Part shown: one piece after another, positions 1 to 64,000 of the stretch
Position numbering within the stretch: position 1 is the first letter of the stretch
How the letters are laid out: every line of letters starts with the position of its first letter
Assembly (NCBI GenBank): GCA_040751775.1
Contig: JBFMGD010000003.1
Coordinates: forward strand, 19,201 to 83,200
Length of the DNA: 64,000 nt
Reading direction: 5' to 3'
From: Bacillota bacterium
GTDB lineage: Bacteria > Bacillota > Dethiobacteria > DTU022
Translations under genes and position numbers: made by a program
Notes under the pieces: generated by a model
Database searches by the model: none
Told to the model about the DNA's origin: nothing
The model's input: only the letters and a program-made list of their open reading frames with translations

Positions 1-1119
1 ATTGCGGAACTGGAGCGGGAAACCCGCCACGACGTGGTCGCCTTTACGCGCTGCGTGGCCGAATCTTTAGGTGAAGAGAGCCGCTATTTTCATTATGGCT
101 TGACCTCTTCGGACGTGGTCGACACGGCCCAGTCGGTCTTGCTGCAGGAGGCGGCCGCCCTGATCAAAGATGGCCTGACCGCGCTGCGCGCCACCCTGGC
201 GGAGCAGGCGCGGCGCTTCAAGAGCACGCCCGTAATCGGCCGGACGCACGGTATGCATGCCGAGCCGACCAGCCTTGGCCTCAAGTTCGCCCTCTGGTGG
301 GCGGAAGCGGGACGAAACCTGGCGCGCCTGGAACGGGCCGCGCAAACCGTTCGCGTCGGCAAGCTATCCGGGGCTGTGGGAAACTATGCGCTGATCGATC
401 CCTTTGTGGAGGAATATGTCTGTGAGACGCTGGGCCTGGAGGCGGCGCCAATATCCACCCAGGTGCTGCAGCGGGACCGCCATGCCGAATTCGTCTCCTG
501 CCTCGCTTTAATCGGCGCCTCCCTGGAAAAGATTGCCCTGGAAATCCGCCTCCTGCAGCGCACCGAAGCGGGAGAGCTGGCCGAACCTTTTTACCGGGGT
601 CAAAAGGGTTCATCGGCGATGCCCCACAAGCGCAACCCGGTTGCCTGCGAGCAAGTTTGCGGCCTGGCCCGCCTGCTGCGCGGTTATGCGCAGGCGGCGC
701 TGGAAAACGTGGCCCTCTGGCACGAGCGCGATATCTCCCACTCTTCTGTCGAGCGGGTAATCCTGCCCGACAGCACGATCCTGGTGGATTACCTGCTGCA
801 CCAAATGGTGAGGGTCACGGGTGAATTGCATGTCTACCCGGAGCGGATGGCGGCCAACCTGGCGCTGACAGGCGGCCTGGTTTTCTCCCAGCGGGTGCTG
901 CTGGCCCTGGTGGACAGCGGCCTTTCCCGGGAGACGGCCTACGACCTGGTGCAGCGCTGCGCCATGGAGTCCATGGAGAGCGGCATCCCCTTTCAAGAGC
1001 TGCTCGGGCGGGAGAAGCAGGTCAGCGAGCGGATCAACGCTGCTACGCTCGAGGCATGCTTTGATCCCGGTTACTACCTGCAGCGGGTAGATCTGATCTA
1101 CAGCCGCCTGGGCCTTTAG
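1..1119 (+). CDS. purB: Adenylosuccinate lyase (5' end outside window)
   Basis: Frame is open from base 1 (IAELERETRHDVVAF); GRTHG, GSSAMPHKRNP and WHERDISHSS motifs; first gene of the pur cluster. Confidence 0.97.
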   Translation: MAELERETRHDVVAFTRCVAESLGEESRYFHYGLTSSDVVDTAQSVLLQEAAALIKDGLTALRATLAEQARRFKSTPVIGRTHGMHAEPTSLGLKFALWWAEAGRNLARLERAAQTVRVGKLSGAVGNYALIDPFVEEYVCETLGLEAAPISTQVLQRDRHAEFVSCLALIGASLEKIALEIRLLQRTEAGELAEPFYRGQKGSSAMPHKRNPVACEQVCGLARLLRGYAQAALENVALWHERDISHSSVERVILPDSTILVDYLLHQMVRVTGELHVYPERMAANLALTGGLVFSQRVLLALVDSGLSRETAYDLVQRCAMESMESGIPFQELLGREKQVSERINAATLEACFDPGYYLQRVDLIYSRLGL

Positions 1120-1194
1120 ATAACAAATCCTGAAAAATGTTGTGCCAATACTGTTGGACTTGGCAAAATTTATTCTCTGAGAGGAGGAATTTGC

Positions 1195-1929
1195 ATGGAA
1201 CGGGGTGAGTTTTTGTATGAAGGCAAAGCGAAAAAAATATACCGCACCGCCGATCCGGGGCTGTACCTCGTTGAATTTAAGGACGACGCCACCGCTTTCG
1301 ACGGTGTTAAAAGAGACCGCCTGCAGGACAAGGGAATCCTCAATAACCACCTCTCCGCGTATTTCTTCAGCCTGCTGGAGGAGCAGGGGGTAGCCACTCA
1401 TTTTGTGCGCACCCTCGGTGAGCGGGAGATGCTGGTCCGGGCGCTGCAGATTATTCCGGTGGAGGTGGTTGTGCGCAATATCGCCGCGGGCGGCATTTCA
1501 AAGCGCCTCGGTATACCGGAAGGGACGGCGCTCAAACGGACCGTGCTGGAGTTCTGCCTGAAAGACGACGCTTTGCACGACCCGATGATCAATCACACTC
1601 ATATTTTCGCGATGAACCTGGCCACGGCGGATGAGTTGGCCGCGCTGGAGAGAACCGCGCTGCAGGTGAACGGCATCCTGGTGCCTTACCTGAAAAAACG
1701 CGGCATCACGCTGGTGGACTTCAAACTGGAGTTCGGCCGGCACGCAGGAAGAGTGCTTCTGGGAGACGAAATTTCACCCGATACCTGCCGTTTTTGGGAT
1801 TCGGCGAGCGGCGAAAAGTTGGACAAGGATCGCTTCAGGCGCGATCTCGGCGGTGTGGTCGATGCCTACCGCGAAGTGCTGCGCCGGGTGGAAGGAGACG
1901 GGGAAAATGCAGTGGAAGGTGAAAATTGA
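1195..1929 (+). CDS. purC: SAICAR synthetase
   Basis: [45 protein letters not shown] motifs; RBS GAGGAGG. Confidence 0.98.
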
Positions 1930-2161
1930 GGTTACCTTGAAGAAAGGGGTCCTCGATCCCCAGGGCGCGGCCGTGGAGGGAGCGCTGCAGGTTCTGGACT
2001 ATCACAACGTCAGCCGGGTGCGGGTCGGCAAATATATGGAGCTTCTGCTCGAGACGGCGGGTCGGCAGGCGGCGGCGGAGCAGGTTGAGGAGATGTGCCG
2101 CCGGCTCCTGACCAACCCGGTGATCGAAGATTTCGGCTACACACTGCAGGAGGTACGGTGA
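1907..2161 (+). CDS. purS: FGAM synthase subunit PurS
   Basis: [12 protein letters not shown] and [10 protein letters not shown]; ATG at 1907 follows AAGGAG; stop overlaps purQ start. Confidence 0.95.
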
Positions 2162-2871
2162 TGAAATTCGGGGTAATTGTTTTTCCGGGCTCGAACTGCG
2201 ACCTGGATGCCTATTACCTAGTCAAAGATGTACTGCGCGAGCCGGTTGGCTATATCTGGCATGAAGAAACCGGGGTGGACGGTTACGACGCCCTAATCCT
2301 GCCCGGCGGCTTCTCGTACGGCGATTACCTGCGTTCCGGCGCGATCGCCCGCTTCGCCCCGGTGATGGCGGCGGTGGCCGATTTCGCCCAACGCGGCGGC
2401 CTGGTGCTGGGGATCTGCAACGGCTTCCAGGTGCTGACCGAAGCGGGGCTGCTGCCCGGCGCTCTCTACCGGAACGCCCATCTGCAGTTTCGCTGCCGGC
2501 AGATCTACGCGCGGGTGGAGAACAATCAGCTGCCCTTTACCGGCGCGGCCCGCCCGGGGCAGGTTCTCCGCCTGCCGATCGCGCACGGGGACGGCAACTA
2601 TTTTGCCGGCCCGGAGCTGCTGCCGCGGCTGAAAGCAAACAACCAGGTCGTCTTCCGCTACGTGGAGCAGGACGGCCGGGTGAGCGCCGCGGCCAACCCG
2701 AACGGGTCGGAAGACAATATCGCCGGCGTTTGCAACGCCGCCGGCAATGTGCTCGGGCTGATGCCCCACCCGGAGCGGGCGGGTGAGGCGCTGCTCGGCT
2801 CCGCTGACGGCCTGGTTGTTTTCCGTTCGATGCTTGAATTCTTTAAAGCGCGGGGAGGGGTGCGGCGATGA
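2161..2871 (+). CDS. purQ: FGAM synthase glutaminase subunit PurQ
   Basis: [38 protein letters not shown]. Confidence 0.98.
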
Positions 2872-5066
2872 CGGGAAAAGGATGGCGCCAACTGGGTTTG
2901 ACCGATGATGAATATAAGTTAATCTGCGCCGATCTGGGCCGCGATCCCAACCGGGCTGAATTGAACATGTACAGCGTGATGTGGTCCGAGCACTGCAGCT
3001 ACAAGCATTCCAAGTCAAGCCTGCGGCTCTTCCCCACCGAGGGGAAACGAGTGCTGCAGGGGCCGGGTGAAAATGCCGGGGTGGTCGATCTCGGCGGCGG
3101 CTGGGCGGCGGCCTTTAAAATTGAAAGCCACAACCACCCTTCGGCTGTTGAACCTTACCAGGGAGCGGCCACGGGAGTGGGCGGGATCATCCGCGACATC
3201 TTCACCATGGGCGCACGCCCGGTGGCGATGCTGAACAGCCTCCGTTTCGGTACACTGGATGATGCCCGCGGGCGTTATCTTTTTGACGGGGTGGTGGCCG
3301 GCATCGGTGGTTACGGCAACTGTATCGGCATCCCTACCGTCGCCGGCGAAATCTATTTTGAACAATGTTACAAGGGTAACCCGCTGGTCAACGCCATGTG
3401 CGTCGGTGTTTTGCCCGTCGAGAGGCTGGTGCTGGGCAAAGCCGCGGGAGCCGGCAACCTGGTGGTGCTGGTCGGAGCGCGCACCGGCCGGGACGGCATC
3501 CACGGCGTTACTTTTGCCTCCGAAGAGCTCTCCGAGGCCTCGGAAGAGAAGCGCCCTTCGGTGCAGGTGGGCGATCCCTTCCTGGAAAAGCTGCTCATGG
3601 AAGCCTGCCTGGAGGTGATCGAGCAGGGCCTTGTCGTGGGGGTGCAGGATCTGGGCGGCGCCGGCCTCACCTGCGCGGTTACCGAAACAGCCTCCCGGGC
3701 GGGAACGGGTATTGAGCTGGACCTGGACAAAGTGCCGCTGCGGGAAGAGGGAATGGAACCTTTTGAGATCATGGTCTCCGAATCGCAGGAGCGGATGCTG
3801 CTGATCGTGGCGCCGGAGCAAGCGGCGGCTGTGGAGGCCGTGTTCAAGCGCTGGGGCCTGCTCTACACCGTGATCGGACAGGTGACCGGCGACGGGATGA
3901 TCCTGGTCAACTACCGGGGAGCGGTCGTGGCTCGTGTTCCGGCGGCCAGCGTGGCCGGGGGAGCGCCGGAATATGAGCCGGCAGGAAAAGAACCGGCCTA
4001 CTACCGGCAGCTCTCCGGGTGTGATCCGCTGGACCTGCTTGCGATTGACGACTACGATTTGGCGCTGCGCAAGGTGCTCGGCTCGCTCGATATCGCTTCG
4101 AAGGAGTGGGTCTGGCGCCGCTACGACCACATGGTGCGCACCTGCACCGTCCAGGGACCCGGCGGGGATGCCGCGGTGATCCGGCTGCGTGAAACCGGGC
4201 AGGCGCTGGCAATGAGCGTGGACGGAAACGGCCGCCAGGTCTACCTGGACCCGTATAAAGGCGGCATGATGGCGGTGGCCGAAGCCACGCGCAACCTGGC
4301 CTGTGTCGGCGCCGAACCGCTCGGCATTACCGACTGCCTCAATTTCGGCAATCCGGAAAAGCCGGAGATTTTCTGGCAATTCAGGCGAGCCGGGGAAGGG
4401 ATGGCCGAAGCCTGCCGGGTACTGGAGGTGCCGGTGGTGGGCGGCAACGTCAGCTTTTACAACGAGGTGGAGGGCGAACCGATTTTCCCCACCCCGGTGG
4501 TGGGGGCTGTGGGTCTGCTGGAAAGCCCGGAGCGGCAGTGCACCGCCGCATTCAGGCAAGCAGGGGACCTGGTCTTTCTTATGGGCGCCGGGAAGCTTTC
4601 ACTGGGCGGCAGCCAGCTGCTGAAAGCGCTCGGTCAAGCCGTGACCGGGTTCTTGCCGCCAATTGACCTGGAGCTGGAAAAGCGGCTGCAGGAGCTGCTG
4701 CGCCGGGCGGTGCGGGAGGGCATTCTCGCCTCGGCCCACGATCTCTCCGACGGGGGATTGGCCGCGGCGCTGGCGGAAAGCTGTATCGCGGGCGGCCTGG
4801 GGGCAATTGTTCAACTGGTGGAGCATCCGCGGCCCGAGCTGCCGCTCTTCGGAGAAGGCCCTTCACGTGTGATCGTTTCCCTGGATCCGGCCAACCGGGA
4901 GAAGCTGGCGGCCCTGGCCGATACGCTGGCGGTACCGCTGGCTGAAATTGGACACGCCGGTGGAGAGCGCCTGGTAATAAGCATGTCAAGCAAAAAGTTA
5001 ATCGACACGCCGGTCGGCGCGCTGAAGAAGGTCTATGAGGAGGCTTTACCGTGCGTGATGGAATAA
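2868..5066 (+). CDS. purL: FGAM synthase subunit PurL (small type)
   Basis: [47 protein letters not shown]. Confidence 0.98.
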
Positions 5067-6466
5067 CAATACGGCGGAAGCTGAAAGAAGCCTGCGGTGT
5101 CTGCGGCGGAATCGCTGAAGGGCTGCCGCTGGCCTACCTCACCTGCTTCGCGCTCTATGCCCTGCAGCACCGCGGCCAGGAGAGCGCCGGCCTGGCCGTG
5201 GTCGCCGGTGACGGCGGCGCTTTATGGGTAAAACGCGGCATGGGGCTGGTTTCCGAGGTCTTTCCGGCCATGGTTGATTTAAAAAGCCGGCCGGGTAATC
5301 TTACCGTCGGGCATGTGCGCTATTCGTATGGTGAGGAGGGCGCCCACCCGGAAAACGCGCAGCCTTTACTGCTGCGCTATCGCTACGGCGAGCTCGCGGT
5401 AGCCCACAACGGCCGCCTGTTGAACGGGGCCGCGCTGCGGGAAGAGTTGGAAGATAAGGGGGCCATTTTTCAAACCGGCACCGACAGCGAACTGCTGGCC
5501 CACCTGATCGCCCGTCAGGGCAGCCCCGACCCGGCGGAAGCGCTGGCCGCGGTGGCGCCGCGCTTGAAGGGAGCATTTACCTTTGTGATCACCGACGGGA
5601 AGAAGGTGATCGGGCTGCGGGACGGGCACGGTTTCCGGCCCTTATCCCTGGCCGCGCTGGGCGGCCAAGGCTTTTTTTTGGCCTCGGAAACCTGCGCGTT
5701 TGATACGATCGGCGCCGATTTTATCCGGGATATCGCTCCCGGCGAGATGGTCGTGCTGGATCAAAACGGCGTCGAGAGCCGCATGCTGATCGAACAGGAA
5801 AAGAGCTCCTTTTGTATGTTTGAATATATCTATTTTGCCCGTCCCGACAGCAACCTGCAGGGGATCAACGTGCACCTGGCGCGGCGGGAGCTGGGCCGTC
5901 AACTGGCCCGCGAACAACCGGTGGCGGCGGATCTCGTTTCGGGTGTGCCTGATTCGAGCATCGCCGCGGCTTCCGGTTATGCGGAAGAGGCGGGGTTGCC
6001 GTACGAGATGGCCCTGGTTAAAAACCGTTATATCGGGCGCACCTTTATTCAGCCGACCCGGCAGATGCGTGAAGAAGGCGTGGATCTGAAGTTAAACATC
6101 GTGCAGAAGATCGTGGAAGGAAAACGGATCGTCATTGTGGACGACTCGATCGTGCGCGGCACGACCAGCATGAAGCTGGCGCGGATGATGCGCCGGGCCG
6201 GGGCGCGTGCAGTGCATTTGCGAGTCAGTTCACCCCCGGTAATCGCCTCCTGCTATTACGGTATCGACACCCCCACCGCGGCGGAGCTGCTTTCGAGCGG
6301 CCGGGACGCGGCGGCGGTGGCGGCGGCGCTCGGCGTCGATTCGGTGGGTTACCTGAGCCATGCCGGGATGATCCAAGCCGTCGGCCTGCCGGCAGAACAG
6401 CTCTGCCGGGCCTGCTTTACCGGCTGCTACCCCGAACCGATTTGCCAGGATTATTGTCAAAGGTGA
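5051..6466 (+). CDS. purF: Amidophosphoribosyltransferase
   Basis: Short propeptide then CG (KLKEACGV); [25 protein letters not shown] loop; Fe-S cysteines (CMFEYIY, CYYGID, CRAC). Confidence 0.97.
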
Positions 6467-6710
6467 TTCCCTCCTTTCAAAAGGGGTAGGGGTGACCCGG
6501 TCTTGATCGACACTAATGACCTGGTCCGGCGGGATAAAATTTCCACTGCATCTGCCTGCCGGTTGTTATATAATATGGTTTGCGTTCTTGAGCTTGCACT
6601 TGCGGAAAAAGACGCGGCTATATTTTTTCGGAAAAAGCAGGGATTTTCGCTGTTGATCCTGTATTTATTAAGCTGTAAATTTGTCTTACGGACCGAAGGA
6701 GGATAATGAA

Positions 6711-8690
6711 ATGGAGAATTACTTGTATGCGGTGCCGCTAACCGCCCTGGTTGCGCTGGTGTTCGCCCTGATCCTTTGGACCCGGGTGAGCCGGGCGGAC
6801 GCGGGCACCGACCGGATGAAGGAGATCGCGGGCGCGATCCACGAGGGCGCCATGGCTTTCATGAAGCGGGAATATACCTATCTCGCCGTCTTCGTGGTGG
6901 TTTTAACCGCGGTTCTCGCTGCAGCCATTAACCCCTTGACCGCGGCCAGCTTTGTTGTCGGCGCCGTCTTGTCGGCCCTGGCGGGCTATGCGGGGATGAA
7001 GGTAGCCACCAGCGCCAATGTGCGCACCGCCAACGCCGCCCGGCACGGGGTCAATCCGGCCCTGACGATGGCGTTTTCCAGCGGCACGATTATGGGTATG
7101 ATGGTGGCCGGCCTGGGCCTGCTTGGTTTGGGTATTCTTTATATATTCATACGCGATCCCGCGGTGGTGAACGGTTATGCCCTGGGAGCCAGTTCGATCG
7201 CCCTCTTCGCCCGGGTCGGCGGCGGCATCTACACCAAGGCCGCCGATGTCGGCTCCGACCTGGTCGGCAAGGTTGAAGCGGGTATCCCCGAGGACGACCC
7301 CCGCAACGCCGGCGTAATCGCCGACAACGTGGGCGACAATGTCGGAGACGTGGCCGGCATGGGCGCCGATCTGTTCGAGTCTTACGTCGGATCGATGATT
7401 GCCGCGATGACGGTCGGAGTAGTTGCTTTTAATGTTAAAGGGTTGGCTTTTGAAGCGGCCCTGCTGCCGTTGCTGGTGGCCTCCGTCGGTATCCTGGCCT
7501 CGGTCATTGCCTTTTTCTTCGTCAGGGCCAGGGAAGGCGTCCGCCTGGGGGCTGTCCTAGAACGGGGGATTATCGTCAGCTCGGTGGTGGTTGTGGCCGC
7601 CTCCTACTTTATCACCCGGTTTGTCCTCGGCGAAATGGGCCCCTTCTACGCGGTTGTGGCTGGGCTTTTTGCCGGCGTGATCATCGGCCGGATTACCGAG
7701 TATTATACTTCGGCACACTATAAACCGGTCCAGGCGATCGCCAAAGCTTCACTGACCGGCCCGGCTACCAATATCATCAGCGGCATCGCCGTGGGGATGA
7801 AGAGTACGATGATGCCTATCCTGGCGATCGTGGCGGCGATCCTGGTTTCGTACCACTTCGCCGGCGTCTACGGTATCGCCATCGCCGCGGTGGGGATGCT
7901 TTCCACCGTCGGCATGACCGTGGCGGTCGATGCCTACGGGCCCGTGGCCGACAATGCCGGCGGCATCGCCGAGATGGCGGAGTTGGAAAAGGGTGTGCGC
8001 AAGATTACTGATGAGCTGGATGCCGTGGGCAATACCACCGCTGCGATCGGCAAAGGTTTTGCCATCGGTTCGGCGGCGCTGACCGCCCTGGCTCTCTTTA
8101 CCGCTTATTCCCAGGTGGCCGGGTTAAGCGTGATCAATATTACCGACGCGCGCGTGATTGCCGGCCTGTTGATCGGTGGAATGCTGACCTTCTTCTTTAC
8201 CTCGCGGACCATGGAAGCGGTCGGCAACGCCGCCTTCAGCCTGATCGAAGAGATCCGGCGCCAGTTTAAAGAGATCCCCGGGCTGATGGAAGGCAAAGCG
8301 AGGCCCGAGTATGCCCGCTGCGTCGATATCAGTACCCGGGCCGCTCTTAAAGAGATGGTCCTGCCCGGCCTGATGGCGGTAGTGGTGCCCCTCGCTGTGG
8401 GCTTGATACCATTCCTCGGCAAAGAGGCGCTGGGCGGCCTGCTGGCCGGCTCGCTGGTTACCGGGGTGCTCCAGGCGATCAACATGGCCAACGCCGGCGG
8501 CGCCTGGGATAACGCCAAGAAATTCATTGAATCCGGCGAATACGGCGGCAAGGGCAGCGAGCCCCATAAAGCGGCCGTGGTGGGCGATACCGTCGGCGAC
8601 CCCTTCAAGGACACCGCCGGCCCCAGCCTGAACATCCTGATCAAACTGATGAGCATCGTGGCCCTGGTCTTCGCCCCGCTGTTCTTCTAA
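6711..8690 (+). CDS. hppA: Membrane-bound pyrophosphatase, K+-dependent, probably Na+-translocating
   Basis: [40 protein letters not shown]; GNTTAA (Ala, K+-dependent class); ADLFESY gate Glu at the Na+-PPase position; ATG 6711 after AAGGAGG. Confidence 0.93.
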
Positions 8691-8716
8691 ACTTAGCGCT
8701 TTAGGTTATCCGGTTA

Positions 8717-8752
8717 AATTAGGGCACTTCCTTGCGGATGTGCCCTTTAATT
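8717..8752 (+). terminator. Probable intrinsic terminator of hppA
   Basis: AGGGCAC(T)TCC-ttgc-GGA(T)GTGCCCT stem followed by TTAATT. Confidence 0.6.
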
Positions 8753-8770
8753 AGGCCAAGTCCCCCTTTT

Positions 8771-8811
8771 TGGGACAAGTGGGACAAGGGGACAGGTTCC
8801 TTGTCCCACTT
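8771..8811 (+). repeat. REP-like hairpin copy A (doubled left arm)
   Basis: TGGGACAAG-TGGGACAAG-GGGACAGGTTC-CTTGTCCCA; 13-bp stem 8777-8789/8799-8811. Confidence 0.9.
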
Positions 8812-8820
8812 AATTTTATA

Positions 8821-8867
8821 TGCAATGGGACAATGGGACAAGGGGACAGGTTTCTTGTCCCATTGCA
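8821..8867 (+). repeat. REP-like hairpin copy B (doubled left arm)
   Basis: TGCAA-TGGGACAA-TGGGACAAG-GGGACAGGTTT-CTTGTCCCA-TTGCA; alternative 12-bp and 13-bp stems. Confidence 0.9.
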
Positions 8868-8902
8868 ATGTTAATGGTAAAATGGTGCTGAGGTGACTAA
8901 TA

Positions 8903-9664
8903 ATGCCAAGGCATGCGCGGGAAAGAAGTGAAACCGGAATCTATCATGTTATCCTTCGCGGTATTAATAAACAAACAATATTTAAAGATGAAGTAGATAA
9001 AGAAAGACTTTTCGAGACTCTAAAGCGTTTTAAAATGGTTAGCCTCTATGAACTCTATGGTTATTGTTTCATGAACAACCATATTCACATTCTCATTAAA
9101 GAGACAACAGAACCAATCTCATTAGTAGTTAAACGAATCATTAGCAGCTATGTTTACTGGTATAACTGGAAGTATGAACGGTGCGGGCACTTGTTTCAAG
9201 AACGATTCAAAAGTGAAGCTGTTGAAAACGATCGCTACTTTTTAACTGTTCTCAGATATATTCATCAAAACCCGGTGAGAGCGGGAATAGCAAAAAAAGT
9301 GTATGATTTTCGATGGAGCAGCTTCCAAGAATACATGAAAAAACAGGTCATAACAAACATTGACTTCGCATTAGATATGTTTTCAGCGGATAGACAAAAA
9401 GCAATTATACTGTTTGAGGCATTTATGAACGAGCAGAGCAATTACTTATGCTTGGATTATGATGATAAGACACGGGTACCGGATAGTGAGATTAAAGCTA
9501 TTCTTTTAAAGAAAGGCGTCTCTGATATAAACGAATTACCCCGGCTTGAAAAGCGTAAAAGGGATGAGATTATCAATGCACTTAAGTCAATAGAGGGTGT
9601 AACAATCAGGCAACTGTCACGCTTAACCGGAATCACCAAGAGTGTTATTGGCAGGATCCAGTGA
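8903..9664 (+). mobile_element. REP-associated tyrosine transposase (RAYT/TnpA-REP, Y1_Tnp HUH nuclease) with C-terminal HTH-like extension
   Basis: YHVILRGINKQ, HUH motif MNNHIHIL, LFQERFKS, catalytic-Tyr region YIHQNPVRAG, WSS; C-terminal TIRQLSRLTGITKSVI; visibly AT-rich versus flanks; bracketed by palindromic repeats. Confidence 0.9.
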
Positions 9665-9710
9665 AACTGGGACAAGGGACCTGTCCCCTTGTCCCACCTT
9701 GTCCCAGTTT
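9664..9710 (-). repeat. REP-like hairpin copy C (inverted relative to A and B)
   Basis: Minus strand reads AAAC-TGGGACAAGG-TGGGACAAG-GGGACAGGTCC-CTTGTCCCA-GTTT; 14-bp outer stem 9664-9677/9697-9710; overlaps the RAYT stop codon. Confidence 0.9.
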
Positions 9711-9716
9711 ATAGTT

Positions 9717-10514
9717 TTAGCCGGTAAACTCCTTCCGGTTCAGAAAGCGAAAGCCGAGGCCGGTGCCGAGCAGGAAAAGCAGCAGCAGCACTGCCATCCC
9801 GGCCAGAAACGGTTCGCCGGCTACGGCGTCTTCCAGGGCCGCGTAATGGTAGAGATTGATATACTTGAGGAAGGCCAGCTTTTCCGTCAGTTTGCTCAAC
9901 GCGTCGATGATAAAGAAGCCGAACCCCAGCCCCACGCCGAGGGATGTTGTCCCCTGCACCGTATTGATGAAAGGCGCGGCGGCGAAAGCGATCCCCCCTA
10001 CCGCCAGGGAGGCCAGGAAGCCCGCCAGGTGCACAAGGAGCTGCCCCGAGGGGTCAAAATCGCCGGGAGCGGTCGCTGAACCCACGGCCAGGGAGGCCCC
10101 GTAAAGCAGCGCCCAGAGCAGCAGGTTCAGGAGCAAGAAGAGGGCCGTTTTAGAGGCCATAATGCGGCTCCGGGTAAGCGGCCGGGTGAAGAGGAATTCG
10201 GCCGTGTTCAGGTCCGCTTCGCGGCTGATCAGGCGCCCGGCCAGCATCGCGGTATAGATCAAAGCCAGGAGCAGCGCGTACTGCATGACCATGCCGGCAT
10301 AGTAAAGGTTAATGTCCTGGAAGAGGCTGCCGGTAATATTGAACGCATCTTTGATCGTGTCCGGATATCCCTCCAACAGTTTGGCGAATTCAGGGTCCTG
10401 CATATAGGGGAAGAACGGCAGGTAAATCGCGATAATCAGCAAGACCACGCCAGCCCAGATCAGGAAGCTGCGCCGGTTGAGCCGCAGCTCCTTGCGGATA
10501 ATATTATAGGACAT
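9717..10514 (-). CDS. ABC-2 type exporter permease
   Basis: About six hydrophobic segments; ISREADLNTAEFLFTRPLTRSRIMASK signature; overlaps the ATPase gene. Confidence 0.85.
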   Translation of the reverse strand: MSYNIIRKELRLNRRSFLIWAGVVLLIIAIYLPFFPYMQDPEFAKLLEGYPDTIKDAFNITGSLFQDINLYYAGMVMQYALLLALIYTAMLAGRLISREADLNTAEFLFTRPLTRSRIMASKTALFLLLNLLLWALLYGASLAVGSATAPGDFDPSGQLLVHLAGFLASLAVGGIAFAAAPFINTVQGTTSLGVGLGFGFFIIDALSKLTEKLAFLKYINLYHYAALEDAVAGEPFLAGMAVLLLLFLLGTGLGFRFLNRKEFTG

Positions 10515-11418
10515 CTCTATTCACCCCTTGTTGCGCCGGTCCGTACATAGCCAGGAATAGTTCTTCGATGCTGGGATCGGTAATTTTGATATATTCCAGG
10601 TCCAACCGGGAGAGCTGCGCGGTAATTGCGTTGGCCGGGGTCTGCAAGGTCAATTGATAGAAGCCGGGTTTGCCTTCCACGGCTTCGGGTTGACCCCAAT
10701 CGGCCGGCAGTTGCTCCGGGGCGCCGCCGCCGGCCAGGCGCAGCGTGAGCAGCTTCATCCTGCGGCCGGGTAACTCATCCAGCGGCGCGACCTGAACCAG
10801 CCGGCCTTCCTTGATCACGCCGACGCGGTGACAGATCCGTTCGATCTCCTCCAGGACATGGGTGGAGAAAAAGATAGTCATGCCGGCACTGTTCAACTCT
10901 TGCAGCAGGTGGAAGAATTCCAGCTTGATCAGCGGGTCTAGCCCACTGGTCGGTTCGTCCAGGACGGCGAGGCGGGGCCGGTGCAGCAGCGCCTGGATAA
11001 TGCCCAGTTTTTTGCGATTGCCGGTCGAGTAGCCGCGGATCCGGCGGGTCGGGTCGAACTGCAGCCTCTCGATCAACTGTTCCACCCAGTTTTTATCCAC
11101 CCGGGAATAGAACCCGGCGGCGTAGTCGAGCAGCTCGCGGCCGGTCATTTCGGGATAGTAGTTCACCTCGGCGGGCAGGTAACCGATTTGGCGGTAAAGC
11201 TCGCCGCCGCTCACCGGCAGAGGCGTTCCCAGCAGTAAAATCTCGCCCCGGGTGGGACGGATCAACCCCATCAGCGTCCGGATGGTGGTGGTTTTACCGG
11301 CGCCGTTGGGACCGATAAAGCCGAATATTTCGCCTTCATTCACTGTGAAAGAAACATCTTCGACACCCCGCACCTGTCCGTAATACTTGGCCAGGTTGCG
11401 TACAGCCAATGCGCTCAT
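10504..11418 (-). CDS. ABC transporter ATP-binding protein (ABC-2 family)
   Basis: GPNGAGKTT Walker A, YSTGNRKK signature, VLDEPTSGLDP, STH; ATG at 11418 with AGGGGTG RBS. Confidence 0.93.
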   Translation of the reverse strand: MSALAVRNLAKYYGQVRGVEDVSFTVNEGEIFGFIGPNGAGKTTTIRTLMGLIRPTRGEILLLGTPLPVSGGELYRQIGYLPAEVNYYPEMTGRELLDYAAGFYSRVDKNWVEQLIERLQFDPTRRIRGYSTGNRKKLGIIQALLHRPRLAVLDEPTSGLDPLIKLEFFHLLQELNSAGMTIFFSTHVLEEIERICHRVGVIKEGRLVQVAPLDELPGRRMKLLTLRLAGGGAPEQLPADWGQPEAVEGKPGFYQLTLQTPANAITAQLSRLDLEYIKITDPSIEELFLAMYGPAQQGVNRDVL

Positions 11419-11518
11419 CTGTTCACCCCTGTTCGACACGCTGTTTTGTTTGGCTCCCGTTCGTATTTGAACCAGAGTAACATCCTGTACAAGCATTATA
11501 CACCATTTTTGCACCCGA

Positions 11519-11547
11519 TTGACATTAAGAGCGCGCTAACCTATACT
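11519..11547 (+). promoter_or_regulatory. Sigma-A promoter for purM-purN-purH-purD
   Basis: TTGACA (11519-11524), 17-bp spacer, TATACT (11542-11547). Confidence 0.8.
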
Positions 11548-11596
11548 TTTTAGGTGGGGACGGAAATGTTGCGCAGAGAAGGGGGCAGATCAGATC

Positions 11597-12634
11597 ATGA
11601 TGTCGGAAGTGGTGGATTACCGCCGGGCGGGGGTGGATATCGCCGCCGGAGAAGAGGCGGTGGAGCGTATCAAGGGGCTGGCGCGCTCTACCTTCAGGCC
11701 AGGGGTGCTCCAGGAACTGGGCGGGTTCGGCGGGCTATTTGCTCTTAATACCCGCGGTTTGCGGGAGCCGGTCCTCGTGGCGGGCTGCGACGGCGTCGGC
11801 ACCAAGTTGAAGCTTGCCTTTGCCGCCGGGCGTCACGGCACCATCGGCGAAGATTGCGTGGCCATGTGTGTAAACGATATCCTGGTCCAGGGGGCGGAGC
11901 CCCTCTTTTTTTTGGATTACCTGGCGGTGGGCAAGCTGGAACCGGCCCAGGTGGAAGAGGTAGTCGCCGGCGTGGCGCTTGGTTGCCGCCTGGCCGGCTG
12001 CGCTCTGTTAGGGGGTGAGATGGCGGAAATGCCCGGTTTTTATCCTCCCGGCGAGTACGACCTGGCCGGTTTCGCGGTCGGAATGGTGGAAAAAAGCCGC
12101 ATCATCGACGGTTCGGCCATTACCCCGGGTGACGCGCTGATCGGGCTCGCGTCGACCGGTTTGCACAGCAACGGTTACTCCCTGGCCCGCCGGGTCCTCC
12201 TGGAACAGGCAGCGCTGCCGCTCGAAGCTGTGCCGCGCGGCTTGAGCGTGCCGCTCGTGGATGAACTGCTCCGGCCGACCCGGATATATGTGAAGCCGGT
12301 GCTGCCGCTGTTTGCCCGCTACCGGATCAAGGGAGCGGCGCACATTACCGGCGGCGGTCTGCCGGGCAACCTCTGCCGCATTCTGCCGGATGGGATCGGG
12401 GCCGAGATCAGGACAGGTTCCTGGCCGGTGCCGCCCATCTTCAACCTGATCGAGTCACTGGGCCCGGTGAACCGGACGGAAATGTACCGCACCTTTAACA
12501 TGGGCATCGGCCTGGTCCTGGTGGCGCCCGCGGCGGAGGCCGAATCCCTGGCTGACGAGCTGGCGCGAGGCGGCATGCAAACTTATTTGATTGGATCAAC
12601 TATTGACGGGGACAAACAAGTTGCCCTGGTCTAA
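11597..12634 (+). CDS. purM: AIR synthetase
   Basis: DYRRAGVDI, DGVGTKL, GGEMAEMPG, GLHSNGYSL, AHITGGG, FNMGIG. Confidence 0.98.
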   Translation: MMSEVVDYRRAGVDIAAGEEAVERIKGLARSTFRPGVLQELGGFGGLFALNTRGLREPVLVAGCDGVGTKLKLAFAAGRHGTIGEDCVAMCVNDILVQGAEPLFFLDYLAVGKLEPAQVEEVVAGVALGCRLAGCALLGGEMAEMPGFYPPGEYDLAGFAVGMVEKSRIIDGSAITPGDALIGLASTGLHSNGYSLARRVLLEQAALPLEAVPRGLSVPLVDELLRPTRIYVKPVLPLFARYRIKGAAHITGGGLPGNLCRILPDGIGAEIRTGSWPVPPIFNLIESLGPVNRTEMYRTFNMGIGLVLVAPAAEAESLADELARGGMQTYLIGSTIDGDKQVALV

Positions 12635-12734
12635 GAATAAGGTTCCTGCCGCTATTTTGTCGGTCCGGCGAAGGAAATGACGCTGTCAAGGTAGAATTAT
12701 GAAGGGAAAGATGTAGTAGGAAAAGGAGTTATAA

Positions 12735-13340
12735 ATGAAGCGGATCGCGGTGCTGGCGTCGGGGCGGGGAACCAATCTGGAAGCGATTTTGCGGGCGGTT
12801 GAGCGCGGCGCGGTGGCCGGGCGGGTGGTGGCGGTAGTCAGCGACCGCGCGGCGGCGCGCGCGCTGGCGCTGGCCCGGGAGCGGGGCATCAAGGCGCTTT
12901 ATCTAAACCCGGCCGAATTCAAGGGGCGGGCGGCATACGATACCGCCGTGGTTGGAGAACTGAAAAAGGAGCAGGTTGACCTAGTAGCCCTGGCCGGCTT
13001 CATGCGCGTGCTTTCCCCCGTCTTTGTCCACCAGTTCCACCTGCGAATCATGAATATTCACCCTTCCTTGCTGCCTGCGTTTCCCGGCAGCGACGGGGTG
13101 GAGCAAGCCCTCTCTTACGGGGTGAAGGTTTCCGGATGCACGGTCCATTTGGTCGACGAAGGGATGGATACCGGCCCGGTGATCTTGCAGGAAGCGGTGC
13201 CGGTACTCAGGGAAGATACGGTGGAAACACTGCATCAACGGATTCACGCAGCTGAATACCGCCTTTACCCCAGGGCGATCGACCTGTTTTGCCGGGGCAA
13301 ATTAAAAGTTGATGGAAGAAGGTGCTTCATCGTTGACTGA
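12735..13340 (+). CDS. purN: GAR transformylase
   Basis: IAVLASGRGTNL, LAGFMRVL, NIHPSLLPAFPG, DEGMDTGP. Confidence 0.98.
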   Translation: MKRIAVLASGRGTNLEAILRAVERGAVAGRVVAVVSDRAAARALALARERGIKALYLNPAEFKGRAAYDTAVVGELKKEQVDLVALAGFMRVLSPVFVHQFHLRIMNIHPSLLPAFPGSDGVEQALSYGVKVSGCTVHLVDEGMDTGPVILQEAVPVLREDTVETLHQRIHAAEYRLYPRAIDLFCRGKLKVDGRRCFIVD

Positions 13341-14883
13341 ACGGAAAAATAAGCGTGCCCTGATCAGCGTTTCCGACAAAACCGGCATCGTCGCTCTGGG
13401 CCGTGATCTGGCGCGGCTCGGCTGGGAGATCGTTTCAACCGGCGGGACGGCCCGCGCGCTGCAAGAAGCAGGAATAGCAATAAAAAAAGTGCAGGAGATC
13501 ACCGGCTTCCCGGAAATTTTGGACGGACGCGTCAAAACGCTCAATCCAAAGATCCACGGGGGCATCCTGGCCCGCCTGGACCAGGCGGAACACCGCCGGC
13601 AAATGGCCGAGCAGGGTATTGAACCGATCCATCTGGTAGTGGTAAACCTCTATCCGTTTGCCAAAACCGTTTCTCAACCGGGGGTGACCCTGGAAGAGGC
13701 GATTGAAAATATCGATGTCGGCGGCCCGACCATGGTGCGCGCGGCCGCCAAAAATTTTGCCCATATCGCGGTTGTCGTCAATCCGGATCGCTACGGGCAG
13801 GTCATTGCCGAAATAGAAGAGAGCGGTATGGTCAGCCCGGAGACCCGCTGCCGTCTGGCGGCGGAAGCGTTCGCCCATACCGCCCAGTACGATGCCTTGA
13901 TTGCCGCCTATTTCGCGGCGCTGCCGCAGCTGGCCGGAGACCTCTTTCCTGCCGCGCTCAGCCTGCCTTTTGAAAAGGTGCAGGATCTGCGCTACGGCGA
14001 AAACCCGCAGCAGGCGGCCGCTTTTTATTACGCCGTGGGAGAGGACGGCCTGGCGACAGCCCGGCAGCTGCAGGGAAAAGAGCTTTCCTTTAATAATCTA
14101 AACGATCTCAACGCCGCCTGGGAGCTGGTCCTGGAGTTTGCGGAGCCGACAGTGGTGGCGGTCAAACACGCCAATCCATGCGGCGTCGGCAGCGCCGCCG
14201 CGATTGCCGATGCCTATCGTCTGGCCTACGAAGCCGACCCGGTATCCATCTTCGGCGGCGTGATCGCCGTTAACAGGCCGGTGGACGAGGCGACGGCGCG
14301 GGAGATGGTCAAACTATTCCTGGAAGTGGTGGCTGCTCCCTCATTCAGCGCCGGAGCGCGGCAGGTTTTGGCCGGGAAAAAGGATATCCGGCTGCTGGAG
14401 ATGGACCCGGCTCAAGCTTCCGGCGGACGCTTTGATCTGAAAAAGGTTGCCGGCGGCTTGCTGCTGCAGACCATCGACCGGGAACCGGTTGACAGGGCCG
14501 GCGCCCGGGTGGTCACGGAAAGGGCGCCCGGTGAAGAGGAGTGGGAGCAGCTGCTCTTTGCCCAGAAGGTGGTCAAGCATGTTAAATCGAATGCGATCGT
14601 GGTTGCGCGCGCAGGGCAAACCCTGGGGGTGGGCGCCGGACAGATGAGCCGGATCGCCGCCGCCCGGATCGCGCTGCAGCAGGCCGGGGAGCAGGCCAGG
14701 GGAGCGGTTCTCGGTTCGGACGCCTTCTTTCCTTTCCCTGATACGGTGGAAGCGGCCGCAGCCGCCGGGATAACGGCGATCATTCAGCCCGGCGGTTCAC
14801 TGAAAGATGCTGAGGCAATCGCCGCCTGCAACCGGTTGGGCTTGGCCATGGTATTTACAGGGCGGCGTTACTTTAAACATTAA
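13333..14883 (+). CDS. purH: AICAR transformylase/IMP cyclohydrolase
   Basis: RALISVSDKTG, GRVKTL, DVGGPTMVRAAAKN, RYGENP, KHANPCG, SDAFFPF; TTG start at 13333 is inferred. Confidence 0.97.
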   Translation: MTERKNKRALISVSDKTGIVALGRDLARLGWEIVSTGGTARALQEAGIAIKKVQEITGFPEILDGRVKTLNPKIHGGILARLDQAEHRRQMAEQGIEPIHLVVVNLYPFAKTVSQPGVTLEEAIENIDVGGPTMVRAAAKNFAHIAVVVNPDRYGQVIAEIEESGMVSPETRCRLAAEAFAHTAQYDALIAAYFAALPQLAGDLFPAALSLPFEKVQDLRYGENPQQAAAFYYAVGEDGLATARQLQGKELSFNNLNDLNAAWELVLEFAEPTVVAVKHANPCGVGSAAAIADAYRLAYEADPVSIFGGVIAVNRPVDEATAREMVKLFLEVVAAPSFSAGARQVLAGKKDIRLLEMDPAQASGGRFDLKKVAGGLLLQTIDREPVDRAGARVVTERAPGEEEWEQLLFAQKVVKHVKSNAIVVARAGQTLGVGAGQMSRIAAARIALQQAGEQARGAVLGSDAFFPFPDTVEAAAAAGITAIIQPGGSLKDAEAIAACNRLGLAMVFTGRRYFKH

Positions 14884-14924
14884 ACGCTGCTTCGCGCGTG
14901 GCGATTTTAAGGAGGGATCCGAAT

Positions 14925-16205
14925 GTGCGCGTTCTAATTGTCGGCGGCGGCGGCCGGGAGCACGCCCTGGCCTGGAAGCTCTCCCAGAGCCCCCTGCTCA
15001 AAGAGCTCTACTGCGCCCCGGGCAACGCCGGTATCGCGGCGGTAGCGGAATGCCTGGAGCTGGAGGCGGGGGGTGATCGTGGGCCGGCCTTGCTGCGGTG
15101 GGCGCTGGATCAGCAGATCGATTTGACCGTAATCGGGCCGGAAGCGCCGCTGGCCGCCGGGCTGGCGGACGATTTTCGCCGTGCCGGTTTGCGCGTCTTC
15201 GGCCCGGGCCGGGACGGCGCGCGCCTAGAAAGCAGCAAGGTATGGGCCAAGGAACGGATGGTCGAATGGGGCATCCCCACGGCGAATTATGCCGCCTTTG
15301 ACCGCTATGACGCGGCCTGCCGCTACCTGGACGATCTGCCGGAAGGACCGCTGGTAGTCAAAGCGGACGGCCTGGCGGCAGGGAAAGGTGTGACCGTGGC
15401 GCGCGGCGCGGCCGAAGCGAAAGCGGCCTTGCAGGCGATCATGGTCGACGGGGTCTTCGGCCGGGCGGGTGAAAAAGTGATTACCGAAGAGTGCCTGGCC
15501 GGGGAAGAGGTTTCCGTTCTGGCGGTGACGGATGGCAAAGAACTTGTCCTGCTCCCTTCAGCCCAGGATCACAAGGCAATCGGCGAGGGCGATCTGGGCC
15601 CCAATACCGGCGGGATGGGCGCCTATGCTCCCGCGCCGGTCCTGACAGCCGATTTACGACTGCGGGTGGAGCAGGCGGTTTTTCGGCCGCTGCTGAAAGG
15701 GCTGGCCGGCCTGGGGATAGATTACCGGGGCGTGCTCTACGCCGGGCTGATGATCAAAGATGGGACCTTTAACGTCCTGGAATTCAATGCGCGTTTCGGC
15801 GATCCGGAAACGCAGGCGGTCTTACCCCTGCTTCAATCGGACCTGCTGCCGTTACTCCTGGCCGCCGCGGACGGTGACCTGGCCGGGGTTCAGGTAAACT
15901 GGAGCGAAGGCGCTGCGGTCTGCGTGATCATGGCTTCGGCCGGCTACCCGGGCCCTTATGAGCAAGGCCTTTTGATCAGCGGCCTGGACGAGCCGTCCCT
16001 ATATACGGAAGGGCTGACCGTTTTCCATGCCGGCACGGCTTTTCAACACGGCAATATCGTTACCGCGGGCGGCCGCGTGCTGGGCTTAGCCGCCTGGGAC
16101 AGCGATCTGGAGACGGCGGTGCAGAAAGTCTACGCGGCGGCGCCGCGGATTGCTTTCCCGGGCTGCTATTACCGCCGCGACATCGCGCACCGCGCCCTGC
16201 GCTGA
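14925..16205 (+). CDS. purD: GAR synthetase
   Basis: VLIVGGGGREHAL, KADGLAAGKGV, GPNTGGMGAY, EFNARFGDPE, GGRVL; GTG 14925 after AAGGAGG. Confidence 0.98.
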   Translation: MRVLIVGGGGREHALAWKLSQSPLLKELYCAPGNAGIAAVAECLELEAGGDRGPALLRWALDQQIDLTVIGPEAPLAAGLADDFRRAGLRVFGPGRDGARLESSKVWAKERMVEWGIPTANYAAFDRYDAACRYLDDLPEGPLVVKADGLAAGKGVTVARGAAEAKAALQAIMVDGVFGRAGEKVITEECLAGEEVSVLAVTDGKELVLLPSAQDHKAIGEGDLGPNTGGMGAYAPAPVLTADLRLRVEQAVFRPLLKGLAGLGIDYRGVLYAGLMIKDGTFNVLEFNARFGDPETQAVLPLLQSDLLPLLLAAADGDLAGVQVNWSEGAAVCVIMASAGYPGPYEQGLLISGLDEPSLYTEGLTVFHAGTAFQHGNIVTAGGRVLGLAAWDSDLETAVQKVYAAAPRIAFPGCYYRRDIAHRALR

Positions 16206-16394
16206 CACGCTTCGGTAAACAATACCGCATGTTCGTTATTGAGAGCCTTAAGCGACATGTTGACGAGTGGCTAGAAGCCCAGGCGGAAGACCGCCGGTGA
16301 GCCGTCGCACTTCTAACGAGGAGACCGGAGCGAAGGCCTCAATGACATACACGATGAATGCACCAGAAAGAAGATTGAAGGAGGTTGGGTTCAT

Positions 16395-17417
16395 TTGGGC
16401 GAGCCAAATTTTGCGTTGCCCGAAGCAAAGCAGGTTCTTTACCAGCCTGCCGGCGGCCGGCGCCTATTTTCCGATCCCGACGCGGATGCCGCCAGGGAAT
16501 ATTTTCATAACAAAAGTAGAAAAAAGGTGGATAAAACTACCACCGCCGCGGAAGCGGTGGCCCGGCTCGTTTCGGACGGGGATTATCTCGGGGTGGGCGG
16601 CTTTGGCGCGAACCGGATCCCGACGGCGATTCTACATGAAATTGTGCGCCAGCACAAGAAGAACTTGGGCCTGGCCGGGCATACCGCGACCCACGATTTT
16701 CAAATTTTAGTGGCGGGGCGATGCGTCAACCGCTGCGATGTGGCTTACGTGATCGGACTGGAAGCGCGGGGGCTGTCCAAGCGGGCCCGCCAGGCGGTGG
16801 AAAGCGGCGAGATCGAGATCACCGAGTGGACCAACGCCGCCCTGGCCTGGCGCTACAAGGCGGCGGCGATGGGGGTTTCTTTTATCCCGGCGCGCTGTAT
16901 GCTCGGGACGGATACCGTGCAGTACAGCGCCGCTGTCGAGATGGAGTGCCCCTTTACCGGCAAGAAATACCTGGCGCTGCCGGCTCTCTACCCGGATGTG
17001 GGTGTGATTCACGTGCACCGCGCCGATGTCTACGGCAACTGCCAGATCGACGGGATCATGGTCTCCGATTTCGACCTGGCCCGCGCCTCCAAGCGGCTTA
17101 TTATCACCACCGAGCAGCTGATTCCGGAGGAAATGATCCGCCGCGCGCCCGACCGTACCGCAATCCCTTATTACCTCGTGGACGCGGTGGTGGAGGTGCC
17201 GTACGGCTCCTATCCCGGGAACATGGCCTACATGTATTACAGTGACGAAGAACACCTGCAGGAATGGCTCCAGGCGGAGCAGGATCCGAAGACGCTGGCT
17301 GACTTCATCGAGCGCAATATTTACGGTGTGCCCGATTTTTGGAGCTACCTGATGTTAAACGGCGGCCCCGCCCGCCTGGCCGGGCTGCGCCACCAGGAAA
17401 CGCTTCTGGAAAAATGA
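16395..17417 (+). CDS. Family I CoA-transferase, alpha subunit (GctA-like)
   Basis: AEAVARLVSDGDYLGVGGF, ALYPDVGVIHVHRAD.YGN, VDAVVEVPYGSYP; paired with the B subunit. Confidence 0.85.
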   Translation: MGEPNFALPEAKQVLYQPAGGRRLFSDPDADAAREYFHNKSRKKVDKTTTAAEAVARLVSDGDYLGVGGFGANRIPTAILHEIVRQHKKNLGLAGHTATHDFQILVAGRCVNRCDVAYVIGLEARGLSKRARQAVESGEIEITEWTNAALAWRYKAAAMGVSFIPARCMLGTDTVQYSAAVEMECPFTGKKYLALPALYPDVGVIHVHRADVYGNCQIDGIMVSDFDLARASKRLIITTEQLIPEEMIRRAPDRTAIPYYLVDAVVEVPYGSYPGNMAYMYYSDEEHLQEWLQAEQDPKTLADFIERNIYGVPDFWSYLMLNGGPARLAGLRHQETLLEK

Positions 17418-17504
17418 CGGCCCGGCAGTCAGCAGCCACAATTCAGGAGTTTAACAATAAGAGAAGAGGCGCAATAGCAACAAGGTATAGGAGGAAATAC
17501 GTAA

Positions 17505-18275
17505 ATGAGCTACAACCGGATGGAGCTGATGATCAGCCTGGCATCGCGCTTCCTGGAAGATGAAAGCATCGTTGTGGTCGGCACCGGCGCACCGTGCGCC
17601 GCGGCCATGCTGGCTCAAACCCTCTACGCTCCCAATCTGATGATCATGTTTGAAGCGGGCGGGATCGGGCCGCTGCTGCCCTCGATGCCGATTTCCGTGG
17701 GTGATTCGCGCACCTTTTACCGCGCGCTGGCTGCCAGCAGCATGCCCGAAATCATGGAGACCTGCCAGAGGGGCATGGTCGACTATACTTTTTTAGGCGG
17801 TGCGCAAATAGATATGTACGGCAACATTAACTCCACGATGATCGGCAGCGATTACAGCCGCCCAAAAGTGCGCTTTCCCGGCAGCGGCGGCGCGAATGAT
17901 CTTGCTTCGTTCTGCTGGCGCACGATGATGATCACCGTTCAGGACGCGCGGCGCTTTACCAACAAGATTGACTTTATTACCTCGCCGGGTTACCTGACCG
18001 GAAAAGGCGCCCGCGAGGCGGCGGGCCTGCCGCCGGGCAGCGGCCCCTATAAGGTGATTACCGATCTAGGTGTGCTCGGTTTCGACGCTGAAACCAAGAG
18101 GATGCAGGTAGAAAGCATTCACCCGGGCATTACCCGGGAGCAGATCGCGGCAAACACCGGTTTCGAGCTGCTCTGGTCCCCCGATCTGGATACCAGCGAG
18201 CCGCCGACGGAGCAGGAGCTGGCCGTGCTGCGGGAAAAGGTGGATCCGTACCGCTATATTATCGGGCGCAGTTAA
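17505..18275 (+). CDS. Family I CoA-transferase, beta subunit (GctB-like)
   Basis: VVVGTGAP, catalytic-Glu region FEAGG, FLGGAQIDMYGNINST, PGSGGANDLAS, VITDLGV. Confidence 0.87.
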   Translation: MSYNRMELMISLASRFLEDESIVVVGTGAPCAAAMLAQTLYAPNLMIMFEAGGIGPLLPSMPISVGDSRTFYRALAASSMPEIMETCQRGMVDYTFLGGAQIDMYGNINSTMIGSDYSRPKVRFPGSGGANDLASFCWRTMMITVQDARRFTNKIDFITSPGYLTGKGAREAAGLPPGSGPYKVITDLGVLGFDAETKRMQVESIHPGITREQIAANTGFELLWSPDLDTSEPPTEQELAVLREKVDPYRYIIGRS

Positions 18276-18299
18276 ATCGCTTCACCTGTGAGGTGGAAT

Positions 18300-19481
18300 A
18301 TGGCCAAAACAGTAGTTGTCGGTTACGCCCGAACCCCTTTCGGGCGTTTCCTCGGTTCATTCAAGGATCTGCCGGCTGTGGACCTTGGGGCCGCGGCCGT
18401 GCGTGAGGCGCTGCGGCGGGCCGGAGTGCCCGGCGAGGCGCTGGACAACGTATTTCTGGGCATGGTCGTGCAGGCCGGCGCGGGGCAGATCCCCTCCCGC
18501 CAGGCTACGATCAAGGCCGATCTGCCCGCAACGGTGCCTTCCGATACGATCAATAAGGTCTGCGCCTCCGGCCTGCGGGCCGTCAACTTAAGTGATGCCT
18601 TAATCCGGGCCGGCGAGGCCGGCGCGGTTGTGGCCGGGGGTATGGAGAACATGAGCGCAGCGCCGTACCTGCTGCCCCGGGCCAGGAACGGCTGCCGCAT
18701 GGGTGACGCTCCCCTGGTGGACGGCATGATTAAAGACGGACTCTGGTGCCCGTTCAACAATGTGCACATGGGAGTGTACGGGAGCCGCATCCCGGCCGAG
18801 CACGGCATCACCCGGGCCGAGATGGACCGGTGGGCGCTGCGCAGCCACCAGCGCGCCGTGGCCGCTATGGACAGCGGCCGCCTGGCGGAAGAGATTGTCG
18901 CGGTGGAGGTGCCTCAACCCAAGGGCGAACCGCTGCCGGTGAAGCATGATGAACTGCCGCGGCGGGATACCTCCCTGGAGCAGCTGGCCTCGCTTGCTCC
19001 CGCGTTTGAAGCGGCGGGGTTGGTCACCGCGGGCAACGCGCCCGGCATCAGTGACGGCGCGGCGGCACTGGTGTTGACCGACGCGGAACGAGCCCGGCAG
19101 TGGGGCCTGGAACCGCTCGCTGAAATTGTCTCCCAGGGAGCGGTCTCCCTGGAGCCGCCCTATATCGCCACGGTCCCTCATGCCGCGGCTGAGCTGGCTC
19201 TGCAAAAAGCCGGCCTCAGCGCGTCGCGGATGGACTTAATCGAAGTAAACGAAGCTTTTGCCGCGGTGGCCCTGACCAGTATGAAACTGGGCTGCTGGGA
19301 TGAAGAGAAGGTCAATGTCAACGGCGGAGCGGTGGCCCTGGGTCACCCGATCGGCGCCAGCGGGGCGCGGATCCTGATCACGTTGATCGCCGAGCTGCGC
19401 CGGCGCGGCGGCGGCTACGGCCTGGCTGCGATCTGCAGCGGCGCGGCCCAGGGAGAAGCCACCGTGGTGAAGGTAGGTTAA
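18300..19481 (+). CDS. Acetyl-CoA C-acetyltransferase (thiolase, MmgA-like)
   Basis: TINKVCASG, NEAFA, GHPIGASGAR, AICSGAAQG. Confidence 0.93.
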   Translation: MAKTVVVGYARTPFGRFLGSFKDLPAVDLGAAAVREALRRAGVPGEALDNVFLGMVVQAGAGQIPSRQATIKADLPATVPSDTINKVCASGLRAVNLSDALIRAGEAGAVVAGGMENMSAAPYLLPRARNGCRMGDAPLVDGMIKDGLWCPFNNVHMGVYGSRIPAEHGITRAEMDRWALRSHQRAVAAMDSGRLAEEIVAVEVPQPKGEPLPVKHDELPRRDTSLEQLASLAPAFEAAGLVTAGNAPGISDGAAALVLTDAERARQWGLEPLAEIVSQGAVSLEPPYIATVPHAAAELALQKAGLSASRMDLIEVNEAFAAVALTSMKLGCWDEEKVNVNGGAVALGHPIGASGARILITLIAELRRRGGGYGLAAICSGAAQGEATVVKVG

Positions 19482-19506
19482 AACAAAGAATCGGGAGAGC
19501 GGGTTT

Positions 19507-20637
19507 ATGGATTTTAGCTTATCGCCGCGTCACGCGGCGCGGCGGGATGAGTTCAGGGATTTTGCCGAACGGGAGATCCAGCCGGCTGAAAAAGACTATC
19601 CCCGGGAGAACCTGCGGCGGATGGCCGGCCGCGGCTACCTGGGCTTGCCGATCCCGCGGCAGTGGGGCGGGCAGGGAGAGGATTTTCTTACATATATCCT
19701 GTTGATTGAAGAGATTTCCCGGGTTTGCGCCTCCACGGGAGTAATCCTGGCGGTGCATACCTCGGTGGGCAGCTTCCCCCTGCTCTATTACGGCACCGCC
19801 AGTCAAAAAGAGCTCTACCTGCGCCGCCTCGCGAGCGGCGAGATGATCGGCGCGTTCGCCCTTACCGAGACGCAGGCCGGTTCGGATGCCGCCGCTCTGG
19901 GCGCCACGGCGCGGCGTGTGAACGGCGGCTATGTGCTGAACGGGTGCAAGCTTTTCATCACTAGCGGGGGAGAGGCGGATCTCTACACCGTATTTGCCAC
20001 GGTGGATCGCTCCCTGAGCAGCAGAGGGATCTGCGCCTTTCTTGTCGAAAAAGGTACGCCGGGGTTATCCGCCGGGCCGCGCGAACGGAAAATGGGGCTG
20101 CACGGCTCCGCCACCACCGAGCTCAGGTTTGATGAGATGCTTCTGCCTCCGGCAAACCTCCTGGGCAGCGAAGGCGGCGGCTTCCGGATCGCGCTGTCCC
20201 TTTTGGAAGGCGGCCGCATCGGCATCGCCGCCCAGGGGTTGGGCCTGGCGAGGGCGGCCCTGGAAAGCACCGCCGCTCATATCGCGGCAAGCGGGCAGTG
20301 CGGCACCGCGGCCGGCCAGGCGGCTCGCTTCATCCTGGCCGATCTATTCACGCGGCTCGAAGCGGCCAGGCTTCTCGTTTGGCGCGCCGCCTGCTTCAAG
20401 GATGCCGGACGGCCCTGCACCCGGGAAGCGTCGATGGCCAAGCAGTACGCCACCGACCTTGCGGTGCAGGCGTCGGCCCGCTGTCTCGATCTGTGGGCTG
20501 CGGCGGGGATGAGCCTGGATAATCCGCTGACCCGCTATTTTTGTGATGCCAAGGTCACCCAGATTTACGAGGGTTCGAACCAGATCCAGCGTATCGTGAT
20601 CGCCAGGGAGCTGCTGAAAAGTTTGGCTAAAATCTAA
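19507..20637 (+). CDS. Acyl-CoA dehydrogenase-family protein with degenerate trans-FAD motifs
   Basis: FALTETQAGSDA, KLFITSG, IYEGSNQIQR retained; RxQFG and QxxGGxG replaced by SGQCG and DLWAAAG. Confidence 0.85.
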   Translation: MDFSLSPRHAARRDEFRDFAEREIQPAEKDYPRENLRRMAGRGYLGLPIPRQWGGQGEDFLTYILLIEEISRVCASTGVILAVHTSVGSFPLLYYGTASQKELYLRRLASGEMIGAFALTETQAGSDAAALGATARRVNGGYVLNGCKLFITSGGEADLYTVFATVDRSLSSRGICAFLVEKGTPGLSAGPRERKMGLHGSATTELRFDEMLLPPANLLGSEGGGFRIALSLLEGGRIGIAAQGLGLARAALESTAAHIAASGQCGTAAGQAARFILADLFTRLEAARLLVWRAACFKDAGRPCTREASMAKQYATDLAVQASARCLDLWAAAGMSLDNPLTRYFCDAKVTQIYEGSNQIQRIVIARELLKSLAKI

Positions 20638-20660
20638 GTTAAGCGGGAGGTAGGGAGCAC

Positions 20661-21803
20661 ATGGATTTCATTCTCACCGAAGAGCAGGAGATGACCCGGC
20701 AGATGGTGCGCGGCTTTGCCGAAAAAGAGGTAAAGCCCGGCGCCGAGGAGAGGGATGATCAGGAGAGGTTTTCCCGCGAGATATTTGATAAAATGGGCCG
20801 CCTCGGTATCACCGGCATACCCTGGCCGGAAGAGTACGGCGGCGGCGGCTGTGATTTCATCAGCTACGTAATCGCCGTGGAAGAACTTTCCCGGGTCGAC
20901 GCTTCGGCCGGCACCACGCTTTCGGCGCATATCTCCCTGGCCGGCTGGCCGATCTTCAAATACGGCAGCGAAGCGCAAAAGAAAAAATATCTTGAACCGA
21001 TGGCCCTCGGGGAAAAACTGGGCGCCTACGGTTTAACGGAAGCGACCGCCGGCACTGATGCGGCGGGTTTGCGAACCACGGCCGTGCTTGACGGAGACAG
21101 CTACGTGTTAAACGGCAACAAGATCTTTATCACCAACGCCGGCGAGGCGGAAATATACATCGTTTTCGCCGTAACCGACAAGGAGAAGAAGACTAGAGGA
21201 ATCAGCGCCTTTATCGTGGAGAAGGGCACCCCCGGCTTTGCCTTCGGGAAAAAAGAACGCAAGATGGGGCTGCGCTCTTCGCCGACTTTGGAGCTCATTT
21301 TTGACAACTGCCGCGTGCCGCGGGAGAACATACTCGGGCAGGAAGGCGATGGTTTTAAAATCGCCATGAGCACCTTGGACGGCGGGCGGAACGGGATTGC
21401 CGCCCAGGCGGTGGGGATCGCCCAGGGAGCGCTGGAAGAGGCGGCCGCGTACGCGCAAAGCCGCGAGCAGTTCGGGCAGCCGATCGCGAACTTTCAGGCG
21501 ATCTCGTTTATGCTGGCCGATATGGCCACCAAGGTGGAAGCGGCGCGCCTGCTGACCTACCAGGCCGCATTCCTGGAAAGCCGCGGCTTGCCCTACGGTA
21601 AAGCTTCGGCGATGGCGAAGCTGTTTGCCTCGGAAGCGGCGATGGAGATTACCACGAACGCGGTGCAGATATTCGGCGGCTACGGTTACACCCGCGACTA
21701 TCCCGTGGAGCGCTTTATGCGCGACGCCAAAATTACGCAGATCTATGAAGGGACCAGTGAAGTACAGCGCCTGGTTATTTCCCGTTACGTGTTAAAAGGG
21801 TAG
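20661..21803 (+). CDS. Short/branched-chain acyl-CoA dehydrogenase (butyryl-CoA dehydrogenase-like)
   Basis: [52 protein letters not shown]. Confidence 0.93.
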
Positions 21804-21925
21804 GCGGCCGGTTTATCCTTTTTATCAGGCGAAGCCGGTCCGGCACAGCGGCGGTTCCGGATGAACGGCAGCCGCCGCGGCAATTTGTCGGCCAACATTG
21901 CGGAAACGAAAGGAGACAGCGTGGT

Positions 21926-22453
21926 ATGGGCGATCAAAAACGGGGTCTGGTCATGGTTTATACCGGTGACGGCAAGGGTAAAACCACGGCGGCTGTCGGT
22001 CAGGCGCTGCGGGCGCTCGGGCACGGATACCGTATCTATATGATTCATTTTATGAAAGGGCGCGATTACGGCGAATTTCTCGTCTCGGCCTACCTGCCCA
22101 ACTGGACGGTGGTCCGGACGGGGCGGGATGAATTTGTCGACCGGGAAAACCCGGCCCAGGTTGATATCGAACTGGCCCGGGACGGTTTTGAGCGGGCCAA
22201 GAAGGCGATCTTCAGCGGTGATTACGACCTGGTCGTGCTGGATGAAATCAACGTGGCCGTGGACTACGGTTTGATTCCCGAAGCGGAACTGCTGGCGCTG
22301 CTGGCGGAAAAACCGGCGCCGATAAGCTTAATCCTGACCGGACGCGGCGCTTCACCGGAACTGGTAAAACGGGCAGACATGGTCAGCGAGGTGCTGGCAA
22401 TTAAACATCATTATGACAGCGGCGTGCCGGACCGCAAGGGAATAGAGTATTAA
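21926..22453 (+). CDS. cobO: Cob(I)alamin adenosyltransferase (CobO/BtuR type)
   Basis: VYTGDGKGKTTAA, VVLDEINVA, LILTGR, terminal GIEY. Confidence 0.92.
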   Translation: MGDQKRGLVMVYTGDGKGKTTAAVGQALRALGHGYRIYMIHFMKGRDYGEFLVSAYLPNWTVVRTGRDEFVDRENPAQVDIELARDGFERAKKAIFSGDYDLVVLDEINVAVDYGLIPEAELLALLAEKPAPISLILTGRGASPELVKRADMVSEVLAIKHHYDSGVPDRKGIEY

Positions 22454-22519
22454 GGGAGAGAATGCAGGATTCAGAATTTGGCATAACAAAAGACGGTGCA
22501 TGGCCATAATTTTGACTTA

Positions 22520-22555
22520 GTTCCAATGGGCACGGCATGCCGTGCCCATTGGAAC
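22520..22555. repeat. Perfect 36-bp palindrome with GGGCACGGCATGCCGTGCCC core (REP-like)
   Basis: GTTCCAATGGGCACGGCATGCCGTGCCCATTGGAAC equals its own reverse complement; intergenic between cobO and meaB. Confidence 0.85.
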
Positions 22556-22576
22556 AGATAGCAATGAGGTGTTTAT

Positions 22577-23530
22577 ATGCAGCAGTTGGTCGAAGAGTTG
22601 CTTGGCGGCAGCAGGCGCGCCCTGGCCCGCTTGATTTCGATCGTGGAAAACAGCGACCCGCGGAAGTATGCGATCCTGAAGGAGCTCTACCCCCATACCG
22701 GCAGGGCTTACGTGCTCGGCGTGACCGGGGCCCCCGGTTCAGGGAAGAGTTCCCTGGTAGACCGGCTGCTGCAGCTTGCCCGGCGGGACGGCTTGACGGC
22801 GGGCGTGATCGCCGTCGATCCGACCAGCCCCTTCTCCGGCGGCGCGATCCTCGGTGACCGGATCAGAATGCAGGATCACGCGCTTGATCCGGGCGTGTTC
22901 ATCCGCAGCATGGGCACCCGGGGCAGCCTGGGAGGCCTCTCCCGGGCTGCCGGGGAGGCTGTCCAGGTCCTGGATGCTTTCGGCAAAGATCTAATCCTGG
23001 TGGAGACCGTGGGGGTCGGACAATCGGAGATCGATATCGTGAAAACCGCCGATACGACGGTCGTGGTTTTGACTCCCGCCGGGGGTGACAGTGTCCAGAC
23101 CCTGAAGGCCGGGATCATGGAGATCGCCGATATTTTCGTGATTAATAAAGCCGACCTGCCCGGCGCGGAACGAACCGCAGCTGAGGTAAACGGTATGCTC
23201 GAGATGAAGGGTGGCTACGCCTGGCGCCCGCCGGTCGTAGCCACGGTCTCGACGCGTGATCAAGGGATCGAGGCGCTCTGGCAGGTGCTTGCGGATCACC
23301 GCTCTTACCTGGAGGAAAGCGGGCGGCTGCAGGCGGTGCGCAGAGAACGGGTGCGGCGGGAGCTGACCGAACAGGTGGAGCACCTGGTGAAAAGCGGTGT
23401 CTGGGATCGAATCAAGACGCTGGCCGCCCTGGAAAATTTACTGGAAGATATCGCCCGGCGCCGGGCTGATCCGTACAGCACGGCCCGCAAGCTGCTTGAA
23501 AAGATCAATTTCCCTCTTGCTGAAGAGTGA
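22577..23530 (+). CDS. meaB: MeaB/ArgK-family GTPase chaperone of B12 mutase
   Basis: GAPGSGKSS, AVDPTSPFSGGAILGDRIRM, ETVGVGQSE, NKAD. Confidence 0.95.
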   Translation: MQQLVEELLGGSRRALARLISIVENSDPRKYAILKELYPHTGRAYVLGVTGAPGSGKSSLVDRLLQLARRDGLTAGVIAVDPTSPFSGGAILGDRIRMQDHALDPGVFIRSMGTRGSLGGLSRAAGEAVQVLDAFGKDLILVETVGVGQSEIDIVKTADTTVVVLTPAGGDSVQTLKAGIMEIADIFVINKADLPGAERTAAEVNGMLEMKGGYAWRPPVVATVSTRDQGIEALWQVLADHRSYLEESGRLQAVRRERVRRELTEQVEHLVKSGVWDRIKTLAALENLLEDIARRRADPYSTARKLLEKINFPLAEE

Positions 23531-23544
23531 AGGAGATGTGAGCG

Positions 23545-25209
23545 ATGGGAGAAGAGGACTTTACACTTAAGATCAGGGAAGAGCAACAACTGTGGCGGGA
23601 ACAGCAGGAGCAACAGCAAGAGCGCCCGGAACCTTTTACCACGGTTTCCGGCGAGCCGGTGAACGATCTTTATACACCGGCGGACATTGCCGGGTTGGAT
23701 TACCTGAAAGATCTGGGGTTCCCCGGCTGCTATCCCTATACCCGGGGGGTGCAAAGCAACATGTACCGGGGCCGGCTCTGGACCATGCGCCAGTTTTCCG
23801 GCTTCGGAGACGCTTTTGACTCCAACCGGCGCTACCGCTACCTGCTGGAGCAGGGCCAAACTGGTTTAAGTGTGGCCTTCGATATGCCCACAATCATGGG
23901 CTACGACTCCGATCACCCCCGCGCACTGGGTGAGGTGGGCCGCTGCGGGGTGGCGATCGATTCCCTGGCTGATATGGAGATACTTTTTGACCGGATTCCA
24001 CTCGACCAGATTACCACATCGATGACCATAAACGGGCCTGCCGCCATCCTCTGGTGCATCTACCTCGCGAATGCGGAAAAACAGGGTGTACCATTGGAAA
24101 AAGTGGGCGGCACCATCCAGAACGACATCTTGAAGGAATATATCGCCCAGAAATCGTGGATTTTCCCGCCGGAGCCTTCGATGCGCCTGATTACCGATAT
24201 CTTTGCGTTTGCCGCGCGCCGTGTCCCCCGCTGGAATACCGTCAGCATCAGCGGTTACCACATCCGGGAAGCGGGCTCCACTGCGGTGCAGGAGCTGGCC
24301 TTCACCCTGGCGGACGGGTTCGCTTACGTGGAAGCGGGGATCAAAGCCGGCCTGGATGTGGATACTTTCGCGCCGCGGCTCTCTTTTTTCTTTAACGCTC
24401 ATCTTGATTTCTTTGAAGAGATCTGTAAATACCGCGCGGCCCGGCGCATCTGGGCGCGCCGCATGAAAGAGCGTTACGGGGCCAGGGATCCCCGTTCGTG
24501 GATGCTGCGCTTCCACACCCAGACCGCGGGCTGCAGCCTTACCGCCCAGGAACCGGAAAACAATATCGTCCGGACAACGCTCGAAGCGCTGGCGGCGGTG
24601 ATGGGCGGGACCCAGTCGCTGCACACCAATTCCATGGACGAAGTGCTGGCCCTGCCTACCGAAAAAGCCGTGAAGATCGCCCTGCGCACACAGCAGATTA
24701 TCGCCTATGAAAGCGGCGTGGCCAACACGATCGATCCCCTGGCCGGCTCCTACTTCGTGGAAGCGTTGACCGGCCGGATGGAAGCGGCGGCTGAAGACTA
24801 TTTCCGCCGCATCGAAGAGCTCGGCGGAGTGCTCGCCGCCATTGACTGCGGCTTTTTTCAGCAGGAGATCGCCGATGCCGCCTACAGCTACCAGCAAGCC
24901 GTCGATCGCGGCGAACGGGTCGTGGTGGGGATGAACCGTTTTGCCGGCGGGGAGCTGCCGCAAATCGAACTGCTGAGAATCGATCCGGCGGTGGAGCGAA
25001 AACAGGTCGAGCGGCTGCAAGCGCTGCGTGAAAAGCGTGACGCAATCGCGGTGGCGGGCAGCCTCGAGCGGTTAAAGAAAGCGGCGGCCGGTCCGGAAAA
25101 CCTGGTTCCTTATATCCTGGAAGCGGTGAAACTCTACGCCACCGAAGGGGAAATCGTGGCGGCGCTGAAAGAAGTCTTCGGGGAATACCGGGAGAAGCCG
25201 CTTTTTTAA
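23545..25209 (+). CDS. icmA: Acyl-CoA mutase large subunit, isobutyryl-CoA mutase type (IcmA-like)
   Basis: [10 protein letters not shown] (Phe, where MCM has Tyr) and [13 protein letters not shown] (Gln, where MCM has Arg); [15 protein letters not shown]; no fused B12 domain. Confidence 0.82.
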
Positions 25210-25210
25210 G

Positions 25211-25245
25211 AAGTGAGAAGTGGGAAGTGAGATGTGGAAAGTGGG
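25211..25245 (+). repeat. Five tandem imperfect heptamers (consensus AAGTGRG)
   Basis: AAGTGAG-AAGTGGG-AAGTGAG-ATGTGGA-AAGTGGG between icmA stop and icmB RBS. Confidence 0.75.
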
Positions 25246-25266
25246 AAAAGTAAGGAGGTTTTTTCG

Positions 25267-25674
25267 GTGGAGCGGAAAATTAGGGTACTGGTGGCGAAGC
25301 CGGGCCTGGACGGGCATGACCGCGGGGCCAAGGTAGTGGCGCGGGCATTGCGGGATGCGGGGATGGAGGTAATTTACACCGGACTGCACCAGACGCCCGA
25401 GCAGGTAGCCGAAGCGGCGCTGCAGGAAGATGTGCATGTCGTCGGTTTGAGCATACTATCCGGCGCGCACATGACCCTGGTGCCCAGAATCAGAGCACTG
25501 CTCGATGAAAGGCAGCTGCGCGATGTCCTGCTGCTGGTCGGCGGCATCATCCCCGCGGATGAAGCCGCAGAACTTAAGAGCAAGGGCTACGCGGCCGGAG
25601 TGTTTACGCCGGGGGAGCCGCTCGATGCCATTATTAATTTCATTCGCGCGCAAGCAAGTCCAGCCGAAGTATAA
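25267..25674 (+). CDS. icmB: Cobalamin-binding small subunit of the mutase (IcmB-like)
   Basis: [14 protein letters not shown] (DxHxxG), [15 protein letters not shown]; GTG 25267 after AAGGAGG. Confidence 0.88.
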
Positions 25675-25704
25675 AGCGGCGCCGGAAACCCGGGCGAATG
25701 GCGG

Positions 25705-26751
25705 TTACTGCCCTACCGCGGTGCCGGCCCGCCTGTTCCGCCGAACTGCTTTGCGGCGATCGTTTTGGAAAGTTTTTTGGTAATATTGTTTTTGCCAGGC
25801 CAGGCTGTCGGTTATCGTTTCAATCAAGGGCCGGGCCTGGTAGCCCAGTTCCCGCGCGGCTTTGGCGCAGCTAAAGTTGGTATTGTCGATTACGGTCTGC
25901 AGGGAGTAGCAGGTAAACTGCGGCGTTGTTTTGCAGATCCGGTAGAGCTGTTCAGTAAAGCGGGAGACAAAAAGGGCGGTTTTAAAGGGCAGCATAACCA
26001 GGCGGGAGCGGATGCCTGCCGCTTCCTGGGTGAGCCGGCGCAGTTGCTGCAGGGTAACGCAGTTTCCCGATAAAATGTATGCTTCTCCGGTACGCCCTTT
26101 TTCCGCCGCCCGGATTAAACCGCGGGCAACATCGCGCACATCGACGAAATCGAAGGCGCCGTTTACCAGAAAATGCAGTTTCCGCGTCGCGAAACTCTTC
26201 AGCAACTGCCCCATTTCCGATTCCAGGTAGTCGTGGGGACCGATAATACCGGTGGGGCAGACTACGACAGCATCAAGACCTTTTTCGGCCAACTCCAGAA
26301 CCGCCAGCGCCCCTTCAGCCTTACTGCGGTCATACGCCCCCGCCGGGCTGTCGGGAGCGAGGGGAGTGTTTTCATCGATGAGCACACCGTGCGGTTCGCG
26401 CCGGTAGGCGTGAATGGAAGCGGTGTGGACCAGGCGCCGGACGCCTGCCTGCAGCGCCGTTTCGGCAACATTGCGCGCTCCGTCCACGTTTACCCGGTAC
26501 ATGGTCTCGTGCGAACCGGGCATGATGGAGATTATTCCGGCCAGGTGGTAGACCGTCTCGATGCCTGCCATCGCTTTTTCAAGAACAGCACGGTCAAGGA
26601 TATTGCCCACGATTACTTCCACCAGCAGTCCGTGCAGCGACTGGAGCGATTCTCCCGGCAGAACCATGGCCCTGACCCGTTCACCCCTTTCCAGAAGTTC
26701 CCGCACCAGGACATTTCCCAAGTGGCCCGTGGCGCCTGTAACCAGTATCAT
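25705..26751 (-). CDS. Extended SDR, NAD-dependent epimerase/dehydratase (dihydroflavonol reductase/HpnA-like)
   Basis: MILVTGATGHLG, YHLAG, YDRSK catalytic YxxxK, VVCPTGIIGP. Confidence 0.88.
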   Translation of the reverse strand: MILVTGATGHLGNVLVRELLERGERVRAMVLPGESLQSLHGLLVEVIVGNILDRAVLEKAMAGIETVYHLAGIISIMPGSHETMYRVNVDGARNVAETALQAGVRRLVHTASIHAYRREPHGVLIDENTPLAPDSPAGAYDRSKAEGALAVLELAEKGLDAVVVCPTGIIGPHDYLESEMGQLLKSFATRKLHFLVNGAFDFVDVRDVARGLIRAAEKGRTGEAYILSGNCVTLQQLRRLTQEAAGIRSRLVMLPFKTALFVSRFTEQLYRICKTTPQFTCYSLQTVIDNTNFSCAKAARELGYQARPLIETITDSLAWQKQYYQKTFQNDRRKAVRRNRRAGTAVGQ

Positions 26752-26755
26752 CAGT

Positions 26756-27355
26756 TTATTCCCTCCGTGTCAGCCCATCCAGCAGAATCCGGATACTATC
26801 CTGCAGCACCTTGCCCCAGTCGGCTCCCAAGGGATCCAGGATGGCCTGCAGAAAGAGCCCGCTGGATAGCGATAAGATAACCTGCGCTCCGGAAACGGGG
26901 TCGATCGGTTTCAGGGTGCCTTCCGCGATCCCCTGCCTGATCAAGTTTTCCAGGATCCGCTGGTATTTTTGGTAGGGCGCCAGGGTGGCCCGGCGCACCT
27001 GTTCATTGCGGCTGGCTTGGGTCCAGAGTTCCATAAAAATGGAGATCTGGGTATTGTTCGATTGGAGAACCACCTGCATCATTCCCGCCATCCGCAGGAG
27101 GCTTTCCGGGACTGTCGATGCTTCAGCGGCGACCTTCATCAAGGAATATTCCAGATTGCTCAACCAGGTTTCGAGCAGTTCCAAAAAGACAGTTTCTTTG
27201 CTCTCGAAGTGATAATAAAAGGCCCCTTTACTCACTCCAGCGCGCCGGCAGATCTCCGCCACCCCGGTTCTGTCATAACCGTCCGCGATGAATCCACTGG
27301 TGGCTGCATTAAGGATACTGGCCCGTGTTTCGGTGCGCCGTTGTTCGTTTCTCAT
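26756..27355 (-). CDS. TetR/AcrR-family regulator
   Basis: N-terminal HTH GYDRTGVAEICRRAGVSKGAFYYHFESKE; co-oriented with the SDR gene 4 bp downstream. Confidence 0.93.
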   Translation of the reverse strand: MRNEQRRTETRASILNAATSGFIADGYDRTGVAEICRRAGVSKGAFYYHFESKETVFLELLETWLSNLEYSLMKVAAEASTVPESLLRMAGMMQVVLQSNNTQISIFMELWTQASRNEQVRRATLAPYQKYQRILENLIRQGIAEGTLKPIDPVSGAQVILSLSSGLFLQAILDPLGADWGKVLQDSIRILLDGLTRRE

Positions 27356-27369
27356 CCGTATCTCCTAAA

Positions 27370-27383
27370 ACCGACCGGTCGTT
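27370..27383. promoter_or_regulatory. Putative TetR operator
   Basis: Perfect CGACCGGTCG (27372-27381) between the -10 box and RBS of tetR. Confidence 0.65.
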
Positions 27384-27397
27384 ATGTTTATACAGGC

Positions 27398-27426
27398 ATT
27401 ATATAATATGCGCAGTCCGGTGTAAA
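27398..27426 (-). promoter_or_regulatory. Sigma-A promoter of the tetR-SDR operon
   Basis: Minus strand TTTACA, 17 bp, TATAAT. Confidence 0.72.
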
Positions 27427-27587
27427 TAACCTACCCTGGGAAAATTAAAATTGCCCTGCTATCATATGATTCAGCCGATGTAGTGTTACCACGCCGACAG
27501 CAGGCGTATATCAGAAAAACTCCCGGCATGAATGTAACCTATACCGGGCATATGCCATATTATATATCACCGATGGGAGGGAGCAAT

Positions 27588-27821
27588 TTGGATGACCAGA
27601 ATCTGGATATGGATTCTTTAAGAACGTTATTGACAAATGTGTTAAAACAGATGGATCAGTCATCCCTGGAGGAGATCATCACCCTGCTCGACCAGGGTCA
27701 CCTGCAAGACCTGGTCCTTGAGGCTATCGGTGTGGCGAAACAGCGGTTGAGTACGCAAGAGCAGGAACGTTTTGCCGCTGTTATGCAGTATGTGTTCGAT
27801 TCCACGCGTACCGAAACTTGA
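27588..27821 (+). CDS. Small hypothetical helical protein (77 aa)
   Basis: TTG start after GGGAGGGAG; acidic amphipathic sequence; family not recognised. Confidence 0.6.
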   Translation: MDDQNLDMDSLRTLLTNVLKQMDQSSLEEIITLLDQGHLQDLVLEAIGVAKQRLSTQEQERFAAVMQYVFDSTRTET

Positions 27822-28078
27822 TTTTCCTTTATAGGGGTATGCTTTTTTAGTTATCCGCCGGCGTGCCCCGGTATTCAATATGCCGGCTTCGGATACAATC
27901 GAGCCGCCGCCAGTGAGTAAGCGGAGTGGGCGGCGTTATTCGTCCCGGTGACAACGTTGTCAGTGGAACCGTCCCAGCGACAATGAAAATTGATCCGGAT
28001 CGGGTGCTTTTATTGGCAGGAAACGCTGCCTTTTGCGGCGAATGTAAATATATTACTGCAGCTTCCTCTTATGAATAA

Positions 28079-30208
<2,130 letters not shown>

Positions 30209-30238
30209 CGTTGCCCAAACCGTGCAGCTATTATTTTT

Positions 30239-30253
30239 AATATTCTGAAAAGT
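30239..30253. promoter_or_regulatory. Putative CodY box upstream of the BkdR-like gene
   Basis: AATATTCTGAAAAGT matches 13 of 15 positions of AATTTTCWGAAAATT. Confidence 0.55.
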
Positions 30254-30314
30254 GGCTCGTGTATGCTGAATTGGGCAGCGGCGGTATGTTCAATTAAGGG
30301 GGAGGGGTAGAGCG

Positions 30315-31970
30315 GTGCTTTCTGATCTGCGTTTGGCAAAGCCCTGGTGCGATATCCTAGACGCCCTGGATGAAGCGATTATTCTGCTCGATCAAGATCT
30401 GCGGGTCGTGCTCTGCAACGCCAAGGCCGGCCGGCTCTGCGGCTCCGATCCCGAGCGGTTCCTGCAAACAATGCTGGAACCGAAACTGGGCAAAGAGGGC
30501 GCGGCGCCGCCCGATCTGGAACTGGCGGGCAAACTGTTTTCAGTGCAAACAATCGAAACCGCGGAGCGCGCCTGGATCTTGCTGCGTGAAAAACGCTCCG
30601 GCTTGCCGGCGGGCGAGGCAGGCCGCCTCCTGCTGCAGGCGATTATCGATTCGCTTTCCGACGCTGTCTCGGTGGTGGACGAAAACGGGATGGGCCTGAT
30701 GTTCAATCGCGCCTATACCCAGCTGACCGGGTTGAACGAAGACCAGGTGCTGCAGCAGCCGGCAACAGTAGATATCGCCGAGGGGGAAAGCGTCCATTTT
30801 AAAGTTTTAAAGACCGGGAAGCCGGTGAAAGGGGTGCGCATGAAGGTTGGCCCGTACAAACGCGATGTCGTGGTCAGCTGCGCTCCGCTGGTGATCAACG
30901 GCCAACTGAAGGGCAGCGTCGGGGTGATCCACGATATCTCCGAGATCAGGCGTTTGCTGGAGGAGTTGGCGCGGACAAGACACCTGGTGCGCCGCCTTGA
31001 ATCCCGCTACACTTTTGAAGATATCGTCGGGCAGAGCTGCCGGTTGCGAGAGACGGTGGAGCGTGCCCGCCAGGCGGCGGGAACCCCGGTCAGCGTACTG
31101 CTCAGAGGAGAGTGCGGCACCGGCAAAGAGTTGGTCGCCCACGCCATCCACCACACCAGCGAGCGGGCCGAACAGCCATTTATCCGGGTCAATTGCGCTT
31201 CGCTTACCGATACCCTCCTGGAAAGCGAGCTCTTCGGTTACGCCGACGGCGCTTTTACCGGTGCGAAGAAGGGCGGGCGCAAGGGCTATTTTGAGGAAGC
31301 GCACCGGGGCACCTTGTTTCTGGATGAAATCGGCGCGATGAATCAGGAAGCGCAGGCCAGGCTGCTGCGCGTTTTGCAGGAAGGGGAAATTATGCGCGTC
31401 GGCGAATCCAGGTCCCGGGCGATTGACGTGCGGATTATCGCCGCCACCAACGCCGATTTGGAAGAGATGGTTCAGGGCGGCCGTTTCCGCAAGGACCTCT
31501 ATTACCGCCTGAACGTATTTCCGATTACCCTGCCCCCGTTAAGGGAAATTAGAGAAGATATCCCCCTTTTGGCCGATTACTTTGTCAAAAGATACGGCCA
31601 GGAATACGGGCGCCTGGCGGTGGACATTTCACCGGCTGCGTACCGGCGCCTGCAGGAATATGCCTGGCCGGGCAATATGCGCGAGCTGCAGAACGTGATC
31701 GCCCGGGCCTTGATCAACCTGGGCCGGGATGAGGTGATCATCGGCGAAGAGCACCTCACGATTCCCTTCGCCACTCGCGGCGGGGAAATAGAAAGCGCGG
31801 CAGAGTCCTACCGGGGAGGCGCCCTGGCCGAACTGCAGCAGGCCTGGGAAAAAGAGTTGATTCAGAATGTTTTGCAGCAGACAGGCGGCAATAAAACCGA
31901 GGCCGCCCAGCGTCTGAAAATCTCCATCCGCACGCTCTACAACAAGATCGAGCGCCATCAGCTGCAATGA
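30315..31970 (+). CDS. bkdR: PAS-domain sigma-54 enhancer-binding protein, BkdR-like
   Basis: GECGTGKE, ESELFGY..GAFTGA, FLDEIG, DLYYRLNV, WPGNMRELQN, Fis-type HTH; PAS segment ATVDIAEGESVHFKVLKTGKPVKGVRMKVGP resembles Bacillus BkdR as I recall it. Confidence 0.75.
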   Translation: MLSDLRLAKPWCDILDALDEAIILLDQDLRVVLCNAKAGRLCGSDPERFLQTMLEPKLGKEGAAPPDLELAGKLFSVQTIETAERAWILLREKRSGLPAGEAGRLLLQAIIDSLSDAVSVVDENGMGLMFNRAYTQLTGLNEDQVLQQPATVDIAEGESVHFKVLKTGKPVKGVRMKVGPYKRDVVVSCAPLVINGQLKGSVGVIHDISEIRRLLEELARTRHLVRRLESRYTFEDIVGQSCRLRETVERARQAAGTPVSVLLRGECGTGKELVAHAIHHTSERAEQPFIRVNCASLTDTLLESELFGYADGAFTGAKKGGRKGYFEEAHRGTLFLDEIGAMNQEAQARLLRVLQEGEIMRVGESRSRAIDVRIIAATNADLEEMVQGGRFRKDLYYRLNVFPITLPPLREIREDIPLLADYFVKRYGQEYGRLAVDISPAAYRRLQEYAWPGNMRELQNVIARALINLGRDEVIIGEEHLTIPFATRGGEIESAAESYRGGALAELQQAWEKELIQNVLQQTGGNKTEAAQRLKISIRTLYNKIERHQLQ

Positions 31971-31997
31971 GACAGTAACAACAATCCATCTCCGCAA

Positions 31998-32720
31998 CTA
32001 ATGGGTTATGATCATCCCGTCTTGCAGCTTTACCTGCCCGCGGCAGTGGTCCATGACTCCCTGGTCATGGGTGGCCACTACCACGGTCAGCCCTTCGCGG
32101 TGAAGGCTGTCCAAAAGCTCCATGATCTGATCCCTGGTTTGCGAATCCAGGTTGCCGGTTAACTCGTCCGCCAGGATCAGCCGCGGTTCCCGGACCAAAG
32201 CCCTGGCAATCGCGACCCGCTGCTGCTCCCCGCCGGAAAGCTGGGCGGGTTTATGGCGCGTTCTTTCGCCAAGCCCCACCCGTTCCAGCAGGATCTTCGC
32301 CCTGGCCGCGGCGGATTCCCCGGGAATGGACCGGCGTTTGCCGGTCTGCCCCCCGGCCTCGTGCAGATACGGCAAAAGCGGGACCATCACGTTTTCCAGA
32401 GCCGTAAGCTGGGGCAGCAGGCGGAAGTCCTGGAACACGAAGCCCACCGTTTTCGCGCGCAGAGCGGTCAGTTCCTGAGGCTTCGCGGCGCCGGTACAGA
32501 TGCCGTTGAGATAGACTTCCCCTTCCGTAGACAATTCCATCGCGCCGATGATCCGCAGCAGCGTAGACTTGCCGGAGCCGGAATGGCCAACCACGGCCAA
32601 GTAATCCCCGGCCTTGATTGCCACGGATATGTTTTGCACGGCGCGGACTTCGCTATAGCCCATATGATAAATCTTGGTCGCGTTTATTAATGTAACGATA
32701 CTGACATTATCTTCAGTCAT
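31998..32720 (-). CDS. LolD/MacB-type ABC ATPase, no permease partner visible
   Basis: [43 protein letters not shown]. Confidence 0.9.
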
Positions 32721-33765
32721 TACTTTGTCCCTCCTTAGTCACTTCCCGCAACACGCGGTCAAGGAAGCAGATATCTTGGCCCAAGATTTCGGGGATGATC
32801 CGGTCCAGGGTATCTTTATGGGTATTGCTGTAGGGCGAAAACCGCCAGTAGGTTGCCGTCGGCGCTCCGGTTTCCAGCAGGCGCAAACCTAAGTCTGTGG
32901 GAGATGCCGGCAATACCCCGATTTTTAGGTCCTTATCCACTGTTTCCGCTGCGGTCATCCAGTGATCCGGTGTGACCATTATTTCTGCCCGGCCTTCGGA
33001 ACTTAGCCGTTTATAGATGTAAGGGTAATCAAGGTCCCATAAATGGCTCCTGTGCTGGGGCGGCGGGTCGATGAACTTGATATAATCTTCCGGCGCCAGG
33101 TCCGGGGCGTCCGGAGGCAAATCCCGGGGCCTGCCGAAAAGGGTGTCGCGCCTGAAACCAAAGACAGCCGGTTGATCGGTCCCCAACCGGCACAGAGCCA
33201 GGGCGGCGCCGGGCAGGGTTTGTTCGTCCAGGTAGTGAGCCAGCCCTCCGGTGTATTGAGCGTCACCGCCCGCGGTCCACATGATCCTTACAGGGACAGG
33301 CAGCGGATTATCGTTCAGAAGCCGGGCGAGCACGGCGGCCCCGGCCGCGCCGCTCGCGTTGTCCGACACGCCCGGACCGATACTGCCGTGGTTCGTGATC
33401 ATCCAGACCGGTTCGCCTTCGGCCGCTGTACCGGGGTTATCCACTCAAATATTTTCCGAAGTGTACCCCGGAATTATTTCAAGAACCTTCAAGATTAATA
33501 TGGCAGGTTTTTCCGCGTTTACCGTACCCGGATTGACACCCACTATCGCCAAGGGAGTCGCTTCAAGCTGAAAAATCCACTGCCCTTCTTCAACCAGTTC
33601 CATGACAGGCTTGCCCTGGACAGTCAATCAGTGGAAAAATACCTGTCCGTCTTTAACGCCTGTGGGGACCGGCTGGAATACTGCCGCGCCGTCTTCTTCC
33701 AGGGCTTGATAGGCTATGCCGCGCGTGGTATAGTACCCGGTCGCCGGGGCGATATAATGCAGGCC
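32713..33765 (-). pseudogene. Decayed M28-peptidase-like gene with two in-frame TGA codons
   Basis: One frame runs 33765 to 32713, broken by TGA at 33630-33628 and 33447-33445; SENI*VD...TNHGSIGPGVSDNASG resembles the M28 N-x-x-...-AHxD...GAxDNASG block; several Zn ligands absent; no start codon found. Confidence 0.6.
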
Positions 33766-33829
33766 TTAGCTTGGTGGAATAGTAAACAGATGGGTTGCGG
33801 AGACATAGAAGGGTAATCTTCATCCGTCC

Positions 33830-33845
33830 TGGTACGGCAATTGCA
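33830..33845 (+). promoter_or_regulatory. Sigma-54 (-24/-12) promoter for the Leu/Val dehydrogenase and oxidoreductase operon
   Basis: TGGTACG-GCAA-TTGCA versus TGGCACG-N4-TTGCW; about 50 bp upstream of the start. Confidence 0.85.
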
Positions 33846-33897
33846 AACTAATGAATACAAAATAAAGAAAAGTTAAACAACGGGAGGGTTGCATGGT

Positions 33898-34959
33898 ATG
33901 GCCGGTTACTTCGGCAGAATGGAGTCCCTGGGTTTTGAAGAGCTGATCATGGTGCACGACTCCCCGACAGGGCTGAAAGCGGTCATCGCCATTCACAGCA
34001 CCTTGCGCGGTCCGGCTTTGGGCGGCACCCGGATGTGGGCCTATCCATCCGAAGAGGCGGCGGTGGAAGATGTGCTCCGCCTGGCCCGCGGGATGACCTT
34101 CAAAGCCGCGGCGGCGGAGCTTTCCCTGGGAGGCGGCAAGGCGGTAATCATGGGCGATCCCGGGCGGGATAAGAGCAAGGCGCTGTTTCAAGCATACGGC
34201 CGTTTCGTGGATAGGCTGCAGGGCCGTTTTCTAACCGCCGAGGATATGGGCACCTGCGAGCAGGACCTGGACTGGGTCCGCGCGGAGACCGCGCATGTGA
34301 TCGGGGGCAGCGCCTGCGGCAGCCCGTCTCCGTATACGGCGTACGGGGTCTGGCGCGGCATGAAAGCCGCGGCCGCGGCTGCTTTCGGCAGTGCATCCCT
34401 TTCCGGGCTGGTTGTGGCGGTCCAGGGCCTGGGCGGCGTAGGTAGTTGTCTGTGCCGCTACCTGGCCGAAGAGGGGGCGGCGCTGATCGTCACGGATTTG
34501 GACGCGGCCAGGGCTGCCGCGGCGGCGAAGCAATGGGGCGCCCGGGTTGTGAAAGCGGCGGATATTTATGCGCAAAAGTGTGATATCTTTGCGCCGTGCG
34601 GCGTCGGCGCGATCATTAATGCCGAAACCATCCCGCTGCTACAGTGCCGGATCGTCGCCGGCGCGGCAAACAATGTCCTGCTGGAAGAAGCCGACGGAGT
34701 TGCCTTGCACCACCGCGGTATATTGTATGCTCCTGATTACATCATCAACGCCGGTGGCTTGATCTTTGTAGATGCATGCCGCAGGGGCGCCGCCGATTCC
34801 GATCAAGTTTACCGGGATACGGGCCGGATTGAGGGGAGGCTGGCCCGGTTGTTCCACCGGGCCGCCGGACAGGGTTTAACCCCGGAAGCTGCGGCCGCTC
34901 TGCTGGTGGAAGAAAATATGCGCAAGCAAGCAAACAGCGAACCGGAAATAGCGCCGTAG
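33898..34959 (+). CDS. Glu/Leu/Phe/Val dehydrogenase, leucine/valine dehydrogenase-like
   Basis: IHSTLRGPALGGTR, LGGGKAVI, TAEDMG, VQGLGGVG, GAANN, YAPDYIINAGG. Confidence 0.9.
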   Translation: MAGYFGRMESLGFEELIMVHDSPTGLKAVIAIHSTLRGPALGGTRMWAYPSEEAAVEDVLRLARGMTFKAAAAELSLGGGKAVIMGDPGRDKSKALFQAYGRFVDRLQGRFLTAEDMGTCEQDLDWVRAETAHVIGGSACGSPSPYTAYGVWRGMKAAAAAAFGSASLSGLVVAVQGLGGVGSCLCRYLAEEGAALIVTDLDAARAAAAAKQWGARVVKAADIYAQKCDIFAPCGVGAIINAETIPLLQCRIVAGAANNVLLEEADGVALHHRGILYAPDYIINAGGLIFVDACRRGAADSDQVYRDTGRIEGRLARLFHRAAGQGLTPEAAAALLVEENMRKQANSEPEIAP

Positions 34960-35020
34960 AGAAGAATGAACCTGGCTGCATGCAAAATTCTGCAAATTGC
35001 AGTTGAAGGGAGGCGGCAAA

Positions 35021-35605
35021 ATGGAAGGGTTAACCGAATTTCGATTACACGGCCGGGGCGGCCAGGGCATTGTGATGGCGGCGGCCATATTCGCGGAAGC
35101 CGTTTTTAATGAGGGCCTTTACGCCCGCGCCTTTTCCCTTTTCGGAGCGGAGCGCCGCGGCGCCCCGGTAACCGCCTTTATCCGGGTCAGCGAGGCCCGG
35201 TTGATGCCGCGCTGCCGGGTCTACCGGCCGGATTACGTCGCGGTTCTTGACTCGAGCATGAACAGCACCGCCGTTCTGGCGGGGCTTGATCAAAAGAGCA
35301 GGCTGCTGATCAATGCCGACCGGGATGAAAAAGCCGCGCGTTTTGGGGAAGGGACGGCAAATGAGCGTTACCCGGCATATCTAGTGGACGCAACCGGCCT
35401 CGCCATGCAGTATCATCTCACGATCGGCAGTTTTCCGATGGTGAACACGGTCATGGTGGGGGCGCTGGCGCGGATTAGCAATTTGGCCACCCTGGAGAGT
35501 GTCTGCGCGGTGGTTGAAAAACGGATCTCCACCCGCCTGGAAGACAATCTCAAAGCGGCCGCGGTGGGCTTTAATCAGGTCAGGGAGGTGATCGCCGTTG
35601 CTTAA
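35021..35605 (+). CDS. 2-oxoacid oxidoreductase gamma subunit
   Basis: FRLHGRGGQG, FGAERRGAPV, NTVMVGAL. Confidence 0.92.
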   Translation: MEGLTEFRLHGRGGQGIVMAAAIFAEAVFNEGLYARAFSLFGAERRGAPVTAFIRVSEARLMPRCRVYRPDYVAVLDSSMNSTAVLAGLDQKSRLLINADRDEKAARFGEGTANERYPAYLVDATGLAMQYHLTIGSFPMVNTVMVGALARISNLATLESVCAVVEKRISTRLEDNLKAAAVGFNQVREVIAVA

Positions 35606-37151
35606 CCGGGCGGATCGGCCAAAAGCGCTTTACTCGTGCGGCGATAGGCCGTCCCTGGACAACAAGACCGGCGATTGGCGCCAGATTACGCCAACCGAAG
35701 CGGGCCGGCCCTCGCCGTGCCGGCAGGCCTGCCTTTTGGATGGCGAAATACCCGCGTGGCTGGAGGCGGTCAAGGGGGAGCGCTGGGAGGAAGCGTGGCG
35801 GATCATGCGCCGCTCCAACCCCTTTCCGGCGATCACCGGCCGCGTCTGTTTTCACCCTTGTACCATGGAGTGCAACCGCCGCTTGATGGATCAGGCGATC
35901 GATATCCCGGCAATGGAACGGGCCATCGGTATGTGGCGCCTGGAGCGTTACCGTCCTCCCGCCGCGCCGCGCGTTTTACGGGGCCGGGTGGCTGTGATCG
36001 GTTCAGGGCCGGCGGGCTTAAGCTGCGCTTACTATCTGAATGAGGCCGGTTACCGCGTGACAATCTTTGAAAAGGCCCCGGTGGCGGGCGGGATGCTGGC
36101 CCTGGGCATTCCCTCTTACCGGCTGCCCCGGGAGCTGTTGGCCGAAGAGTTAAAGGTATTAACCGCGGACGGCGTGCAATTCAGGCTGGACAGCGCCTTG
36201 GGCCGCGACTTTAACCTTGAACAACTGTACGGCGAGTTCGATCAGCTTTTCCTCGCTACCGGCGCCTGGCGCTCCCGTGCACTGAACATACCGGGAGCGG
36301 ACCGGCCGGGAACTTGGAGCGCCTTGGATTATCTAACCCGGATTCACCTCGGCGAAACCGTGCCCCTGGCGGAACCGGTGGTGGTGATCGGCGGCGGCAA
36401 CGCCGCGGTGGATGCGGCGCGCACGGCCCTGAGAGAAAACGGGATGCGGCGCGTCAGCATTCTCTACCGCCGGAGCAGGGCAGAGATGCCTGCCGATCCA
36501 GCTGAAGTGGAAGCGGCGGCGGCTGAAGGGGTGGAGTTAATCTTTAACGTCATCCCCCGGGAGATAAAAGGCGGCGAACCGCTGCTGAAAGTGCTGCTCG
36601 ACCGCACCGTTTCCGGAGACGGCGGTGTGAAAATATTGCCTGACGACCCTGTTTCCATGGCTGCCGGCAGCCTGATCTACGCCCTGGGACAGGAGCCGGA
36701 CCTTTCTTTCCTTGACCGGCTGTCCCAGCCGCGATTTTTCTACGCCGGCGGTGACCTGATCACCGGTCCGGCTACCGTTCCCGAAGCGATCAAAGCGGGC
36801 CGCATCGCCGCCCAGGCCATCGCCGGCCGGCTTGCCGGGCGGCCGGAAACGGCGGCGCCGCCGGCCCAGGGCGCGCCGGTGACCTTTGACCAATTAAACC
36901 TATGGGCTGTAACCGCGCCCCAACCGGTGGAGCGCCAGGCTGATCCGGCGGAGGAAGCGGGGCGCTGCCTGGGGTGCGGCACCTGTAACTCGTGCGGGAT
37001 CTGCTACCTGTTTTGCCCCGACGTGGCGGTGCAGCGCGAACAGGGCCGCTATTCAATCAATCTGGACTACTGTAAGGGTTGCGGCATCTGCGCCCGGGAA
37101 TGCCCGGCGCGGGTGCTGACCCTGGAAGGAGGCGCGGGCTATGCCAGTTGA
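35598..37151 (+). CDS. GltD/NfnB-like FAD/NAD(P)H oxidoreductase fused to a PorD-type 2x[4Fe-4S] delta domain
   Basis: NPFPAITGRVCFHPC, VIGSGPAGL, VIGGGNAA...YRRSRAEMPA, C-terminal CNSCGICYLFCPD...YCKGCGICARECP. Confidence 0.85.
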   Translation: MLNRADRPKALYSCGDRPSLDNKTGDWRQITPTEAGRPSPCRQACLLDGEIPAWLEAVKGERWEEAWRIMRRSNPFPAITGRVCFHPCTMECNRRLMDQAIDIPAMERAIGMWRLERYRPPAAPRVLRGRVAVIGSGPAGLSCAYYLNEAGYRVTIFEKAPVAGGMLALGIPSYRLPRELLAEELKVLTADGVQFRLDSALGRDFNLEQLYGEFDQLFLATGAWRSRALNIPGADRPGTWSALDYLTRIHLGETVPLAEPVVVIGGGNAAVDAARTALRENGMRRVSILYRRSRAEMPADPAEVEAAAAEGVELIFNVIPREIKGGEPLLKVLLDRTVSGDGGVKILPDDPVSMAAGSLIYALGQEPDLSFLDRLSQPRFFYAGGDLITGPATVPEAIKAGRIAAQAIAGRLAGRPETAAPPAQGAPVTFDQLNLWAVTAPQPVERQADPAEEAGRCLGCGTCNSCGICYLFCPDVAVQREQGRYSINLDYCKGCGICARECPARVLTLEGGAGYAS

Positions 37152-38283
37152 GATGATTACCGGGAACCAGGCCGCCGCTCTGGCCGCACAGCGAGCCGGG
37201 GTGGACCTGGTGGCCGCTTACCCGATCACTCCCCAGACCGCCATCGTGGAATATCTGGCCGAGTTTTGGGCCCGGGGTGAGCTGGGCGGGGAATTTGTGA
37301 GCGTGGAATCGGAATATGCCGCTCTGGCCTGCAGCAGCGGCGCCGCGGCGCTGGGCGCCCGTACTTTTTCCGCCACCTCATCACACGGCCTGGCATATAT
37401 GCATGAAATGCTGCACTGGTGCGCCGGGGCGCGTTACCCGATGGTCCTGGTTAATGTGAACCGGGCCCTGGGCGCGCCGTGGTGCCTGGAGCCTGACCAG
37501 GGAGACAGCCTCAGCCAACGTGACACCGGTTGGCTGCAGCTGTATTGCGCAAATGCCCAGGAAATATTTGATACCATCTTGCAGGCATTCGCCCTCGCTG
37601 AAACGATCATGATCCCTTGCATGGTTGTTTTCGACGGTTTCTATCTTTCCCACACCTATGAAGCGGTGGAAGTGCCGGACCAGGAAACGGTGCGCCGCTT
37701 TCTGCAGCCCCCTTCTTTTGATCCGCCGCTGGTCCCCGGCCGGCATGCCAACCTGCATGCTTTGACCACGGGAGAGGTGCAAACCGGGCTGATCCGCGAA
37801 CGCCACCGGGTGATGCAGGGGGCTGCAGCTGTTTTGGCCGAGATCGACACCCGCTTTCAAGCAGTCTTCCAGAGGGGTTACGGCGCTTTGGCCGCGGAGA
37901 TACCGGCCGGCGCGAAAACAGTGGTTTTGGCGGCGGGCAGCTGCGCTGAAACTGTGAGGTGGCATCTGCCTCACCTGGCCGGAACAGGGCTGATCAACCT
38001 GAGAATGTTCAGGCCGTTTCCGGGTGATATCCTCTGCCGTATGCTGGAAGAAAAAGCGGTGGAGCGAGTGGTGGTCGTCGATCGCAACTGTTCGCCCGGC
38101 GTGGGAGGTATTCTGGCCCAGGAGCTGAAAGCAGCCCTTTACCGGATGGCGCAGCCTCCGGTTGTGCATGACCTGCTATTGGCCGGCGGTATCGATTTCA
38201 CACCGCGGATGCTGACTGAGGCCCTGGCGGAAAAAAGAGCCAGTGCAAGATCTGCCGAGATCTGGGGGGTGGAACTGTCATGA
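37141..38283 (+). CDS. 2-oxoacid oxidoreductase alpha subunit
   Basis: TGNQAAA, AAYPITPQT, VESE, TFSATSSHGL, RMFRPFP. Confidence 0.93.
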   Translation: MPVEMITGNQAAALAAQRAGVDLVAAYPITPQTAIVEYLAEFWARGELGGEFVSVESEYAALACSSGAAALGARTFSATSSHGLAYMHEMLHWCAGARYPMVLVNVNRALGAPWCLEPDQGDSLSQRDTGWLQLYCANAQEIFDTILQAFALAETIMIPCMVVFDGFYLSHTYEAVEVPDQETVRRFLQPPSFDPPLVPGRHANLHALTTGEVQTGLIRERHRVMQGAAAVLAEIDTRFQAVFQRGYGALAAEIPAGAKTVVLAAGSCAETVRWHLPHLAGTGLINLRMFRPFPGDILCRMLEEKAVERVVVVDRNCSPGVGGILAQELKAALYRMAQPPVVHDLLLAGGIDFTPRMLTEALAEKRASARSAEIWGVELS

Positions 38284-39167
38284 TCGGGGAGAACAAGGGC
38301 CAGGTAACCGAAATGCTTTACCCGGGACATTTTGCCTGCCCCGGATGCGGCGCCGCCCTGACGGTGCGCTATTTGACCCGTGCCCTCGGTGAGGATCTGG
38401 TAGTGGTGATTACCGCCTCTTGTTGGAGCATTATCGCCGGGGTGCCGCCGCTAACCGCATTGAAATGCCCGATCCTGCACTGCCCGTTTCCGAGCGCCGG
38501 CGCGGTGGGCGGCGGGGTCAGGCGCGGCCTGGACGTCAAGGGAGCGCACGGTACCACCGTTGTAGTTCTGGCCGGCGACGGCGGGACATTTGATATCGGC
38601 TTGCAGGCTCTCTCCGGAGCCGCCCAACGCAATGAAAATTTCATTTTCGTTTGTTACGACAATGAGGCTTATATGAATACCGGGATGCAGACCAGTTCAG
38701 CCACGCCGTACGGCGCCCGGACCAACACAGCTCCCTACCCCCTGTTTAAAGAAGGGCGTAAAAAAGATATTATCCAGATCATGTCGGCTCACGGTATACC
38801 CTACGCCGCCACGGCCACGGTCGCCTTTCCCGACGACCTCGAGCAAAAATTCCGGAAGGCCAAGGAAATAGAGGGCTTTCGATTCATCCATGTCCTCTCA
38901 CCATGCCCGCCGGGTTGGGGCGTTGAATCGGCGGAAACGATTCAGATTTCCCGGTTGGCGGTGGAAACATGCTTTTTTCCGCTTTATGAAATTATCGACG
39001 GCGGTTCCATGCAGTTGACCTACCGCCCCCCTGTCCAGAAAAAGCTGGAGCAGTACCTGTCGGCGCAGCGGCGCTACAGCGGTTTGCATGAACAGCAGCT
39101 CGAGAAGCTGCAGCAGGATGTTGACCGGCATTGGGAGAAGCTGCTCCGGTTGTCCGGTCGATCCTGA
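38280..39167 (+). CDS. 2-oxoacid oxidoreductase beta (TPP-binding) subunit
   Basis: GHFACPGCG, GDGGTFDIG...YDNEAYMNTG, LSPCPPGW. Confidence 0.93.
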   Translation: MIGENKGQVTEMLYPGHFACPGCGAALTVRYLTRALGEDLVVVITASCWSIIAGVPPLTALKCPILHCPFPSAGAVGGGVRRGLDVKGAHGTTVVVLAGDGGTFDIGLQALSGAAQRNENFIFVCYDNEAYMNTGMQTSSATPYGARTNTAPYPLFKEGRKKDIIQIMSAHGIPYAATATVAFPDDLEQKFRKAKEIEGFRFIHVLSPCPPGWGVESAETIQISRLAVETCFFPLYEIIDGGSMQLTYRPPVQKKLEQYLSAQRRYSGLHEQQLEKLQQDVDRHWEKLLRLSGRS

Positions 39168-39184
39168 GTCACACAGCCCCTCCT

Positions 39185-39219
39185 AGTCCGGTGCCGGAAG
39201 TTCGGGACCGGACTTTTTT
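39185..39219 (+). terminator. Intrinsic terminator after the oxidoreductase operon
   Basis: AGTCCGGT...ACCGGACT stem followed by a T-run. Confidence 0.75.
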
Positions 39220-39239
39220 AAAATGACCCTGTCTTTCGT

Positions 39240-39959
39240 TCAATCAAAAATTTCTTCGAGTTTAATATGCAGTCCGTCAAAAAGCATGGACCGCAAAAGA
39301 TCATCCTTTACGAAAAGCCTCATAGCCGCAACGTCTTTATCTTTGAACATGTATACTATTACTTCCCTGCTGAAGTAGTTTACGATCCAGTATTCCTGAA
39401 TTCCGGTCTGCATATAGAGGTCGAGTTTTTTGACAAGGTCCATCCGGGACGAAGTTTCGGAGAGCACTTCAATGACAAGTGAAGGAATACCCGTATACCT
39501 GTCTTTTGCATTTTTATTTTCCGGATCACATATGACCAGAATATCCGGCTGCACCACATTCATGCCGTTCTCACCCTTCTTTAAAATGACATCAAAGGGT
39601 GATAGGTAGGGCATACACTGCTTCCCTTTGAACCAGGCGGAGACAATGACAAATAAGTTCCCGATGATCCGCTGGTGAGTTATCTTTGGGGAAGCAAGCA
39701 AAAATACTTCACCGTCGATATACTCGTACCTTTCCTCTGTTTTTTCATACATCTCCATAAATTCTTCATAACTAATTTTTTTACCGTGATACCCGTATGA
39801 AGCGGACTGTTCCCACACCTTGCCGGCATCGTGCCAACTGTCAAGCTTCGTTAGCCTCGCTACCGGCGTCCCGTTTTTCGTGACAATGATATCTTCCCGG
39901 TCAAGCAATTTAAGGTATTTCCCAAAATTATTCTTCATATCGGTCGCTTTAATGATCAT
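39240..39959 (-). CDS. Phd/YefM-domain plus Uma2 (DUF820) PD-(D/E)XK nuclease fusion
   Basis: N-terminal IKATDMKNNFGKYL...IIVTKNGTPVARL; C-terminal YEYIDGEV...HQ, VQPDILVI, LVIEVLS, KKLDLY...IQEYWIV; AT-richer than flanks. Confidence 0.85.
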   Translation of the reverse strand: MIIKATDMKNNFGKYLKLLDREDIIVTKNGTPVARLTKLDSWHDAGKVWEQSASYGYHGKKISYEEFMEMYEKTEERYEYIDGEVFLLASPKITHQRIIGNLFVIVSAWFKGKQCMPYLSPFDVILKKGENGMNVVQPDILVICDPENKNAKDRYTGIPSLVIEVLSETSSRMDLVKKLDLYMQTGIQEYWIVNYFSREVIVYMFKDKDVAAMRLFVKDDLLRSMLFDGLHIKLEEIFD

Positions 39960-39978
39960 TTAACCACTTCCTTGGCTG

Positions 39979-40024
39979 ATATTTTAGCTAAAATATTATA
40001 TCATGCGGGATTTTTCAGAGTCAA
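39979..40024 (-). promoter_or_regulatory. Promoter and 18-bp palindromic operator of the Phd-Uma2 gene
   Basis: Minus strand TTGACT, 18 bp, TATAAT with TG extension; perfect palindrome ATATTTTAGCTAAAATAT at 39979-39996 overlapping -10/+1. Confidence 0.75.
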
Positions 40025-40179
40025 TGCTCTGCGGATCGCTGCCGGGACCAGTTCTGCGCGGCGAGGGCTTGCAAAAATTAGAATAATAATAAATTTTATA
40101 ATTTCATAAGCAGGATTTTTAGGCTGAAGGAAGAAAATTCTTAAGCAGAGCGATCAATAGATGAAGGAGGTGAACGGCT

Positions 40180-41022
40180 GTGCGCGAACTGAAAGCGGAA
40201 ACGATATCGGAGGTTGTGGCGGCGATGTGCCAGGAAGCCAATATTTACCTGGGTGAAGACGTTGTGCAGGCTTTAAAGAACTCCTTGCAGATCGAAGAAT
40301 CCCCTACCGGCAAAGAGGTGCTGCAGCAGCTCATCGAAAACGTGGCCATTGCCCGTAACGAGCAGATCCCCGCCTGCCAGGATACCGGTTTTGCCGTTTT
40401 TTTCGTGGAATGGGGCCAGGAGGTCCACCTGACCGGAGCAACCCTGGAGGATGCCGTCAACGAGGGGGTGCGCCGGGGCTACCGGGACGGCTTTTTGCGT
40501 AAATCGATCGTTAAAGATCCATTGAACCGGGTTAATACCGGGGACAATACCCCGGCTGTAATCCATTTGACCATGGTGCCGGGCGATCAGGTTAAGATTG
40601 CGTTCGCCCCGAAGGGCGGCGGCAGTGAAAACATGAGCACCGTGAAGATGCTCAATCCTTCAGACGGCGAGCAGGGCCTGGTCAATTGCGTGGTCAACCA
40701 CGTCCGGGATGCCGGACCCAATCCCTGCCCGCCGATCGTGGTCGGAGTGGGCTTCGGCGGCACCTTTGAAAAAGTGGCGCTCTTGGCGAAAAAAGCCCTC
40801 TTCAGGCCGGTGGGTGAACCGAACGGCGACCCGTTTTACGCCGCGCTGGAACAAAAAATCCTGGAGCGCGTCAATAAACTCGGAATCGGCCCCCAGGGTT
40901 TCGGCGGTCGCGTCACCGCTCTGGCGGTGCACATAGAGGTGCATCCCTGCCATATTGCCAGTATGCCGGCGGCGGTAAACATCAACTGCCATGCCGCGCG
41001 CCACGTTGAGCGGGTGATCTAA
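40180..41022 (+). CDS. Class I fumarate hydratase, alpha subunit
   Basis: PACQDTG, LRKSIV, NTGDNTP, PKGGGSEN, PCPP, HIASMP. Confidence 0.92.
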   Translation: MRELKAETISEVVAAMCQEANIYLGEDVVQALKNSLQIEESPTGKEVLQQLIENVAIARNEQIPACQDTGFAVFFVEWGQEVHLTGATLEDAVNEGVRRGYRDGFLRKSIVKDPLNRVNTGDNTPAVIHLTMVPGDQVKIAFAPKGGGSENMSTVKMLNPSDGEQGLVNCVVNHVRDAGPNPCPPIVVGVGFGGTFEKVALLAKKALFRPVGEPNGDPFYAALEQKILERVNKLGIGPQGFGGRVTALAVHIEVHPCHIASMPAAVNINCHAARHVERVI

Positions 41023-41059
41023 TGAGACAAGCAGCGGTATACGAAAGGAGGAACAGCCA

Positions 41060-41614
41060 GTGGAACTGAAACGACTGCGCGCTCCCTTAAGCGATGCTGA
41101 TGTTCTCCAGTTAAAGGCGGGCGATAACGTTTTAATCAACGGCGTCATCTATACGGCCCGGGACGCTGCGCATAAGAAACTGGTCGAGTTGATGGAGAAG
41201 GGTGAAGCGCTGCCGATCGATTTAACCGGCCAGTTTATCTATTACGTGGGTCCCACTCCGGCCCGGCCGGGTCAGGCTATCGGCTCCGCCGGTCCGACAA
41301 CCAGCGGCCGCATGGATGCCTATACCCCGCAAATGCTGGCGCACGGGATGAAAGGCTGTATCGGCAAGGGGTTTCGCAGCACCGCGGTTAAGGATGCCCT
41401 GCAGCAATACAAGGGAGTCTACCTTGCCGCCGTGGGAGGAGCAGGGGCGTTGCTTTCCAAGTGTGTGCACAAATGTGAAGTAGTGGCTTACCCCGAACTG
41501 GGCGCCGAAGCGATTCACCGGCTGGAGGTCGCAGATTTCCCCGCGACCATTATTAACGACGCGTACGGCAACGACCTCTACCTGGAAGGGGCGAAACAGT
41601 ACCGCATCGAGTGA
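41060..41614 (+). CDS. Class I fumarate hydratase, beta subunit
   Basis: YTARDAAHKK, YYVGP, GPTTSGRMD, IGKG, GGAGAL. Confidence 0.92.
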   Translation: MELKRLRAPLSDADVLQLKAGDNVLINGVIYTARDAAHKKLVELMEKGEALPIDLTGQFIYYVGPTPARPGQAIGSAGPTTSGRMDAYTPQMLAHGMKGCIGKGFRSTAVKDALQQYKGVYLAAVGGAGALLSKCVHKCEVVAYPELGAEAIHRLEVADFPATIINDAYGNDLYLEGAKQYRIE

Positions 41615-41674
41615 GGAAAGGTGAGCCCGGTTACAGCACCGGGCATAGAAAGCATAAGAAAGGTGGTTTTTTAA

Positions 41675-43012
41675 GTGCCGATGAATAAAGATGAACTGCT
41701 GGCCAAGGCGAAGAAACCGGCTGAGGATGCCATGAAGCTGCACCCTTTTTACAAGGGTAAAATTGAGGTAAACTTAAAAAGCTGCGTGCGCGGTATCGGC
41801 GATTTCGCGATCTGGTATACGCCCGGCGTGGCTGAACCGTGCAAAGCGATCGCCCGGAATAAGGAAGATGTCTACAAGTATACGAATAAGGGTAACTTTC
41901 TGGCGGTAATCTCCGACGGCACCCGGGTGCTGGGCTTGGGCGATATCGGCCCCGAGGCCGGCATGCCCGTGATGGAAGGAAAAGCGCTGCTTTTTAAATA
42001 CTTAGGCGGCGTGGACGCATTTCCGGTCTGCGTGGATACCAAGGACGCCGATGAATTGATCAAGTTTGTCAAATTGATCCAGCCCTGCTTCGGCGGCGTG
42101 AACCTGGAAGATATCGAGAGCCCCAAGTGCTTCTACATCCTTGACAGATTGAAGGAAGAGTGCCACATTCCGGTCTGGCATGACGATCAGCAGGGCACGG
42201 CCATGGTCAACCTGGCCGGTCTCTACAATGCGCTCAAAATCGTCGGCAAGAAAATCGGCCAGGTCAAGATAGTGATGCTCGGCTCGGGCGCAGCCAATAT
42301 CTGTACCGCCCGGCTGCTGATCGCCGCCGGCGTGGACCCCGGCAAGATCGTGATGTGCGACAGCAAGGGTACCCTGCACAAGGGGCGCACCGAACTGAAA
42401 GAAAAACACCCGGTGAAGTGGGAACTGTGCCAGACGACCAACGCCGGCGGCCTGGTTGGCGACGCAGCCGCTGCTTTCCAGGGGGCGGATGTGGCCATTT
42501 GCCTCTCCACACCCGGGCCCGACACGGTGAAAAAGGAATGGGTTACCAGCATGGCCAAAGACGCGATCGTCTTCGCCTGCGCCAACCCTATCCCCGAGAT
42601 CTGGCCGTGGGAAGCGATCGAAGCCGGCGCCAAAATCGTCTCGACAGGCCGCTCCGATTTCCCCAACCAGGTTAACAATTCCCTCGGCTTTCCGGCCATC
42701 TTCCGCGGTGTTTTGGATGTTCAGGCGACCACCATTACCGACAGCATGTGTATCGCCGCCGCGCAAGAGCTGGCTGCCTGCGCGCCGGACGGCGGGCTGA
42801 ATCCTGAAAAAATCTTGCCGACCATGGACATGTGGGAAGTATTCCCCCGTGTCGCCACCGCCACGGCGCTCAAAGCGATCGAAGAGGGGGTGGCGAGGAT
42901 CAAGCTCAGCCGCGAGGAAATTTATAATAAAGCAGAGCAAACAATTCGCCGGGCCCAGGAGCAGACCAAAAGCGCAATGGAGCAAGGATTTATTCCGGCA
43001 CCGCCTGCTTAA
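41675..43012 (+). CDS. NAD(P)-dependent malic enzyme
   Basis: WYTPGVAEPC, SDGTRVLGLG, MPVMEGKA, NLEDI, HDDQQGT, GAANI, ACANPIPEI, SDFPNQVNN. Confidence 0.95.
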   Translation: MPMNKDELLAKAKKPAEDAMKLHPFYKGKIEVNLKSCVRGIGDFAIWYTPGVAEPCKAIARNKEDVYKYTNKGNFLAVISDGTRVLGLGDIGPEAGMPVMEGKALLFKYLGGVDAFPVCVDTKDADELIKFVKLIQPCFGGVNLEDIESPKCFYILDRLKEECHIPVWHDDQQGTAMVNLAGLYNALKIVGKKIGQVKIVMLGSGAANICTARLLIAAGVDPGKIVMCDSKGTLHKGRTELKEKHPVKWELCQTTNAGGLVGDAAAAFQGADVAICLSTPGPDTVKKEWVTSMAKDAIVFACANPIPEIWPWEAIEAGAKIVSTGRSDFPNQVNNSLGFPAIFRGVLDVQATTITDSMCIAAAQELAACAPDGGLNPEKILPTMDMWEVFPRVATATALKAIEEGVARIKLSREEIYNKAEQTIRRAQEQTKSAMEQGFIPAPPA

Positions 43013-43032
43013 ATAGAGAAGGAGGAGCATCC

Positions 43033-43716
43033 GTGACCGACACAATCCCGCTGGTCGACATCTACGTCATGGGCAAACAGTACCGTGTTCCCGAGTCGCT
43101 AACGATCATGGAAGCGATGGAATACGCCGGTTACCAGTTGAAACGGGGCTGCGGCTGCCGGGCCGGTTTCTGCGGCGCCTGCGCCACCGTCTACCGTATC
43201 GCCGGGGATTTTGAGCTGAAAGTGGGCCTGGCCTGCCAGACCAAAGTGGAGGCGGGCATGTACCTGGCCCAGATTCCCTTCTTCCCGGGCCGCAAAGCGA
43301 CATTCGACCTGGAGGAAATAAAACCTTCAATCGCGTACTTCGCCCAACTCTACCCGGAAGTATTCCGCTGCCTCGGATGCAGTTCCTGCACCAAGGTATG
43401 CCCGCAGGATATCGACGTGATGCAGTATATCGCCTATATCCAGCGCGGCGACTTTGCCAGGGCGGCTGATCTTTCATTTGACTGCCTGATGTGCGGCCTC
43501 TGCGTTTCCCGCTGCCCGGCGCACATCGTCCACTACAATGCCGGCCTGACCGCCCGCCGCCTTTACAGCCGCTATATCGCCAAGCCGGACGCCTTCCTGG
43601 CACAACGGGCCAGGGCGATTGAAGAAGGCGCCTTTGACGCTGAACTGCAAGACTTGACGGCATCGGATCGGGAACGGCTGCAGGAGCTTTACAACAGCCG
43701 TGAAATCGAAAAATAG
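43033..43716 (+). CDS. Fumarate reductase/succinate dehydrogenase Fe-S subunit-like
   Basis: 2Fe-2S motif GCRAGFCGAC...LAC; CLGCSSCTKVCP and CLMCGLCVSRCP. Confidence 0.8.
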   Translation: MTDTIPLVDIYVMGKQYRVPESLTIMEAMEYAGYQLKRGCGCRAGFCGACATVYRIAGDFELKVGLACQTKVEAGMYLAQIPFFPGRKATFDLEEIKPSIAYFAQLYPEVFRCLGCSSCTKVCPQDIDVMQYIAYIQRGDFARAADLSFDCLMCGLCVSRCPAHIVHYNAGLTARRLYSRYIAKPDAFLAQRARAIEEGAFDAELQDLTASDRERLQELYNSREIEK

Positions 43717-43743
43717 GATCGCTCAAGGAGGGAAAGAGCAAAA

Positions 43744-45348
43744 GTGCCCTATACGCCCCAGTTAAGAGAGTTGATCAAAAAAGTTGAAGAAACAAGGCCC
43801 TCCCGTGTCGGGGTTCAATACCCCCGCATGACCCCTGAAGAGCGCGTGGCGGTCTTGAAACGGTTTCACCCCGACTATATTGAAGATGGGTTCCGTGAAA
43901 TCAAGATAGGCGTGGACAGGGGGGTGCGCATGCCCCTGGAAATGGCTGATGTGATCGAAGCCTGGAGCCGCCTGCGCGGTGTCGATCTCGATTTAAACCG
44001 TGCGCCGGACTTTGATGTCGATGTCCTGATCATCGGCGGCGGGGGAGCGGGCGCTTCGGCGGCGCTGGAAGCGCAGGCGCAAGGCGCGACTGTGCTGATG
44101 GTGACCAAACTGCGCTTTGGCGACGCCAACACGATGATGGCCCAGGGAGGCATCCAGGCTGCCGACAAAGAGAACGATACCCCGGGCGCTCATTACCTGG
44201 ATGTGGTCGGCGGCGGTCGTTTTGAGAACGTCCCCGCGCTGGCCCGGGCGCTGGTCATGGACGCGCCCCTGGTGATCAAGTGGCTCGAAGATTTGGGCAC
44301 GATGTTTGACAAGAAAGAAGACGGCACCATGGTGACAATCCACGGCGGCGGCACCTCCCGCAAGCGGATGCACGCAGCGCGCGACTATACCGGCGCCGAG
44401 ATCATGCGCACCCTGCGCGATGAAACTTATAACCGCGGCGTCAAGATCATCGAGTTCTGCCCGGCGGTGGAGCTGCTCTTGGACGATCAGGGCCGGGCGG
44501 CCGGAGCGGTGCTTTATAACCTGGAAACAGAGGCTTACCTGCTGGCCCGGGCCAAGACCGTGATTATCGCCACGGGCGGTTCGGGCAGGCTGCATTACCG
44601 CGGTTTCCCCACCAGCAACCATTACGGGGCCACCGCCGACGGCCTGGTTATCGGTTACCGCGCCGGGGCGAAGACCATCTTCGCCGATTCGATCCAGTAC
44701 CATCCCACCGGCGGCGCCTTCCCGCCCCAGCTTTTAGGCCTGCTGGTCACGGAGAAAACGCGGGGCCTGGGGGCGACACCGTTGAACATCAAGGGTGAGC
44801 AGTTCGTCTATCATCTCGAGACCAGGGATGTGGAGTCTTCGGCGATTATCCGCGAGTGCCAGGAGCGCAAGCTGGGCATTCCGCTGCCGACGGGGATTGA
44901 GGCTGTCTGGCTGGATTCGCCCCTGATCGAACTGACCCTCGGCGAAGGGACGATTGAACGGCAGCTGCCGGCGATGCTGCGCCAGTTCGCCCGCTTCGGG
45001 GTCGATATCCGCAAAGAACCGATGCTGATCTACCCCACTTTGCATTACCAAAACGGAGGGCTGCTGATCGATGAAAACGGCCGCAGCACCGTGGAGAATC
45101 TTTACGTGGCTGGAGAAACCGCCGGCGGCATTCACGGCAGCAACCGCCTCATGGGCAACTCCTTGTTGGATATTGTAGTCTTCGGCCGCCGGGCCGGGCG
45201 GCACGCGGCGATGATCAGTAAAGATGCTCCAGTGCCGGGCGCGCTGACCCTCGACCATGTGCACGGCTATCATAAACAGCTGGAGGAAACGGGAGCCGCC
45301 GGCGGACGCGTCTCACCGATGCTCTTACCCCGTTATACCTATCGATGA
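43744..45348 (+). CDS. Fumarate reductase/succinate dehydrogenase flavoprotein-like (probably non-covalent FAD)
   Basis: IIGGGGAG, AQGGI, QYHPT, ETRD, HYQNGG, HGSNRLMGNSL; NTMMAQGG lacks the FAD-attachment His. Confidence 0.85.
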   Translation: MPYTPQLRELIKKVEETRPSRVGVQYPRMTPEERVAVLKRFHPDYIEDGFREIKIGVDRGVRMPLEMADVIEAWSRLRGVDLDLNRAPDFDVDVLIIGGGGAGASAALEAQAQGATVLMVTKLRFGDANTMMAQGGIQAADKENDTPGAHYLDVVGGGRFENVPALARALVMDAPLVIKWLEDLGTMFDKKEDGTMVTIHGGGTSRKRMHAARDYTGAEIMRTLRDETYNRGVKIIEFCPAVELLLDDQGRAAGAVLYNLETEAYLLARAKTVIIATGGSGRLHYRGFPTSNHYGATADGLVIGYRAGAKTIFADSIQYHPTGGAFPPQLLGLLVTEKTRGLGATPLNIKGEQFVYHLETRDVESSAIIRECQERKLGIPLPTGIEAVWLDSPLIELTLGEGTIERQLPAMLRQFARFGVDIRKEPMLIYPTLHYQNGGLLIDENGRSTVENLYVAGETAGGIHGSNRLMGNSLLDIVVFGRRAGRHAAMISKDAPVPGALTLDHVHGYHKQLEETGAAGGRVSPMLLPRYTYR

Positions 45349-46547
45349 GAGAACATCCCGGGCCGGTTCCGAATTTGGTCTTAGACGGACTGCGCATCCT
45401 GGACCTGACTAGGCTCCTGCCCGGGCCTCTGTGTACCATGCTCCTGGGTGATTACGGCGCCGAGGTTATAAAAATCGAAGATCCAACCGCCGGTGACCCG
45501 ACCCGGGCTGTGGGCCGTGATCTGGAAGGCAGCGGCGCGTTTTTTTGGCAGCTGAACCGGAACAAAAAGAGTGTGGCCCTGAACTTGAAAACACCGGCCG
45601 GGATAGAGATATTTAAAAAATTGGCGGCGCGCAGCGATGTGCTGGTGGAAGGTTTCCGACCCGGGGTAATGGAGCGCCTCGGGCTGGGCTACGAAGCACT
45701 GAGCGCTTTGCACCCGGCTCTGGTCTATGCTTCAATTTCGGGTTATGGCCAGAAGGGGCCGTACCGGCTGCGGGCCGGGCATGATTTGAATTACTGTGCC
45801 GTCGCCGGCCTGCTGGAATTAAGCGCCGCGCCCGGTGAGGGGCCCGTGATGCCGGCGGTGCAGATCGCCGATATCGCCGGCGGTTCGCTGACCGCCCTCT
45901 CCGGGATCATGATGGCCCTATACGCGCGCGAAAGACGCGGGCACGGTTCATACGTGGACGTGTCGATGACCCGGGGCTTGTTGCCCTGGCTGACCTATGC
46001 CGCCTCTTACCTAGATGGAGCAGAAGTGCTGCCCAGGCGCGGGTGCGGTCATATTACCGGGGCGTATGCCTGCTACAACCTTTATCAAACCGCCGACGGC
46101 AAGTACATGAGCCTGGGCGCCCTGGAGCCGGTTTTTTGGCAGAACTTCTGCCTGGCGGTAGACCGTCCCGGGTGGATTGCACTGCAGTTCGACGCGTCGG
46201 AACGGGAGCAACTGATTGCTGCGGTAGGCCAGCTTTTCAAAGAAAAGACCCGCGATCAGTGGACGGAGCATTTTGCCGTTCATGACGCTTGCTGCGAACC
46301 GGTTCTGGATCTGGGCGAGGCCGCCGGCCATCCGGTCAGCCGCGCTCTCGACTACTGGATTGAAGTCCCCCGGGAAGGCGCCCCGGCGGTGCGGCAACCC
46401 GGATTCCCGCTGCTTTTTTCCGGCGCACCAGGCGCAGTGCGCCGCCGGCCGCCGAACCCGGGCGAGCATACCGCCGCCGTCCTGGCGGAACTAGGCTACT
46501 CTCGCTCTGAAATCAGCGCCTTTAAAAACTCCGGTATCATCACCTAG
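45345..46547 (+). CDS. Family III (CaiB/BaiF) CoA-transferase / alpha-methylacyl-CoA racemase-like
   Basis: LDLTRLLPGP, NRNKKS, EGFRPGVMERLG, SISGYGQ, AGHDLNY, ADIAGG. Confidence 0.9.
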   Translation: MREHPGPVPNLVLDGLRILDLTRLLPGPLCTMLLGDYGAEVIKIEDPTAGDPTRAVGRDLEGSGAFFWQLNRNKKSVALNLKTPAGIEIFKKLAARSDVLVEGFRPGVMERLGLGYEALSALHPALVYASISGYGQKGPYRLRAGHDLNYCAVAGLLELSAAPGEGPVMPAVQIADIAGGSLTALSGIMMALYARERRGHGSYVDVSMTRGLLPWLTYAASYLDGAEVLPRRGCGHITGAYACYNLYQTADGKYMSLGALEPVFWQNFCLAVDRPGWIALQFDASEREQLIAAVGQLFKEKTRDQWTEHFAVHDACCEPVLDLGEAAGHPVSRALDYWIEVPREGAPAVRQPGFPLLFSGAPGAVRRRPPNPGEHTAAVLAELGYSRSEISAFKNSGIIT

Positions 46548-46572
46548 CCGGCGGTAGAGCCATCAGTCTCGG

Positions 46573-46610
46573 CGGCCTGCATCCATGCAGGCCGGCCCGC
46601 TTCGGGCTTT
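46573..46610 (+). terminator. Double hairpin after the family III CoA-transferase gene
   Basis: CGGCCTGCAT-CC-ATGCAGGCCG (10-bp stem), then GCCCG-CTT-CGGGC-TTT. Confidence 0.5.
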
Positions 46611-46720
46611 GCTTCGCCTGCGTCACGGTTCTATTATTCTGGCTCGTAAATCATGAGAAATTTCAGTGATAACATTTAGCCAGACTTTACCGGCACGTAT
46701 CGATCGATCTATAATAGGAT

Positions 46721-47086
46721 ATGTTTACAGACAAAGCCGGTTACGCTGAAACAAAGCGCATCGAAGAGATCATGCGGCTTCTCCGGGCGCATTATCCGGA
46801 AACCCGGACCGCGCTGCGGTATGAAAACCCATTCCAGCTGTTTGCCGCTGCCGTTCTCTCCGCTCAAACCACCGATGAACAAGTTAACCGGATCACCTCC
46901 GCGCTCTTTACGCGAGCATCGACAGCGCAGCAGATGGCCAAGATGGAACCGGCGGAGTTGGCGACGCTGATTAAAGGATGCGGCCTCTACCGCAACAAGA
47001 GCAGGTTTCTGGTGGAGGCGTGCCGGCGGATCGTGCGTGATTTCGGCGGCACGCTGCCGGATCGCTTTGAAGCCTGTCGAAAATAG
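46721..47086 (+). pseudogene. nth: 3'-truncated endonuclease III
   Basis: ALRYENPFQL..AVLSAQTTDEQVN, GLYRNKS; stops just before the LPGVGRKTA HhH motif, and no Fe-S cluster region follows in any frame. Confidence 0.85.
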
Positions 47087-47113
47087 ATTTAAACAAATTT
47101 GAGGAGGGGTCTA

Positions 47114-49564
47114 GTGGCCTGGGTAGAGCTAAAAGCTGAAGATCTAAAATATAAGTGTGACCCATACCTGTTGCCGTACGAGACAACGGAAGCGGTGCCG
47201 CCGCTGGAAGAGATGATCGGGCAGGCCCGGGCGGTCCGGGCTATGGAATTCGGGCTGCGGGTTAAGCGGCCGGGTTACAACATCTTTATGACCGGTTCGA
47301 CCGGTACCGGCAAATCGAGTTATGCCCGTTCCATTGTCAAAAAAATATCCGCCTCCGAACCGGTCCCGGATGACTGGTGCTATGTCTACAGCTTTCAGAA
47401 TCCCGGGGAGCCGATCGCACTGAACCTGCCGGCCGGGATGGGCGCGGCTTTCTGCCATCATGTCGAGGAGCTGTTGGAGGATCTAAAGCAGACCATACCG
47501 AAGGCCTTTGACGGAGAAGATTATGAGCGGCAGAAAGCCGCTTACATGAAAGAGTACCAGGAGGCCCGGTCTGTACACCTGGAAGAGCTGAACAAAACAG
47601 CCCTGGAGCAGGGTTTTGCTTTAAAACGAACCAGTTCCGGTTTTGTCACCGTGCCGGTAATCGATGGAGAACAGGTTAACGAAGATGACTACGCCAATTT
47701 GGATCAGGCGGTCAAGGATGAACTGGAAAAGAAATCGACCGAAATCCAGTTGAAAGCGATGGAGATCATGCGCCGGGTCCAGGGCGCTGAAAGAGAGCTG
47801 AAAGAAAAACTGAAACAGCTGGATCAGCGCATTGCGCTTATGGCTACCGGCCACCTCTTCAACGAGCTCATGGAACAGTACAGCCTCTTTCCGGCGGTGC
47901 AGAAGTATTTGCAGGAGTTTCAGGAAGACGTGCTTTCCAACCTGCAGGAGTTTAAAGGAGAAGAAGAGGAGCAGCAGTTCCCCTTGATCTGGCTGCGTCG
48001 CCAGAGCCAGGATCAGGCCGAGATCCGCTATAAAGTCAATTTGCTGGTCGATAACCGGGAAACGGAAGGCGCGCCTGCGATTTATGAGACCAACCCGACT
48101 TACTATAACCTGCTGGGCAGGACGGAATATGAAAACCGCTTCGGGACGGTTTTTACCGACTTTACCATGGTCAAGGCCGGCGCCTTTCACCGGGCCAACG
48201 GCGGTTACCTGATTTTGCAAGCCCGTGACATCCTCTCCGGGATGCAGTCCTGGGAGGTCCTGAAGCGGGTGCTGAAAACCAGGGAAATCCGGATTGAAAA
48301 TATGGGTGAACAGTTTGGCCTGGTGACCATGTCCAACTTGCGGCCGCAGCCGATTCCCCTAGAGGTAAAAGTGGTGATGATCGGCAGCCCTTACCTATAC
48401 CAGCTGCTCTACCACTATGACGAAGACTTCCGCAAGTTGTTTAAAATTAAGGCCGATTTTGATGTGGAGATGGAGCGGCACGAAGATAACTGCGAGAAGA
48501 TGGCCGGATTTATCTCTTATCATTGCAACCAGGAAGGGCTGCGTCATTTTGACCGTTTTGCCGTAGCCCGGATTGTCGAATTCAGCGCCCGGCAGGCCGA
48601 GCACCAGGAAAAGCTGAGCACCCGCTTCAACGATATTGTGGAGCTGCTCTACGAAGCGGATACCTGGGCTGAGTTGGAAGGAGTTGCTTTCGTCGGAGCG
48701 GCGCAGGTGGAAAAGGCGCTGGAGGAAAAAACGTTCCGGTCGAACCGCTACGAGCAAAAAGTTGCCGAAGCGGTGGCAAAAGGGCAGATCCTGGTGGACC
48801 TGCAGGGGGAAAAAGTAGGCCAGGTCAACGCTCTGTCGGTAATCGATCTGGGAGATCACCAGTTTGGACGCCCCTCCCGCCTGACCGCGGCGGTCTACCT
48901 GGGGCGGCGGGGTATAGTCAATATCGAGCGTGAAAGCCGCCTCAGCGGCAGCATTCACGATAAAGGGGTTCTTATCTTAAACGGCTGGCTCGGTTTGCGT
49001 TACGGGCGCGCAGTGCCGCTGAATCTTTCCGCCAGCATCTGCTTTGAGCAATCTTACAGCGGCGTGGAAGGGGACAGCGCTTCGGCGGCTGAGCTGTTCT
49101 GCCTGCTATCCGCCCTGGGCGATGTGCCGGTGAAGCAGGGGCTGGCCGTAACCGGCTCTGTTAACCAAAAAGGGGAGATCCAGCCGGTGGGCGGGATTAA
49201 CTTCAAAATAGAAGGTTTCTTTGACGCTTGCAAGGCGAAGGGGTTGACGGGAGAACAGGGTGTGATCATCCCCGTGCAAAACCAAAAACACCTCATGCTG
49301 AAAAACGAGATTGTTGAAGCGGTGCGGCAGGGAAACTTTCACATCTATTGCATCTCCTCCGTAGATGAAGGGCTGGAGCTCTTAAGCGGGTTAAAAGCAG
49401 GTGAGCTGCAGCCGGACGACAGCTTCACGGCGGGCAGCTTTCACGATCAGGTGTTACAGCAGTTGAAGCGTTTTAACGAGGTTTTGCGCGGCGAAAACGA
49501 GCATGAAGAAGCCGGCGAGCGGGACCAGGAGAAAAAGCAGGGCTGCTGCGGACGGCATGCGTGA
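47114..49564 (+). CDS. LonC-like ATP-dependent protease (AAA_32 plus S16 domain)
   Basis: IGQARAVRAMEFG, GSTGTGKSS, HRANGGYL, VEGDSAS catalytic Ser, VGGINFKIEGFF Lys. Confidence 0.9.
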   Translation: MAWVELKAEDLKYKCDPYLLPYETTEAVPPLEEMIGQARAVRAMEFGLRVKRPGYNIFMTGSTGTGKSSYARSIVKKISASEPVPDDWCYVYSFQNPGEPIALNLPAGMGAAFCHHVEELLEDLKQTIPKAFDGEDYERQKAAYMKEYQEARSVHLEELNKTALEQGFALKRTSSGFVTVPVIDGEQVNEDDYANLDQAVKDELEKKSTEIQLKAMEIMRRVQGAERELKEKLKQLDQRIALMATGHLFNELMEQYSLFPAVQKYLQEFQEDVLSNLQEFKGEEEEQQFPLIWLRRQSQDQAEIRYKVNLLVDNRETEGAPAIYETNPTYYNLLGRTEYENRFGTVFTDFTMVKAGAFHRANGGYLILQARDILSGMQSWEVLKRVLKTREIRIENMGEQFGLVTMSNLRPQPIPLEVKVVMIGSPYLYQLLYHYDEDFRKLFKIKADFDVEMERHEDNCEKMAGFISYHCNQEGLRHFDRFAVARIVEFSARQAEHQEKLSTRFNDIVELLYEADTWAELEGVAFVGAAQVEKALEEKTFRSNRYEQKVAEAVAKGQILVDLQGEKVGQVNALSVIDLGDHQFGRPSRLTAAVYLGRRGIVNIERESRLSGSIHDKGVLILNGWLGLRYGRAVPLNLSASICFEQSYSGVEGDSASAAELFCLLSALGDVPVKQGLAVTGSVNQKGEIQPVGGINFKIEGFFDACKAKGLTGEQGVIIPVQNQKHLMLKNEIVEAVRQGNFHIYCISSVDEGLELLSGLKAGELQPDDSFTAGSFHDQVLQQLKRFNEVLRGENEHEEAGERDQEKKQGCCGRHA

Positions 49565-49686
49565 CCCCTATACCGGCTTTGCCGGCTTGGCATCGATCCG
49601 GGAAAGCGCTCCCGCAAAGAGCAGGAGGTACGGGCGGAATTTCTTATCGGAAAATCACCTTCGCCGCGGAAAAGTAGGAGGTTTCT

Positions 49687-50145
49687 ATGCATCTAGTGCT
49701 CGTTGAACCGCAAATTCCCCAGAACACGGGCAATATCGCCCGCTCCTGCGTGATGACGCACTCAACGCTGCACCTGGTGGAGCCGCTCGGTTTTTCGATC
49801 TCCCAAAAAGAGATTCGCCGGGCCGGCCTCGATTACTGGGCGCATCTTCAGCTGCAGCTTCACGCCGACTATGGAGCGTTGCGCGAGGCCTACCCGGCCA
49901 AGCGTTTTATCTTTTTCTCCACACGCGGCACGCGTCTTTATACCGACATGGTTTACGATCCGGACGATTTCCTGGTTTTCGGTTGTGAGACCAGGGGCCT
50001 ACCCGTGGAGATGACTGAAAAAGAAAGCCATCTCCTGCGCATCCCCATGGTGGAACAGATTCCCCGCTCCCTGAACCTCTCCAATTCGGTTGCGGTGGTT
50101 TTATACGAAGCGCTCAGGCAGCAGGGTTTTCCCGGGATGCGCTAA
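49687..50145 (+). CDS. trmL: tRNA (cytidine/uridine 34-2'-O)-methyltransferase
   Basis: EPQIPQNTGNIAR, RRAGLDYW, FGCETRGLP, RSLNLSNSVAVVLYEALRQ. Confidence 0.95.
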   Translation: MHLVLVEPQIPQNTGNIARSCVMTHSTLHLVEPLGFSISQKEIRRAGLDYWAHLQLQLHADYGALREAYPAKRFIFFSTRGTRLYTDMVYDPDDFLVFGCETRGLPVEMTEKESHLLRIPMVEQIPRSLNLSNSVAVVLYEALRQQGFPGMR

Positions 50146-50151
50146 GGGCTG

Positions 50152-50367
50152 TCAGCAAAACCTTATAAGGATGAGCCAGGAAGTCGTTGGTATAAAATAA
50201 CCCAGTTCTCTCAGTTCGCCGATTAATCCCGGTATAAGCAGGTAAAAGAAAAGAATCAAGGTGATCAGGATGATCAGCGAAGCGATCACCGCCGCTAAAA
50301 ACGGTTGAATTTTTTTATGAATCAGGAAATAGTTAGTTAAAGCCAAAGTGATGAAGCTGACTGCGCT
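50152..50367 (-). pseudogene. Probable fragment of an AI-2E/YtvI-family membrane protein
   Basis: KKIQPFLAAVIASLIILITLILFFYLLIPGLIGELRELGYFIP resembles an AI-2E N-terminal segment; no good start, ends abruptly at the trmL stop. Confidence 0.4.
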
Positions 50368-50470
50368 GCGTTGATCGGGTACCTTCGTTTGCCGGGTGGT
50401 GCATATTTTTAGGGGCTGCCGGTGATAAAAACAGAGCCTCCTGATTATTAATCTAAATGAGGTGAATAAA

Positions 50471-50779
50471 ATGGAAGGTTTTCGTGCGGTTATCGGGTTG
50501 CTTATTGTTCTGGCTTTACTATCACTCGGTTTAATCTTGCTGCCTGCGCCCGGTTTGAATTCAACGGCGGGCCTGTTTACAGCGCTGTGGCTGCCGGCAG
50601 CGCTGGCGGCGGCCGCGGCGTTTGGCCGGGAGCTATGGCAGCGGGAGCGCCTGCAGCGTGTGCGCAGAAAGCGGAAGGCGGCGGCGAAAAGGGGCGCCAA
50701 GCTCAACATTTCGGGCCGCTACAGGCGGGTGCTGGAAGGCGATGCGCCGATCAACCGGCGGGAGAGGCGGTTAGACTGA
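50471..50779 (+). CDS. Hypothetical membrane protein (two TM segments, basic C-terminal tail)
   Basis: ATG after GAGGTG; two hydrophobic stretches, then an Arg/Lys-rich tail. Confidence 0.65.
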   Translation: MEGFRAVIGLLIVLALLSLGLILLPAPGLNSTAGLFTALWLPAALAAAAAFGRELWQRERLQRVRRKRKAAAKRGAKLNISGRYRRVLEGDAPINRRERRLD

Positions 50780-51188
50780 AAATAATCTCGCGGGCGATGA
50801 CCACCCAGTTTACCGTGAGCAGGTAGTCCTTCTCCTCAACGGTGAATTTGCGATTGTGCAAGAGTGACAGGAGCAACTCCGGGTTGAGGTTGTCGATTCT
50901 TTCACCGACCAGTTTTCCGGTAATCTCGTGGATAATCTTGGTCAGTTCAAGCTTCGTAAACGCGGGTATCTCGCCGTTTAGTGCAATATTAACCGCGGTG
51001 ATTTCCCCTTGTTCATGCGTGGCCCAGAGCGATTCCAATCTGACCAAGCGCTCGGTGGTATCAAAAAGCGCCACCTTTAATTTTTCATTTTCCCAGTAGA
51101 GCTGTTCCAGGCGTGAGGCGTGATAAATGGTTACGATGATGCCGCCGGCCAGCGCACCGAGCAGTAAAGCGGAAAGCGTTTGCCGCAC
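50751..51188 (-). CDS. ytrI: YtrI-like sporulation protein
   Basis: N-terminal TM then coiled coil (EQLYWENEKL); downstream of ytrH and divergent from dnaE, as in Bacillus. Confidence 0.65.
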   Translation of the reverse strand: MRQTLSALLLGALAGGIIVTIYHASRLEQLYWENEKLKVALFDTTERLVRLESLWATHEQGEITAVNIALNGEIPAFTKLELTKIIHEITGKLVGERIDNLNPELLLSLLHNRKFTVEEKDYLLTVNWVVIAREIIFSLTASPAG

Positions 51189-51190
51189 GG

Positions 51191-51520
51191 CTATTTATCG
51201 GTTCCCAGGGAAATAATGATCAGGTAACCGAGGTGCGCACCCAAAAAGGCGCTGCAAATCAGCAGCAGCTGTTTGGCCAAATCAAAAAATTGTTTGCTGA
51301 AGACACCCGCCTCAAAAATTTTAATCACCCCGAATGTTCCCCCTAAAGCCGCCACCAGCGCCCAGATCTTCAGTTCACCGGCCAGTTCAAGCATGGTGTC
51401 CAGGGGAGGCCTCCCGGTGAAGACAGCACCCAGGGCGCCCAGAAAACTGCCGCCCAGGTTAACCCCCAGAGCGACACAGAAGGTGAGGATCAGGGTCTGC
51501 ATAAATTTATCCAAGTTCAT
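51191..51520 (-). CDS. ytrH: YtrH-family sporulation membrane protein
   Basis: FCVALGVNLGGS...PPL...LKIWALVAALGGTF...KQLLLICSAFLGAHLG. Confidence 0.85.
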   Translation of the reverse strand: MNLDKFMQTLILTFCVALGVNLGGSFLGALGAVFTGRPPLDTMLELAGELKIWALVAALGGTFGVIKIFEAGVFSKQFFDLAKQLLLICSAFLGAHLGYLIIISLGTDK

Positions 51521-51535
51521 CCATCCTTTATTTTA

Positions 51536-51564
51536 TAATTATGCGCCGCTGCAAAAGGAAATAC
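51536..51564 (-). promoter_or_regulatory. Possible sigma-E-type promoter of ytrH-ytrI
   Basis: Minus strand GTATTT, 15 bp, CATAATTA; loose match only. Confidence 0.3.
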
Positions 51565-51619
51565 TTGCCGGACAGTCGAAATATTTTACGCAGAGAGATC
51601 CGGAAATGAGGTCGGAAAA

Positions 51620-54600
51620 GTGACTACACCACAATTTGTCCATCTCCATTGCCATACCGAGTACAGCCTGTTGGACGGCGCGACCCGGATCAAGCAGTTG
51701 GTTGAGCGCGCCGCCGCGTTAAATATGCCCGCTGTGGCCATAACCGATCACGGTTCCATGTTCGGTGTGATCGACTTTTACCGCGCGGCGACCAAGGCCG
51801 GCATAAAGCCGGTGATCGGCTGTGAAGTTTACGTGGCGCCGCGTTCCCGGAAACAAAAAGAGCCGCGCGCCGACGATTACCAGTACCATCTCGTGCTGCT
51901 GGCGGAAAATCAGGCCGGTTACCGCAATCTGATGAGCCTGGTCTCCGCCGGATACCTGGAAGGGTTTTACTATAAACCGCGGGTGGACCGTGAGCTGCTC
52001 GAACGCCACGCGGCAGGGTTGATCGCCTTAAGCGGCTGCCTGGCGGGGGAAATACCTTCGCTGCTATCGCGCGGCGAGTGGGAAAAAGCGCGTGAAACAG
52101 CCGGTTACTACCGTGATCTGTTCGGCAAGGACAGCTATTTTCTGGAGCTGCAGGACCACCGCCTGCCGGAACAGGCGGCGGTGAATCAAGGTTTAATCCG
52201 GTTGTCTCGCGAGATGGATATTCCCCTGGCGGCGACGAACGACGTTCACTACCTGGCTCGTGAAGATGCCGTGGTGCATGACGTTTTGCTGTGTGTGCAA
52301 ACGGCTAAAACCGTAAACGAACCGGGAAGATTGAAATTTGATTCGGAAGAGTTTTACCTCAAATCAGCCGGTGAGATGGCCGCTCTTTTCCCGGAATGTC
52401 CCGAAGCGCTGGAGAATACGCTGCGCATCGCGGAGCGGTGCCGCGTTGACTTCTCTTTTGATCAACTGTTTCTGCCGCGCTACGCGCTGCCTCCAGGAAG
52501 CAGCGCGGATCAGTATCTCAAGGAGCTTTGTCTGACCGGTCTGCGGGAACGTTACCCGGAACCGCCGGAAGAGCTGCGGCAGCGTTTGGAATATGAGTTG
52601 GGTGTTATCCAGACAATGGATTACTCCAGTTATTTCTTAATTGTCTGGGATCTGGTTCATTATGCGAAGCAGAAAGGGATCCTGGTCGGACCGGGGCGGG
52701 GCTCCGCCGCCGGGAGCCTGGTAGCGTATTGCCTGGGGATCACCAATATCGATCCGATCCGGCACGGGTTACTGTTCGAGCGTTTCCTCAACCCGGAAAG
52801 GATCTCCATGCCCGATATCGACATTGATTTCTGCGATGACAAGCGAGACCTGGTTTTACAGTATGTTATTGAAAAATACGGTCATGACCGGGTGGCCCAA
52901 ATCATTACTTTCGGGACCATGGCCGCCCGGGCGGCGGTGCGGGATGTCGGCCGCGCGCTGGCTATCCCGTACGGTGAAGTGGACCGTATCGCCAAACTGA
53001 TCCCCACTGAACCGGGGATGAGCATTCCCCGGGCCCTGGAACAGAGTAAAGAGCTGCAGGAAGCGTATAAAGACGATCGCTACAGGCAGCTGCTCGATCT
53101 GTCGCAGGCGGTGGAGGGCTTGCCGCGTCATGCTTCCACGCATGCGGCCGGTGTGGTGATCGCCCGCGAACCGCTGGTCAATTATGTACCCCTGTTGAAA
53201 ATCTCCGACGGCGCGGTGGTAACCCAATTTCCTATGGGCACCCTGGAGCAGCTTGGTTTGTTAAAGATGGATTTTCTGGGGTTAAAAACGCTGAGCATAA
53301 TGGTGGAGACGCTGGATAATATACAGCGCTGTCACGGGCGAGCGCTTACCCCGGAGTCTATTCCTCTGGATGATCAAAGGACCTATGATCTGCTTAGCAG
53401 GGGGGAAACCACCGGTATATTCCAGTTGGAAAGCACGGGCATGCGCAACGTCCTGCGCGAGCTGCAGCCGAACAAATTTGCGGATATCATCGCGGTGGTT
53501 GCCCTCTATCGCCCCGGTCCGATGGAACAGATCCCCACTTTTACCGGCAGCAAACACGGCAAGGTGCCGGTCAACTACCTCCACCCTGTCCTGGAGCCTA
53601 TCTTAAACGAAACATACGGCGTGATCGTCTACCAAGAACAGATTATGGAGATCGCCGCCCGTATGGCCGGTTTTTCACTGGGACAGGCTGACCTGCTGCG
53701 CCGGGCAATCGGCAAAAAGAAAAAGGAGATCCTGGATCAGCAGCAGAGCCTTTTTATCGACGGCTGCCGGGCGAACGGGTATACCCGGGAGTTGGCCGCG
53801 GAAATATACAACCTGATTCTCAAATTTGCTTCATACGGTTTCAACAAGTCGCATGCGGCGGCGTATGCCCTGATCGCGTACCAGACGGCATACCTGAAGG
53901 CCAATTACCCGGTTGAGTTCATGGCGGCGCTGATGACCGGTTATTGCGCGAACAGCGACAAGGTGGCCCTCTACATTGCCGATTGCAGGCATCAGGGTAT
54001 CCAGGTGCTGCCGCCGGATATCAACGAGAGTGAAACCAACTTTACCGTGGTCAGCGGCGGCCGGATTCGCTTCGGACTGGCCGCGGTAAAAAATGTGGGT
54101 TTGGGGGCGATCGATTCGATCCTGGCCGCCAGGCGTGAGAAACCTTTTCTTTCTCTAAGTGACTTCTGCACCCGGGTCGATTCGCGGCTATGCAACCGCA
54201 AGGTGCTCGAAAGCCTGGTCAAGTGCGGCGCTTTCGACTCCCTGGGCGGCCACCGGGCGCAGTACCTGGCCTGCCTGGACGAGGTGGCGGCTCATGGGCA
54301 ATCCGCCCAACGGGAAAGGGAAAACGGTCAAATTTCGATGTTTTCCCTGATGGATCAAAGCAGCCGGGACGACATTTTTCAGGACCGCCTGCCCCGGATC
54401 GCGGCGTTTTCCGATAAGGAACGGTTGGCCCTGGAGAAAGAGATGCTGGGCCTCTACATCTCAGGCCATCCACTCGAAGAGTACCGGCCGCTCATAGAAC
54501 AGATGTCGAGGTTGACGCCGTGTGCCGAACTGCAGGATCTGGGTGACAACCGCGCTGTTACCGTGGGCGGCATCGTGGCGGCGGCGCGCTCGCTCTACAC

Positions 54601-55099
54601 GAAGAAGGGCAAGCCGATGGCCTTCATCAAGCTTGAAGACCTGACCGGCAGTGTGGAAGTGGTCGTTTTCAGCGATCTGTTTGAGAAGCAGGCCCCATTA
54701 TTTCAGGAAGACAGCCTGCTGGTAATCAAGGGCCGGACGGATATCAAGGAAGAAGAGGAACCGAAGATTATCGCGGAGAGCGTTTCTCCCCTGCCCAAGG
54801 ATCCGCAACAGCTATTATTAAAAATCGGCGACCGGCGCGGTGTTGAAATCATGGCCCGGCTGAAGCAGATTTTAACGGCCGAAGAAGGTCAGATCCCGGT
54901 CTGCCTCTACTTTGAAAATGAGAAGAAAATGCTGCTTTTACCCGATGCTTATTGGGTGAGGGATGATCCGGACTGCCGGCGGCGCCTCGAGAATCTGCTC
55001 GGTGAGAGTGCCGTTAAACTGCAGGATTTAAAATCGAACCTGTGGAGTATGCTATCGAAGAAGGAGGCTGCAGATGCGCAAGATCGCGGTATTAACTAG
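51620..55099 (+). CDS. dnaE: DNA polymerase III alpha subunit
   Basis: FVHLHCHTEYSLLDG PHP domain, GPGRGSAAGS, PDIDIDF, KMDFLGL, FNKSHAAAY, OB fold; no intein-sized insert. Confidence 0.98.
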   Translation: MTTPQFVHLHCHTEYSLLDGATRIKQLVERAAALNMPAVAITDHGSMFGVIDFYRAATKAGIKPVIGCEVYVAPRSRKQKEPRADDYQYHLVLLAENQAGYRNLMSLVSAGYLEGFYYKPRVDRELLERHAAGLIALSGCLAGEIPSLLSRGEWEKARETAGYYRDLFGKDSYFLELQDHRLPEQAAVNQGLIRLSREMDIPLAATNDVHYLAREDAVVHDVLLCVQTAKTVNEPGRLKFDSEEFYLKSAGEMAALFPECPEALENTLRIAERCRVDFSFDQLFLPRYALPPGSSADQYLKELCLTGLRERYPEPPEELRQRLEYELGVIQTMDYSSYFLIVWDLVHYAKQKGILVGPGRGSAAGSLVAYCLGITNIDPIRHGLLFERFLNPERISMPDIDIDFCDDKRDLVLQYVIEKYGHDRVAQIITFGTMAARAAVRDVGRALAIPYGEVDRIAKLIPTEPGMSIPRALEQSKELQEAYKDDRYRQLLDLSQAVEGLPRHASTHAAGVVIAREPLVNYVPLLKISDGAVVTQFPMGTLEQLGLLKMDFLGLKTLSIMVETLDNIQRCHGRALTPESIPLDDQRTYDLLSRGETTGIFQLESTGMRNVLRELQPNKFADIIAVVALYRPGPMEQIPTFTGSKHGKVPVNYLHPVLEPILNETYGVIVYQEQIMEIAARMAGFSLGQADLLRRAIGKKKKEILDQQQSLFIDGCRANGYTRELAAEIYNLILKFASYGFNKSHAAAYALIAYQTAYLKANYPVEFMAALMTGYCANSDKVALYIADCRHQGIQVLPPDINESETNFTVVSGGRIRFGLAAVKNVGLGAIDSILAARREKPFLSLSDFCTRVDSRLCNRKVLESLVKCGAFDSLGGHRAQYLACLDEVAAHGQSAQRERENGQISMFSLMDQSSRDDIFQDRLPRIAAFSDKERLALEKEMLGLYISGHPLEEYRPLIEQMSRLTPCAELQDLGDNRAVTVGGIVAAARSLYTKKGKPMAFIKLEDLTGSVEVVVFSDLFEKQAPLFQEDSLLVIKGRTDIKEEEEPKIIAESVSPLPKDPQQLLLKIGDRRGVEIMARLKQILTAEEGQIPVCLYFENEKKMLLLPDAYWVRDDPDCRRRLENLLGESAVKLQDLKSNLWSMLSKKEAADAQDRGIN

Positions 55100-56036
55100 C
55101 GGCGGCGACGCCCCGGGCATGAATGCTGCTGTGCGGGCGGTAGTGCGGAAGGGGATTTTTCTCGGATTGAAGGTTTGCGGCATCGAGCGCGGCTTTGCCG
55201 GGTTGATTAACGGCTCTCCGTTCCGGCCGATGGATCTGGGTTCTGTGGCCGGCATCATCCACCGCGGCGGCACTGTTCTACATACGGCGCGTGCCCCGGA
55301 ATTTAAAGAGAAGGCTGTCCAGGAAAAAGCGGCAACCCGCCTGCGGCAGGAAGAGATCAGCGGCCTGGTGGTGATCGGCGGTGACGGCTCATTTCGCGGC
55401 GCCCAGGCGCTGGAAACCCTCGGTATAAAAACCGCCGGCATCCCGGGTACGATTGACAACGATATCCCCGGCACGGAAAATACAATCGGTTTCGATACCG
55501 CGGTCAATACCGTGCTCGACGCGCTAAACAGGCTGCGGGATACGGCAACCTCTCATGAACGGATCTTCGTGGTGGAGGTTATGGGACGAAATAACGGTAA
55601 TATCGCCCTGGCGGCGGGGCTGGCCGGCGGGGCCGAATCGATTCTTGTACCGGAGATTCCGTTCGATCTGGATGATGTCTGCCGGCGTTTGGTTAAGGGT
55701 ATGCAGCGCAAGAAAACGCACAGCATTATCCTGGTAGCCGAAGGCGCGGCCAGCGCCTTTACGGTCGGCCGGGAGATTGAACAGAAGACCGGCATGGAGA
55801 CGCGGGTCACCGTCTTGGGCCACATCCAACGCGGCGGCAGCCCTACCGCAGCTGACCGCCTGCTGGCCAGCCGGATGGGCGCGGCGGCGGTTGACCTGCT
55901 GTGGGAGGGCCGCGGCGGCCTGATTACCGGGATCAAAGGCGGTGAAATTTACCCGGTGCCGATGATGGATGCGTTCATGCACGGCCGGACATTTCCGGTC
56001 GATCTGTACGAATTGGCCCTGGTTTTGGCGATGTAA
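55074..56036 (+). CDS. pfkA: ATP-dependent 6-phosphofructokinase
   Basis: LTSGGDAPGMN, IGGDGS, PGTIDND (ATP-type Gly), VEVMGR, GHIQRGG. Confidence 0.97.
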   Translation: MRKIAVLTSGGDAPGMNAAVRAVVRKGIFLGLKVCGIERGFAGLINGSPFRPMDLGSVAGIIHRGGTVLHTARAPEFKEKAVQEKAATRLRQEEISGLVVIGGDGSFRGAQALETLGIKTAGIPGTIDNDIPGTENTIGFDTAVNTVLDALNRLRDTATSHERIFVVEVMGRNNGNIALAAGLAGGAESILVPEIPFDLDDVCRRLVKGMQRKKTHSIILVAEGAASAFTVGREIEQKTGMETRVTVLGHIQRGGSPTAADRLLASRMGAAAVDLLWEGRGGLITGIKGGEIYPVPMMDAFMHGRTFPVDLYELALVLAM

Positions 56037-56111
56037 CCGGCGGGCCTTTGTATCATTTCTTTGTTGTCAGGCAATAGCATTTGAACCCAGTTATTTGGAG
56101 GGATGGCAACG

Positions 56112-57860
56112 ATGCGGCGTACCAAGATTGTCTGTACGATTGGCCCAAGCACCGACAGCCCGGAGCGGATCGCCGAGTTAATTGAAGCGGGAATGGATGT
56201 AGCCCGACTGAACCTGTCACACGGGCAGAGGAAGGAGCACTGCGGGCGGATTGAGTTAATCCGCGATGTCTGCCGCCAATTAAAAAAGACGGTGGCTATC
56301 TTGGTGGATACCCGCGGTCCCGAAGTGCGGACCGGCAGCCTGCGGGAAGATGCGGTGTTTTTGGAAGACGGCCAGGATTTTGTCTTAACCGCCGCTGCGG
56401 TTGACGGCGACGCGCGGCGAGTATCGGTGACTTACCCGGGTTTACCGCGAGACCTCTCACCGGGGCATAGCGTGCTGATCGATGACGGCTTAATCAGCCT
56501 GCGGGTGGAAGCGATCAACGGGGATGATATTTTCTGCCGGGTAATCCACGGCGGTGAGCTGAGGAGCTATAAGGGGCTCAATCTCCCCGAAGCGCGCCTC
56601 AACCTGCCGGCCCTGGGGGAGCTTGACCGGGCCGACCTCCGGCTTGCCCTGGAACAGGAAATCCATTTTATCGCGGCGTCGTTTACCCGTACCCGGGAAG
56701 ACATTCTGGAGATCAGGCGCCTGATTGAAGAGGCCGGGGGAGAGGCGGCAATTATCGCCAAGATTGAAAGCCGGGAAGGTATGGTTAATTTTGATTCGAT
56801 CCTCGACGTCTCCGACGGCATGATGGTAGCCCGCGGTGACCTCGGGGTGGAAATACCGGCGGAAGAGGTGCCCTTGCTCCAGAAAAAGATTATTCAGCAG
56901 TGCAACCGGGCCGGTAAACCGGTGATCACAGCCACCCAGATGCTGGACAGTATGATCCGCAACCCCCGGCCGACCCGTGCCGAGGCCAGCGATGTGGCCA
57001 ATGCCATCTTTGACGGTACCGACGCGGTGATGCTTTCCGGAGAGACGGCGATCGGGCGTTTCCCGCTGGAAGCGGTCCGGACAATGAGCCGGATCGCCTG
57101 CCGTACCGAAGAAGCGCTGCAATTCAAGAATATCCTCGAGGTCCTGGAACCGGCGATGGAAAAGACGGTCACGGATGCAATCAGCTACGCTACCTGCCAT
57201 ACTGCCCAGGAATTGGAGGCCCAAGCGATCATCACCTCCACCCAGTCCGGCCATACCGCCCGGATGGTCTCCAAGTACAAACCGCGCGCACCGATTATCG
57301 CGGTGACAGCAAGGCAGCGGGTAGCGGCGCAGTTAAAGCTGACTTGGGGGGTCTATCCGGTCCTTTACCCCCCCGTTGAATCGACCGATGAGATGTTTAC
57401 AGCAGCCATCCGGGCCGCGCTGCGGGAAGAACTAATCCGGGAGGGGGACATGGTGGTCATTACCGCCGGTGTGCCGGTCGGTGTTTCGGGAACCACCAAT
57501 TTGCTGCGCGTGGAGACGGTCGGAGAGGTGCTGGTTAAGGGGACGGGTATCGGCAAGAGCGCCCTGAGCGGGATTGCTTACGTGGCCGGAGATCACGACC
57601 CGGTTGCGGGTATCGCGGAGGGTCAGATCCTGGTGATCCGGACCACCGACCGCGAACACCTGCCCGCGCTGGAAAAAGCGGCTGCCGTGGTCACGGAAGA
57701 AGGAGGGCTTACTTCTCACGGCGCCATCGTGGCGTTGAACCTCGGCAAACCGGCCGTGGTCGGCGCGGAGAGCGCTACCGATTTGATCAAAACCGGCGAT
57801 TTAATTACGGTTGACGCGGTGCGCGGCCTGATTTACCGGGGGAAGGCCAACGTTTTGTAA
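56112..57860 (+). CDS. pyk: Pyruvate kinase with C-terminal PEP-utiliser swivel domain
   Basis: RRTKIVCTIGP, IAKIE, MVARGDLG, MLSGETA, EEGGLTSHGAI. Confidence 0.97.
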   Translation: MRRTKIVCTIGPSTDSPERIAELIEAGMDVARLNLSHGQRKEHCGRIELIRDVCRQLKKTVAILVDTRGPEVRTGSLREDAVFLEDGQDFVLTAAAVDGDARRVSVTYPGLPRDLSPGHSVLIDDGLISLRVEAINGDDIFCRVIHGGELRSYKGLNLPEARLNLPALGELDRADLRLALEQEIHFIAASFTRTREDILEIRRLIEEAGGEAAIIAKIESREGMVNFDSILDVSDGMMVARGDLGVEIPAEEVPLLQKKIIQQCNRAGKPVITATQMLDSMIRNPRPTRAEASDVANAIFDGTDAVMLSGETAIGRFPLEAVRTMSRIACRTEEALQFKNILEVLEPAMEKTVTDAISYATCHTAQELEAQAIITSTQSGHTARMVSKYKPRAPIIAVTARQRVAAQLKLTWGVYPVLYPPVESTDEMFTAAIRAALREELIREGDMVVITAGVPVGVSGTTNLLRVETVGEVLVKGTGIGKSALSGIAYVAGDHDPVAGIAEGQILVIRTTDREHLPALEKAAAVVTEEGGLTSHGAIVALNLGKPAVVGAESATDLIKTGDLITVDAVRGLIYRGKANVL

Positions 57861-57917
57861 CAAGTCCCCATGGAATGTCCCCATGATGATCGAATTGGCG
57901 GATGGAGGTTTATTGCC

Positions 57918-58331
57918 GTGGTAAGGGATGAAACGGTCATTCGGGTGCGTTATAAAGATACGGATCAGATGGGTGTGGTTTACCATGCCAATTACCTGGT
58001 CTGGTTCGAGGTGGGCCGGACCGAGTTGATGCGCCGGCTGGGGATGCCTTATCTGGAATTTGAAAAAAATAATCTCTACCTGCCGGTGATCAAAGTATCC
58101 TGCGATTTCAAGGTGCCGGCGCGCTATGATGACCAGGTAAAAGTGATTACCTGGATTGAAAATCTGCAAGACGTTAGATTATTTTTTCATTATGAAATCC
58201 GCAGGGACAAAGAGTTGCTGGCCAGGGGGATGACGGAACATGCTTTTGTCAACAATCAAGGCCATCCGGTTGTTTTGAGAAAATACAGCCCTTTTTTATG
58301 GGGCCGCCTCTACAAAGCGGTGGAAGGATAA
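57918..58331 (+). CDS. Acyl-CoA thioesterase (YbgC/4HBT family)
   Basis: RVRYKDTDQMGVVYHANYLVWFEVGRTE; GTG 57918 after GGAGGT. Confidence 0.9.
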   Translation: MVRDETVIRVRYKDTDQMGVVYHANYLVWFEVGRTELMRRLGMPYLEFEKNNLYLPVIKVSCDFKVPARYDDQVKVITWIENLQDVRLFFHYEIRRDKELLARGMTEHAFVNNQGHPVVLRKYSPFLWGRLYKAVEG

Positions 58332-58391
58332 GATCAGCTTCTCTAAGCAAACTTTAAGCGGCCAGCCGGGATCTGCCGGGAGGAGATATTA

Positions 58392-59444
58392 ATGGACGAA
58401 CAAAATCGCGGTGCCGGGTTAATCTACCACCCTGATTATCTGGTGCATACCCAGGAGCGGCATCCCGAGCGGAAAGAGCGCCTGGACCATATCCTGAAGA
58501 CTCTGCGTGAAGAGGCACCGCCGGAACGGATTCGTATGATTGAACCGGTCCCGGCGACAGCGGAAGAGATAGCTTTGATTCATGATGCCGGTTATGTCCG
58601 TTCAATTGAAGATGCTTGCCAACGCGGTCAGCAGTTCCTGGATATGGATACATATCTTGTACCACAATCATATGAGGTTGCCTTGCTGGCTGCCGGAGGA
58701 GCGCTGGCCGGCCTGCGTGCGGTGATGAACGGTGATTGCCGGACGGTGTTTGCCCTGATCAGGCCGCCCGGGCATCATGCCGAAAAAAACAGGGCGATGG
58801 GATTTTGTCTTTTTAATAATATCGCGATCGCCGCCGCAGCGGCTCGGCAAGAGTACGGGCTCGAGCGGGTGGCGATTGTCGACTGGGATGTGCATCACGG
58901 CAATGGAACCCAGGACAGCTTCTATGAAGATCCGGCGGTGCTCTACATCTCGGTGCATCAAAGTCCTGCTTATCCGGGGAGCGGCCAGGTTCGGGAGACG
59001 GGCCGGGGCCGCGGGGAAGGTTATACCGTCAATATTCCGCTGCCGGCCGGCTCCGGTGATGCCGATTACGGGCTTGTTTTCGACCGGATTGTGGTGCCGG
59101 TAATCGACGCGTTCAAACCGGAGCTGCTGCTGATCTCAGCCGGGCAGGATGCCTACTACAAGGACCCGCTTGCCGGGATGGCCCTGACCTACCAGGGCTA
59201 TTATGAGATGGCCGAAGCGCTGGCCGCGGCCGCGCGGCGTTGGTGCGGCGGCCGCGTTCTCCTCTGCCTGGAAGGGGGCTATCACCTGGAGGGGCAGGCA
59301 GGCGCGGTACTGCATGTGCTCAGCGCCATTGAAAGATGGGGCCTGCCCCTACCGGAGCGCAGCCCGGCGCGGGAACCGTCCGCTGCAGTGCGGCGTCTTG
59401 CAGACGAAATCATGGTGGTGCAGAGACGCTACCGACAGTTATAA
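58392..59444 (+). CDS. Zn-dependent histone deacetylase-family protein
   Basis: HPERKER, RPPGHHAE, GFCLFNN, DWDVHHGNGTQ, SAGQDA, LEGGY. Confidence 0.93.
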   Translation: MDEQNRGAGLIYHPDYLVHTQERHPERKERLDHILKTLREEAPPERIRMIEPVPATAEEIALIHDAGYVRSIEDACQRGQQFLDMDTYLVPQSYEVALLAAGGALAGLRAVMNGDCRTVFALIRPPGHHAEKNRAMGFCLFNNIAIAAAAARQEYGLERVAIVDWDVHHGNGTQDSFYEDPAVLYISVHQSPAYPGSGQVRETGRGRGEGYTVNIPLPAGSGDADYGLVFDRIVVPVIDAFKPELLLISAGQDAYYKDPLAGMALTYQGYYEMAEALAAAARRWCGGRVLLCLEGGYHLEGQAGAVLHVLSAIERWGLPLPERSPAREPSAAVRRLADEIMVVQRRYRQL

Positions 59445-59458
59445 TCAAACCCTGTCTC

Positions 59459-59481
59459 GCAGGGGCACAGCACGCTGTGCC
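59459..59481 (+). repeat. REP-like palindrome related to the 22520 core
   Basis: GCAGGGGCACAGC-AC-GCTGTGCC; 8-bp stem 59464-59471/59474-59481; intergenic between convergent genes. Confidence 0.6.
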
Positions 59482-59519
59482 GGCACATCCAGAAACTGGG
59501 GATAAGTATGGTGTCCCCA

Positions 59520-60785
59520 TTAGTGGCTCAGTTCCAGGTGGTGGATGACCAGGCCGCTGGGCAGCTTGGGGTGAAAATAGGTCGATTTTTGGGGCATCTT
59601 TTCGCCGCGCAGGGCGCGGGCGGTTACCGCTTCGATGGGCATGGGATTCATGATAAAGGCGGCTTTGCTGCCGCACTCAAGGGTCGCTTGCCGCGCTTCC
59701 GAGGTGCTCCGCGTATAGCTGAGAGACTGTTCCAGGCGCTCTGCCATCCCCGCAAAAAGAGGGCTCAAGATATAGTTTTGCAGAATCACCGTATCGAGCA
59801 GCGCCCCGTTGCCGCCGGTTTTCGGTGTCAGGAGCAACGCTTTGCCGGGCAGGAGCAGGCCCAGCACCGGGGCGCTTTCTCCGCCGGTACGCATTTCTTC
59901 CACGAACCGTTCCAGGTTCAAATCCGCCGGGCTGCCGCGGTCGATCGCGTGAAAATAATCCCCCACGATCTGCAGTAATCTGCCGATTCGCTCCGCTGTG
60001 AGGCCTCCGACCACCCGGTGGGTCGGTAAAATGATCAGTCCCGGATCTTGCAGGCTGACCAGGAAAGCCAGGACAAAGCGGGCACCCGGAACCTGCGCGC
60101 CGGCCTCTTGCGCATAGCTAAGCGCGGTCTCATAGCGGTGATGCCCGTCGGCGATAAAAACGGGCCGCGGCGCCAGGATTTGAGTGAGTGCTTCGATTTG
60201 GGCACGGTTCCTGATGGCCCAAAGCCGGTGGCTCTCGCCGTGATCGCCGCTGATTTCAAATAGAGGCGGCTCCTGTTTTACCGCCGCATAGAGCGGGCCG
60301 GTTTCCTGTTCCGGATCGGTAAAGAGGCCGAAGATGGGACTGAAATTGGCGCGGCAGTAACGCAGCAGTTCCAAGCGATCCGATTTGGGGCGGCTGTGCG
60401 TTTCCTCGTGCGGTAGAACAACCTTGCTGGCATAAGGCTCAAGATGCAGCGCCGCCGCGATCCCGGTCCGGCGGTAGGTAGTACCGTTATGTAGGAATAC
60501 CTGCTCATAAAGGTAGAGCACTGTCTCTTTTTCCGGCAAGAGAATTTTATCCGAGAGCCAGCGCTGTTGAGTGGCGGCGGCCCGGCTGTAGCGGTTGTCC
60601 TGAGTGCAGTCTTCCGGGCGGACGGTGCCGTATTCCAAACGGATAATATTGTAGGGGCTGCGATGGTAGTAGTGCTCCTGCTCGGCGGGTCCGATTACAT
60701 CGTAAGGCGGGGTAATCACAGTTGACAGGTCGGTTACCCGGTCGCTGTTGTAACGTATTCCTTTAAACGCTTTGATTGTGGCCAT
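59520..60785 (-). CDS. DUF1015-family protein
   Basis: IKAFKGIRY, TPPYDVI, VLPHEET, IADGHHRYETAL, MPQKSTYFHPKL. Confidence 0.92.
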   Translation of the reverse strand: MATIKAFKGIRYNSDRVTDLSTVITPPYDVIGPAEQEHYYHRSPYNIIRLEYGTVRPEDCTQDNRYSRAAATQQRWLSDKILLPEKETVLYLYEQVFLHNGTTYRRTGIAAALHLEPYASKVVLPHEETHSRPKSDRLELLRYCRANFSPIFGLFTDPEQETGPLYAAVKQEPPLFEISGDHGESHRLWAIRNRAQIEALTQILAPRPVFIADGHHRYETALSYAQEAGAQVPGARFVLAFLVSLQDPGLIILPTHRVVGGLTAERIGRLLQIVGDYFHAIDRGSPADLNLERFVEEMRTGGESAPVLGLLLPGKALLLTPKTGGNGALLDTVILQNYILSPLFAGMAERLEQSLSYTRSTSEARQATLECGSKAAFIMNPMPIEAVTARALRGEKMPQKSTYFHPKLPSGLVIHHLELSH

Positions 60786-61026
60786 GACTGTACCTGCTTC
60801 CGTAGCGGTTTATACCCCATCTTATTATATTTTTTCCGGTTGGGCAATAGCGTCGTTTGCCGGCAAGGGCTTATGTTTAAGCAGTGTCAGCAGGTATTTA
60901 TACCCTGATCAAGAAATAGTTATGTAGAAAAAGTCCGAAGCAATGCAGTAAAAACCCGGGGACAACCGGCGCGTGCCCTGTCACCGGGGGCTGGGCTTTG
61001 CGGAATGCCAAGCATGAGGTGAATTT

Positions 61027-62067
61027 ATGGTGCGCATTAAAATGAAGGCGCTGGTAAAAGATCAGGCGGGCCCGGGAGCTGTAATCAAGCGCCTGGAGAT
61101 GCCGCAGCTCGGACCGCATGATGTGCTCGTAAAAGTGCTCTCCACAGCCATCTGCGGCACTGACCTGCACATCTATAACTGGGATCAGTGGGCCGCTTCG
61201 CGCATCAAACCGCCTGTTGTGATGGGACATGAAATGGCGGGTGAAGTGGTCAAGTTGGGTTCAGCGGTACAAAGCTGCCGTAAAGGCGATTATGTCAGTT
61301 TGGAATGCCATAAAACCTGCGGTCAATGCTTCCAATGCAAGACCGGCCAGGCTCACATCTGCCGGGATTACTCGATTATCGGTGTGGACCTGGACGGATG
61401 TTTTGCCGAATATGCGCGTGTTCCGGAAGGAAATCTGTGGCTCAATGAGCAGCAGATGGCTCCGGAAGTGGCCTGCTTGCAGGATCCGGTAGGCAACGCG
61501 GTGCTGGCTGTTTTATCTGCGGAGATAGCCGGGAAAACGGTTCTGATCACCGGATGCGGGGCGATCGGCCTTTTTGCGGTAGGTGTGGCCGGCGCGGCGG
61601 GCGCGGCGCGGGTATTGGCGGTGGATATTAATGATTACCGGCTGAATATTGCCAAACGGATGGGCGCGGCGGTCGTGATCAACCCAATAAGAGAAAATGT
61701 GGTCGATCTCGTATTGCAGCACACTCAAGGATGCGGCGTGGATGTTGCCGTGGAGATGAGCGGTAACCAGGAGTGCCTTTATGACGGGTTAAAAACAGTA
61801 AAAAACGGCGGGCGGATCGCTTTGCTGGGTATCCCGTCAGGGAAGGTATCTCTGGACCTGGCCAATGATGTGATCTTCAAGGGGATTACAGTGGCCGGTA
61901 TAACCGGCCGGGAGATCTTCGCCACCTGGTATAAAACGGCGGCCTTGTTAAACGGTGCGCTGGATATCAACCCGATCATCACTCACCGGATGAAGATGGC
62001 TGACTACGTGGAAGCTTTTGAAATCATGAAATCAGGCGAATGCGGTAAAATCATCCTTTATCCATAA
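61027..62067 (+). CDS. tdh: L-threonine 3-dehydrogenase
   Basis: ICGTDLHIYNWDQWA, MGHE, CGQCFQC, GCGAIG, ITGRE..TWY; adjacent to kbl. Confidence 0.93.
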   Translation: MVRIKMKALVKDQAGPGAVIKRLEMPQLGPHDVLVKVLSTAICGTDLHIYNWDQWAASRIKPPVVMGHEMAGEVVKLGSAVQSCRKGDYVSLECHKTCGQCFQCKTGQAHICRDYSIIGVDLDGCFAEYARVPEGNLWLNEQQMAPEVACLQDPVGNAVLAVLSAEIAGKTVLITGCGAIGLFAVGVAGAAGAARVLAVDINDYRLNIAKRMGAAVVINPIRENVVDLVLQHTQGCGVDVAVEMSGNQECLYDGLKTVKNGGRIALLGIPSGKVSLDLANDVIFKGITVAGITGREIFATWYKTAALLNGALDINPIITHRMKMADYVEAFEIMKSGECGKIILYP

Positions 62068-62091
62068 ACTTTAATGAAAGAAGGTCAGTAT

Positions 62092-63258
62092 ATGAATAAT
62101 CTGCTTGAACAAATCCTGGGCGCGAAGATCGACGAACTGAAAAGCAAGAAAATCTTTCGCCATCTGACGGTGTTGGAAAGCGCGCAGGGTCCCCATGTCA
62201 GAATAAAGGGTCGGGCAGTGATTAACCTGGCCTCGAACAATTATTTGGGACTGGCGAGCCATCCGAGGATGATTGAAGCCGCGCTGCGGGCCACGCAGGA
62301 ATTCGGAGTGGGGTCGGGAGCGGTCCGCACGATCGCGGGGACGCTGCAATTACATCAGCAATTGGAAGAAGAGCTGGCGGTTTTTAAAAAGACTGAAGCA
62401 GCGCTGGTGTTTCAATCCGGGTTTACCTGCAATATGGGTGTGATCGAGCCACTGCTTTCCCCGGAAGATGTAATCATCAGCGATGAACTGAACCATGCCA
62501 GCATTATCGACGGGATCAGGCTGAGCAAAGCCGCCCGGCGCATCTACGCGCACAGTGACATGAGCGCCCTGGAGAGGCATTTGCAAGAATGCGCTTCTTA
62601 CCGGATCAGGCTGGTGATCACGGATGGTGTTTTCAGCATGGACGGCGATATCGCCAGGTTGCCTGAGATCACCGCGCTGGCGGAGAAGTACAACGCCGTA
62701 GTGATGATCGACGATGCGCATGCCAGCGGTGTTTTGGGCCGCTGCGGCCGGGGCAGCGTGGATCACTTCAACCTGCACGGCCGGGTGGATATTCAGGTGG
62801 GGACACTGTCCAAGGCAATCGGGGTGTTGGGCGGTTATATCGCCGGAAGCCGGAATTTAATTGATTACCTGATCCACAGGGGCCGTCCTTTTCTCTTCAG
62901 CACCTCTCATCCGCCCGGAGTGGTAGCCGCAAACATCGCCGCCTTGGCTTTGCTGCAGGAAGAAGAGCTACAAGACCGGTTATGGGTCAACGCGCGCTAT
63001 TTCAAAGAAGGGCTTAAGCAACTGGGCTTTAACACCGGGAACAGTGAAACGCCGATTACTCCGGTGATCATCGGTGACGGAGCCAGGGCCATGGCCTTCA
63101 GCGATGCCCTGCTGGAAGAAGGGGTGTTCTGCACGGGGATCGGTTTTCCGACCGTACCGGAGGATAAGTCCAGGGTCAGGACCATCGTCATGGCGACCCA
63201 CACCCGGGAGGATCTCGATAAAGCGCTGGCCGCATTCGAAAAGATCAAGCAAGTATAA
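62092..63258 (+). CDS. kbl: Glycine C-acetyltransferase (2-amino-3-ketobutyrate CoA ligase)
   Basis: [44 protein letters not shown] (PLP Lys), RPFLFS; an alternative ATG lies at 62074. Confidence 0.9.
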
Positions 63259-63339
63259 ACAGATTGGGTTCAACAAAACATAGAACCGAAGTTTGCCGTC
63301 CAACCCAATCTACTATAGATCGGATTTTAACAAAAAAAT

Positions 63340-64000
63340 ATGTTTTTTCATCGCTATTTCAGACGCAAACCGGTAGATCGCATTCTTTATGAAGAAACGG
63401 GAACCCAGGAGCGAAGCCTTAAACGCAGGCTCGGCGCGGTTGACCTGGTTTCCATGGGTATCGGCGCGATCATCGGCACCGGTATCTTTGTGCTGACCGG
63501 GGTAGCCGCCGCCAACTACGCCGGTCCGGGAGCGGTGCTTTCTTTCGTCCTGGCGGGAGCGGCCGCCGCCCTGGCCGCATTGGTTTACGCGGAACTGGCC
63601 TCCACAGTGCCGGTGGCCGGCAGCGCCTACGTCTACTCGTATGCCGGGCTGGGTGAAATCATCGCCTGGATCATCGGCTGGGATTTGATCCTGGAATATA
63701 CCGTTGCCGCCGGCGCCGTGGCCATCGGCTGGTCGGGTTACTTCGTCAACCTGCTGCAGGCGATCGGCATTTTTCTGCCCCGGGCGCTGACCGCCCCGCC
63801 GGCACTGGGGGGAGTGATCAACCTGCCCGCAGTGCTGATCGTAGTGCTCGTCTCTATTGTTCTGGTGCTGGGGACAAAGCGCTCGGCCCTGGTGAACAGT
63901 ATTATTGTGCTGATTAAACTGGCGGCGGTTGTTCTCTTTATCGTGGTCGGCGCGACCCGCATTGATCCGGGGCTGTGGAGCCCGTTTCTGCCGTTCGGCC
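63340..64000 (+). CDS. APC-family amino acid permease (3' end outside window)
   Basis: LKRRLGAVDL..GIGAIIGTGIFVLTG, GPGAVLSF, YAELAS.VPVAGSAY, IGWDLILEY; frame is open to the window end. Confidence 0.92.
   Translation, partial: MFFHRYFRRKPVDRILYEETGTQERSLKRRLGAVDLVSMGIGAIIGTGIFVLTGVAAANYAGPGAVLSFVLAGAAAALAALVYAELASTVPVAGSAYVYSYAGLGEIIAWIIGWDLILEYTVAAGAVAIGWSGYFVNLLQAIGIFLPRALTAPPALGGVINLPAVLIVVLVSIVLVLGTKRSALVNSIIVLIKLAAVVLFIVVGATRIDPGLWSPFLPFG

Follow-up and report, generated by a model that had tools for sequence, protein, structure and literature searches.

A RAYT-lineage nuclease gene bracketed by three doubled-arm hairpins in a Bacillota bacterium, and the hairpin family to which it belongs

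The cassette and its nuclease

The window, as the whole 64-kb stretch of DNA analysed here is called, carries an AT-rich cassette of ~940 bp (8771-9710), which lies inside the 1026-bp intergenic interval 8691-9716 between two convergent genes, an H+-pyrophosphatase (6681-8690, + strand) and an ABC-2 permease (9717-10514, - strand). As seen in the G+C profile, the nuclease gene of the cassette has 34-39% G+C in a context of 60-67%, in line with the AT-richness noted in an earlier sequence-only reading. In two syntenic relatives (L206 and L207), the spacer between the same two genes measures 137 bp, compared to 1026 bp in the window, and therefore, judging from this comparison, the cassette is an insertion between the pyrophosphatase and permease genes. 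The intergenic sequence of the window has diverged too far from that of L206 for the exact insertion boundaries to be drawn.

The gene (8903-9664, + strand) is an intact open reading frame for a TIRYT-type, RAYT-like Y1/HUH nuclease of 253 amino acids. Its assignment to the RAYT lineage, already proposed in the sequence-only reading, is confirmed by the Pfam family Y1_Tnp (PF01797; E = 4e-13, 49.9 bits against a cut-off of 23) and by the AlphaFold model (pLDDT 87), whose best Foldseek match is the E. coli TnpA-REP structure 4er8 (E = 2.8e-8, TMt 0.74); the TnpA proteins of ISDra2 and IS608 are matched with E values of about 1e-5 to 1e-4. When the full-length profile was compared with PDB sequences, 4er8 was the sole match, while the NCBIfam equivalog REP_Tyr_transpos scored 64.6 bits, below its cut-off of 80. 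The HUH motif is H60-I-H62, the catalytic tyrosine lies in Y119-IHQNP, and a WSS motif occupies positions 138-140; no variation is seen among 34 homologues at H60, H62, Y119, N123 and P124, nor at W138 and S140. Exact look-ups of this protein, and of the permease and the pyrophosphatase beside it, gave no match. The protein shares 35-36% identity over 147-148 amino acids with two published TIRYTs (E = 3e-30 and 2e-32) and 26% over 120 amino acids with the E. coli RAYT (E = 3e-9).

Besides the catalytic domain, the protein has a predicted C-terminal helical, HTH-like domain (about residues 190-253), which gives weak matches to HTH_5, HTH_23, HTH_28 and Trp_repressor in 3-22 of the 34 members, all of them below the Pfam cut-offs. 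The top fold match of this domain, the DnaA DNA-binding domain 3pvp (TMq 0.59), is non-significant (E = 1.5), and the residues of its putative recognition helix, R236, Q237, T242, G243, K246 and S247, are invariant. Matches to protein A, obtained when the profile of this domain was compared with PDB sequences, were spurious repeat matches and were discarded.

Three hairpin units and a predicted promoter

The gene is bracketed by three hairpins with the 5' arm present twice in each, and all units described by the sequence-only reading were found in their places. Unit 1, distal upstream on the + strand (core 8771-8808, whole 8771-8811), is formed by an extra 5' arm TGGGACAAG (8771-8779), the 5' arm TGGGACAAG (8780-8788), the loop GGGACAGGTTC (8789-8799), with the motif GGGGACAG at 8788-8795, and the 3' arm CTTGTCCCA (8800-8808). 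This unit also scores as terminator-like, with a T-rich tail. Unit 2, gene-proximal and on the same strand (core 8826-8862, whole 8821-8867), has the extra arm TGGGACAA (8826-8833), the 5' arm TGGGACAAG (8834-8842), the loop GGGACAGGTTT (8843-8853; motif GGGGACAG at 8842-8849) and the 3' arm CTTGTCCCA (8854-8862), and its outer stem, formed by 8821-8833 with 8855-8867, reaches TGCA/TGCA. Unit 3, downstream and inverted (- strand; core 9668-9706, whole 9664-9710), begins at the final base of the stop codon (9662-9664). On its strand, the extra arm (9706-9698) is followed by the 5' arm (9696-9688), the loop (9687-9677; CTGTCCCC at 9681-9688 on the + strand) and the 3' arm (9676-9668), with an outer stem of 9664-9677 paired with 9697-9710. 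The start-to-start spacing of the doubled arms is 9, 8 and 10 nt in units 1, 2 and 3, respectively.

The 20-nt core GGGACAGGTNNCTTGTCCCA occurs three times in 64 kb, compared to 0.04 occurrences expected, and none of 100 shuffles reached three; no hairpin copy beyond the three flanking units was found within the window, as had been claimed. As single strands, the units fold with -13 to -16 kcal/mol (z = -3.9 to -4.8), unit 1 reaching -15.7 kcal/mol (z = -4.8). The tetranucleotide GTAG is absent next to all three units. An Rfam scan of 8600-9800 gave chance matches to miRNA models only, far below threshold, so that no known RNA family covers the hairpins. The segment first taken as the loop opens with a third direct GGGACA. 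A different reading of the core, where GGGACAGG/CTTGTCCC would form the true inner hairpin (8 bp, 3-nt loop) and the upstream GGGACA would be a tag, was rejected, because the outer arms of orthologues co-vary while GGGGACRG is fixed.

Regarding expression, a promoter-like site was predicted on the + strand at 8855-8883, consisting of a -35 box TTGTCC (8855-8860) and, after a 17-nt spacer, a TG-extended -10 box TAAAAT (8878-8883), followed by the ribosome-binding site GAGGTG (8890-8895). The -35 box falls within the 3' arm of unit 2, so that one arm of the hairpin is also part of the predicted promoter of the nuclease, into which the hairpin is thereby built. Of 77 distinct upstream regions from orthologues, 45 have the same arrangement at a conserved position, with the predicted -10 box ending 18-19 nt ahead of the start codon. 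Binding of the nuclease at the proximal hairpin may autoregulate its transcription.

The hairpin family and related systems

The arms differ among ~90 orthologous loci yet stay complementary, and it is the loop, GGGGAC(A/G)G(G)T, that is conserved, the motif being enclosed by 53 distinct, perfectly complementary arm pairs. The conserved loop has 9-13 nt and the stem 6-10 bp of free sequence. In a set of 105 instances, anchored on the 10-mer GGGACGGTTC alone, 72.7% of the stem cells pair, compared to 48.4% in shuffles (0/500 reach the observed value) and 35-50% in slid registers, and double changes are seen in seven of seven stem pairs. Such strong covariation means that the flank hairpin, with its conserved loop and co-varying stem, is real as judged from alignment, and it upholds the arm-loop-arm unit first described for the window. 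Orientation is also preserved, as 68 of 78 flanking hairpins are on the + strand if upstream or on the - strand if downstream; in most of them, on either side of the gene, the loop-bearing strand points towards it in the 5'-to-3' direction.

The core hairpin is also scattered in many Bacillota genomes, in at least 119 stretches from species-representative genomes of Bacillaceae, Clostridia and Negativicutes; Falsibacillus pallidus FAL1 (NZ_CP158866.1) and Fredinandcohnia species are among the Bacillaceae in which it is abundant. The gene is present at only ~12 of 126 loci, and the dispersed copies are singletons and, often, gene-less inverted pairs; across Bacillaceae and Clostridia they make up a dispersed hairpin family in which such pairs are included. 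The window locus is an ordinary member of its family. In 63 kb of the window there are no dispersed copies that would speak for trans-mobilisation in the source genome. A search of the full-text literature for the hairpin motif strings returned no relevant match.

As described by Di Nocera, De Gregorio & Rocco 2013 (PMC3733652, excerpts), RAYT-like genes with GGGGWSAS inverted-repeat flanks are named TIRYT/TIRtron, and in excerpts of Quentin et al. 2018 (PMC6006769), TIRYTs correspond to subclass 2.1 among the TnpA-Y1 proteins and bear an HTH domain at the C-terminus; this is the second largest TnpA-REP-like group, found in 14.9% of strains, and the paper reports that REP-like secondary structures were not found near its genes. 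A conserved serine motif and an HTH domain resembling Bac_DnaA_C, HTH_23 or HTH_28 mark the C-terminal extension of this class. In full-text literature, the name TIRYT turned up in two works only. The window protein shares with this class a catalytic domain 35-36% identical to that of published members, an N-terminus of the form MPR...YH..RG, the WSS motif after Y-x3-NP and a putative C-terminal HTH-type extension. In addition, its gene is flanked by inverted repeats bearing GGGGWSAS, in the version GGGGACAG in every unit and as the complement at 9681-9688. On these similarities, the protein belongs with the TIRYT class, that is, subclass 2.1 of TnpA-REP-like proteins. Further likenesses, as far as the published excerpts go, are an upstream repeat at fixed distance, a downstream repeat that overlaps the gene end, and repeats that are moderately abundant in some genomes and often dimers. 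However, the flanks are published there as terminal inverted repeats, while window-type flanks form hairpins whose loop is conserved and whose stem co-varies. The C-terminal domain of the Bacillota clade also fails to align with those of the two published TIRYTs used for comparison. Consequently, the suggestion that the locus represents an undescribed system does not hold, as the class is already in these publications; what is added here is the conserved-loop, co-varying-stem hairpin, the family-wide extra copies of the outer arm, the dispersal and the promoter overlap. One-sided arm iteration and promoter overlap were not found in the excerpts of PMC3733652 and PMC6006769.

These features supply a concrete candidate substrate for the Bacillota TIRYT clade, namely a hairpin with the loop GGGGAC(A/G)G(G)T on a free stem. 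The role of the domesticated-looking nucleases of subclass 2.1 can now be approached directly through oligonucleotide assays.

In E. coli, TnpA-REP (RAYT) forms with its REP/BIME elements the "REPtron" (Nunvar 2010; Ton-Hoang 2012; Messing 2012, PDB 4er8). It is the best structural match of the window protein, and the two have in common the Y1/HUH chemistry, cognate inverted hairpins that bracket the gene, hairpins dispersed in the genome with inverted pairs included (REPIN-like; for the window family, in Bacillota other than the source) and a chromosomal gene that is rare on plasmids. Meanwhile, in the REPs of E. coli the stem is conserved and the enzyme recognises a 5' GTAG tag, whereas the window family has no GTAG, a conserved loop and a free stem, and the window protein, with 253 amino acids and an extra HTH-like domain, exceeds the 165 amino acids of E. 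coli TnpA-REP.

The fold and the catalytic motifs are likewise shared with the TnpA of IS200/IS605 elements, such as IS608 and ISDra2, and so, probably, is the use of ssDNA hairpins for recognition (subterminal in the insertion sequences). An active autonomous insertion sequence of this type, leaving the extra arms as a target-site or transposition footprint, would agree with the insertion relative to the syntenic relative, with the low G+C and with the unrelated genomic contexts that the orthologues of the gene occupy. Nevertheless, this origin is highly improbable. IS200/IS605 elements are multicopy, common on plasmids and encode transposases of ~130-150 amino acids, compared to a single copy in 64 kb and 253 amino acids in the window; relatives gave just two distant matches in 72,556 plasmid records and none in the phage records searched. 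Their left and right ends are not mutual inverted repeats, unlike the inverted ends of the cassette, and their cleavage sites are read via a guide sequence at the hairpin foot, which is not seen in the cassette. Moreover, up to four arm copies occur, and the outermost extra arm at one end is an inverted and not a direct repeat of that at the other, for which reason the arm copies were rejected as a target-site duplication.

A further likeness, of layout only, is with the rolling-circle origins of circovirus and geminivirus HUH Rep proteins, where a conserved nonanucleotide forms the loop of the hairpin and iterons lie beside it. Both arrangements combine a variable stem, a conserved loop, short direct repeats on one side and an HUH nuclease that has a further module, putative in the window protein, for binding duplex DNA. 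However, the cassette has neither replicon nor helicase domain, the nuclease has the Y1 transposase-type fold and not the Rep fold, and the repeats of the window family, which most hairpins lack, are copies of the stem arm.

Extra arm copies and their possible origin

The sequence-only reading proposed that the doubled arm is either a reproducible product of the cleavage and strand-transfer chemistry or a conformational switch, of which the reproducibility stood. A further copy of the 5'-arm hexamer lies no more than 30 nt upstream in 20/131 hairpins, compared to 3/131 for the 3'-arm hexamer downstream (p = 5e-4), and the bias persists without GGAC-containing arms (19 vs 3, over 42 distinct arm sequences, none resembling the loop). 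Adjacent arm copies likewise number 30/315 on the 5' side and 4/315 on the 3' side, the 5' side being the one that faces away from the gene. As the copies turn up again in loci that are unrelated, with a strong bias to one side, they are a reproducible feature and no peculiarity of the window locus, and such a signature may mark the site of action of the enzyme.

On the other hand, a doubled arm as the general architecture was not borne out, as a single arm is found in ~76% of orthologue-locus hairpins and in 85-93% of dispersed copies, an outcome that the sequence-only reading had itself named as a refutation. Even the closest orthologue (74% identity) has one flank single-armed and the other doubled. 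Thus, doubling is not a defining or required architecture, and the second arm is most likely dispensable. The spacing of the copies also varies, from 7 to 39 nt outside the window compared to 8, 9 and 10 nt within it; 26 of 38 extra copies take in 0-4 loop bases, and many are set apart by 3-6 unrelated bases and are not exact tandems.

This variability bears directly on the conformational switch, where the spare arm would offer the 3' arm two folds and so gate cleavage or expression. As the sequence-only reading observed, each unit offers its lone 3' arm two 5' arms to pair with (I6/I22 in unit 1, I7/I10 in unit 2 and I5/I13 in unit 3), both folds being perfect helices of 9-14 bp; in the minimum free energy fold, unit 1 uses its inner arm and units 2 and 3 use their outer one, and the ensemble frequencies are low (0.05-0.21). 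However, a required switch should be conserved, and the spare arm is missing from about 75-90% of the family, also at flanks of close orthologues, with neither spacing nor copy number preserved, making a switch very unlikely.

The repeated arms could instead be duplex sites for the C-terminal HTH-like (DnaA-domain-IV-like) domain, which would serve to place the nuclease or to adjust how far the neighbouring promoter is repressed, by analogy with the iterons beside a rolling-circle origin hairpin. The conserved HTH-like domain, its closest structural neighbour, the DnaA domain 3pvp (TMq 0.59), the 9-mer size of DnaA sites beside the 8-10-mers of the window and the overlap of the gene-proximal hairpin with the -35 box are all consistent with such a role. 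Still, the recognition-helix residues are invariant although the arms are wholly different between loci, and therefore these residues more likely read the conserved loop. Since most hairpins have no extra arm, the DnaA match is non-significant, and the distal and downstream hairpins are doubled too, though away from the promoter, this function is doubtful.

Replication slippage, independent of the nuclease, is somewhat less remote as an origin, although we still consider it unlikely. A stable hairpin beside short direct repeats (arm GGGACAAG and loop GGGACAGG) would then promote slipped-strand mispairing. In the clade of the window, arm and loop start share GGGACA, giving two to three tandem imperfect repeats with a period of 8-10, and slippage between the two could suffice there, with no nuclease needed. 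Moreover, the flanks of units 2 and 3 prolong the complementarity with the outer arm, so that the inner copy seems to be the inserted one, as predicted by slippage, and arm copy number and period vary. Against this, the one-sidedness holds without GGAC-containing arms, numerous extra copies lie 3-6 unrelated bases apart, and the copies are commoner in gene-bearing loci (16/68 vs 4/59, p = 0.013), a comparison confounded by sets from different collections and clades and by a dispersed set chosen by a fixed 3' arm.

On balance, the evidence leans towards a TIRtron-type cassette, with a TIRYT-clade nuclease gene and its cognate hairpins in inverted orientation, where the doubled arm is a recurrent scar. 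The gene would be chromosomal and horizontally acquired, from the clade of Quentin subclass 2.1 that has the C-terminal HTH-like domain. Its product would recognise the loop sequence on a stem in ssDNA and then cut and rejoin there, which could maintain or spread the hairpins in trans; as to the cleavage site, the strand preference and ssDNA versus dsDNA recognition in TIRYTs, all are what we infer. The doubled arm would result from tandem duplication, on a local scale, of the 5' arm on the side away from the gene, in many cases together with the first 0-4 bases of the loop, and would arise at the arm-loop junction through nicking or processing by the nuclease, followed by out-of-register repair or replication. 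In the clade of the window, the resemblance between arm GGGACAAG and loop start GGGACAGG may help this duplication. The arm copies are probably recurrent by-products of such nuclease- or hairpin-linked local duplication and not a required switch.

A more specific and rather improbable version holds that a nick in the loop with out-of-register rejoining leaves the arm scars and that copying from arm to arm drives stem evolution. The nick would lie inside the loop or at its 5' edge, like that of a rolling-circle origin and unlike the IS200/REP site, and the free 3' end, bearing the arm and the first G's of the loop, would be re-extended or re-ligated out of register. Fold-back or re-templating would then copy arm from arm, so that stems would change jointly while the loop stays fixed. 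If true, this would be a self-processing DNA element, with stems converted by the nuclease and not by selection on compensatory point mutations. In the window itself, the three duplication junctions differ by 1 nt only, and one doubled ancestor, in place of separate events, could explain all three.

The nuclease and its published class

The ORF at 8903-9664 (+, 253 amino acids) encodes a RAYT-like Y1/HUH nuclease, matching Pfam Y1_Tnp with E=4e-13 and the NCBIfam RAYT equivalog with 64.6 bits, under its cut-off of 80. Homologues number more than 5000, at about 252 amino acids each; among the top matches listed, those from named organisms are nearly all Bacillota, and their sources annotate them as 'transposase' or 'REP element-mobilizing transposase RayT'. 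The residues H60, H62, Y119-IHQNP, W138 and S140 are invariant in 34 homologues, as is a C-terminal helix-turn-helix-like signature (R236-Q237...T242-G243..K246-S247). The AlphaFold model (pLDDT 87) has its best fold match in E. coli TnpA-REP with bound REP hairpin (4er8, E=2.8e-8); the ISDra2 and IS608 transposases come next. Its C-terminal 68 residues are modelled as a five-helix bundle. Among PDB structures this bundle comes nearest to 3pvp, the DnaA DNA-binding domain (TMq 0.59; not significant, with an E-value of 1.5), and it has only weak HTH matches in Pfam. One homologue of 385 amino acids (P0115, 59% identity) carries the extra nucleotidyltransferase-type Pfam domains PF18765 and PF01909, through either gene fusion or the merging of two gene calls.

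RAYT-like genes with inverted-repeat flanks instead of GTAG-REPs were described by Di Nocera et al. 2013 (PMC3733652), who coined the names TIRYT and TIRtron; according to that study, GGGGWSAS is common to many of these repeats, whose distances from the gene are similar, and some genomes contain them as families arranged in dimers. Quentin et al. 2018 (PMC6006769) assigned most TIRYTs to subclass 2.1, whose proteins combine a conserved serine motif with a C-terminal domain resembling Bac_DnaA_C, HTH_23 or HTH_28, and report finding no REP-like structures near subclass 2.1 genes. Compared with the sequences of Di Nocera's Additional file 5, the window nuclease is 35-36% identical to the TIRYTs pca3049 and sml4509 over 147-148 amino acids (E=3e-30 and 2e-32); its identity to the E. 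coli RAYT is 26% over 120 amino acids (E=3e-9). Its gene is likewise bracketed by inverted repeats, and GGGGACAG, which fits GGGGWSAS, is present in all three hairpin units. As the protein is TIRYT-like and every unit bears a motif of this type, this kind of system had already been described, and the proposal of an undescribed system, made by the sequence-only reading, has to be abandoned: the locus is a member of a class that is published yet barely studied.

Hairpins with a conserved loop and a co-varying stem

The layout that had been read from the sequence holds, with two direct units upstream (8771-8808 and 8826-8862, +) and one inverted unit at the stop codon (9668-9706, -). All three follow the formula TGGGACAA(G/GG) - TGGGACAAG - GGGACAGGTYY - CTTGTCCCA, and their doubled arms are spaced 9, 8 and 10 nt from start to start. 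The repeat search recovers the arms and both perfect helices (I6/I22, I7/I10, I5/I13), so the two alternative folds claimed for each unit are both possible, of which a conformational switch would be one rival interpretation. Folded as single-stranded DNA, the units reach z-scores of -3.9 to -4.8. The 20-nt core occurs three times vs 0.04 expected by chance, and a window-wide search of the 64 kb found neither this core nor any further hairpin copy outside the flanking units, as had been claimed.

The same hairpin accompanies close orthologues (71-74% identity) that lie in unrelated contexts: locus L001 has a single-arm hairpin upstream and a doubled-arm hairpin downstream, and locus L002 has a truncated arm upstream and a single-arm hairpin downstream. 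Among 80 metagenomic orthologue loci (nuclease identity 44-60%), the loop GGGGAC(A/G)G(G)T.. is conserved, while the arms vary by locus and keep their complementarity (e.g., GATACAA/TTGTATC, CAGACAG/CTGTCTG and TGCACAG/CTGTGCA), giving 53 distinct perfectly paired arm sequences. In a second test, designed against circularity, on 105 distinct instances selected by the 10-mer GGGACGGTTC alone, with a fixed register picked for maximal pairing, 72.7% of the stem cells are paired vs 48.4% in shuffles, none of 500 shuffles reaching the observed value. The covariation score is 0.576 vs 0.199, slid registers are 35-50% paired and double-sided changes occur in 7/7 stem pairs. Consequently, the arm-loop-arm parsing first proposed is right, and selection on the stem concerns its pairing, not its sequence. 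The loop-bearing strand is directed at the gene at both ends (68/78 flanking hairpins), and the loop of such single-stranded hairpins may be what the HUH domain specifically recognises.

Insertion and dispersal

The cassette of about 940 bp (8771-9710) is an insertion between a pyrophosphatase gene (6681-8690, +) and an ABC-2 permease gene (9717-10514, -). The same convergent genes are 137 bp apart in the relatives' loci L206 and L207 (permease 74% identical) vs 1026 bp in the window, and the nuclease gene with its flanks has 34-45% G+C, compared to 60-67% in the surrounding DNA. The ENA sample of these relatives carries a 72%-identical nuclease gene elsewhere, at locus L006. In the collections searched, plasmids are essentially free of the nuclease and phages lack it. 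An active IS would be a rival explanation.

Upstream of the cassette, 30 nt past the pyrophosphatase stop codon, an 11-bp inverted repeat (8721-8746; AGGGCACTTCC / GGATGTGCCCT, 4-nt loop) probably serves that gene as its native terminator; the unit 1 hairpin likewise scores terminator-like. At two unrelated loci (L002, 2303-2939; L006, 3085-3670), the orthologous nuclease gene adjoins a PhdYeFM/ParE toxin-antitoxin pair. At L006 a group II intron reverse transcriptase immediately precedes the nuclease gene, and a second short RAYT-like fragment follows (2938-3177; 36% identity over 80 amino acids).

Scanning one genome per species with GGGACRGGTNNCTTGTCCC gave at least 119 stretches, the matches listed being in Bacillaceae (Fredinandcohnia, Falsibacillus, Virgibacillus, Metabacillus and others), Clostridia (Pelotomaculum, Syntrophomonas) and Sporomusa, and the nuclease is encoded at only about 12 of 126 loci compared. 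Many dispersed copies among these matches are arranged as inverted pairs with 10-90 nt between them; all pairs observed are convergent (+ then -), as around the nuclease gene. By this dispersal and inverted pairing, the hairpin family behaves like REPs and REPINs. Gene-less pairs of the core hairpin (loci L011, L012, L046, L065, L069, L078, L081, L093, L111, L113 and L124) resemble miniature, REPIN-like derivatives of the cassette. At locus L071 (5583-6635), two direct and two inverted hairpins, with an extra arm on each outer one, surround about 950 bp having no ORF above 81 amino acids and no tblastn similarity to the nuclease; this may be a cassette that has decayed or that carries non-coding cargo. 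The 1145-bp contig L018 of Bacillus massilionigeriensis holds five core hairpins in 1.1 kb with a common 3' flank, AGYACGTAAGTGCTGATAGGAAGGA, which makes it either a dense hairpin cluster or a bigger composite repeat of which the hairpin is part.

One-sided arm iteration and promoter overlap

Canonical units of the window-type clade consist of the core and a single GGGACA-NN arm, which lies at offset -8 in 128/176 cores; an additional upstream GGGACA-like hexamer is found in 24/163 dispersed and 5/13 gene-flanking copies, three of the latter being the window's own. Across all clades and any arm sequence, the 5'-arm hexamer is repeated within 30 nt upstream in 20/131 hairpins, vs 3/131 for the 3'-arm hexamer within 30 nt downstream (binomial p=5e-4), and the difference persists without GGAC-containing arms (19 vs 3) and for adjacent copies with gaps of up to 6 nt (30/315 vs 4/315). 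Orthologue loci, mostly gene-flanking, have extra arms more often than dispersed ones (16/68 vs 4/59, Fisher p=0.013), a comparison confounded by clade and by the sampling of each set. The iterated arms are unrelated in sequence among the loci: ggatgacat twice (L153), agtgtcaa twice (L185), cgaaccagg three times (L160), tagtgtgtca three times plus a variant fourth copy (L186) and, at L154, L184 and L201, a downstream hairpin arm three times.

These counts show arm iteration to be real, recurrent and one-sided, on the gene-distal side, and at the same time a minority state of variable form. The doubling seen in the window is both reproducible and asymmetric, without being a defining architecture. 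Being one-sided but minority and variable, it speaks for a by-product of some directional process and not for a conserved functional module. Extra copies are spaced 7-39 nt and include loop bases (0-4) in 26/38 cases; they may be scars left at the arm-loop junction by nicking and repair or by slippage, the rivals being pure slippage and iterons that serve the HTH domain.

The 3' arm of unit 2 supplies a -35-like TTGTCC; after 17 nt comes a TG-extended TAAAAT, and then GAGGTG and the nuclease gene's ATG (8855-8905). This arm coincides with the -35 box of a predicted sigma-70-type promoter. Because of this overlap, protein bound at the proximal hairpin would occupy its own promoter, which suggests a hairpin- or protein-coupled autoregulation, where the nuclease would control its own transcription. 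Among 77 distinct orthologous upstream regions (loci L126-L205), the loop motif lies within 130 nt of the start codon in 60 (median 63 nt), and in 45 of the 77 a TTGNNN-16..18-TANNNT pattern starts no more than 14 nt past it, with a perfect TTGACA in 16 of those 45; the -10 box usually ends 18-19 nt before the start codon.

Follow-up and report, generated by a model that had tools for sequence, protein, structure and literature searches.

The gene pair and its operon

The analysed stretch of DNA (the window, 64,000 nucleotides) carries two neighbouring genes of the acyl-CoA dehydrogenase (ACAD) family, termed here ACAD1 and ACAD2, within an operon whose features are collected in Table 1. The two proteins are 46% identical in a pairwise alignment, and all three ACAD Pfam domains (Acyl-CoA_dh_N, Acyl-CoA_dh_M and Acyl-CoA_dh_1) score above the cut-off in both of them. 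ACAD1 matches the PDB entries 5lnx (E 1e-110) and 5ol2 (E 1e-105), and its AF2 monomer model, with a pLDDT of 92.3, reaches a Foldseek TM of 0.94 to MmgC (5lnx). The sequence-only reading had placed an intact second ACAD 23 bp downstream of the first, and both the ORF coordinates and the conserved motifs agree with this. Because the spacer leaves no terminator-sized gap, the two genes are co-transcribed; among the relatives, the gap between them has a median of about 47 nt. The origin of ACAD1 as a recent tandem copy of ACAD2 was considered and ruled out, since ACAD1 falls in an MmgC-like lineage of its own. Intact members of this lineage are also found upstream of ACAD2-like genes.

Table 1. 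Coordinates of the gene pair, its motifs and the surrounding operon, numbered along the window
Feature	Position	Strand	Basis or remark
CoA-transferase subunit A	16395-17417	+	Pfam CoA_trans, synteny; operon start
CoA-transferase subunit B	17505-18275	+	Pfam CoA_trans, synteny
Thiolase	18288-19481	+	Pfam, synteny
ACAD1, MmgC/Bcd-like acyl-CoA dehydrogenase, 376 aa	19507-20637	+	ORF, Pfam, PDB match, family analysis
ACAD1 6-aa deletion site between N-terminal helices, QPA-EKD-YP, compared with longer ACAD2	19579-19602	+	Alignment
ACAD1 LTETQAGSD, aa 119-127, same-subunit isoalloxazine/ribityl contacts (SCAD L154, S155, G160, S161)	19861-19887	+	Invariant in family
ACAD1 KLFITSG, aa 148-154, same-subunit flavin contact (SCAD T187)	19948-19968	+	Thr in 104/106
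ACAD1 degenerate R-x-QFG-x-PI-x-x-FQ loop, AASGQCGTAAGQ, aa 260-271, Arg (SCAD R297) gone	20284-20319	+	Alignment, family columns
ACAD1 CLDLWAAAGMS, aa 326-336, in place of QIFGGYGY (ACAD2 335-344)	20482-20514	+	Alignment, family columns
ACAD1 YFCDAK, conserved RDAK Arg (SCAD R383) replaced by Cys	20536-20553	+	Cys in 87% of fully degenerate members
ACAD1 IYEGSNQIQR, aa 353-362, catalytic Glu355 (codon 20569-20571)	20563-20592	+	Glu in 106/106
ACAD1-ACAD2 spacer, 23 nt	20638-20660	+	GGGAGG ribosome-binding site at 20645-20650 before the ACAD2 ATG
ACAD2, Bcd-type acyl-CoA dehydrogenase, all motifs intact, 380 aa	20661-21803	+	ORF, Pfam, alignment
ACAD2 Arg loop (trans motif)	21459-21497	+	Proposed donor of trans FAD contacts
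ACAD2 Q-x-x-G-G loop (trans motif)	21663-21692	+	Proposed donor of trans FAD contacts
ACAD2 IYEGT with catalytic Glu	21741-21770	+	
Corrinoid adenosyltransferase	21926-22453	+	Pfam, synteny
MeaB GTPase	22577-23530	+	Pfam, synteny
Acyl-CoA mutase large subunit, isobutyryl-CoA-mutase-like	23545-25209	+	Pfam, PDB, synteny
B12-binding small mutase subunit	25234-25674	+	Pfam, synteny

The gene order purD-thl-ACAD1-ACAD2-ATR-MeaB-mutase is conserved in the DTU022/Dethiobacteria lineage, and the thiolase travels with ACAD1, both being gained and lost jointly. The downstream genes provide the domain set of an isobutyryl-CoA mutase (ICM) cluster, i.e., the large and B12-binding small mutase subunits, MeaB and the adenosyltransferase, as recognised by Pfam. 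Aligned to HcmA (4r3u), the mutase carries RQFSGF, SVAFD and IAQKSW; the substrate residues at these positions which we take to define ICM are Phe/Gln, as opposed to Tyr/Arg in MCM or Ile/Asp in HCM. None of the NCBIfam equivalog models reached its cut-off, either for the ACAD substrate assignment or for ICM. The proposed pathway would combine the B12-dependent isomerisation of isobutyryl-CoA and butyryl-CoA with beta-oxidation, by way of the CoA-transferase, the mutase, the ACADs and the thiolase. The source genome contains 13 ACAD-like matches, and it holds another tandem ACAD pair, whose second member is without the catalytic Glu.

Selective loss of the trans FAD contacts in ACAD1

The FAD of an ACAD lies at the tight-dimer interface, where one subunit holds the isoalloxazine ring and the substrate and carries the catalytic Glu. 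The partner subunit grips the ADP-ribose end of the cofactor through a clamp made of the Arg loop and the Q-x-x-G-G loop. The FAD site is therefore assembled from two subunits, and in human SCAD the neighbouring monomer binds FAD via R297, Q365 and G369; the change of Q365 to His alone already disrupts FAD binding or tetramerisation (PMC13027082). The human SCAD residues given there served as the list of cis and trans contacts for scoring the family (PMC13027082).

ACAD1 has retained every flavin, substrate and catalytic residue of the same-subunit set. The cis contacts listed for SCAD (F152, L154, S/T155, G160, S161, A163, T187, D269, R272 and E392) are invariant, in 106/106 or 104/106 of the family representatives, and the catalytic Glu occupies the Y-E-G position of SCAD and MCAD both in ACAD1 (Glu355) and in ACAD2 (Glu363, within IYEGT). 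The invariant Glu, the substrate Arg/Asp and the isoalloxazine and ribityl contacts together form the signature of a working ACAD1 active site. At the SCAD trans positions R297, Q365 and G369, ACAD1 carries S, D and A. Trans contacts in every subunit, a feature of the canonical Bcd/SCAD/MmgC homotetramer, are thus absent from ACAD1, while ACAD2 has them, with R, Q and G invariant. The earlier claim that the first ACAD kept its cis and catalytic motifs and lost both motifs that reach the FAD of its neighbour is therefore borne out by the ORFs and the alignment.

The remnant of the Arg loop in ACAD1 is 2 aa shorter than the loop in ACAD2 (residues 267-279), and no other stretch of the family varies as much, with a column entropy of 3.4 bits (3.43 in the R297 column); the pLDDT of the AF2 model dips at residues 261-270. 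In the second loop, the Q365 column holds Asp in 92% of the ACAD1 family and the G369 column varies (3.25 bits), and new family-specific residues, Cys326 and Cys/Trp330, appear at the former clamp. The replacement of R383 by Cys came together with the change of the Arg loop. The N-terminal deletion is fixed in 106/106 fully degenerate members, and the half-degenerate ones are without it.

These gained residues bear on the alternative that ACAD1 is a homomer which holds its FAD in another way, either by the cis contacts only or by a surface of Asp328, Cys326, Cys/Trp330 and Cys346, ACAD2 then being simply a further enzyme of the pathway that prefers a different substrate. The conserved Asp and Cys/Trp, specific to the family and located at the former clamp, could in principle hold FAD. 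However, the hypervariable and shortened Arg loop resembles a loss rather than a new function, and in human SCAD one trans-site change (Q365H) already harms FAD binding or tetramerisation. We consider this homomer unlikely.

The selective loss is common to 106 sequence clusters, the family representatives, which are 58-73% identical. Across these 106 representatives, column entropy averages 2.23 bits in the two lost segments compared with 0.95 in the rest of the protein (Mann-Whitney p = 7.5e-10). No other stretches of ACAD1 vary as much, and the matching stretches of ACAD2 are among its most conserved. The ACAD1 ORF is intact in the 20 syntenic loci from which coding sequences were extracted, its length in the genomes examined is 366-381 aa, and dN/dS ranges from 0.09 (closest pair) to 0.29, which is purifying selection. 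The selective loss is far beyond chance and is a conserved feature, not decay. The expectation of the sequence-only reading, that orthologous pairs share the same loss under purifying selection, holds across the clusters. A frameshift or sequencing error behind the odd segments was ruled out as well, as the alternative frames give unrelated sequence and the pattern recurs in all 106 clusters. In Tepidibacillus marianensis, the gene at the ACAD1 position is divided between two frames.

The pace of change in ACAD1 is 2-4 times that in ACAD2, which is the more conserved of the two (73-91% against 58-71% identity). A decaying duplicate, a pseudogene or an assembly artefact would also evolve faster than its neighbours, and the split T. 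marianensis gene could be read in the same way, but the intact ORFs, the low dN/dS and the identical pattern in clusters from independent assemblies leave this explanation a negligible probability; the pseudogene reading is ruled out by the dN/dS and the ORFs. The same pace of change would also suit a non-redox paralogue with an acyl-CoA-binding, regulatory or scaffolding role, for which a full FAD complement would be unneeded. Non-catalytic ACAD paralogues do exist in the lineage, as in the second member of the other tandem pair. Such a role is nevertheless quite improbable for ACAD1, whose Glu, substrate Arg/Asp and isoalloxazine and ribityl contacts are invariant in 106/106 or 104/106 sequences.

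Proposed dependence on ACAD2 and stepwise degeneration

In the 49 family genomes, ACAD2 lies directly downstream of ACAD1 in 45, and in 2 more the arrangement is interrupted only by contig ends; the adjacency also occurs in about 28 named MAG loci. The reverse does not hold to the same extent, as ACAD2 is found without ACAD1 in the operon in five genomes (G001, G032, G036, G059 and G073). The single case of ACAD1 without ACAD2 is G047, a 95%-complete MAG in which ACAD1 is intact and under selection, and neither ACAD2 nor the mutase was detected. The dependency is thus asymmetric: ACAD2 is found alone, and ACAD1 alone only in this one 95%-complete MAG. In the sister genome G049, the two genes sit on separate contigs and are parted by unrelated genes, and dN/dS of ACAD1 between G047 and G049 is 0.11. 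Each of these two genomes holds further ACADs, 48-52% identical to ACAD2.

Since ACAD1 has kept the cis set and dropped the clamp, its full cofactor loading would be expected only with a clamp-bearing dimer partner. From the sequences, we give slightly better than an even chance to a one-sided heteromer, with ACAD2 contributing the FAD-adenosine contacts to the ACAD1 active site. In this model, ACAD1 would act as an alpha-like catalytic subunit, and ACAD2, whose reading frame follows 23 nt downstream on the shared mRNA, would provide the clamp for the ADP-ribose end of the FAD of ACAD1. Within an ACAD1:ACAD2 dimer, the ACAD1 site would be complete, and the ACAD2 site would face the degenerate ACAD1 loops and would probably be FAD-poor. 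ACAD2 may also self-assemble as an ordinary tetramer of the butyryl-CoA dehydrogenase type, which would explain both why it stays intact and why it exists without ACAD1. We infer the physical association, the FAD stoichiometry, the site that turns over and the substrates. Heterologous expression of ACAD1 by itself would probably fail.

The condition of ACAD2 itself counts against a heteromer. The catalytic Glu is present in 119/119 ACAD2 sequences and the trans-motif columns are invariant in these 119; ACAD2 of the window and 118/119 relatives are fully intact, so the beta-type loss (of Glu and the cis contacts) is absent from them. As ACAD2 is complete by its sequence, nothing in it calls for a partner.

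Operons with two intact genes also speak for the homomer. In G039, Alicyclobacillus sp. ALC3, Tepidibacillus infernus and others, an intact ACAD holds the corresponding upstream place in the operon, and in ALC3 and T. infernus intact tandem ACADs of the ACAD1-like and ACAD2-like types stand in mutase operons. Such tandem pairs in cultured Bacillota imply that two separate enzymes are the ancestral state. In addition, G047 may have ACAD1 without ACAD2, and the genes can be unlinked in genus g4. On the other hand, two separate homomers leave the near-absolute adjacency of the genes unexplained. ACAD1 might instead pair with another ACAD paralogue, or not with ACAD2 alone, for which the 13 matches in the source genome and the extra ACADs of G047 and G049 offer candidates. 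This would be a marginal prospect at best, because across about 50 genomes no ACAD other than ACAD2 shares synteny with ACAD1 and because the complementary loss described next sits in ACAD2 itself.

The degenerate ACAD1 forms make up one clade with 100% support, and the living lineages show three states. In the first, the upstream ACAD is intact, as in the operons named above; in the second (family f5), the Q-x-x-GG loop is lost and the Arg loop kept; in the third (family f1), both trans loops are lost. A further change is seen in the G009 lineage, in which the ACAD2 beside ACAD1 has lost the catalytic Glu (YEG to YGG), the flavin Thr (FIT to FVN), the substrate Arg (GGR to NGS) and GTD. It has kept the Arg-loop motif and QIFGGYG, a beta-type half-set seen only in this lineage. 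Here, 24/182 otherwise invariant columns are changed, compared with 0-5 in the other f1/f5 orthologues; an ACAD2 orthologue of family f3 (L027) has 18 changed columns. Four variant sequences of the G009 type come from separate assemblies and lie in the same operon, and their dN/dS of 0.33 is significantly below 1 (p = 4.6e-4). An ACAD1 homomer gives no account of why selection should maintain an ACAD2 that is without the Glu but perfect in its trans motifs.

The complementary-loss argument comes from one lineage only, and among the 120 closest ACAD2 homologues no Glu-less lineage was found apart from the G009 cluster. Decay alone can mimic the same picture, as G012 has a solo truncated ACAD2 which lost the Glu and kept the trans motifs, with no ACAD1 in the genome. 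The sequence-only reading had proposed an obligate heteromer, which might add a branched-chain specificity. The gene adjacency, the asymmetric dependency and the G009 loss strengthen the heteromer, and the word obligate is challenged by G047.

We tentatively propose, at a little under an even chance, that a heteromer originated convergently in anaerobic Bacillota and that its intermediates are extant. A self-sufficient ACAD2 would have doubled as the clamp, ACAD1 would have lost its Q-x-x-GG loop first and its Arg loop next, and the partner would then have begun the complementary loss in one genus, leading to a true alpha2beta2 enzyme. If this is true, the living lineages record an obligate heteromer evolving from two homomers, and the series from intact through half-degenerate and fully degenerate to partner loss offers a testable case of how the dependence between paralogues arises. 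A second, unrelated origin in the short-chain ACADs of uncultured anaerobes would also make the split two-subunit FAD site a recurrent evolutionary outcome. Genome annotations and metabolic models for DTU022/Dethiobacteria, a group often met in biogas reactors and soda-lake sediments, tally ACAD1 and ACAD2 as two independent acyl-CoA dehydrogenases.

Comparison with known ACAD systems

To our knowledge, heterotetrameric ACADs are seen as peculiar to Actinobacteria and Proteobacteria that degrade steroids and dicarboxylates. For the short-chain Firmicute ACADs, a literature search turned up no pair of this kind, in line with the earlier remark that it was unfamiliar there. In the mycobacterial catabolism of cholesterol, alpha2beta2 ACADs occur, and for ChsE4-ChsE5 and ChsE1-ChsE2 the labour is divided: isoalloxazine binding and the Glu belong to the alpha subunit, ADP-ribose binding to the beta subunit (PMC11153573). 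The sequence-only reading had described both these enzymes and the two-subunit FAD site (PMC13027082) correctly. ChsE4-ChsE5 (FadE26-27), ChsE1-ChsE2 (FadE28-29) and IpdE1-IpdE2 are encoded by adjacent ACAD genes of an operon, as in the window, and their alpha-type half-set, with the cis contacts and Glu kept and the trans contacts lost, is exactly that of ACAD1. The difference lies in the partner, which is normally complete and self-sufficient here, so that the degeneration is one-sided. The host and pathway differ as well, being an anaerobic member of DTU022/Dethiobacteria with an isobutyrate/butyrate pathway in place of the degradation of steroid side chains or rings.

PimC/PimD of Rhodopseudomonas palustris and its dicarboxyl-CoA homologues form another two-gene ACAD, with a large and a small subunit, and are thought to work as a heterotetramer (bioRxiv 10.1101/2025.02.21.639450). 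They belong to another clade and act on dicarboxylic substrates. By sequence, neither protein falls in the ChsE/IpdE/PimCD clades: the NCBIfam models for IpdE2, pimC and pimD gave no ACAD1 match at 1e-20, and on ACAD2 the IpdE2 model scored 78 bits against a cut-off of 450 and the pimC and pimD models 114-115 bits against cut-offs above 620.

For the operon, the closest parallel is the isobutyryl-CoA mutase cluster of syntrophic isobutyrate degraders such as Syntrophothermus lipocalidus (Slip_0757-0760), with the same module of mutase subunits, adenosyltransferase and MeaB (PMC5017805). The parts of that report consulted here make no mention of a degenerate and intact ACAD pair, whereas in the window thl-ACAD1-ACAD2 lies within the operon.

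The nearest relatives of ACAD1 and ACAD2 in sequence and fold are Bcd of Clostridia, MmgC of Bacillus subtilis and mitochondrial SCAD; the identity is 50% to MmgC, with the TM of 0.94 given above, and 46% to C. difficile Bcd. They share the position of the catalytic Glu and the cis flavin motifs, and ACAD2 is an ordinary member of this group. Bcd, MmgC and SCAD are homotetramers with cis and trans contacts in every subunit, unlike ACAD1, which is without all three trans contacts. The placement in this short-chain Bcd/MmgC branch, with 5lnx, 5ol2 and SCAD as the best structural matches and IpdE2 below its cut-off, implies an origin independent of ChsE/IpdE. The proposed ACAD1/ACAD2 heteromer would therefore be an independent and asymmetric analogue of the mycobacterial alpha2beta2 ACADs.

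FAD contacts in the two dehydrogenases and their families

In the cryo-EM structure of human SCAD, FAD is contacted by F152, L154, S155, T187, G160, S161 and E396 of the flavin-holding subunit (cis contacts) and by R297, Q365 and G369 of the adjacent monomer (trans contacts) (PMC13027082). This numbering was carried over through alignment to rat SCAD 1jqi (mature numbering + 24). The tandem acyl-CoA dehydrogenase (ACAD) genes, ACAD1 and ACAD2, match the sequence-only reading in position and 23-nt spacer, which contains GGGAGG; the products share 46% identity, and three ACAD Pfam domains are found in each. As that reading claimed, ACAD1 keeps its cis flavin and catalytic motifs (LTETQAGSD, KLFITSG, IYEGSNQIQR) and has lost both motifs for the neighbouring FAD. 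The counterpart of the ACAD2 Arg-loop segment is AASGQCGTAAGQ, two residues shorter, that of the Q-x-x-GG-loop segment is CLDLWAAAGMS, and S, D and A align with R297, Q365 and G369, the positions at which ACAD2 has the intact R, Q and G. A frame change as the source of the loss was ruled out, the motifs being restored in no alternative frame.

Coordinates of the tandem dehydrogenases and related features (G, genome; L, locus; otherwise window positions)
Feature	Position	Strand	Length
ACAD1	19507..20637	+	376 aa ORF
ACAD2	20661..21803	+	380 aa ORF
Operon stretch with thiolase and both ACADs	16395-25674
Former FAD clamp (ACAD1 aa 326-349)	20482-20553
G009-type ACAD2, adjoining ACAD1	L029:10776-11912 (G009); L123:6001-7146
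Solo ACAD2 of G012	L040:8672-9802
ACAD1 and following genes, G049/G089	L067:7245-9849
A1-position ACAD, Tepidibacillus marianensis	L089:4840-5975
Second ACAD pair, genome of the window (G000)	G000:C4:46777-49117 (L039:6763-9124)

A homologue search of 5.8 billion proteins gave more than 100 clusters (58-73% identity, 365-382 aa), 106 of which share the ACAD1 pattern after alignment; column statistics were taken from these and from 119 ACAD2-type sequences. Within the ACAD1 family the cis contacts show almost no variation: the F152, L154, G160, S161, R272 and E392 columns are kept in 106/106 sequences, A163 in 105/106, and T155, T187 and D269 in 104/106. A non-redox paralogue is an improbable reading of ACAD1. 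The R297 and G369 columns reach entropies of 3.43 and 3.25 bits, Q365 is replaced by Asp in 92%, and no stretches of the entire protein vary more than SCAD positions 292-308 and 369-376. Mean entropy is 2.23 bits in the trans segments versus 0.95 elsewhere (Mann-Whitney p = 7.5e-10), whereas in ACAD2 these segments are the more conserved part (0.20 versus 0.38 bits). The expectation that orthologues share the selective loss is thereby borne out, and the sequences indicate that the ACAD1 pattern is that of a conserved family, not of decay.

Selection was estimated by Nei-Gojobori dN/dS on coding sequences from 20 syntenic genomes. The ratio for ACAD1 is 0.09 in the closest pair (dS 0.40) and 0.18-0.29 in pairs of dS near 1; it is 0.03-0.12 for ACAD2 and 0.09-0.2 for the thiolase, MeaB and corrinoid adenosyltransferase genes. 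ACAD1 is therefore a selected gene, under the anticipated purifying selection, evolving about 2-4 times faster than ACAD2 by dN/dS, in agreement with the tree. Given these ratios and the 106 clusters, decay or artefact has a negligible probability.

The fully degenerate family, in which both trans loops are lost, has a fixed deletion of 6 aa in its N-terminal domain and lacks E379; R383 is replaced by Cys (Cys346 of ACAD1) in 87%, a new Cys stands at 326 in 92%, and position 330 is Cys in 60% and otherwise mostly Trp. Cysteines 326, 330 and 346 coincide with the former FAD clamp, where they may serve in packing, as a metal site or in redox chemistry, and 46/106 ACAD1-family sequences have Cys at all of 304, 326, 330 and 346. 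An AF2 model of ACAD1 on the family alignment gives a confident ACAD fold (pLDDT 92.3), with lower confidence in residues 121-130 (flavin loop) and 261-270 (former Arg loop); the closest structures are Bacillus subtilis MmgC (TM 0.94, 50% identity) and Clostridioides difficile Bcd.

Operon linkage and stepwise loss

The operon runs purD-(CoA-transferase A/B)-thiolase-ACAD1-ACAD2-corrinoid adenosyltransferase-MeaB-mutase large-mutase small. HcmA (4r3u) is the nearest relative of the mutase, which has Phe and Ala in place of HcmA Ile and Asp and keeps the Gln, a putative isobutyryl-CoA mutase signature. The order is kept in 20 relatives and about 28 named MAG loci, labelled for example 'Clostridia bacterium DTU022', 'Syntrophomonadaceae bacterium' (soda-lake sediment) and 'Bacillota bacterium' (digester); DTU022 belongs to the class Dethiobacteria (PMC11932165). 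The operon lacks enoyl-CoA hydratase and 3-hydroxyacyl-CoA dehydrogenase genes, so both steps must be encoded elsewhere.

An ACAD1-type gene is present in 49/73 genomes of the family, and ACAD2 lies immediately downstream in 45 of these 49 (median gap ~47 nt). Contig ends alone break the pair in 2/49. G049 shows a true break of the operon past ACAD1, with ACAD2-adenosyltransferase-MeaB-mutase on a separate contig. The break is shared within its genus (G049/G089; G047, L136), and the genes that follow ACAD1 there encode a GntR-like regulator and an MttB-like trimethylamine-methyltransferase. For G047 (95% complete), a congener of G049, the search recovered no ACAD2 and no mutase, yet its ACAD1 is intact (dN/dS 0.11 versus G049). 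That ACAD1 pairs with a partner other than ACAD2 is slightly less probable still than the non-redox paralogue.

Five genomes (G059, G073, G001, G032, G036) have ACAD2 as the sole ACAD of the operon, ACAD1 and thiolase being truly absent; the dependency therefore appears one-way. Thiolase and ACAD1 are gained and lost as one across genomes. Their loss is secondary in three members of the same family, at L132, L133 and L137 (G059, G073, G001), where ACAD2 and the adenosyltransferase remain beside purD; G059 and G001 have also lost the mutase.

At this operon position G039 (family f3) has a fully intact upstream ACAD. In family f5 the upstream ACAD is half-degenerate, with the Arg loop present and QIFGGYG changed to S-L-M-G-A-R-G, and in family f1, to which the window belongs, it is fully degenerate. 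One clade (SH-aLRT 100) unites the half- and fully degenerate forms, the latter on a long stem (0.42, support 100), and ACAD2 is a clade of its own. Outside the order, Alicyclobacillus sp. ALC3, Tepidibacillus infernus and two MAGs have mutase operons that hold an A1-like and an A2-like ACAD in tandem, both intact; two intact enzymes side by side are therefore the ancestral state. The order of loss is the adenosine loop, then the pyrophosphate Arg loop. In T. marianensis, a cultured strain, the chromosomal ACAD at the A1 position lies upstream of an intact ACAD2-like gene and is matched by two overlapping fragments that differ in frame; it is apparently a frameshifted pseudogene.

A proposed one-sided heteromer and the complementary loss in one ACAD2 lineage

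The best explanation, favoured with modest confidence, is a one-sided heteromer, in which ACAD1 would obtain the missing part of its FAD site from the Arg and Q-x-x-GG loops of ACAD2, and ACAD2 would still be capable of its own homotetramer. Alternatively, ACAD1 may be homomeric, its FAD held by a remodelled surface. This is a doubtful but real possibility: Q365H, one substitution at the trans site of human SCAD, is enough to disrupt FAD binding or tetramerisation (PMC13027082), so a homomeric ACAD1 would be expected to hold FAD poorly.

The G009-type ACAD2 deviates at 24/182 columns invariant in all other ACAD2 orthologues (0-5 in the others of f1 and f5; 18 in L027 of f3). Its catalytic Glu (YGG for YEG), flavin Thr (FVN for FIT) and substrate Arg (NGS for GGR) are gone, and GTD has become GSA; the Arg-loop segment and QIFGGYG are unchanged. 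Four variants from separate assemblies share these features, and the gene occupies the same operon in a second strain. Compared between these two strains, this ACAD2 has a dN/dS of 0.33, significantly below 1 (binomial p = 4.6e-4); ACAD1 and the mutase have values of 0.18 and 0.11. A Glu-less, selected ACAD2 keeping exactly the parts missing from ACAD1 is what a dedicated beta subunit should look like. The same look can come from plain decay, as in G012, whose genome holds no ACAD1: its ACAD2, between purD and the adenosyltransferase with no mutase downstream, is N-terminally truncated and long-branched, has lost Glu (YMG) and changed FIT to FTI, keeps the trans motifs, and is probably a decaying operon remnant.

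The window genome has a second tandem ACAD pair outside the window. Its first member is intact; in the second, the catalytic Glu is gone, ISSAGT standing in place of IYEGT, and the trans loops are altered (RTMGGKPINKFQ, DIHGSLGY). The pair follows genes for a BCCT transporter, beta-keto-acid cleavage enzyme, sigma-54 activator and PanE-like reductase, and precedes EtfB, EtfA and a 4-hydroxybutyryl-CoA-dehydratase-like (HpaB-family) gene.

Comparison with known heteromeric dehydrogenases

The heteromeric ACADs returned by the literature search all come from steroid or dicarboxylate catabolism in Actinobacteria and Proteobacteria, and none is a short-chain Firmicute ACAD, in line with the sequence-only reading. 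The mutase cluster of syntrophic isobutyrate degraders is described without such a pair in the available part of a comparative-genomics paper (PMC5017805). By sequence the ACAD1-ACAD2 pair belongs to neither the ChsE/IpdE nor the PimCD families, and ACAD2 falls outside the ChsE/IpdE definition of a beta subunit. No NCBIfam equivalog model scores above its threshold to give either protein a substrate. In ChsE4-ChsE5 and ChsE1-ChsE2, labour at the FAD site is divided between subunits (PMC11153573); the division proposed for ACAD1 and ACAD2 agrees with this on the alpha side only.

Follow-up and report, generated by a model that had tools for sequence, protein, structure and literature searches.

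A probable sigma-54-switched operon for branched-chain amino acid catabolism beside an isobutyryl-CoA mutase cluster in an uncultured anaerobic Bacillota bacterium

We analyzed a stretch of 64,000 nucleotides (the window) from the 2.83-Mb genome of an uncultured anaerobic Bacillota bacterium. An earlier sequence-only reading of this DNA had described a CodY-like box, an activator gene, a -24/-12 promoter, and genes for a dehydrogenase and an oxidoreductase, and every one of these elements was found in its place. The activator gene (30315 to 31970, plus strand) encodes a sigma-54 enhancer-binding protein with one or two PAS domains, an AAA+ domain (PF00158, 232 bits) containing GAFTGA, and a C-terminal HTH_8 domain. 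The genome also encodes RpoN (446 bits, above the cut-off) and 14 paralogues of the activator. The best named NCBIfam model for the activator was PrdR, at half its cut-off, and the protein was likened to BkdR by architecture and gene context alone, not by sequence orthology. Two minus-strand genes overlooked in the first reading separate the activator gene from the promoter, one for an ABC ATPase (31998 to 32720) and one a 243-residue M28-peptidase-like ORF (32713 to 33444). Neither was present in any of the 22 related loci, and the pair is an insertion found in this genome alone and is not a member of the regulon.

The promoter, TGGTACGGCAATTGCA (33830 to 33845, plus strand; pattern GG-N10-GC, -24 TGGCAC/-12 TTGCW), is located 52 nt upstream of the probable ATG of the dehydrogenase gene. 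The pattern alone is not rare, with 22 loose matches genome-wide versus approximately 11 expected. Activator orthologues, 67 to 78% identical, occupy the equivalent position in 20 related loci, and TGGYAY-N4-ATTGCN was kept in 19 of these, 9 to 1320 nt past the activator stop codon. The motif was missing from L106 and L113, the 2 related loci that have no activator. A search for upstream activating sequences returned no common motif upstream of the -24 element among the related loci. The near-consensus promoter of the earlier reading is present at a conserved position, and its co-occurrence with the activator across family loci supports the proposed bkd-like sigma-54 control.

The bkd operon of Bacillus subtilis and B. 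thuringiensis (bkdR; ptb-bcd(LeuDH)-buk-lpdV-bkdAA-bkdAB-bkdB) is controlled by sigma-L/sigma-54, BkdR, CodY, and TnrA (PMC4428206, PMC2743287). As in that system, a co-oriented gene for an activator with PAS domains (two in B. thuringiensis BkdR) is directly upstream, a -24/-12 promoter precedes the first gene by about 45 to 50 nt, and a LeuDH gene shares an operon with a 2-oxoacid-oxidizing enzyme. The genome likewise encodes CodY, and the locus contains a CodY-like box. Unlike Bacillus, ptb and buk are not present here, and a TPP/Fe-S oxidoreductase takes the place of the lipoamide E1/E2/E3 complex. A full lipoamide E1 was not found in the genome (best PF00676 match 28 bits, partial), in agreement with the earlier proposal that the lipoamide-dependent BCKDH had been replaced.

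The CodY-like box, AATATTCTGAAAAGT (30239 to 30253, no strand assigned), agrees with AATTTTCWGAAAATT in 13 of its 15 positions and lies 62 nt upstream of the first codon of the activator gene, which, unlike in Bacillus bkd, it precedes. Sites with 2 or fewer mismatches to AATTTTCWGAAAATT numbered 9 in the 2.83-Mb genome compared to 2.2 expected from base composition, and CodY itself scored 356 bits with TIGR02787 (NCBIfam cut-off 267). However, the box was not conserved at this position in related loci; G044 has a 13/15 box ahead of the -24 element, and 3 other relatives have half-boxes. The presence and rarity of the box together with an encoded CodY weakly suggest CodY control of the operon, but the position of the box is not kept in relatives.

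The dehydrogenase gene (33898 to 34959, plus strand) has an ORF that opens with TTG at 33889, and the probable ATG at 33898 follows GGGAGGG. Its product passed none of the NCBIfam LeuDH cut-offs. Its best PDB matches were leucine dehydrogenases (6acf, 358 bits; 1leh, 341 bits), followed by TrpDH (296 bits) and PheDH (196 bits), which agrees with the earlier Leu/Val dehydrogenase call. Five of the six LeuDH pocket residues (L40, G41, G42, A113, V291, and V294 of 1LEH) were kept, the exception being V291, which is replaced by Leu, the PheDH-type residue.

Four plus-strand genes for a complete 2-oxoacid:acceptor oxidoreductase set follow. These encode gamma (35015 to 35605, probable ATG at 35015 in an ORF from 34997; TIGR02175 PorC_KorC, 164 bits, cut-off 81), a flavoprotein-containing delta with 2x[4Fe-4S] (35598 to 37151), alpha (37141 to 38283; POR_N and PFOR_II domains), and the TPP/[4Fe-4S] beta (38280 to 39167; TPP_enzyme_C domain). 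Each of these genes runs into the next, with overlaps of 8, 11, and 4 nt. The superfamily and the subunit set are common to VOR (VorABCD of Thermococcales, VorABC of methanogens and clostridia). Unlike VOR, the delta here carries an NfnB-like FAD/NADP(H) insertion of approximately 380 residues, and the predicted acceptor is NADP+ instead of ferredoxin.

Within delta, an NKTGxWR arm (residues 19 to 32) is followed by the Fer4_20, FAD, and NADP(H) domains (39 to approximately 420) with a YRRS loop, and then by the 2x[4Fe-4S] domain (455 to 510). The N-terminal arm and the C-terminus align to residues 13 to 78 of PorD 9bt4_G and flank the inserted module, which has PF14691 and PF07992 domains, the motifs GSGPAG, GGGNAAVD, and YRRS, and best PDB matches that are NfnB-like (9n5u, 8oh5_C, 4ylf_B). 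The Cys, GxGxxG, and YR residues were invariant across 19 homologues. The N-terminal Fe-S, FAD, and NAD(P)H domains resemble those of NfnB, GltD, and DsrL, and DsrL also has a C-terminal 2x[4Fe-4S] ferredoxin domain (PMC7596348). Unlike these proteins, the module here is within a PorD subunit, between the arm and the ferredoxin domain. For two of the Cys residues that ligate the distal cluster in NfnB, no clear counterpart was seen in delta. The YRR motif, which accompanies NADP(H) specificity, is shared with NfnB and the NADP(H)-specific DsrL-2 (PMC7596348). Because an NfnB/GltD-like module with a YRR loop is located inside delta, NADP+ is the likely acceptor, and the oxidoreductase is probably not ferredoxin-reducing. 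The earlier description of the enzyme as ferredoxin-type therefore fits its family but not its predicted acceptor. An NfnA-like partner is absent here, so that a second branch along which electrons could bifurcate is not evident. PadEFGHI of Azoarcus evansii, reportedly the subject of Hirsch et al. 1998, is to our knowledge the only characterized precedent for a path from such an oxidoreductase through FAD to pyridine nucleotide. Pad consists of five separate subunits, and its delta and flavoprotein are not joined. The enzyme is a phenylglyoxylate:NAD+ oxidoreductase of the same family in which an additional FAD subunit hands the electrons to pyridine nucleotide, but its acceptor is NAD+ and its substrate is aromatic (PMC2755013, PMC5109826).

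Upstream in the window, a second plus-strand cluster begins with a two-subunit CoA-transferase (16395 to 17417 and 17505 to 18275; Pfam CoA_trans in both ORFs) that is syntenic in relatives. It continues with a thiolase (18288 to 19481; NCBIfam acetyl-CoA C-acetyltransferase, 563 bits, above the cut-off), two acyl-CoA dehydrogenases matching the ACAD family (19507 to 20637 and 20661 to 21803), a cob(I)alamin adenosyltransferase (21926 to 22453), a MeaB chaperone (22577 to 23530), and the large (23545 to 25209; WTMRQF, YIAQK) and B12-binding small (25234 to 25674) subunits of an isobutyryl-CoA mutase. The large subunit has Phe/Gln at the positions of MCM Tyr89/Arg207 and GLSVAFD with Ala instead of the HCM-type Asp; a mutase paralogue on contig C70 has RQY. 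The Phe/Gln signature, the separate B12 subunit, and MeaB agree with the earlier identification as IcmAB. Crotonase, HBD, and thiolase genes are present elsewhere in the genome. Separate subunits, a Phe/Gln signature, an adenosyltransferase, and MeaB are also features of Syntrophothermus lipocalidus Slip_0757-0760 and Streptomyces IcmAB, and the S. lipocalidus cluster serves isobutyrate degradation (PMC5017805). Unlike in either organism, the mutase genes here share their cluster with those for a CoA-transferase, a thiolase, and two acyl-CoA dehydrogenases and are kept beside a LeuDH/oxidoreductase operon, and the valine link of Streptomyces runs via the aerobic lipoamide BCKDH.

Systems of these kinds are already known from the bkd regulon of Bacillus, from oxidoreductases of the VOR and Pad types, and from the ICM cluster of syntrophs. 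Taken together, the genes described here probably form a sigma-54-switched operon for branched-chain amino acid catabolism, in which LeuDH and an NADP-linked 2-oxoacid oxidoreductase act in sequence and valine carbon passes on via the adjacent mutase. The PAS-containing activator, with a putative inducer, would open the promoter to give one translationally coupled leuDH-gamma-(flavo)delta-alpha-beta transcript. The dehydrogenase would deaminate valine, leucine, or isoleucine with NAD+, and the oxidoreductase would convert the 2-oxoacid and CoA to acyl-CoA and CO2. Electrons would flow from the [4Fe-4S] cluster of beta through the 2x[4Fe-4S] of delta into the NfnB-like module, whose Fe-S clusters and FAD would relay them to NADP+, with free ferredoxin not expected as the acceptor. 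Passing low-potential electrons to NADP+ would make the decarboxylation strongly exergonic and so could pull the unfavorable NAD+-linked deamination. Valine-derived isobutyryl-CoA would be converted to butyryl-CoA by the neighboring IcmAB/MeaB mutase and beta-oxidized to two acetyl-CoA. The bkd-like interpretation was partly borne out; the sigma-54/activator operon, branched-chain substrates, mutase type, and co-distribution were supported, but the term ferredoxin-type applies to the enzyme family only, and the position of the CodY box is not conserved.

Because the operon is kept beside the mutase/beta-oxidation cluster across the family, valine may be burnt down to acetate rather than lost as excreted isobutyrate. 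Among 73 family genomes, orthologues of the fusion protein and the mutase were both present in 48, with the oxidoreductase only in 3, the mutase only in 10, and neither in 12 (odds ratio 19, p = 1e-5, without phylogenetic correction). The two clusters were within approximately 12 kb on one contig in 26 genomes of 12 genera, so the predicted co-distribution was observed. A different scenario, which we consider unlikely, is that valine is oxidized only to isobutyryl-CoA and isobutyrate leaves via the CoA-transferase, with the mutase cluster used for external isobutyrate or butyrate in a syntrophic manner and the adjacency simply inherited family synteny. The clusters have no promoter in common, ligA (28196 to 30208) sits between them, as do an epimerase and a TetR gene in many genomes, and the synteny reaches housekeeping genes on both sides (purH/purD and fumarase genes); proximity alone is therefore weak evidence of co-regulation. 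The clusters are also unlinked in genus g10 (contigs C2 and C4 of G031), 10 genomes carry the mutase but no flavo-oxidoreductase, and isobutyrate degradation already accounts for the S. lipocalidus ICM cluster (PMC5017805). However, the odds ratio opposes such independence, and the relative G023 has a second, independent and compact array, vorB-beta-gamma-ACT-LeuDH-fdx-icmA-icmB (vorBAC-ACT-LeuDH-fdx-icmAB), which joins both functions with no housekeeping gene inside. Moreover, in a cell expressing ICM, isobutyryl-CoA of any origin is a substrate.

The alpha subunit of the oxidoreductase scored best with archaeal PorA (320 bits; Vor alpha 298 bits, cut-off 646), and beta with the Vor beta model, 3-methyl-2-oxobutanoate dehydrogenase beta (359 bits, cut-off 405), closely followed by PorB (335 bits). 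Both subunits were under every curated NCBIfam cut-off, those of the Vor models included, with VOR and POR scores about equal, and the VOR assignment suggested here draws on gene context, not model membership. The oxidoreductase could instead act mainly on another 2-oxoacid (pyruvate, 2-oxoglutarate, or phenylglyoxylate/phenylpyruvate-type aryl-2-oxoacids), with LeuDH an accessory added in some lineages, a scenario we regard as very unlikely. Besides the near-equal scores, the PheDH-like Leu at dehydrogenase position 291 would suit it, and a homologous Rhodoferax module is annotated as phenylglyoxylate:acceptor oxidoreductase (PMC2755013). Four-gene flavo-oxidoreductase modules without LeuDH occur in many phyla, including Actinomycetota and Pseudomonadota, and of the 20 family loci covered, 6 also have the module without LeuDH. 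The substrate range may thus be wider. However, L108 retains a visible N-terminal LeuDH coding remnant, and the LeuDH loss in family loci looks secondary. Scores with the Pad models were 2 to 5 times lower than those with the Vor and Por models, with PadG and PadI far below, and separate PFOR-like and other oxidoreductase paralogues are encoded on C89, C34, C25, and C17. In at least one relative, G015, the activator, promoter, and LeuDH are followed not by the flavo-oxidoreductase but by a canonical, above-cut-off VorB (542 bits, cut-off 399) with beta and gamma; all that was seen at the equivalent spot in G013 is a weak alpha-like match (32%). The G015 replacement and the LeuDH-type dehydrogenase support branched-chain 2-oxoacids as the substrates.

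Rumen anaerobes carboxylate isobutyrate reductively to valine, and the LeuDH equilibrium favors amination. An anabolic direction, in which isobutyryl-CoA supplied by the mutase from butyrate or isobutyrate undergoes reductive carboxylation and amination to valine and CodY represses when BCAAs are plentiful, would use reactions reversible in principle and would suit a CodY-type box, but it is hardly credible, since IlvC and IlvD are encoded (both above cut-offs) and make the operon unnecessary for valine synthesis, NADPH (about -320 mV) is ill-suited to drive a carboxylation at roughly -500 mV, and PAS-type sigma-54 activators beside LeuDH are catabolic in Bacillus (PMC4428206).

Downstream of the promoter, a TGCA-repeat element, TGCAAAATTCTGCAAATTGCA (34981 to 35001, plus strand), abuts the gamma ribosome-binding site. 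Neither covariation nor an Rfam match was found for it in the related loci. The element is unique in the genome and is conserved in 16 related loci with 4 to 5 TGCA cores.

The host genome comprises 2.83 Mb in 95 contigs, with approximately 60% G+C and 98% completeness; the window covers positions 19201-83200 of contig C23. It encodes RpoN and a CodY that scores above its NCBIfam cut-off, both in keeping with a Bacillota genome, and the closest named relative among the reference-genome matches listed was a MAG labelled Syntrophomonadaceae bacterium (locus L004). The GTDB family of the host comprises 73 species genomes from 23 genera, each of them assembled into several contigs (30-450). The comparison set consisted of 20 regions from these family genomes and 2 loci from a scan of reference genomes, annotated with the proteins of the window.

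Every element that the sequence-only reading had listed was found at the window locus. Besides a CodY-like box, these are a sigma-54 activator gene (30315-31970; PAS, AAA+ with GAFTGA, and HTH_8), a sigma-54 promoter (TGGTACGGCAATTGCA, 33830-33845), a dehydrogenase gene (33889/33898-34959), and oxidoreductase genes for gamma (34997/35015-35605), a 517-aa flavoprotein-delta (35598-37151), alpha (37141-38283), and beta (38280-39167). Neighboring genes of the latter group overlap by 8, 11, and 4 nt in turn. The layout given earlier was incomplete, however, because it omitted an ABC ATPase gene and a 243-aa M28-peptidase-like ORF (31998-33444), both on the minus strand, that separate the activator gene from its target promoter. 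None of the 22 related loci has this pair, which is, therefore, a recent insertion; it leaves the promoter 1.86 kb from the activator gene. A good sigma-70-like promoter (TTGATA-17-TATAGT, with TG upstream) lies at 33706-33734 on the plus strand, about 100 nt ahead of the sigma-54 promoter and within sequence that the relatives do not have. It could permit activator-independent read-through into the operon.

A single match to the promoter pattern proves little, since the genome contains 22 instances of the loose sigma-54 pattern against about 11 expected. The comparison is decisive. The order activator, 0 to 2 copies of leucine/valine-type dehydrogenase (LeuDH), gamma, flavo-delta, alpha, and beta is repeated throughout the related loci (22 annotated). 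Of the 20 loci with an activator, 19 have TGGYAY-N4-ATTGCN after the activator gene, and both loci without one (L106 and L113) lack it. This covariation of regulator and promoter spans approximately 12 genera at 55-75% protein identity and is good evidence for a sigma-54/activator regulon, so that the proposed sigma-54 control of the operon is well supported by comparison.

The arrangement resembles that of the Bacillus bkd operon, in that a PAS-containing activator is encoded upstream on the same strand, and the promoter is about 50 nt ahead of a LeuDH-containing operon. The Bacillus operon needs BkdR and sigma-54, and CodY and TnrA also act on it (PMC4428206, PMC2743287). The likeness of the activator to BkdR is one of arrangement and architecture; among named NCBIfam models, it scores best with PrdR, reaching half the cut-off. 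A published reconstruction of sigma-54 regulons in Clostridiales does not list control of this type for branched-chain amino acids (PMC6615313), and the locus would extend sigma-54/BkdR-type control of branched-chain amino acid catabolism to strict anaerobes.

When the 170 nt preceding the promoter in each of 19 loci were searched by k-mers for activator binding sites, only words from the activator coding sequence were returned. In several loci just 9-22 nt separate the activator stop codon from the -24 element, too little for an upstream enhancer to fit, and a site downstream of the promoter may serve instead. The candidate is a TGCA-repeat element (TGCAAAATTCTGCAAATTGCA, 34981-35001) directly before the gamma ribosome-binding site. 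It occurs once in the genome and is kept in 16 related loci, among them the ones from which LeuDH has been lost. In the relatives, it has 4 to 5 TGCA cores with TGCAA/TTGCA inverted repeats (ATGCAATATTnTGCAnGCAAACAATTGCAAATTGCAGnATnTTGCAAGGAGG), and it was seen in the LeuDH-gamma spacers of L004, L005, L096-L102, L105, and L107-L111. L113, which keeps just a remnant of the activator gene, has a reduced version, and the element is absent from L106, which has no activator, as well as from L103 and L104, which both have one. The element may be an activator binding site acting as a downstream enhancer, or an operator. Reading it as an RNA structure found no covariation and no Rfam family. A second, internal sigma-54 promoter before gamma was rejected by eye, there being no GG-N10-GC in register.

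Of the 15 positions of the CodY-like box (AATATTCTGAAAAGT, 30239-30253), 13 agree with the consensus, and the box sits in a promoter region. A search for a sigma-70 promoter at the box found none. Sites of this quality are rare (9 genome-wide compared to 2.2 expected from composition), and CodY is encoded. In contrast, the spacer between ligA and the activator gene is short in the relatives and contains no CodY box. Control through this box is, therefore, unproven. CodY input somewhere in the locus is nonetheless plausible, since the closest relative (L096, from G044) has an equally good 13/15 box (TATTTTCCGAAAATT) that precedes the -24 element by about 40 nt, and the left half-box ATTTTCYG is found 35-67 nt upstream of that element in four relatives (L096, L004, L098, and L099; about 0.2 expected). 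The window itself has no CodY-like box or half-box just upstream of its -24 element.

The assignment of branched-chain 2-oxoacids as the probable substrates was well supported by comparison. Against solved structures, the dehydrogenase scored 341-358 bits with leucine dehydrogenases and 196 bits with phenylalanine dehydrogenases; the pocket residues L40, G41, G42, A113, and V294 are retained, with Leu at the V291 position. The oxidoreductase has the full four-subunit set, but its alpha and beta subunits fell under all curated cut-offs with similar Vor and Por scores, and the assignment draws on gene context. In one relative (G015, locus L115, 11353-15132), the flavo-oxidoreductase has undergone non-orthologous displacement: directly after the activator, promoter, and LeuDH comes a canonical VorB (542 bits against a cut-off of 399) accompanied by beta and gamma, and a fumarase gene is next in line. 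Another (G023, locus L112 = G023:C2:20000-34000) carries a second compact array at 4903-11378 on the minus strand, vorB-beta-gamma-ACT-LeuDH-ferredoxin-icmA-icmB, in which the ACT-domain ORF is small, the LeuDH has 47% identity, the ferredoxin is a small 2x[4Fe-4S] protein, and IcmA has the Phe/Gln signature. A GntR-type regulator gene is found near this array in place of the sigma-54 activator. In G013 (L114), only a weak alpha-like match (32%) follows LeuDH.

A valine-synthesis bypass would offer another role for these genes. The presence of both IlvC and IlvD argues instead for a catabolic operon, and the genome has no convincing lipoamide-dependent E1. LeuDH itself varies in number among the loci, with two copies in L103 and L104 and none in L105, L107-L110, and L113. 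A short remnant resembling the N-terminal coding sequence of LeuDH lies downstream of the promoter in L108, which suggests that the loss is secondary.

The oxidoreductase family is usually treated as ferredoxin-dependent, and the sequence-only reading had called this member ferredoxin-type. The family assignment stands, but NADP+ now replaces ferredoxin as the probable acceptor. From residue 39 to about 420, delta is an NfnB/GltD-type module with Fer4_20, an FAD motif (GSGPAG), GGGNAAVD, and a YRRS loop. Among solved structures, it is matched best by NfnB-like modules. Residues 455-510 form a PorD ferredoxin domain with 2x[4Fe-4S]. N-terminal residues 19-32 (SLDNKTGDWRQITP) align to the NKTGxWR arm of PorD, and a construct of the N-terminus and C-terminus aligns to residues 13-78 of solved PorD 9bt4_G. 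The flavoprotein is thus inserted within delta and not simply fused head to tail. Delta has no clear equivalent of two Cys ligands of the distal NfnB cluster. The YRR motif in NfnB and DsrL-2 binds the 2'-phosphate and tracks NADP(H) specificity (PMC7596348); among 19 homologues, Y290 and R291 are invariant and R292 is nearly so. The simplest reading of these features is a 2-oxoacid:NADP+ oxidoreductase. Phenylglyoxylate:NAD+ oxidoreductase follows an analogous logic but is constructed differently (cited in PMC2755013, PMC5109826). Bifurcation is not indicated, since no NfnA-like partner gene is present.

LeuDH-type deamination with NAD+ is strongly endergonic, and the electrons of decarboxylation are released at about -500 mV, compared to -320 mV for NADP+. 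If they passed to NADP+ and were not conserved in ferredoxin, the second step would become exergonic enough to pull the NAD+-linked deamination. Full-length orthologues of the flavo-oxidoreductase occur in approximately 51 of the 73 family genomes, and module relatives at 33-40% identity adjoin gamma, alpha, and beta genes in many phyla; the reference-genome scan yielded at least 560, encoded by 560 of 600 candidate stretches among the matches listed. In-frame stops were flagged in fusion genes of relatives; in G046, the one case checked, the stop was the natural one, read through by the aligner. The literature searched contained no specific characterized oxidoreductase with a GltD/NfnB-delta fusion, the yield being limited to the Pad enzyme and one annotation in Rhodoferax, and a 2026 PFOR review does not mention flavo-delta enzymes. 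The most testable new item at the locus is the NADP(H) module inserted in delta; direct NADP+ reduction, if shown, would add a pyridine-nucleotide-linked class to the family.

The mutase upstream is well supported as isobutyryl-CoA mutase (ICM), the large subunit having Phe in WTMRQF and Gln in YIAQK. 2-Hydroxyisobutyryl-CoA mutase, the best PDB match (4r3u), was ruled out by Phe and Ala at the equivalents of Ile90 and Asp117. A second mutase pair outside the window (contig C70, 3993-6132) is 64% identical and has the RQY Tyr of methylmalonyl-CoA mutase, so the genome has enzymes of both types. The ICM cluster also contains MeaB, an adenosyltransferase, the B12 subunit, two acyl-CoA dehydrogenases, a thiolase, and a CoA-transferase; crotonase and 3-hydroxyacyl-CoA dehydrogenase genes are elsewhere, for example next to a thiolase on contig C12. 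Syntrophothermus lipocalidus, a syntroph that degrades isobutyrate, is known to have the equivalent cluster (PMC5017805).

The expected co-occurrence of the two clusters was borne out. Mutase and flavo-oxidoreductase were both present in 48 of the 73 family genomes, with the oxidoreductase only in 3, the mutase only in 10, and neither in 12 (odds ratio 19, p = 1e-5, not adjusted for phylogeny or genome incompleteness). In 26 genomes, from 12 genera, both are on the same contig and no more than about 12 kb apart. Against a functional reading of this proximity, ligA is always between the clusters, the conserved synteny reaches housekeeping genes, and the clusters are unlinked in genus g10. With proximity weakened in this way, the independent, compact G023 array becomes the strongest single argument that LeuDH and the 2-oxoisovalerate oxidoreductase work jointly with ICM. 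A link from valine oxidation to the ICM pathway is plausible, and we lean towards it. Taken together, the earlier interpretation held for the sigma-54 regulon, the branched-chain substrates, and ICM, and less firmly for the pathway link, but probably not for ferredoxin as the acceptor, and CodY control was left unproven.

In the usual description of anaerobic valine oxidation, isobutyrate is excreted as the end product, and its degradation falls to other syntrophs. One organism joining LeuDH and the oxidoreductase to ICM and beta-oxidation would shorten the food chain in digesters and sediments. A more ambitious reading has this uncultured Syntrophomonadaceae-related family oxidizing valine fully to acetate through one conserved super-cluster (activator-LeuDH-oxidoreductase with IcmAB/beta-oxidation). 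In it, the NfnB-like module of delta would be the key adaptation, sending electrons of about -500 mV to NADP+ or else, through flavin-based bifurcation, splitting or merging them with a partner, for example the neighboring soluble fumarate reductase, and so pulling the uphill deamination, with the TGCA element as a downstream enhancer. We consider it doubtful that all of these parts would hold at once.

Fumarase and malic-enzyme genes lie 3' of the operon (40180-43012 in the window; 15305-16150 in L115). They follow it in the relatives as well, so conserved synteny exceeds the operon on this side.

Follow-up and report, generated by a model that had tools for sequence, protein, structure and literature searches.

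A GltD-type flavoprotein module inserted in the delta subunit of a probable 2-oxoacid:NADP+ oxidoreductase from a bacterium of the class Dethiobacteria

Organization of the operon

The window, a 64,000-nucleotide stretch of a Bacillota genome (assembly GCA_040751775.1, contig JBFMGD010000003.1), carries an operon for a 2-oxoacid oxidoreductase (OFOR) that begins with the gene for an amino-acid dehydrogenase. The features at this locus are as follows.

30315-31970: sigma-54 activator gene
33830..33845, + strand: sigma-54-type -24/-12 promoter-like site, TGGTACGGCAATTGCA, 44 nt 5' of the first gene of the operon
33889..34959, + strand: leucine dehydrogenase-like ELFV amino-acid dehydrogenase (ELFV_dehydrog_N and ELFV_dehydrog domains)
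34997..35605, + strand: OFOR gamma subunit (PF01558 POR; TIGR02175 PorC_KorC, 164 bits, above cut-off)
35598..37151, + strand: flavoprotein-bearing delta subunit, 517 aa (ORF, domain, conservation and model evidence)
37141..38283, + strand: OFOR alpha subunit (POR_N and PFOR_II domains)
38280..39167, + strand: OFOR beta subunit, with TPP and one [4Fe-4S] cluster (TPP_enzyme_C)

The 517-aa ORF starts with TTG, and a GGAGG motif lies 9 nt 5' of the start. It overlaps the gamma gene by 8 nt (gamma stop at 35603-35605) and the alpha gene by 11 nt (alpha ATG at 37141), confirming the original prediction that both neighbours are overlapped, while the alpha and beta genes share an ATGA overlap. The ORF is real, and is translationally coupled to the OFOR gamma gene upstream and to the alpha and beta genes downstream.

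The best matches of the alpha subunit are PorA_Arch (320 bits) and VOR alpha (298 bits), and those of the beta subunit are PRK11864 (3-methyl-2-oxobutanoate dehydrogenase beta, 359 bits) and PorB (335 bits), each below its own cut-off. As both catalytic subunits fall below every curated POR/VOR cut-off, the substrate is assigned solely from gene context, which points to keto acids derived from leucine and valine. The top solved relatives of the dehydrogenase encoded by the first gene are leucine dehydrogenases (6acf_A, 358 bits; 1leh_A, 341 bits), with lower scores against tryptophan (296 bits) and phenylalanine (196 bits) dehydrogenases. The promoter-like site has one mismatch relative to TGGCAC-N5-TTGCW; sites of this kind are no more frequent in the window than expected by chance, and this one is suggestive only by its position. 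In the two closest related loci (L005 and L006), the order activator, leucine dehydrogenase, OFOR is the same as in the window.

A split delta subunit with a permuted module

The delta subunit is built from parts of two different protein families, in the following order.

35637..35699, + strand: PorD N-terminal arm, residues ~14-34, NKTGDWRQITP (hhalign)
35712..35939, + strand: second half of the GltD Fe-S domain (C41, C45, C84, C88, C92, E107)
35979..36839, + strand: FAD- and NADPH-binding module (G135-x-G137-x-x-G140; GGGNAAVD; R175)
36465..36476, + strand: YRRS loop, Y290-S293, predicted site for the 2'-phosphate of NADP(H)
36930..36980, + strand: relocated first segment of the GltD Fe-S domain, EEAGRC457LGC460G
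36981..37127, + strand: PorD-type 2x[4Fe-4S] ferredoxin domain (C463, C466, C469, C473; C492, C495, C498, C502)

An Fe-S/FAD module near the N-terminus, a YRRS loop and a PorD-type C-terminus had all been predicted, and each was recovered: Pfam places Fer4_20 at residues 39-114 (profile positions 30-108) and Pyr_redox_2 at 130-374, the loop is at Y290-S293, and the dicluster domain occupies residues 462-508. This last domain matches PFOR delta (9bt4_G) with an E-value of 2.6e-13 and PorD_Arch over positions 33-80, with scores below both PorD cut-offs (52.9 vs 60.05 bits for TIGR02179, and 61 vs 120 for NF040684). The GxGxxG motif of the Pyr_redox_2 region and a second Rossmann motif mark FAD and NAD(P)H domains of the adrenodoxin-reductase-like kind. 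Conservation was counted over 81 family sequences from many phyla. The glycines G135, G137 and G140 are present in 81/81, the cysteines of the ferredoxin domain in 80-81, and the loop residues Y290, R291 and R292 in 77, 76 and 76 respectively, with ALE, VFE and SLE as rare variants (L071, L074 and L076). In GltD, NfnB and DPD, the YRR loop binds the 2'-phosphate of NADP(H). The top NCBIfam match of the whole protein is PRK12771 / NF009410 (417.9 bits, below the cut-off of 516), a model under which NCBI records name proteobacterial relatives ‘NAD(P)-binding protein’; the window protein is therefore a divergent relative of that family of unnamed function. Its predicted structural model has a pLDDT of 87.8 and a pTM of 0.87.

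The first cysteine pair of the GltD cluster had been thought to be missing. It is indeed absent from the N-terminus, where TIGR01316 matches only from position 36, but it has moved rather than disappeared: the segment with C457 and C460, both conserved in all 81 sequences, aligns with the N-termini of canonical NfnB and GltD (hhalign probability 98.1%, E 9.6e-14). Pfam, applied to the C-terminal 88 residues, returned only generic Fer4 families and no Fer4_20. Judged from these alignments, the placement of the canonical EA.RCLxC segment after the FAD module is a circular permutation, common to StnC/NfnA-type modules; the same placement occurs in paralogues encoded by this genome and in 9bov_A. 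All the GltD-type ligands (seven Cys and a Glu) are present in permuted order, namely C41, C45, C84, C88, C92, E107, C457 and C460, of which the first five are found in 81/81 sequences and E107 in 80/81. In the alignment with StnC, the place of E107 is taken by K170, which in that protein supplies the FAD-proximal cluster with its fourth ligand (PMC10482914). Since all 15 cysteines are invariant or nearly so in the 81 sequences, four [4Fe-4S] clusters are predicted, leading to FAD. Going by homology, the distal GltD-type cluster would be held by C41, C92, C457 and C460, so that the two chain ends of the permuted module would meet there, and the module could be spliced between a docking arm and the first cysteine of a ferredoxin fold.

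Such an arm does precede the module. The N-termini of the family align with those of canonical PorD proteins from the same order (PorD positions 6-30; hhalign probability 91.3%, E 9.4e-7), a homology demonstrated by profile-profile comparison only; the N-terminal 41-45 residues alone gave no match in Pfam, NCBIfam or PDB sequence searches. Arm residues T24, G25, W27 and R/K28 are found in 71-73 of the 81 sequences. The arm has a low pLDDT (~40-56) in the predicted model, as expected if it docks on partner subunits. The small ferredoxin subunits of the other OFORs in this genome lack the PorD arm and so are useless as comparators for it. Because residues ~14-34 correspond to the PorD arm, the flavoprotein is inserted within delta and not fused ahead of it; the original prediction of a fusion holds in that both parts are in one ORF, and requires correction as to their order. 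The four-subunit enzymes PorABCD and VorABCD also have gamma, alpha and beta subunits, and PorD (TIGR02179, NF040684; 9bt4_G) has in common with the window protein both the arm (KTGxWR...P) and the two CxxCxxCxxxCP motifs with the DYCKGCGIC signature. Unlike PorD, the window delta is split by a module of ~420 aa, which separates its arm from its ferredoxin domain by about that number of residues.

Relatives and distribution

The best sequence and fold matches are StnC and NfnA of NfnABC (8oh5_C, 9bov_A and 9n5u_A; E 1e-62 to 1e-73, Z 36-39). In these permuted modules, as in the window protein, the first Cys pair lies behind the FAD module and another Fe-S domain comes next; for 9bov_A (Z 39.1, model residues 34-482) and 8oh5_C (Z 37.7, model residues 32-489) the match covers the relocated segment and continues into that domain. 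In contrast, the VIA-align match to canonical NfnL (5jfc_L; Z 34.1, rmsd 2.0, 375 aligned, model residues 35-414) ends at residue 414. The GltD-like domain of StnC spans aa 102-565 and contains two clusters, which supply the chain of clusters after it (PMC10482914). The StnC/NfnA modules differ from the window module in residing in NuoG/Fdh-like subunits of Bfu-type transhydrogenases, and in having Lys as the proximal-cluster ligand where the window family has Glu. NfnB/NfnL and GltD share the fold (Z 30-34), the FAD and NADPH sites, the YRR loop and the Glu ligand with the window protein, but they have EA.RCLxC at the N-terminus and a chain that ends after the FAD domain. A 468-aa ORF on another contig (C45) was considered as an NfnB paralogue and rejected, being a dihydrolipoyl-dehydrogenase-type protein.

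The 80 related loci come from many phyla, and 70 of them have OFOR genes within 4 kb. This neighbourhood is typical of copies with the arm (69/71) and rare for those without it (1/9). Canonical PorD genes coexist with the split-delta form in genomes of the same order. A literature search found no paper on a four-subunit split-delta form, and a 2021 review of GltD-like modules does not include the OFOR form in its list (PMC8097209). The split-delta design is widespread, has been named only generically, and has a biochemically studied three-subunit relative.

That relative is an oxidoreductase of Azoarcus evansii that acts on 2-oxoglutarate and is specific for NADP+; among studied enzymes it is the nearest precedent. 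In 2003, Ebenau-Jehle, Boll and Fuchs reportedly found this enzyme to pass electrons to ferredoxin and NADP+, and its subunits are said to be of 63, 62 and 37 kDa. A matching three-gene cluster (595, 622 and 351 aa) is present on plasmid 2 of Aromatoleum aromaticum EbN1 (NC_006824.1, 4890-9594), and from the subunit sizes just given we take it to be of the same type as the purified enzyme. Aligned with the window protein, the EbN1 flavoprotein shows 30% identity; it is likewise encoded next to OFOR catalytic subunits, and its motifs come in the same permuted order, starting with PPC..AC, with EA.RCLxC behind the FAD module and a dicluster domain at the C-terminus. It differs in lacking the PorD arm, in a long insert in the ferredoxin domain, and in having V-R-S in place of the YRR loop. 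The three-subunit EbN1 enzyme has a core of the KorA/KorB type, with an alpha subunit of 622 aa and a beta subunit of 351 aa, whereas gamma, alpha and beta are separate in the window; the substrate also differs, being 2-oxoglutarate in A. evansii rather than the branched-chain keto acids proposed here. A protein search with a relative from the Rhodocyclaceae gave no Azoarcus, Aromatoleum or Bradyrhizobium names among its matches.

Two other systems also resemble the window enzyme. Phenylglyoxylate:NAD+ oxidoreductase (PadEFGHI) is also an OFOR made pyridine-nucleotide linked by an extra flavoprotein part, and the window gamma, delta, alpha and beta subunits match Pad models weakly. However, PadH (epsilon) is a separate, unrelated Pyr_redox-type protein, and the PadH model NF045765 has four matches in the genome (the best, 162.7 bits, on contig C42), none of which is the 517-aa ORF, so the analogy holds at the level of function only. 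The pyruvate:NADP+ oxidoreductase of Euglena and Cryptosporidium is likewise a 2-oxoacid oxidoreductase covalently joined to an NADP+ reductase; there the added part is a C-terminal FMN/FAD domain of the cytochrome-P450-reductase type on a single-chain PFOR, unlike the GltD-type module within delta.

Probable electron acceptor and function

The product of the operon, in which the order is leucine dehydrogenase, gamma, flavoprotein-delta, alpha and beta, is probably a 2-oxoacid:NADP+ oxidoreductase that acts on keto acids formed from branched-chain amino acids. The leucine dehydrogenase-like enzyme would deaminate an amino acid to the 2-oxoacid, which would be decarboxylated on TPP in alpha/beta to give the acyl-CoA. 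Two electrons would leave singly through the [4Fe-4S] cluster of beta and then the two PorD-type clusters (C463-C502), pass to the distal GltD-type cluster (C41 and C92 with the relocated C457 and C460), then to the proximal cluster (C45, C84, C88, E107), and so reach FAD, which would reduce NADP+ at the YRRS Rossmann site. The net chemistry would be that of the branched-chain 2-oxoacid dehydrogenase complex, but with NADPH as the product. From the ligands and motifs we infer the occupancy of these cofactor sites, the electron path and the specificity for NADP+. With an NADPH-binding flavoprotein spliced into delta, electrons probably go straight to NADP+ and not to free ferredoxin. Direct wiring to NADP+ was part of the original prediction and gains support from the continuous chain of predicted Fe-S ligands to FAD, the conserved YRR, the OFOR clusters at 70 of 80 related loci, and the precedent of A. 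evansii, whose flavoprotein subunit is a GltD homologue (PMC10134865). With NADP+ as acceptor the step would be strongly exergonic and effectively irreversible. Counting against this reading, such a sink for electrons at -500 mV would squander energy, an odd trait in an organism that is probably a syntroph.

An alternative is an enzyme with two acceptors, in which the PorD-type clusters would be open to free ferredoxin, so that ferredoxin or NADP+ could be reduced according to need and reduced ferredoxin and NADP+ equilibrated even without a 2-oxoacid, as by a built-in ferredoxin:NADP+ reductase. This is rather unlikely, although the complete PorD ferredoxin domain has been kept, the A. evansii enzyme is reported to reduce both ferredoxin and NADP+, and the genome lacks a canonical NfnB, with no TIGR01316 match above cut-off. 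No ferredoxin docking site is evident in the sequence, and other NADPH-linked permuted GltD modules in the genome (contigs C37, C6 and C33) could serve an Nfn-like role. There is a small chance that the complex, besides being a branched-chain 2-oxoacid oxidoreductase, serves as the ferredoxin:NADP+ link of the cell, splitting electrons of -500 mV between ferredoxin and NADPH and standing in for the canonical NfnAB that is absent; the associated idea of the permuted GltD module as a portable adaptor, which might be spliced into any Fe-S protein, is equally tentative.

The bifurcating or confurcating flavin that was also envisaged, which as in NfnB/NfnL would couple the oxidation of the 2-oxoacid to NADP(H) and to a further acceptor or donor, found no support and is improbable. 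Its attraction lies in two residues: the proximal-cluster ligand E107 is Glu as in NfnL rather than the Lys of StnC/NfnA (PMC10482914, PMC12018979), and R175, conserved in 80/81 sequences, is the counterpart of the NfnL Arg that contacts flavin N5. Yet the Glu proves nothing by itself, since a Glu(Cys)3 cluster is found in non-bifurcating GltS as well (PMC8097209), and non-bifurcating StnC/NfnA carry the same Arg, there pointing away from N5. The closest solved modules, those of the permuted StnC/NfnA-type branch, have a non-bifurcating FAD (PMC10482914, PMC12018979), and the score against TIGR01316 (229.5 bits by hmmscan; 217 bits over positions 36-387 in the genome scan) is far from the cut-off of 471.75. 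NfnB needs an NfnA partner, and the operon has no NfnA/NfnS-like gene; the three PyrK-like (DHODB_Fe-S_bind) genes of the genome are on other contigs (C12, C67 and C20). The encoded proteins offer electrons just one route to the flavin, a low-potential chain by which both would arrive. Least probable of all is operation in reverse, as an NADPH-driven synthase that carboxylates branched-chain acyl-CoA so that valine, leucine or isoleucine is made from volatile fatty acids. OFORs are in principle reversible, as is the amino-acid dehydrogenase, but at ~-320 mV NADPH is too weak a reductant for a couple near -500 mV unless energy is added, and the arrangement of a sigma-54 BkdR-like activator with leucine dehydrogenase is catabolic in Bacillus.

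If the preferred reading, a 2-oxoacid:NADP+ oxidoreductase, is true, many anaerobes and facultative bacteria in at least 12 phyla would gain NADPH rather than reduced ferredoxin when 2-oxoacids are oxidized, and redox and energy balances would shift in metabolic models of amino-acid fermentation and syntrophy. Anaerobes would then have an equivalent, based on TPP and Fe-S clusters, of the branched-chain 2-oxoacid dehydrogenase complex, and a function would be available for a very large family that is now labelled ‘NAD(P)-binding protein’ or ‘FAD-dependent oxidoreductase’. How a GltD-type module can be inserted into other Fe-S proteins is explained by the circular permutation, which also unites the OFOR-embedded form, the NADP+-dependent 2-oxoglutarate oxidoreductase of A. 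evansii and the modules of Stn/NfnABC in a single branch of the GltD family.

Operon and domain structure

The flavoprotein-bearing delta subunit (flavoprotein-delta) is encoded by an ORF of 517 residues, tightly packed between the gamma and alpha genes of a 2-oxoacid oxidoreductase (OFOR). Its TTG start, which follows a GGAGG at a spacing of 9 nt, sits 8 nt within the gamma gene (TAA at 35603-35605), while its TGA (37149-37151) sits 11 nt within the alpha gene, which begins at ATG 37141 with a GGAGG of its own. The alpha and beta genes overlap as ATGA. Homologues of 513-520 aa are consistent with the length and start of the ORF.

Genes and sites in the window, and domains of flavoprotein-delta
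30315-31970: sigma-54 activator gene
33830: -24/-12-like site TGGTACGGCAATTGCA, upstream of flavoprotein-delta
33889-34959: leucine-dehydrogenase-like gene, upstream of flavoprotein-delta (assigned by solved-relative scores)
34997-35605 (+): OFOR gamma
35598-37151 (+): flavoprotein-delta
residues 39-114: Fer4_20 (Pfam), profile positions 30-108
residues 130-374: Pyr_redox_2 (Pfam)
near the C-terminus: Fer4 motifs (Pfam)
37141-38283 (+): OFOR alpha
38280-39167 (+): OFOR beta

The amino-acid dehydrogenase is closest to solved leucine dehydrogenases (358 bits, versus 296 for tryptophan and 196 for phenylalanine dehydrogenases). Between the sigma-54 activator and this gene lie two minus-strand ORFs (31998-33444), an ABC-type ATPase and a 243-aa ORF with no Pfam match; in the related loci L005 and L006, unlike the window, the dehydrogenase directly follows the activator. 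Directly after the OFOR operon, a single minus-strand ORF (39240-39959) joins a Phd/YefM antitoxin-type N-terminus to a Uma2 nuclease domain.

The best NCBIfam match is PRK12771 ‘NAD(P)-binding protein’ (418 bits; cut-off 516), followed by a series of GltD-like models, and PorD models cover residues 462-508. The nearest solved sequence is NfnA of Thermococcus sibiricus NfnABC (9n5u_A, E 7e-73), then the Caldicellulosiruptor NfnABC large subunit (9bov_A), StnC (8oh5_C) and, after these, NfnB/NfnL, GltD and DPD. For the C-terminus, the solved match is the PFOR delta of 9bt4_G. An AlphaFold2 model from an alignment of 126 sequences has high confidence (mean pLDDT 87.8, pTM 0.87; below 50 only at residues 1-22 and 512-517), and aligns by VIA-align with 9bov_A (Z 39.1, model 34-482), 8oh5_C (Z 37.7, model 32-489) and NfnL (Z 34, model 35-414). 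The ORF, domains, solved relatives and model therefore bear out the original prediction of a GltD/NfnB-like flavoprotein with a PorD-type part in an OFOR operon.

The split delta subunit and the permuted GltD module

The flavoprotein and delta do share one chain, as had been proposed, but by insertion rather than N-terminal fusion. Residues 14-34 read ...RPSLDNKTGDWRQITP, and canonical PorD from genomes of the same order has ...PGNSRKFKTGSWRTFRP, then seven residues, then the first ferredoxin-fold Cys. A profile of the family N-termini matches PorD positions 6-30 (91.3% probability, E 9.4e-7, profile-profile), and at the C-terminus the PorD models match from position 33 onward only. Together these matches indicate that delta is split, with its arm N-terminal, its dicluster domain C-terminal and ~420 residues of flavoprotein between. 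Among 80 related loci, OFOR gamma, alpha or beta genes lie within 4 kb of 69 of the 71 copies with the TGWR/K motif and of 1/9 without it (Fisher p 1.4e-8, overstated since relatives are not independent), and the arm behaves much as a docking element would.

The first Cys pair of the GltD cluster, noted as missing, is absent from the N-terminus but has been relocated. Canonical NfnB of a related genome starts ...ERIKNYNEVPFGYDAETAMKEAARCLQCKEAKCVEGCP, and the corresponding part of the window's protein begins only at the third-Cys equivalent (SPC41RQAC45); the TIGR01316 match to canonical NfnB starts at position 2-3, and that to the window's protein and its kind at 33-37. Past the FAD module, the lost segment is found again as EEAGRC457LGC460G, and the PorD Cys series starts three residues on, at C463. 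Most family members still show the canonical segment in full in this linker (RR.S.FDEV..GL....A..EARRCLSCG), and the linker profile matches the N-termini of five canonical NfnB/GltD proteins (98.1% probability, E 9.6e-14, profile-profile). This genome's three other GltD-like proteins (contigs C37, C6 and C33) have the same permuted order, as do 9bov_A (EASRCLECG at 557-566) and, by the authors' domain limits, StnC, whose GltD-like domain (residues 102-565) holds two [4Fe-4S] clusters, C7 and C6 (PMC10482914). The relocated segment and its recurrence elsewhere indicate that the module is a circularly permuted GltD domain, both chain ends meeting at the distal cluster. In the window's protein and its closest relative, L005, the linker (36897-36992, alignment A7) is ~20 residues shorter than in L009-L070; the RR.S.FDEV..GL part is gone and EEAGRCLGCG alone is kept.

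Distribution and paralogues

Relatives number in the thousands by protein search, many of 513-560 aa and with this set of domains. In NCBI records they are called ‘NAD(P)-binding protein’ or ‘FAD-dependent oxidoreductase’, and JGI gives the double name ‘glutamate synthase beta subunit-like oxidoreductase / 2-oxoacid:ferredoxin oxidoreductase delta subunit’. The window's gene order, gamma-flavoprotein-alpha-beta, is seen at 24 loci, and gamma-alpha-beta-flavoprotein at 46, mostly in Actinomycetota and Pseudomonadota. About ten genomes of the same family have a ~519-aa orthologue. Only the two closest relatives, a Syntrophomonadaceae MAG and a Bacillota MAG, also have the sigma-54 activator and leucine dehydrogenase with the cluster. 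In Phenylobacterium zucineum, a plasmid-borne relative (NC_011143.1, 150563-152203) immediately precedes a single-chain nifJ gene for pyruvate:ferredoxin oxidoreductase, and a dihydroorotate-dehydrogenase-like gene comes next; thus the module also pairs with OFORs that already own a delta domain.

The window's own genome has six OFOR alpha-type genes, one a single-chain PFOR. The arm is absent from its other small ferredoxin subunits, which marks flavoprotein-delta as one specialised paralogue. On contig C37 (7371-8588), a ~650-aa protein, L085, combines a NuoF-like C-terminal Fe-S motif (CGRCIPCR) with a permuted GltD module ending EAERCACC, and looks like part of a Stn/NfnABC-type transhydrogenase. 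A 737-aa frame on C33 (2004-5216) joins a GXGXG-type domain, like the glutamate synthase alpha C-terminus, to a permuted module; its tail is RCxxC-plus-dicluster as in flavoprotein-delta, without the PorD arm. The ~595-aa permuted module on C6 (38369-39559) starts directly at PPCQAAC and has EARRCLTC after the FAD domain, then a dicluster ferredoxin domain.

Predicted electron path and physiological role

Conservation was assessed in 81 sequences, the window and 80 related loci from Bacillota, Actinomycetota, Pseudomonadota, Gemmatimonadota, Planctomycetota, Bacteroidota, Desulfobacterota and others. Invariant are the GxGxxG glycines and C41, C45, C84, C88, C92, C457, C460, C463, C466, C469, C473, C492, C498 and C502; C495, E107 and R175 are each found in 80/81, and Y290, R291 and R292 in 77/81, 76/81 and 76/81. 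L071, L074 and L076 have ALE, VFE or SLE at the YRR loop instead, and the acidic residue suggests that these members may prefer NAD+. E107 aligns with StnC K170, which supplies the non-Cys ligand to the cluster nearest the FAD; NfnL and GltS have Glu at this place (PMC10482914, PMC12018979, PMC8097209). From homology to DPD, NfnB and StnC, the predicted ligands are C45, C84, C88 and E107 (proximal cluster), C41, C92, C457 and C460 (distal), and C463, C466, C469, C502 and C473, C492, C495, C498 (PorD clusters). C460 and C463 are three residues apart, and in StnC the cluster next to the distal GltD cluster lies in the domain after the relocated segment, which makes it natural to read the PorD clusters and FAD as linked in one continuous chain.

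NADP+-linked OFORs are already known, as are GltD-type modules of the StnC/KGOR branch. The Azoarcus evansii enzyme, reportedly purified by Ebenau-Jehle et al. in 2003, is said to have subunits of 63, 62 and 37 kDa with FAD, TPP and Fe-S, to be specific for NADP+ over NAD+, and to have served ferredoxin too. Plasmid 2 of Aromatoleum aromaticum EbN1 has three adjacent genes (595, 622 and 351 aa), annotated in order as FAD-dependent oxidoreductase and 2-oxoacid:acceptor oxidoreductase alpha and beta; their sizes fit those reported for the A. evansii subunits. The EbN1 flavoprotein (30% identity) shares the order of the window's protein, with PPC..AC-type Cys at the front, EAERCLNC behind the FAD module and a dicluster at the C-terminus. 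It lacks the PorD arm. In a proteogenomic paper (PMC10134865), the A. evansii 2-oxoglutarate:NADP+ oxidoreductase alpha subunit is grouped with the GltD homologues, in one clade with NsoC, and NsoC-type proteins are the nearest solved relatives of the window's protein (PMC10482914). With the fit in size and layout of the EbN1 cluster, it is very probable that an OFOR already studied biochemically carries this permuted module on a KorAB-type core. PadH was rejected as an analogue, being unrelated. No paper in the literature searched describes the four-subunit split-delta form.

The original prediction had electrons wired to NADP+ or to a bifurcating flavin. Direct wiring is likely, and a hard-wired 2-oxoacid:NADP+ oxidoreductase is the reading with most support. 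The data do not support bifurcation at the FAD: no NfnA/NfnS-like partner is encoded in the operon, the genome's PyrK-like genes are on other contigs, a single low-potential chain would deliver both electrons, and the FAD of the nearest solved modules is non-bifurcating; the Glu ligand and conserved Arg occur in non-bifurcating enzymes as well. Reverse operation driven by NADPH alone is implausible on thermodynamic grounds. The enzyme may also serve free ferredoxin; of the open readings this dual role is the most interesting, since a TIGR01316 profile scan of this genome found no canonical NfnB. Overall, the earlier interpretation is partly supported, circular permutation accounting for the ‘missing’ Cys pair.

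The four-subunit split-delta form is widespread and generically annotated. As a 2-oxoacid:NADP+ oxidoreductase, it would use keto acids made by the co-transcribed leucine-dehydrogenase-like enzyme and take over the function of a branched-chain 2-oxoacid dehydrogenase complex, and a transhydrogenase of the L085 type could recycle the NADPH so made.
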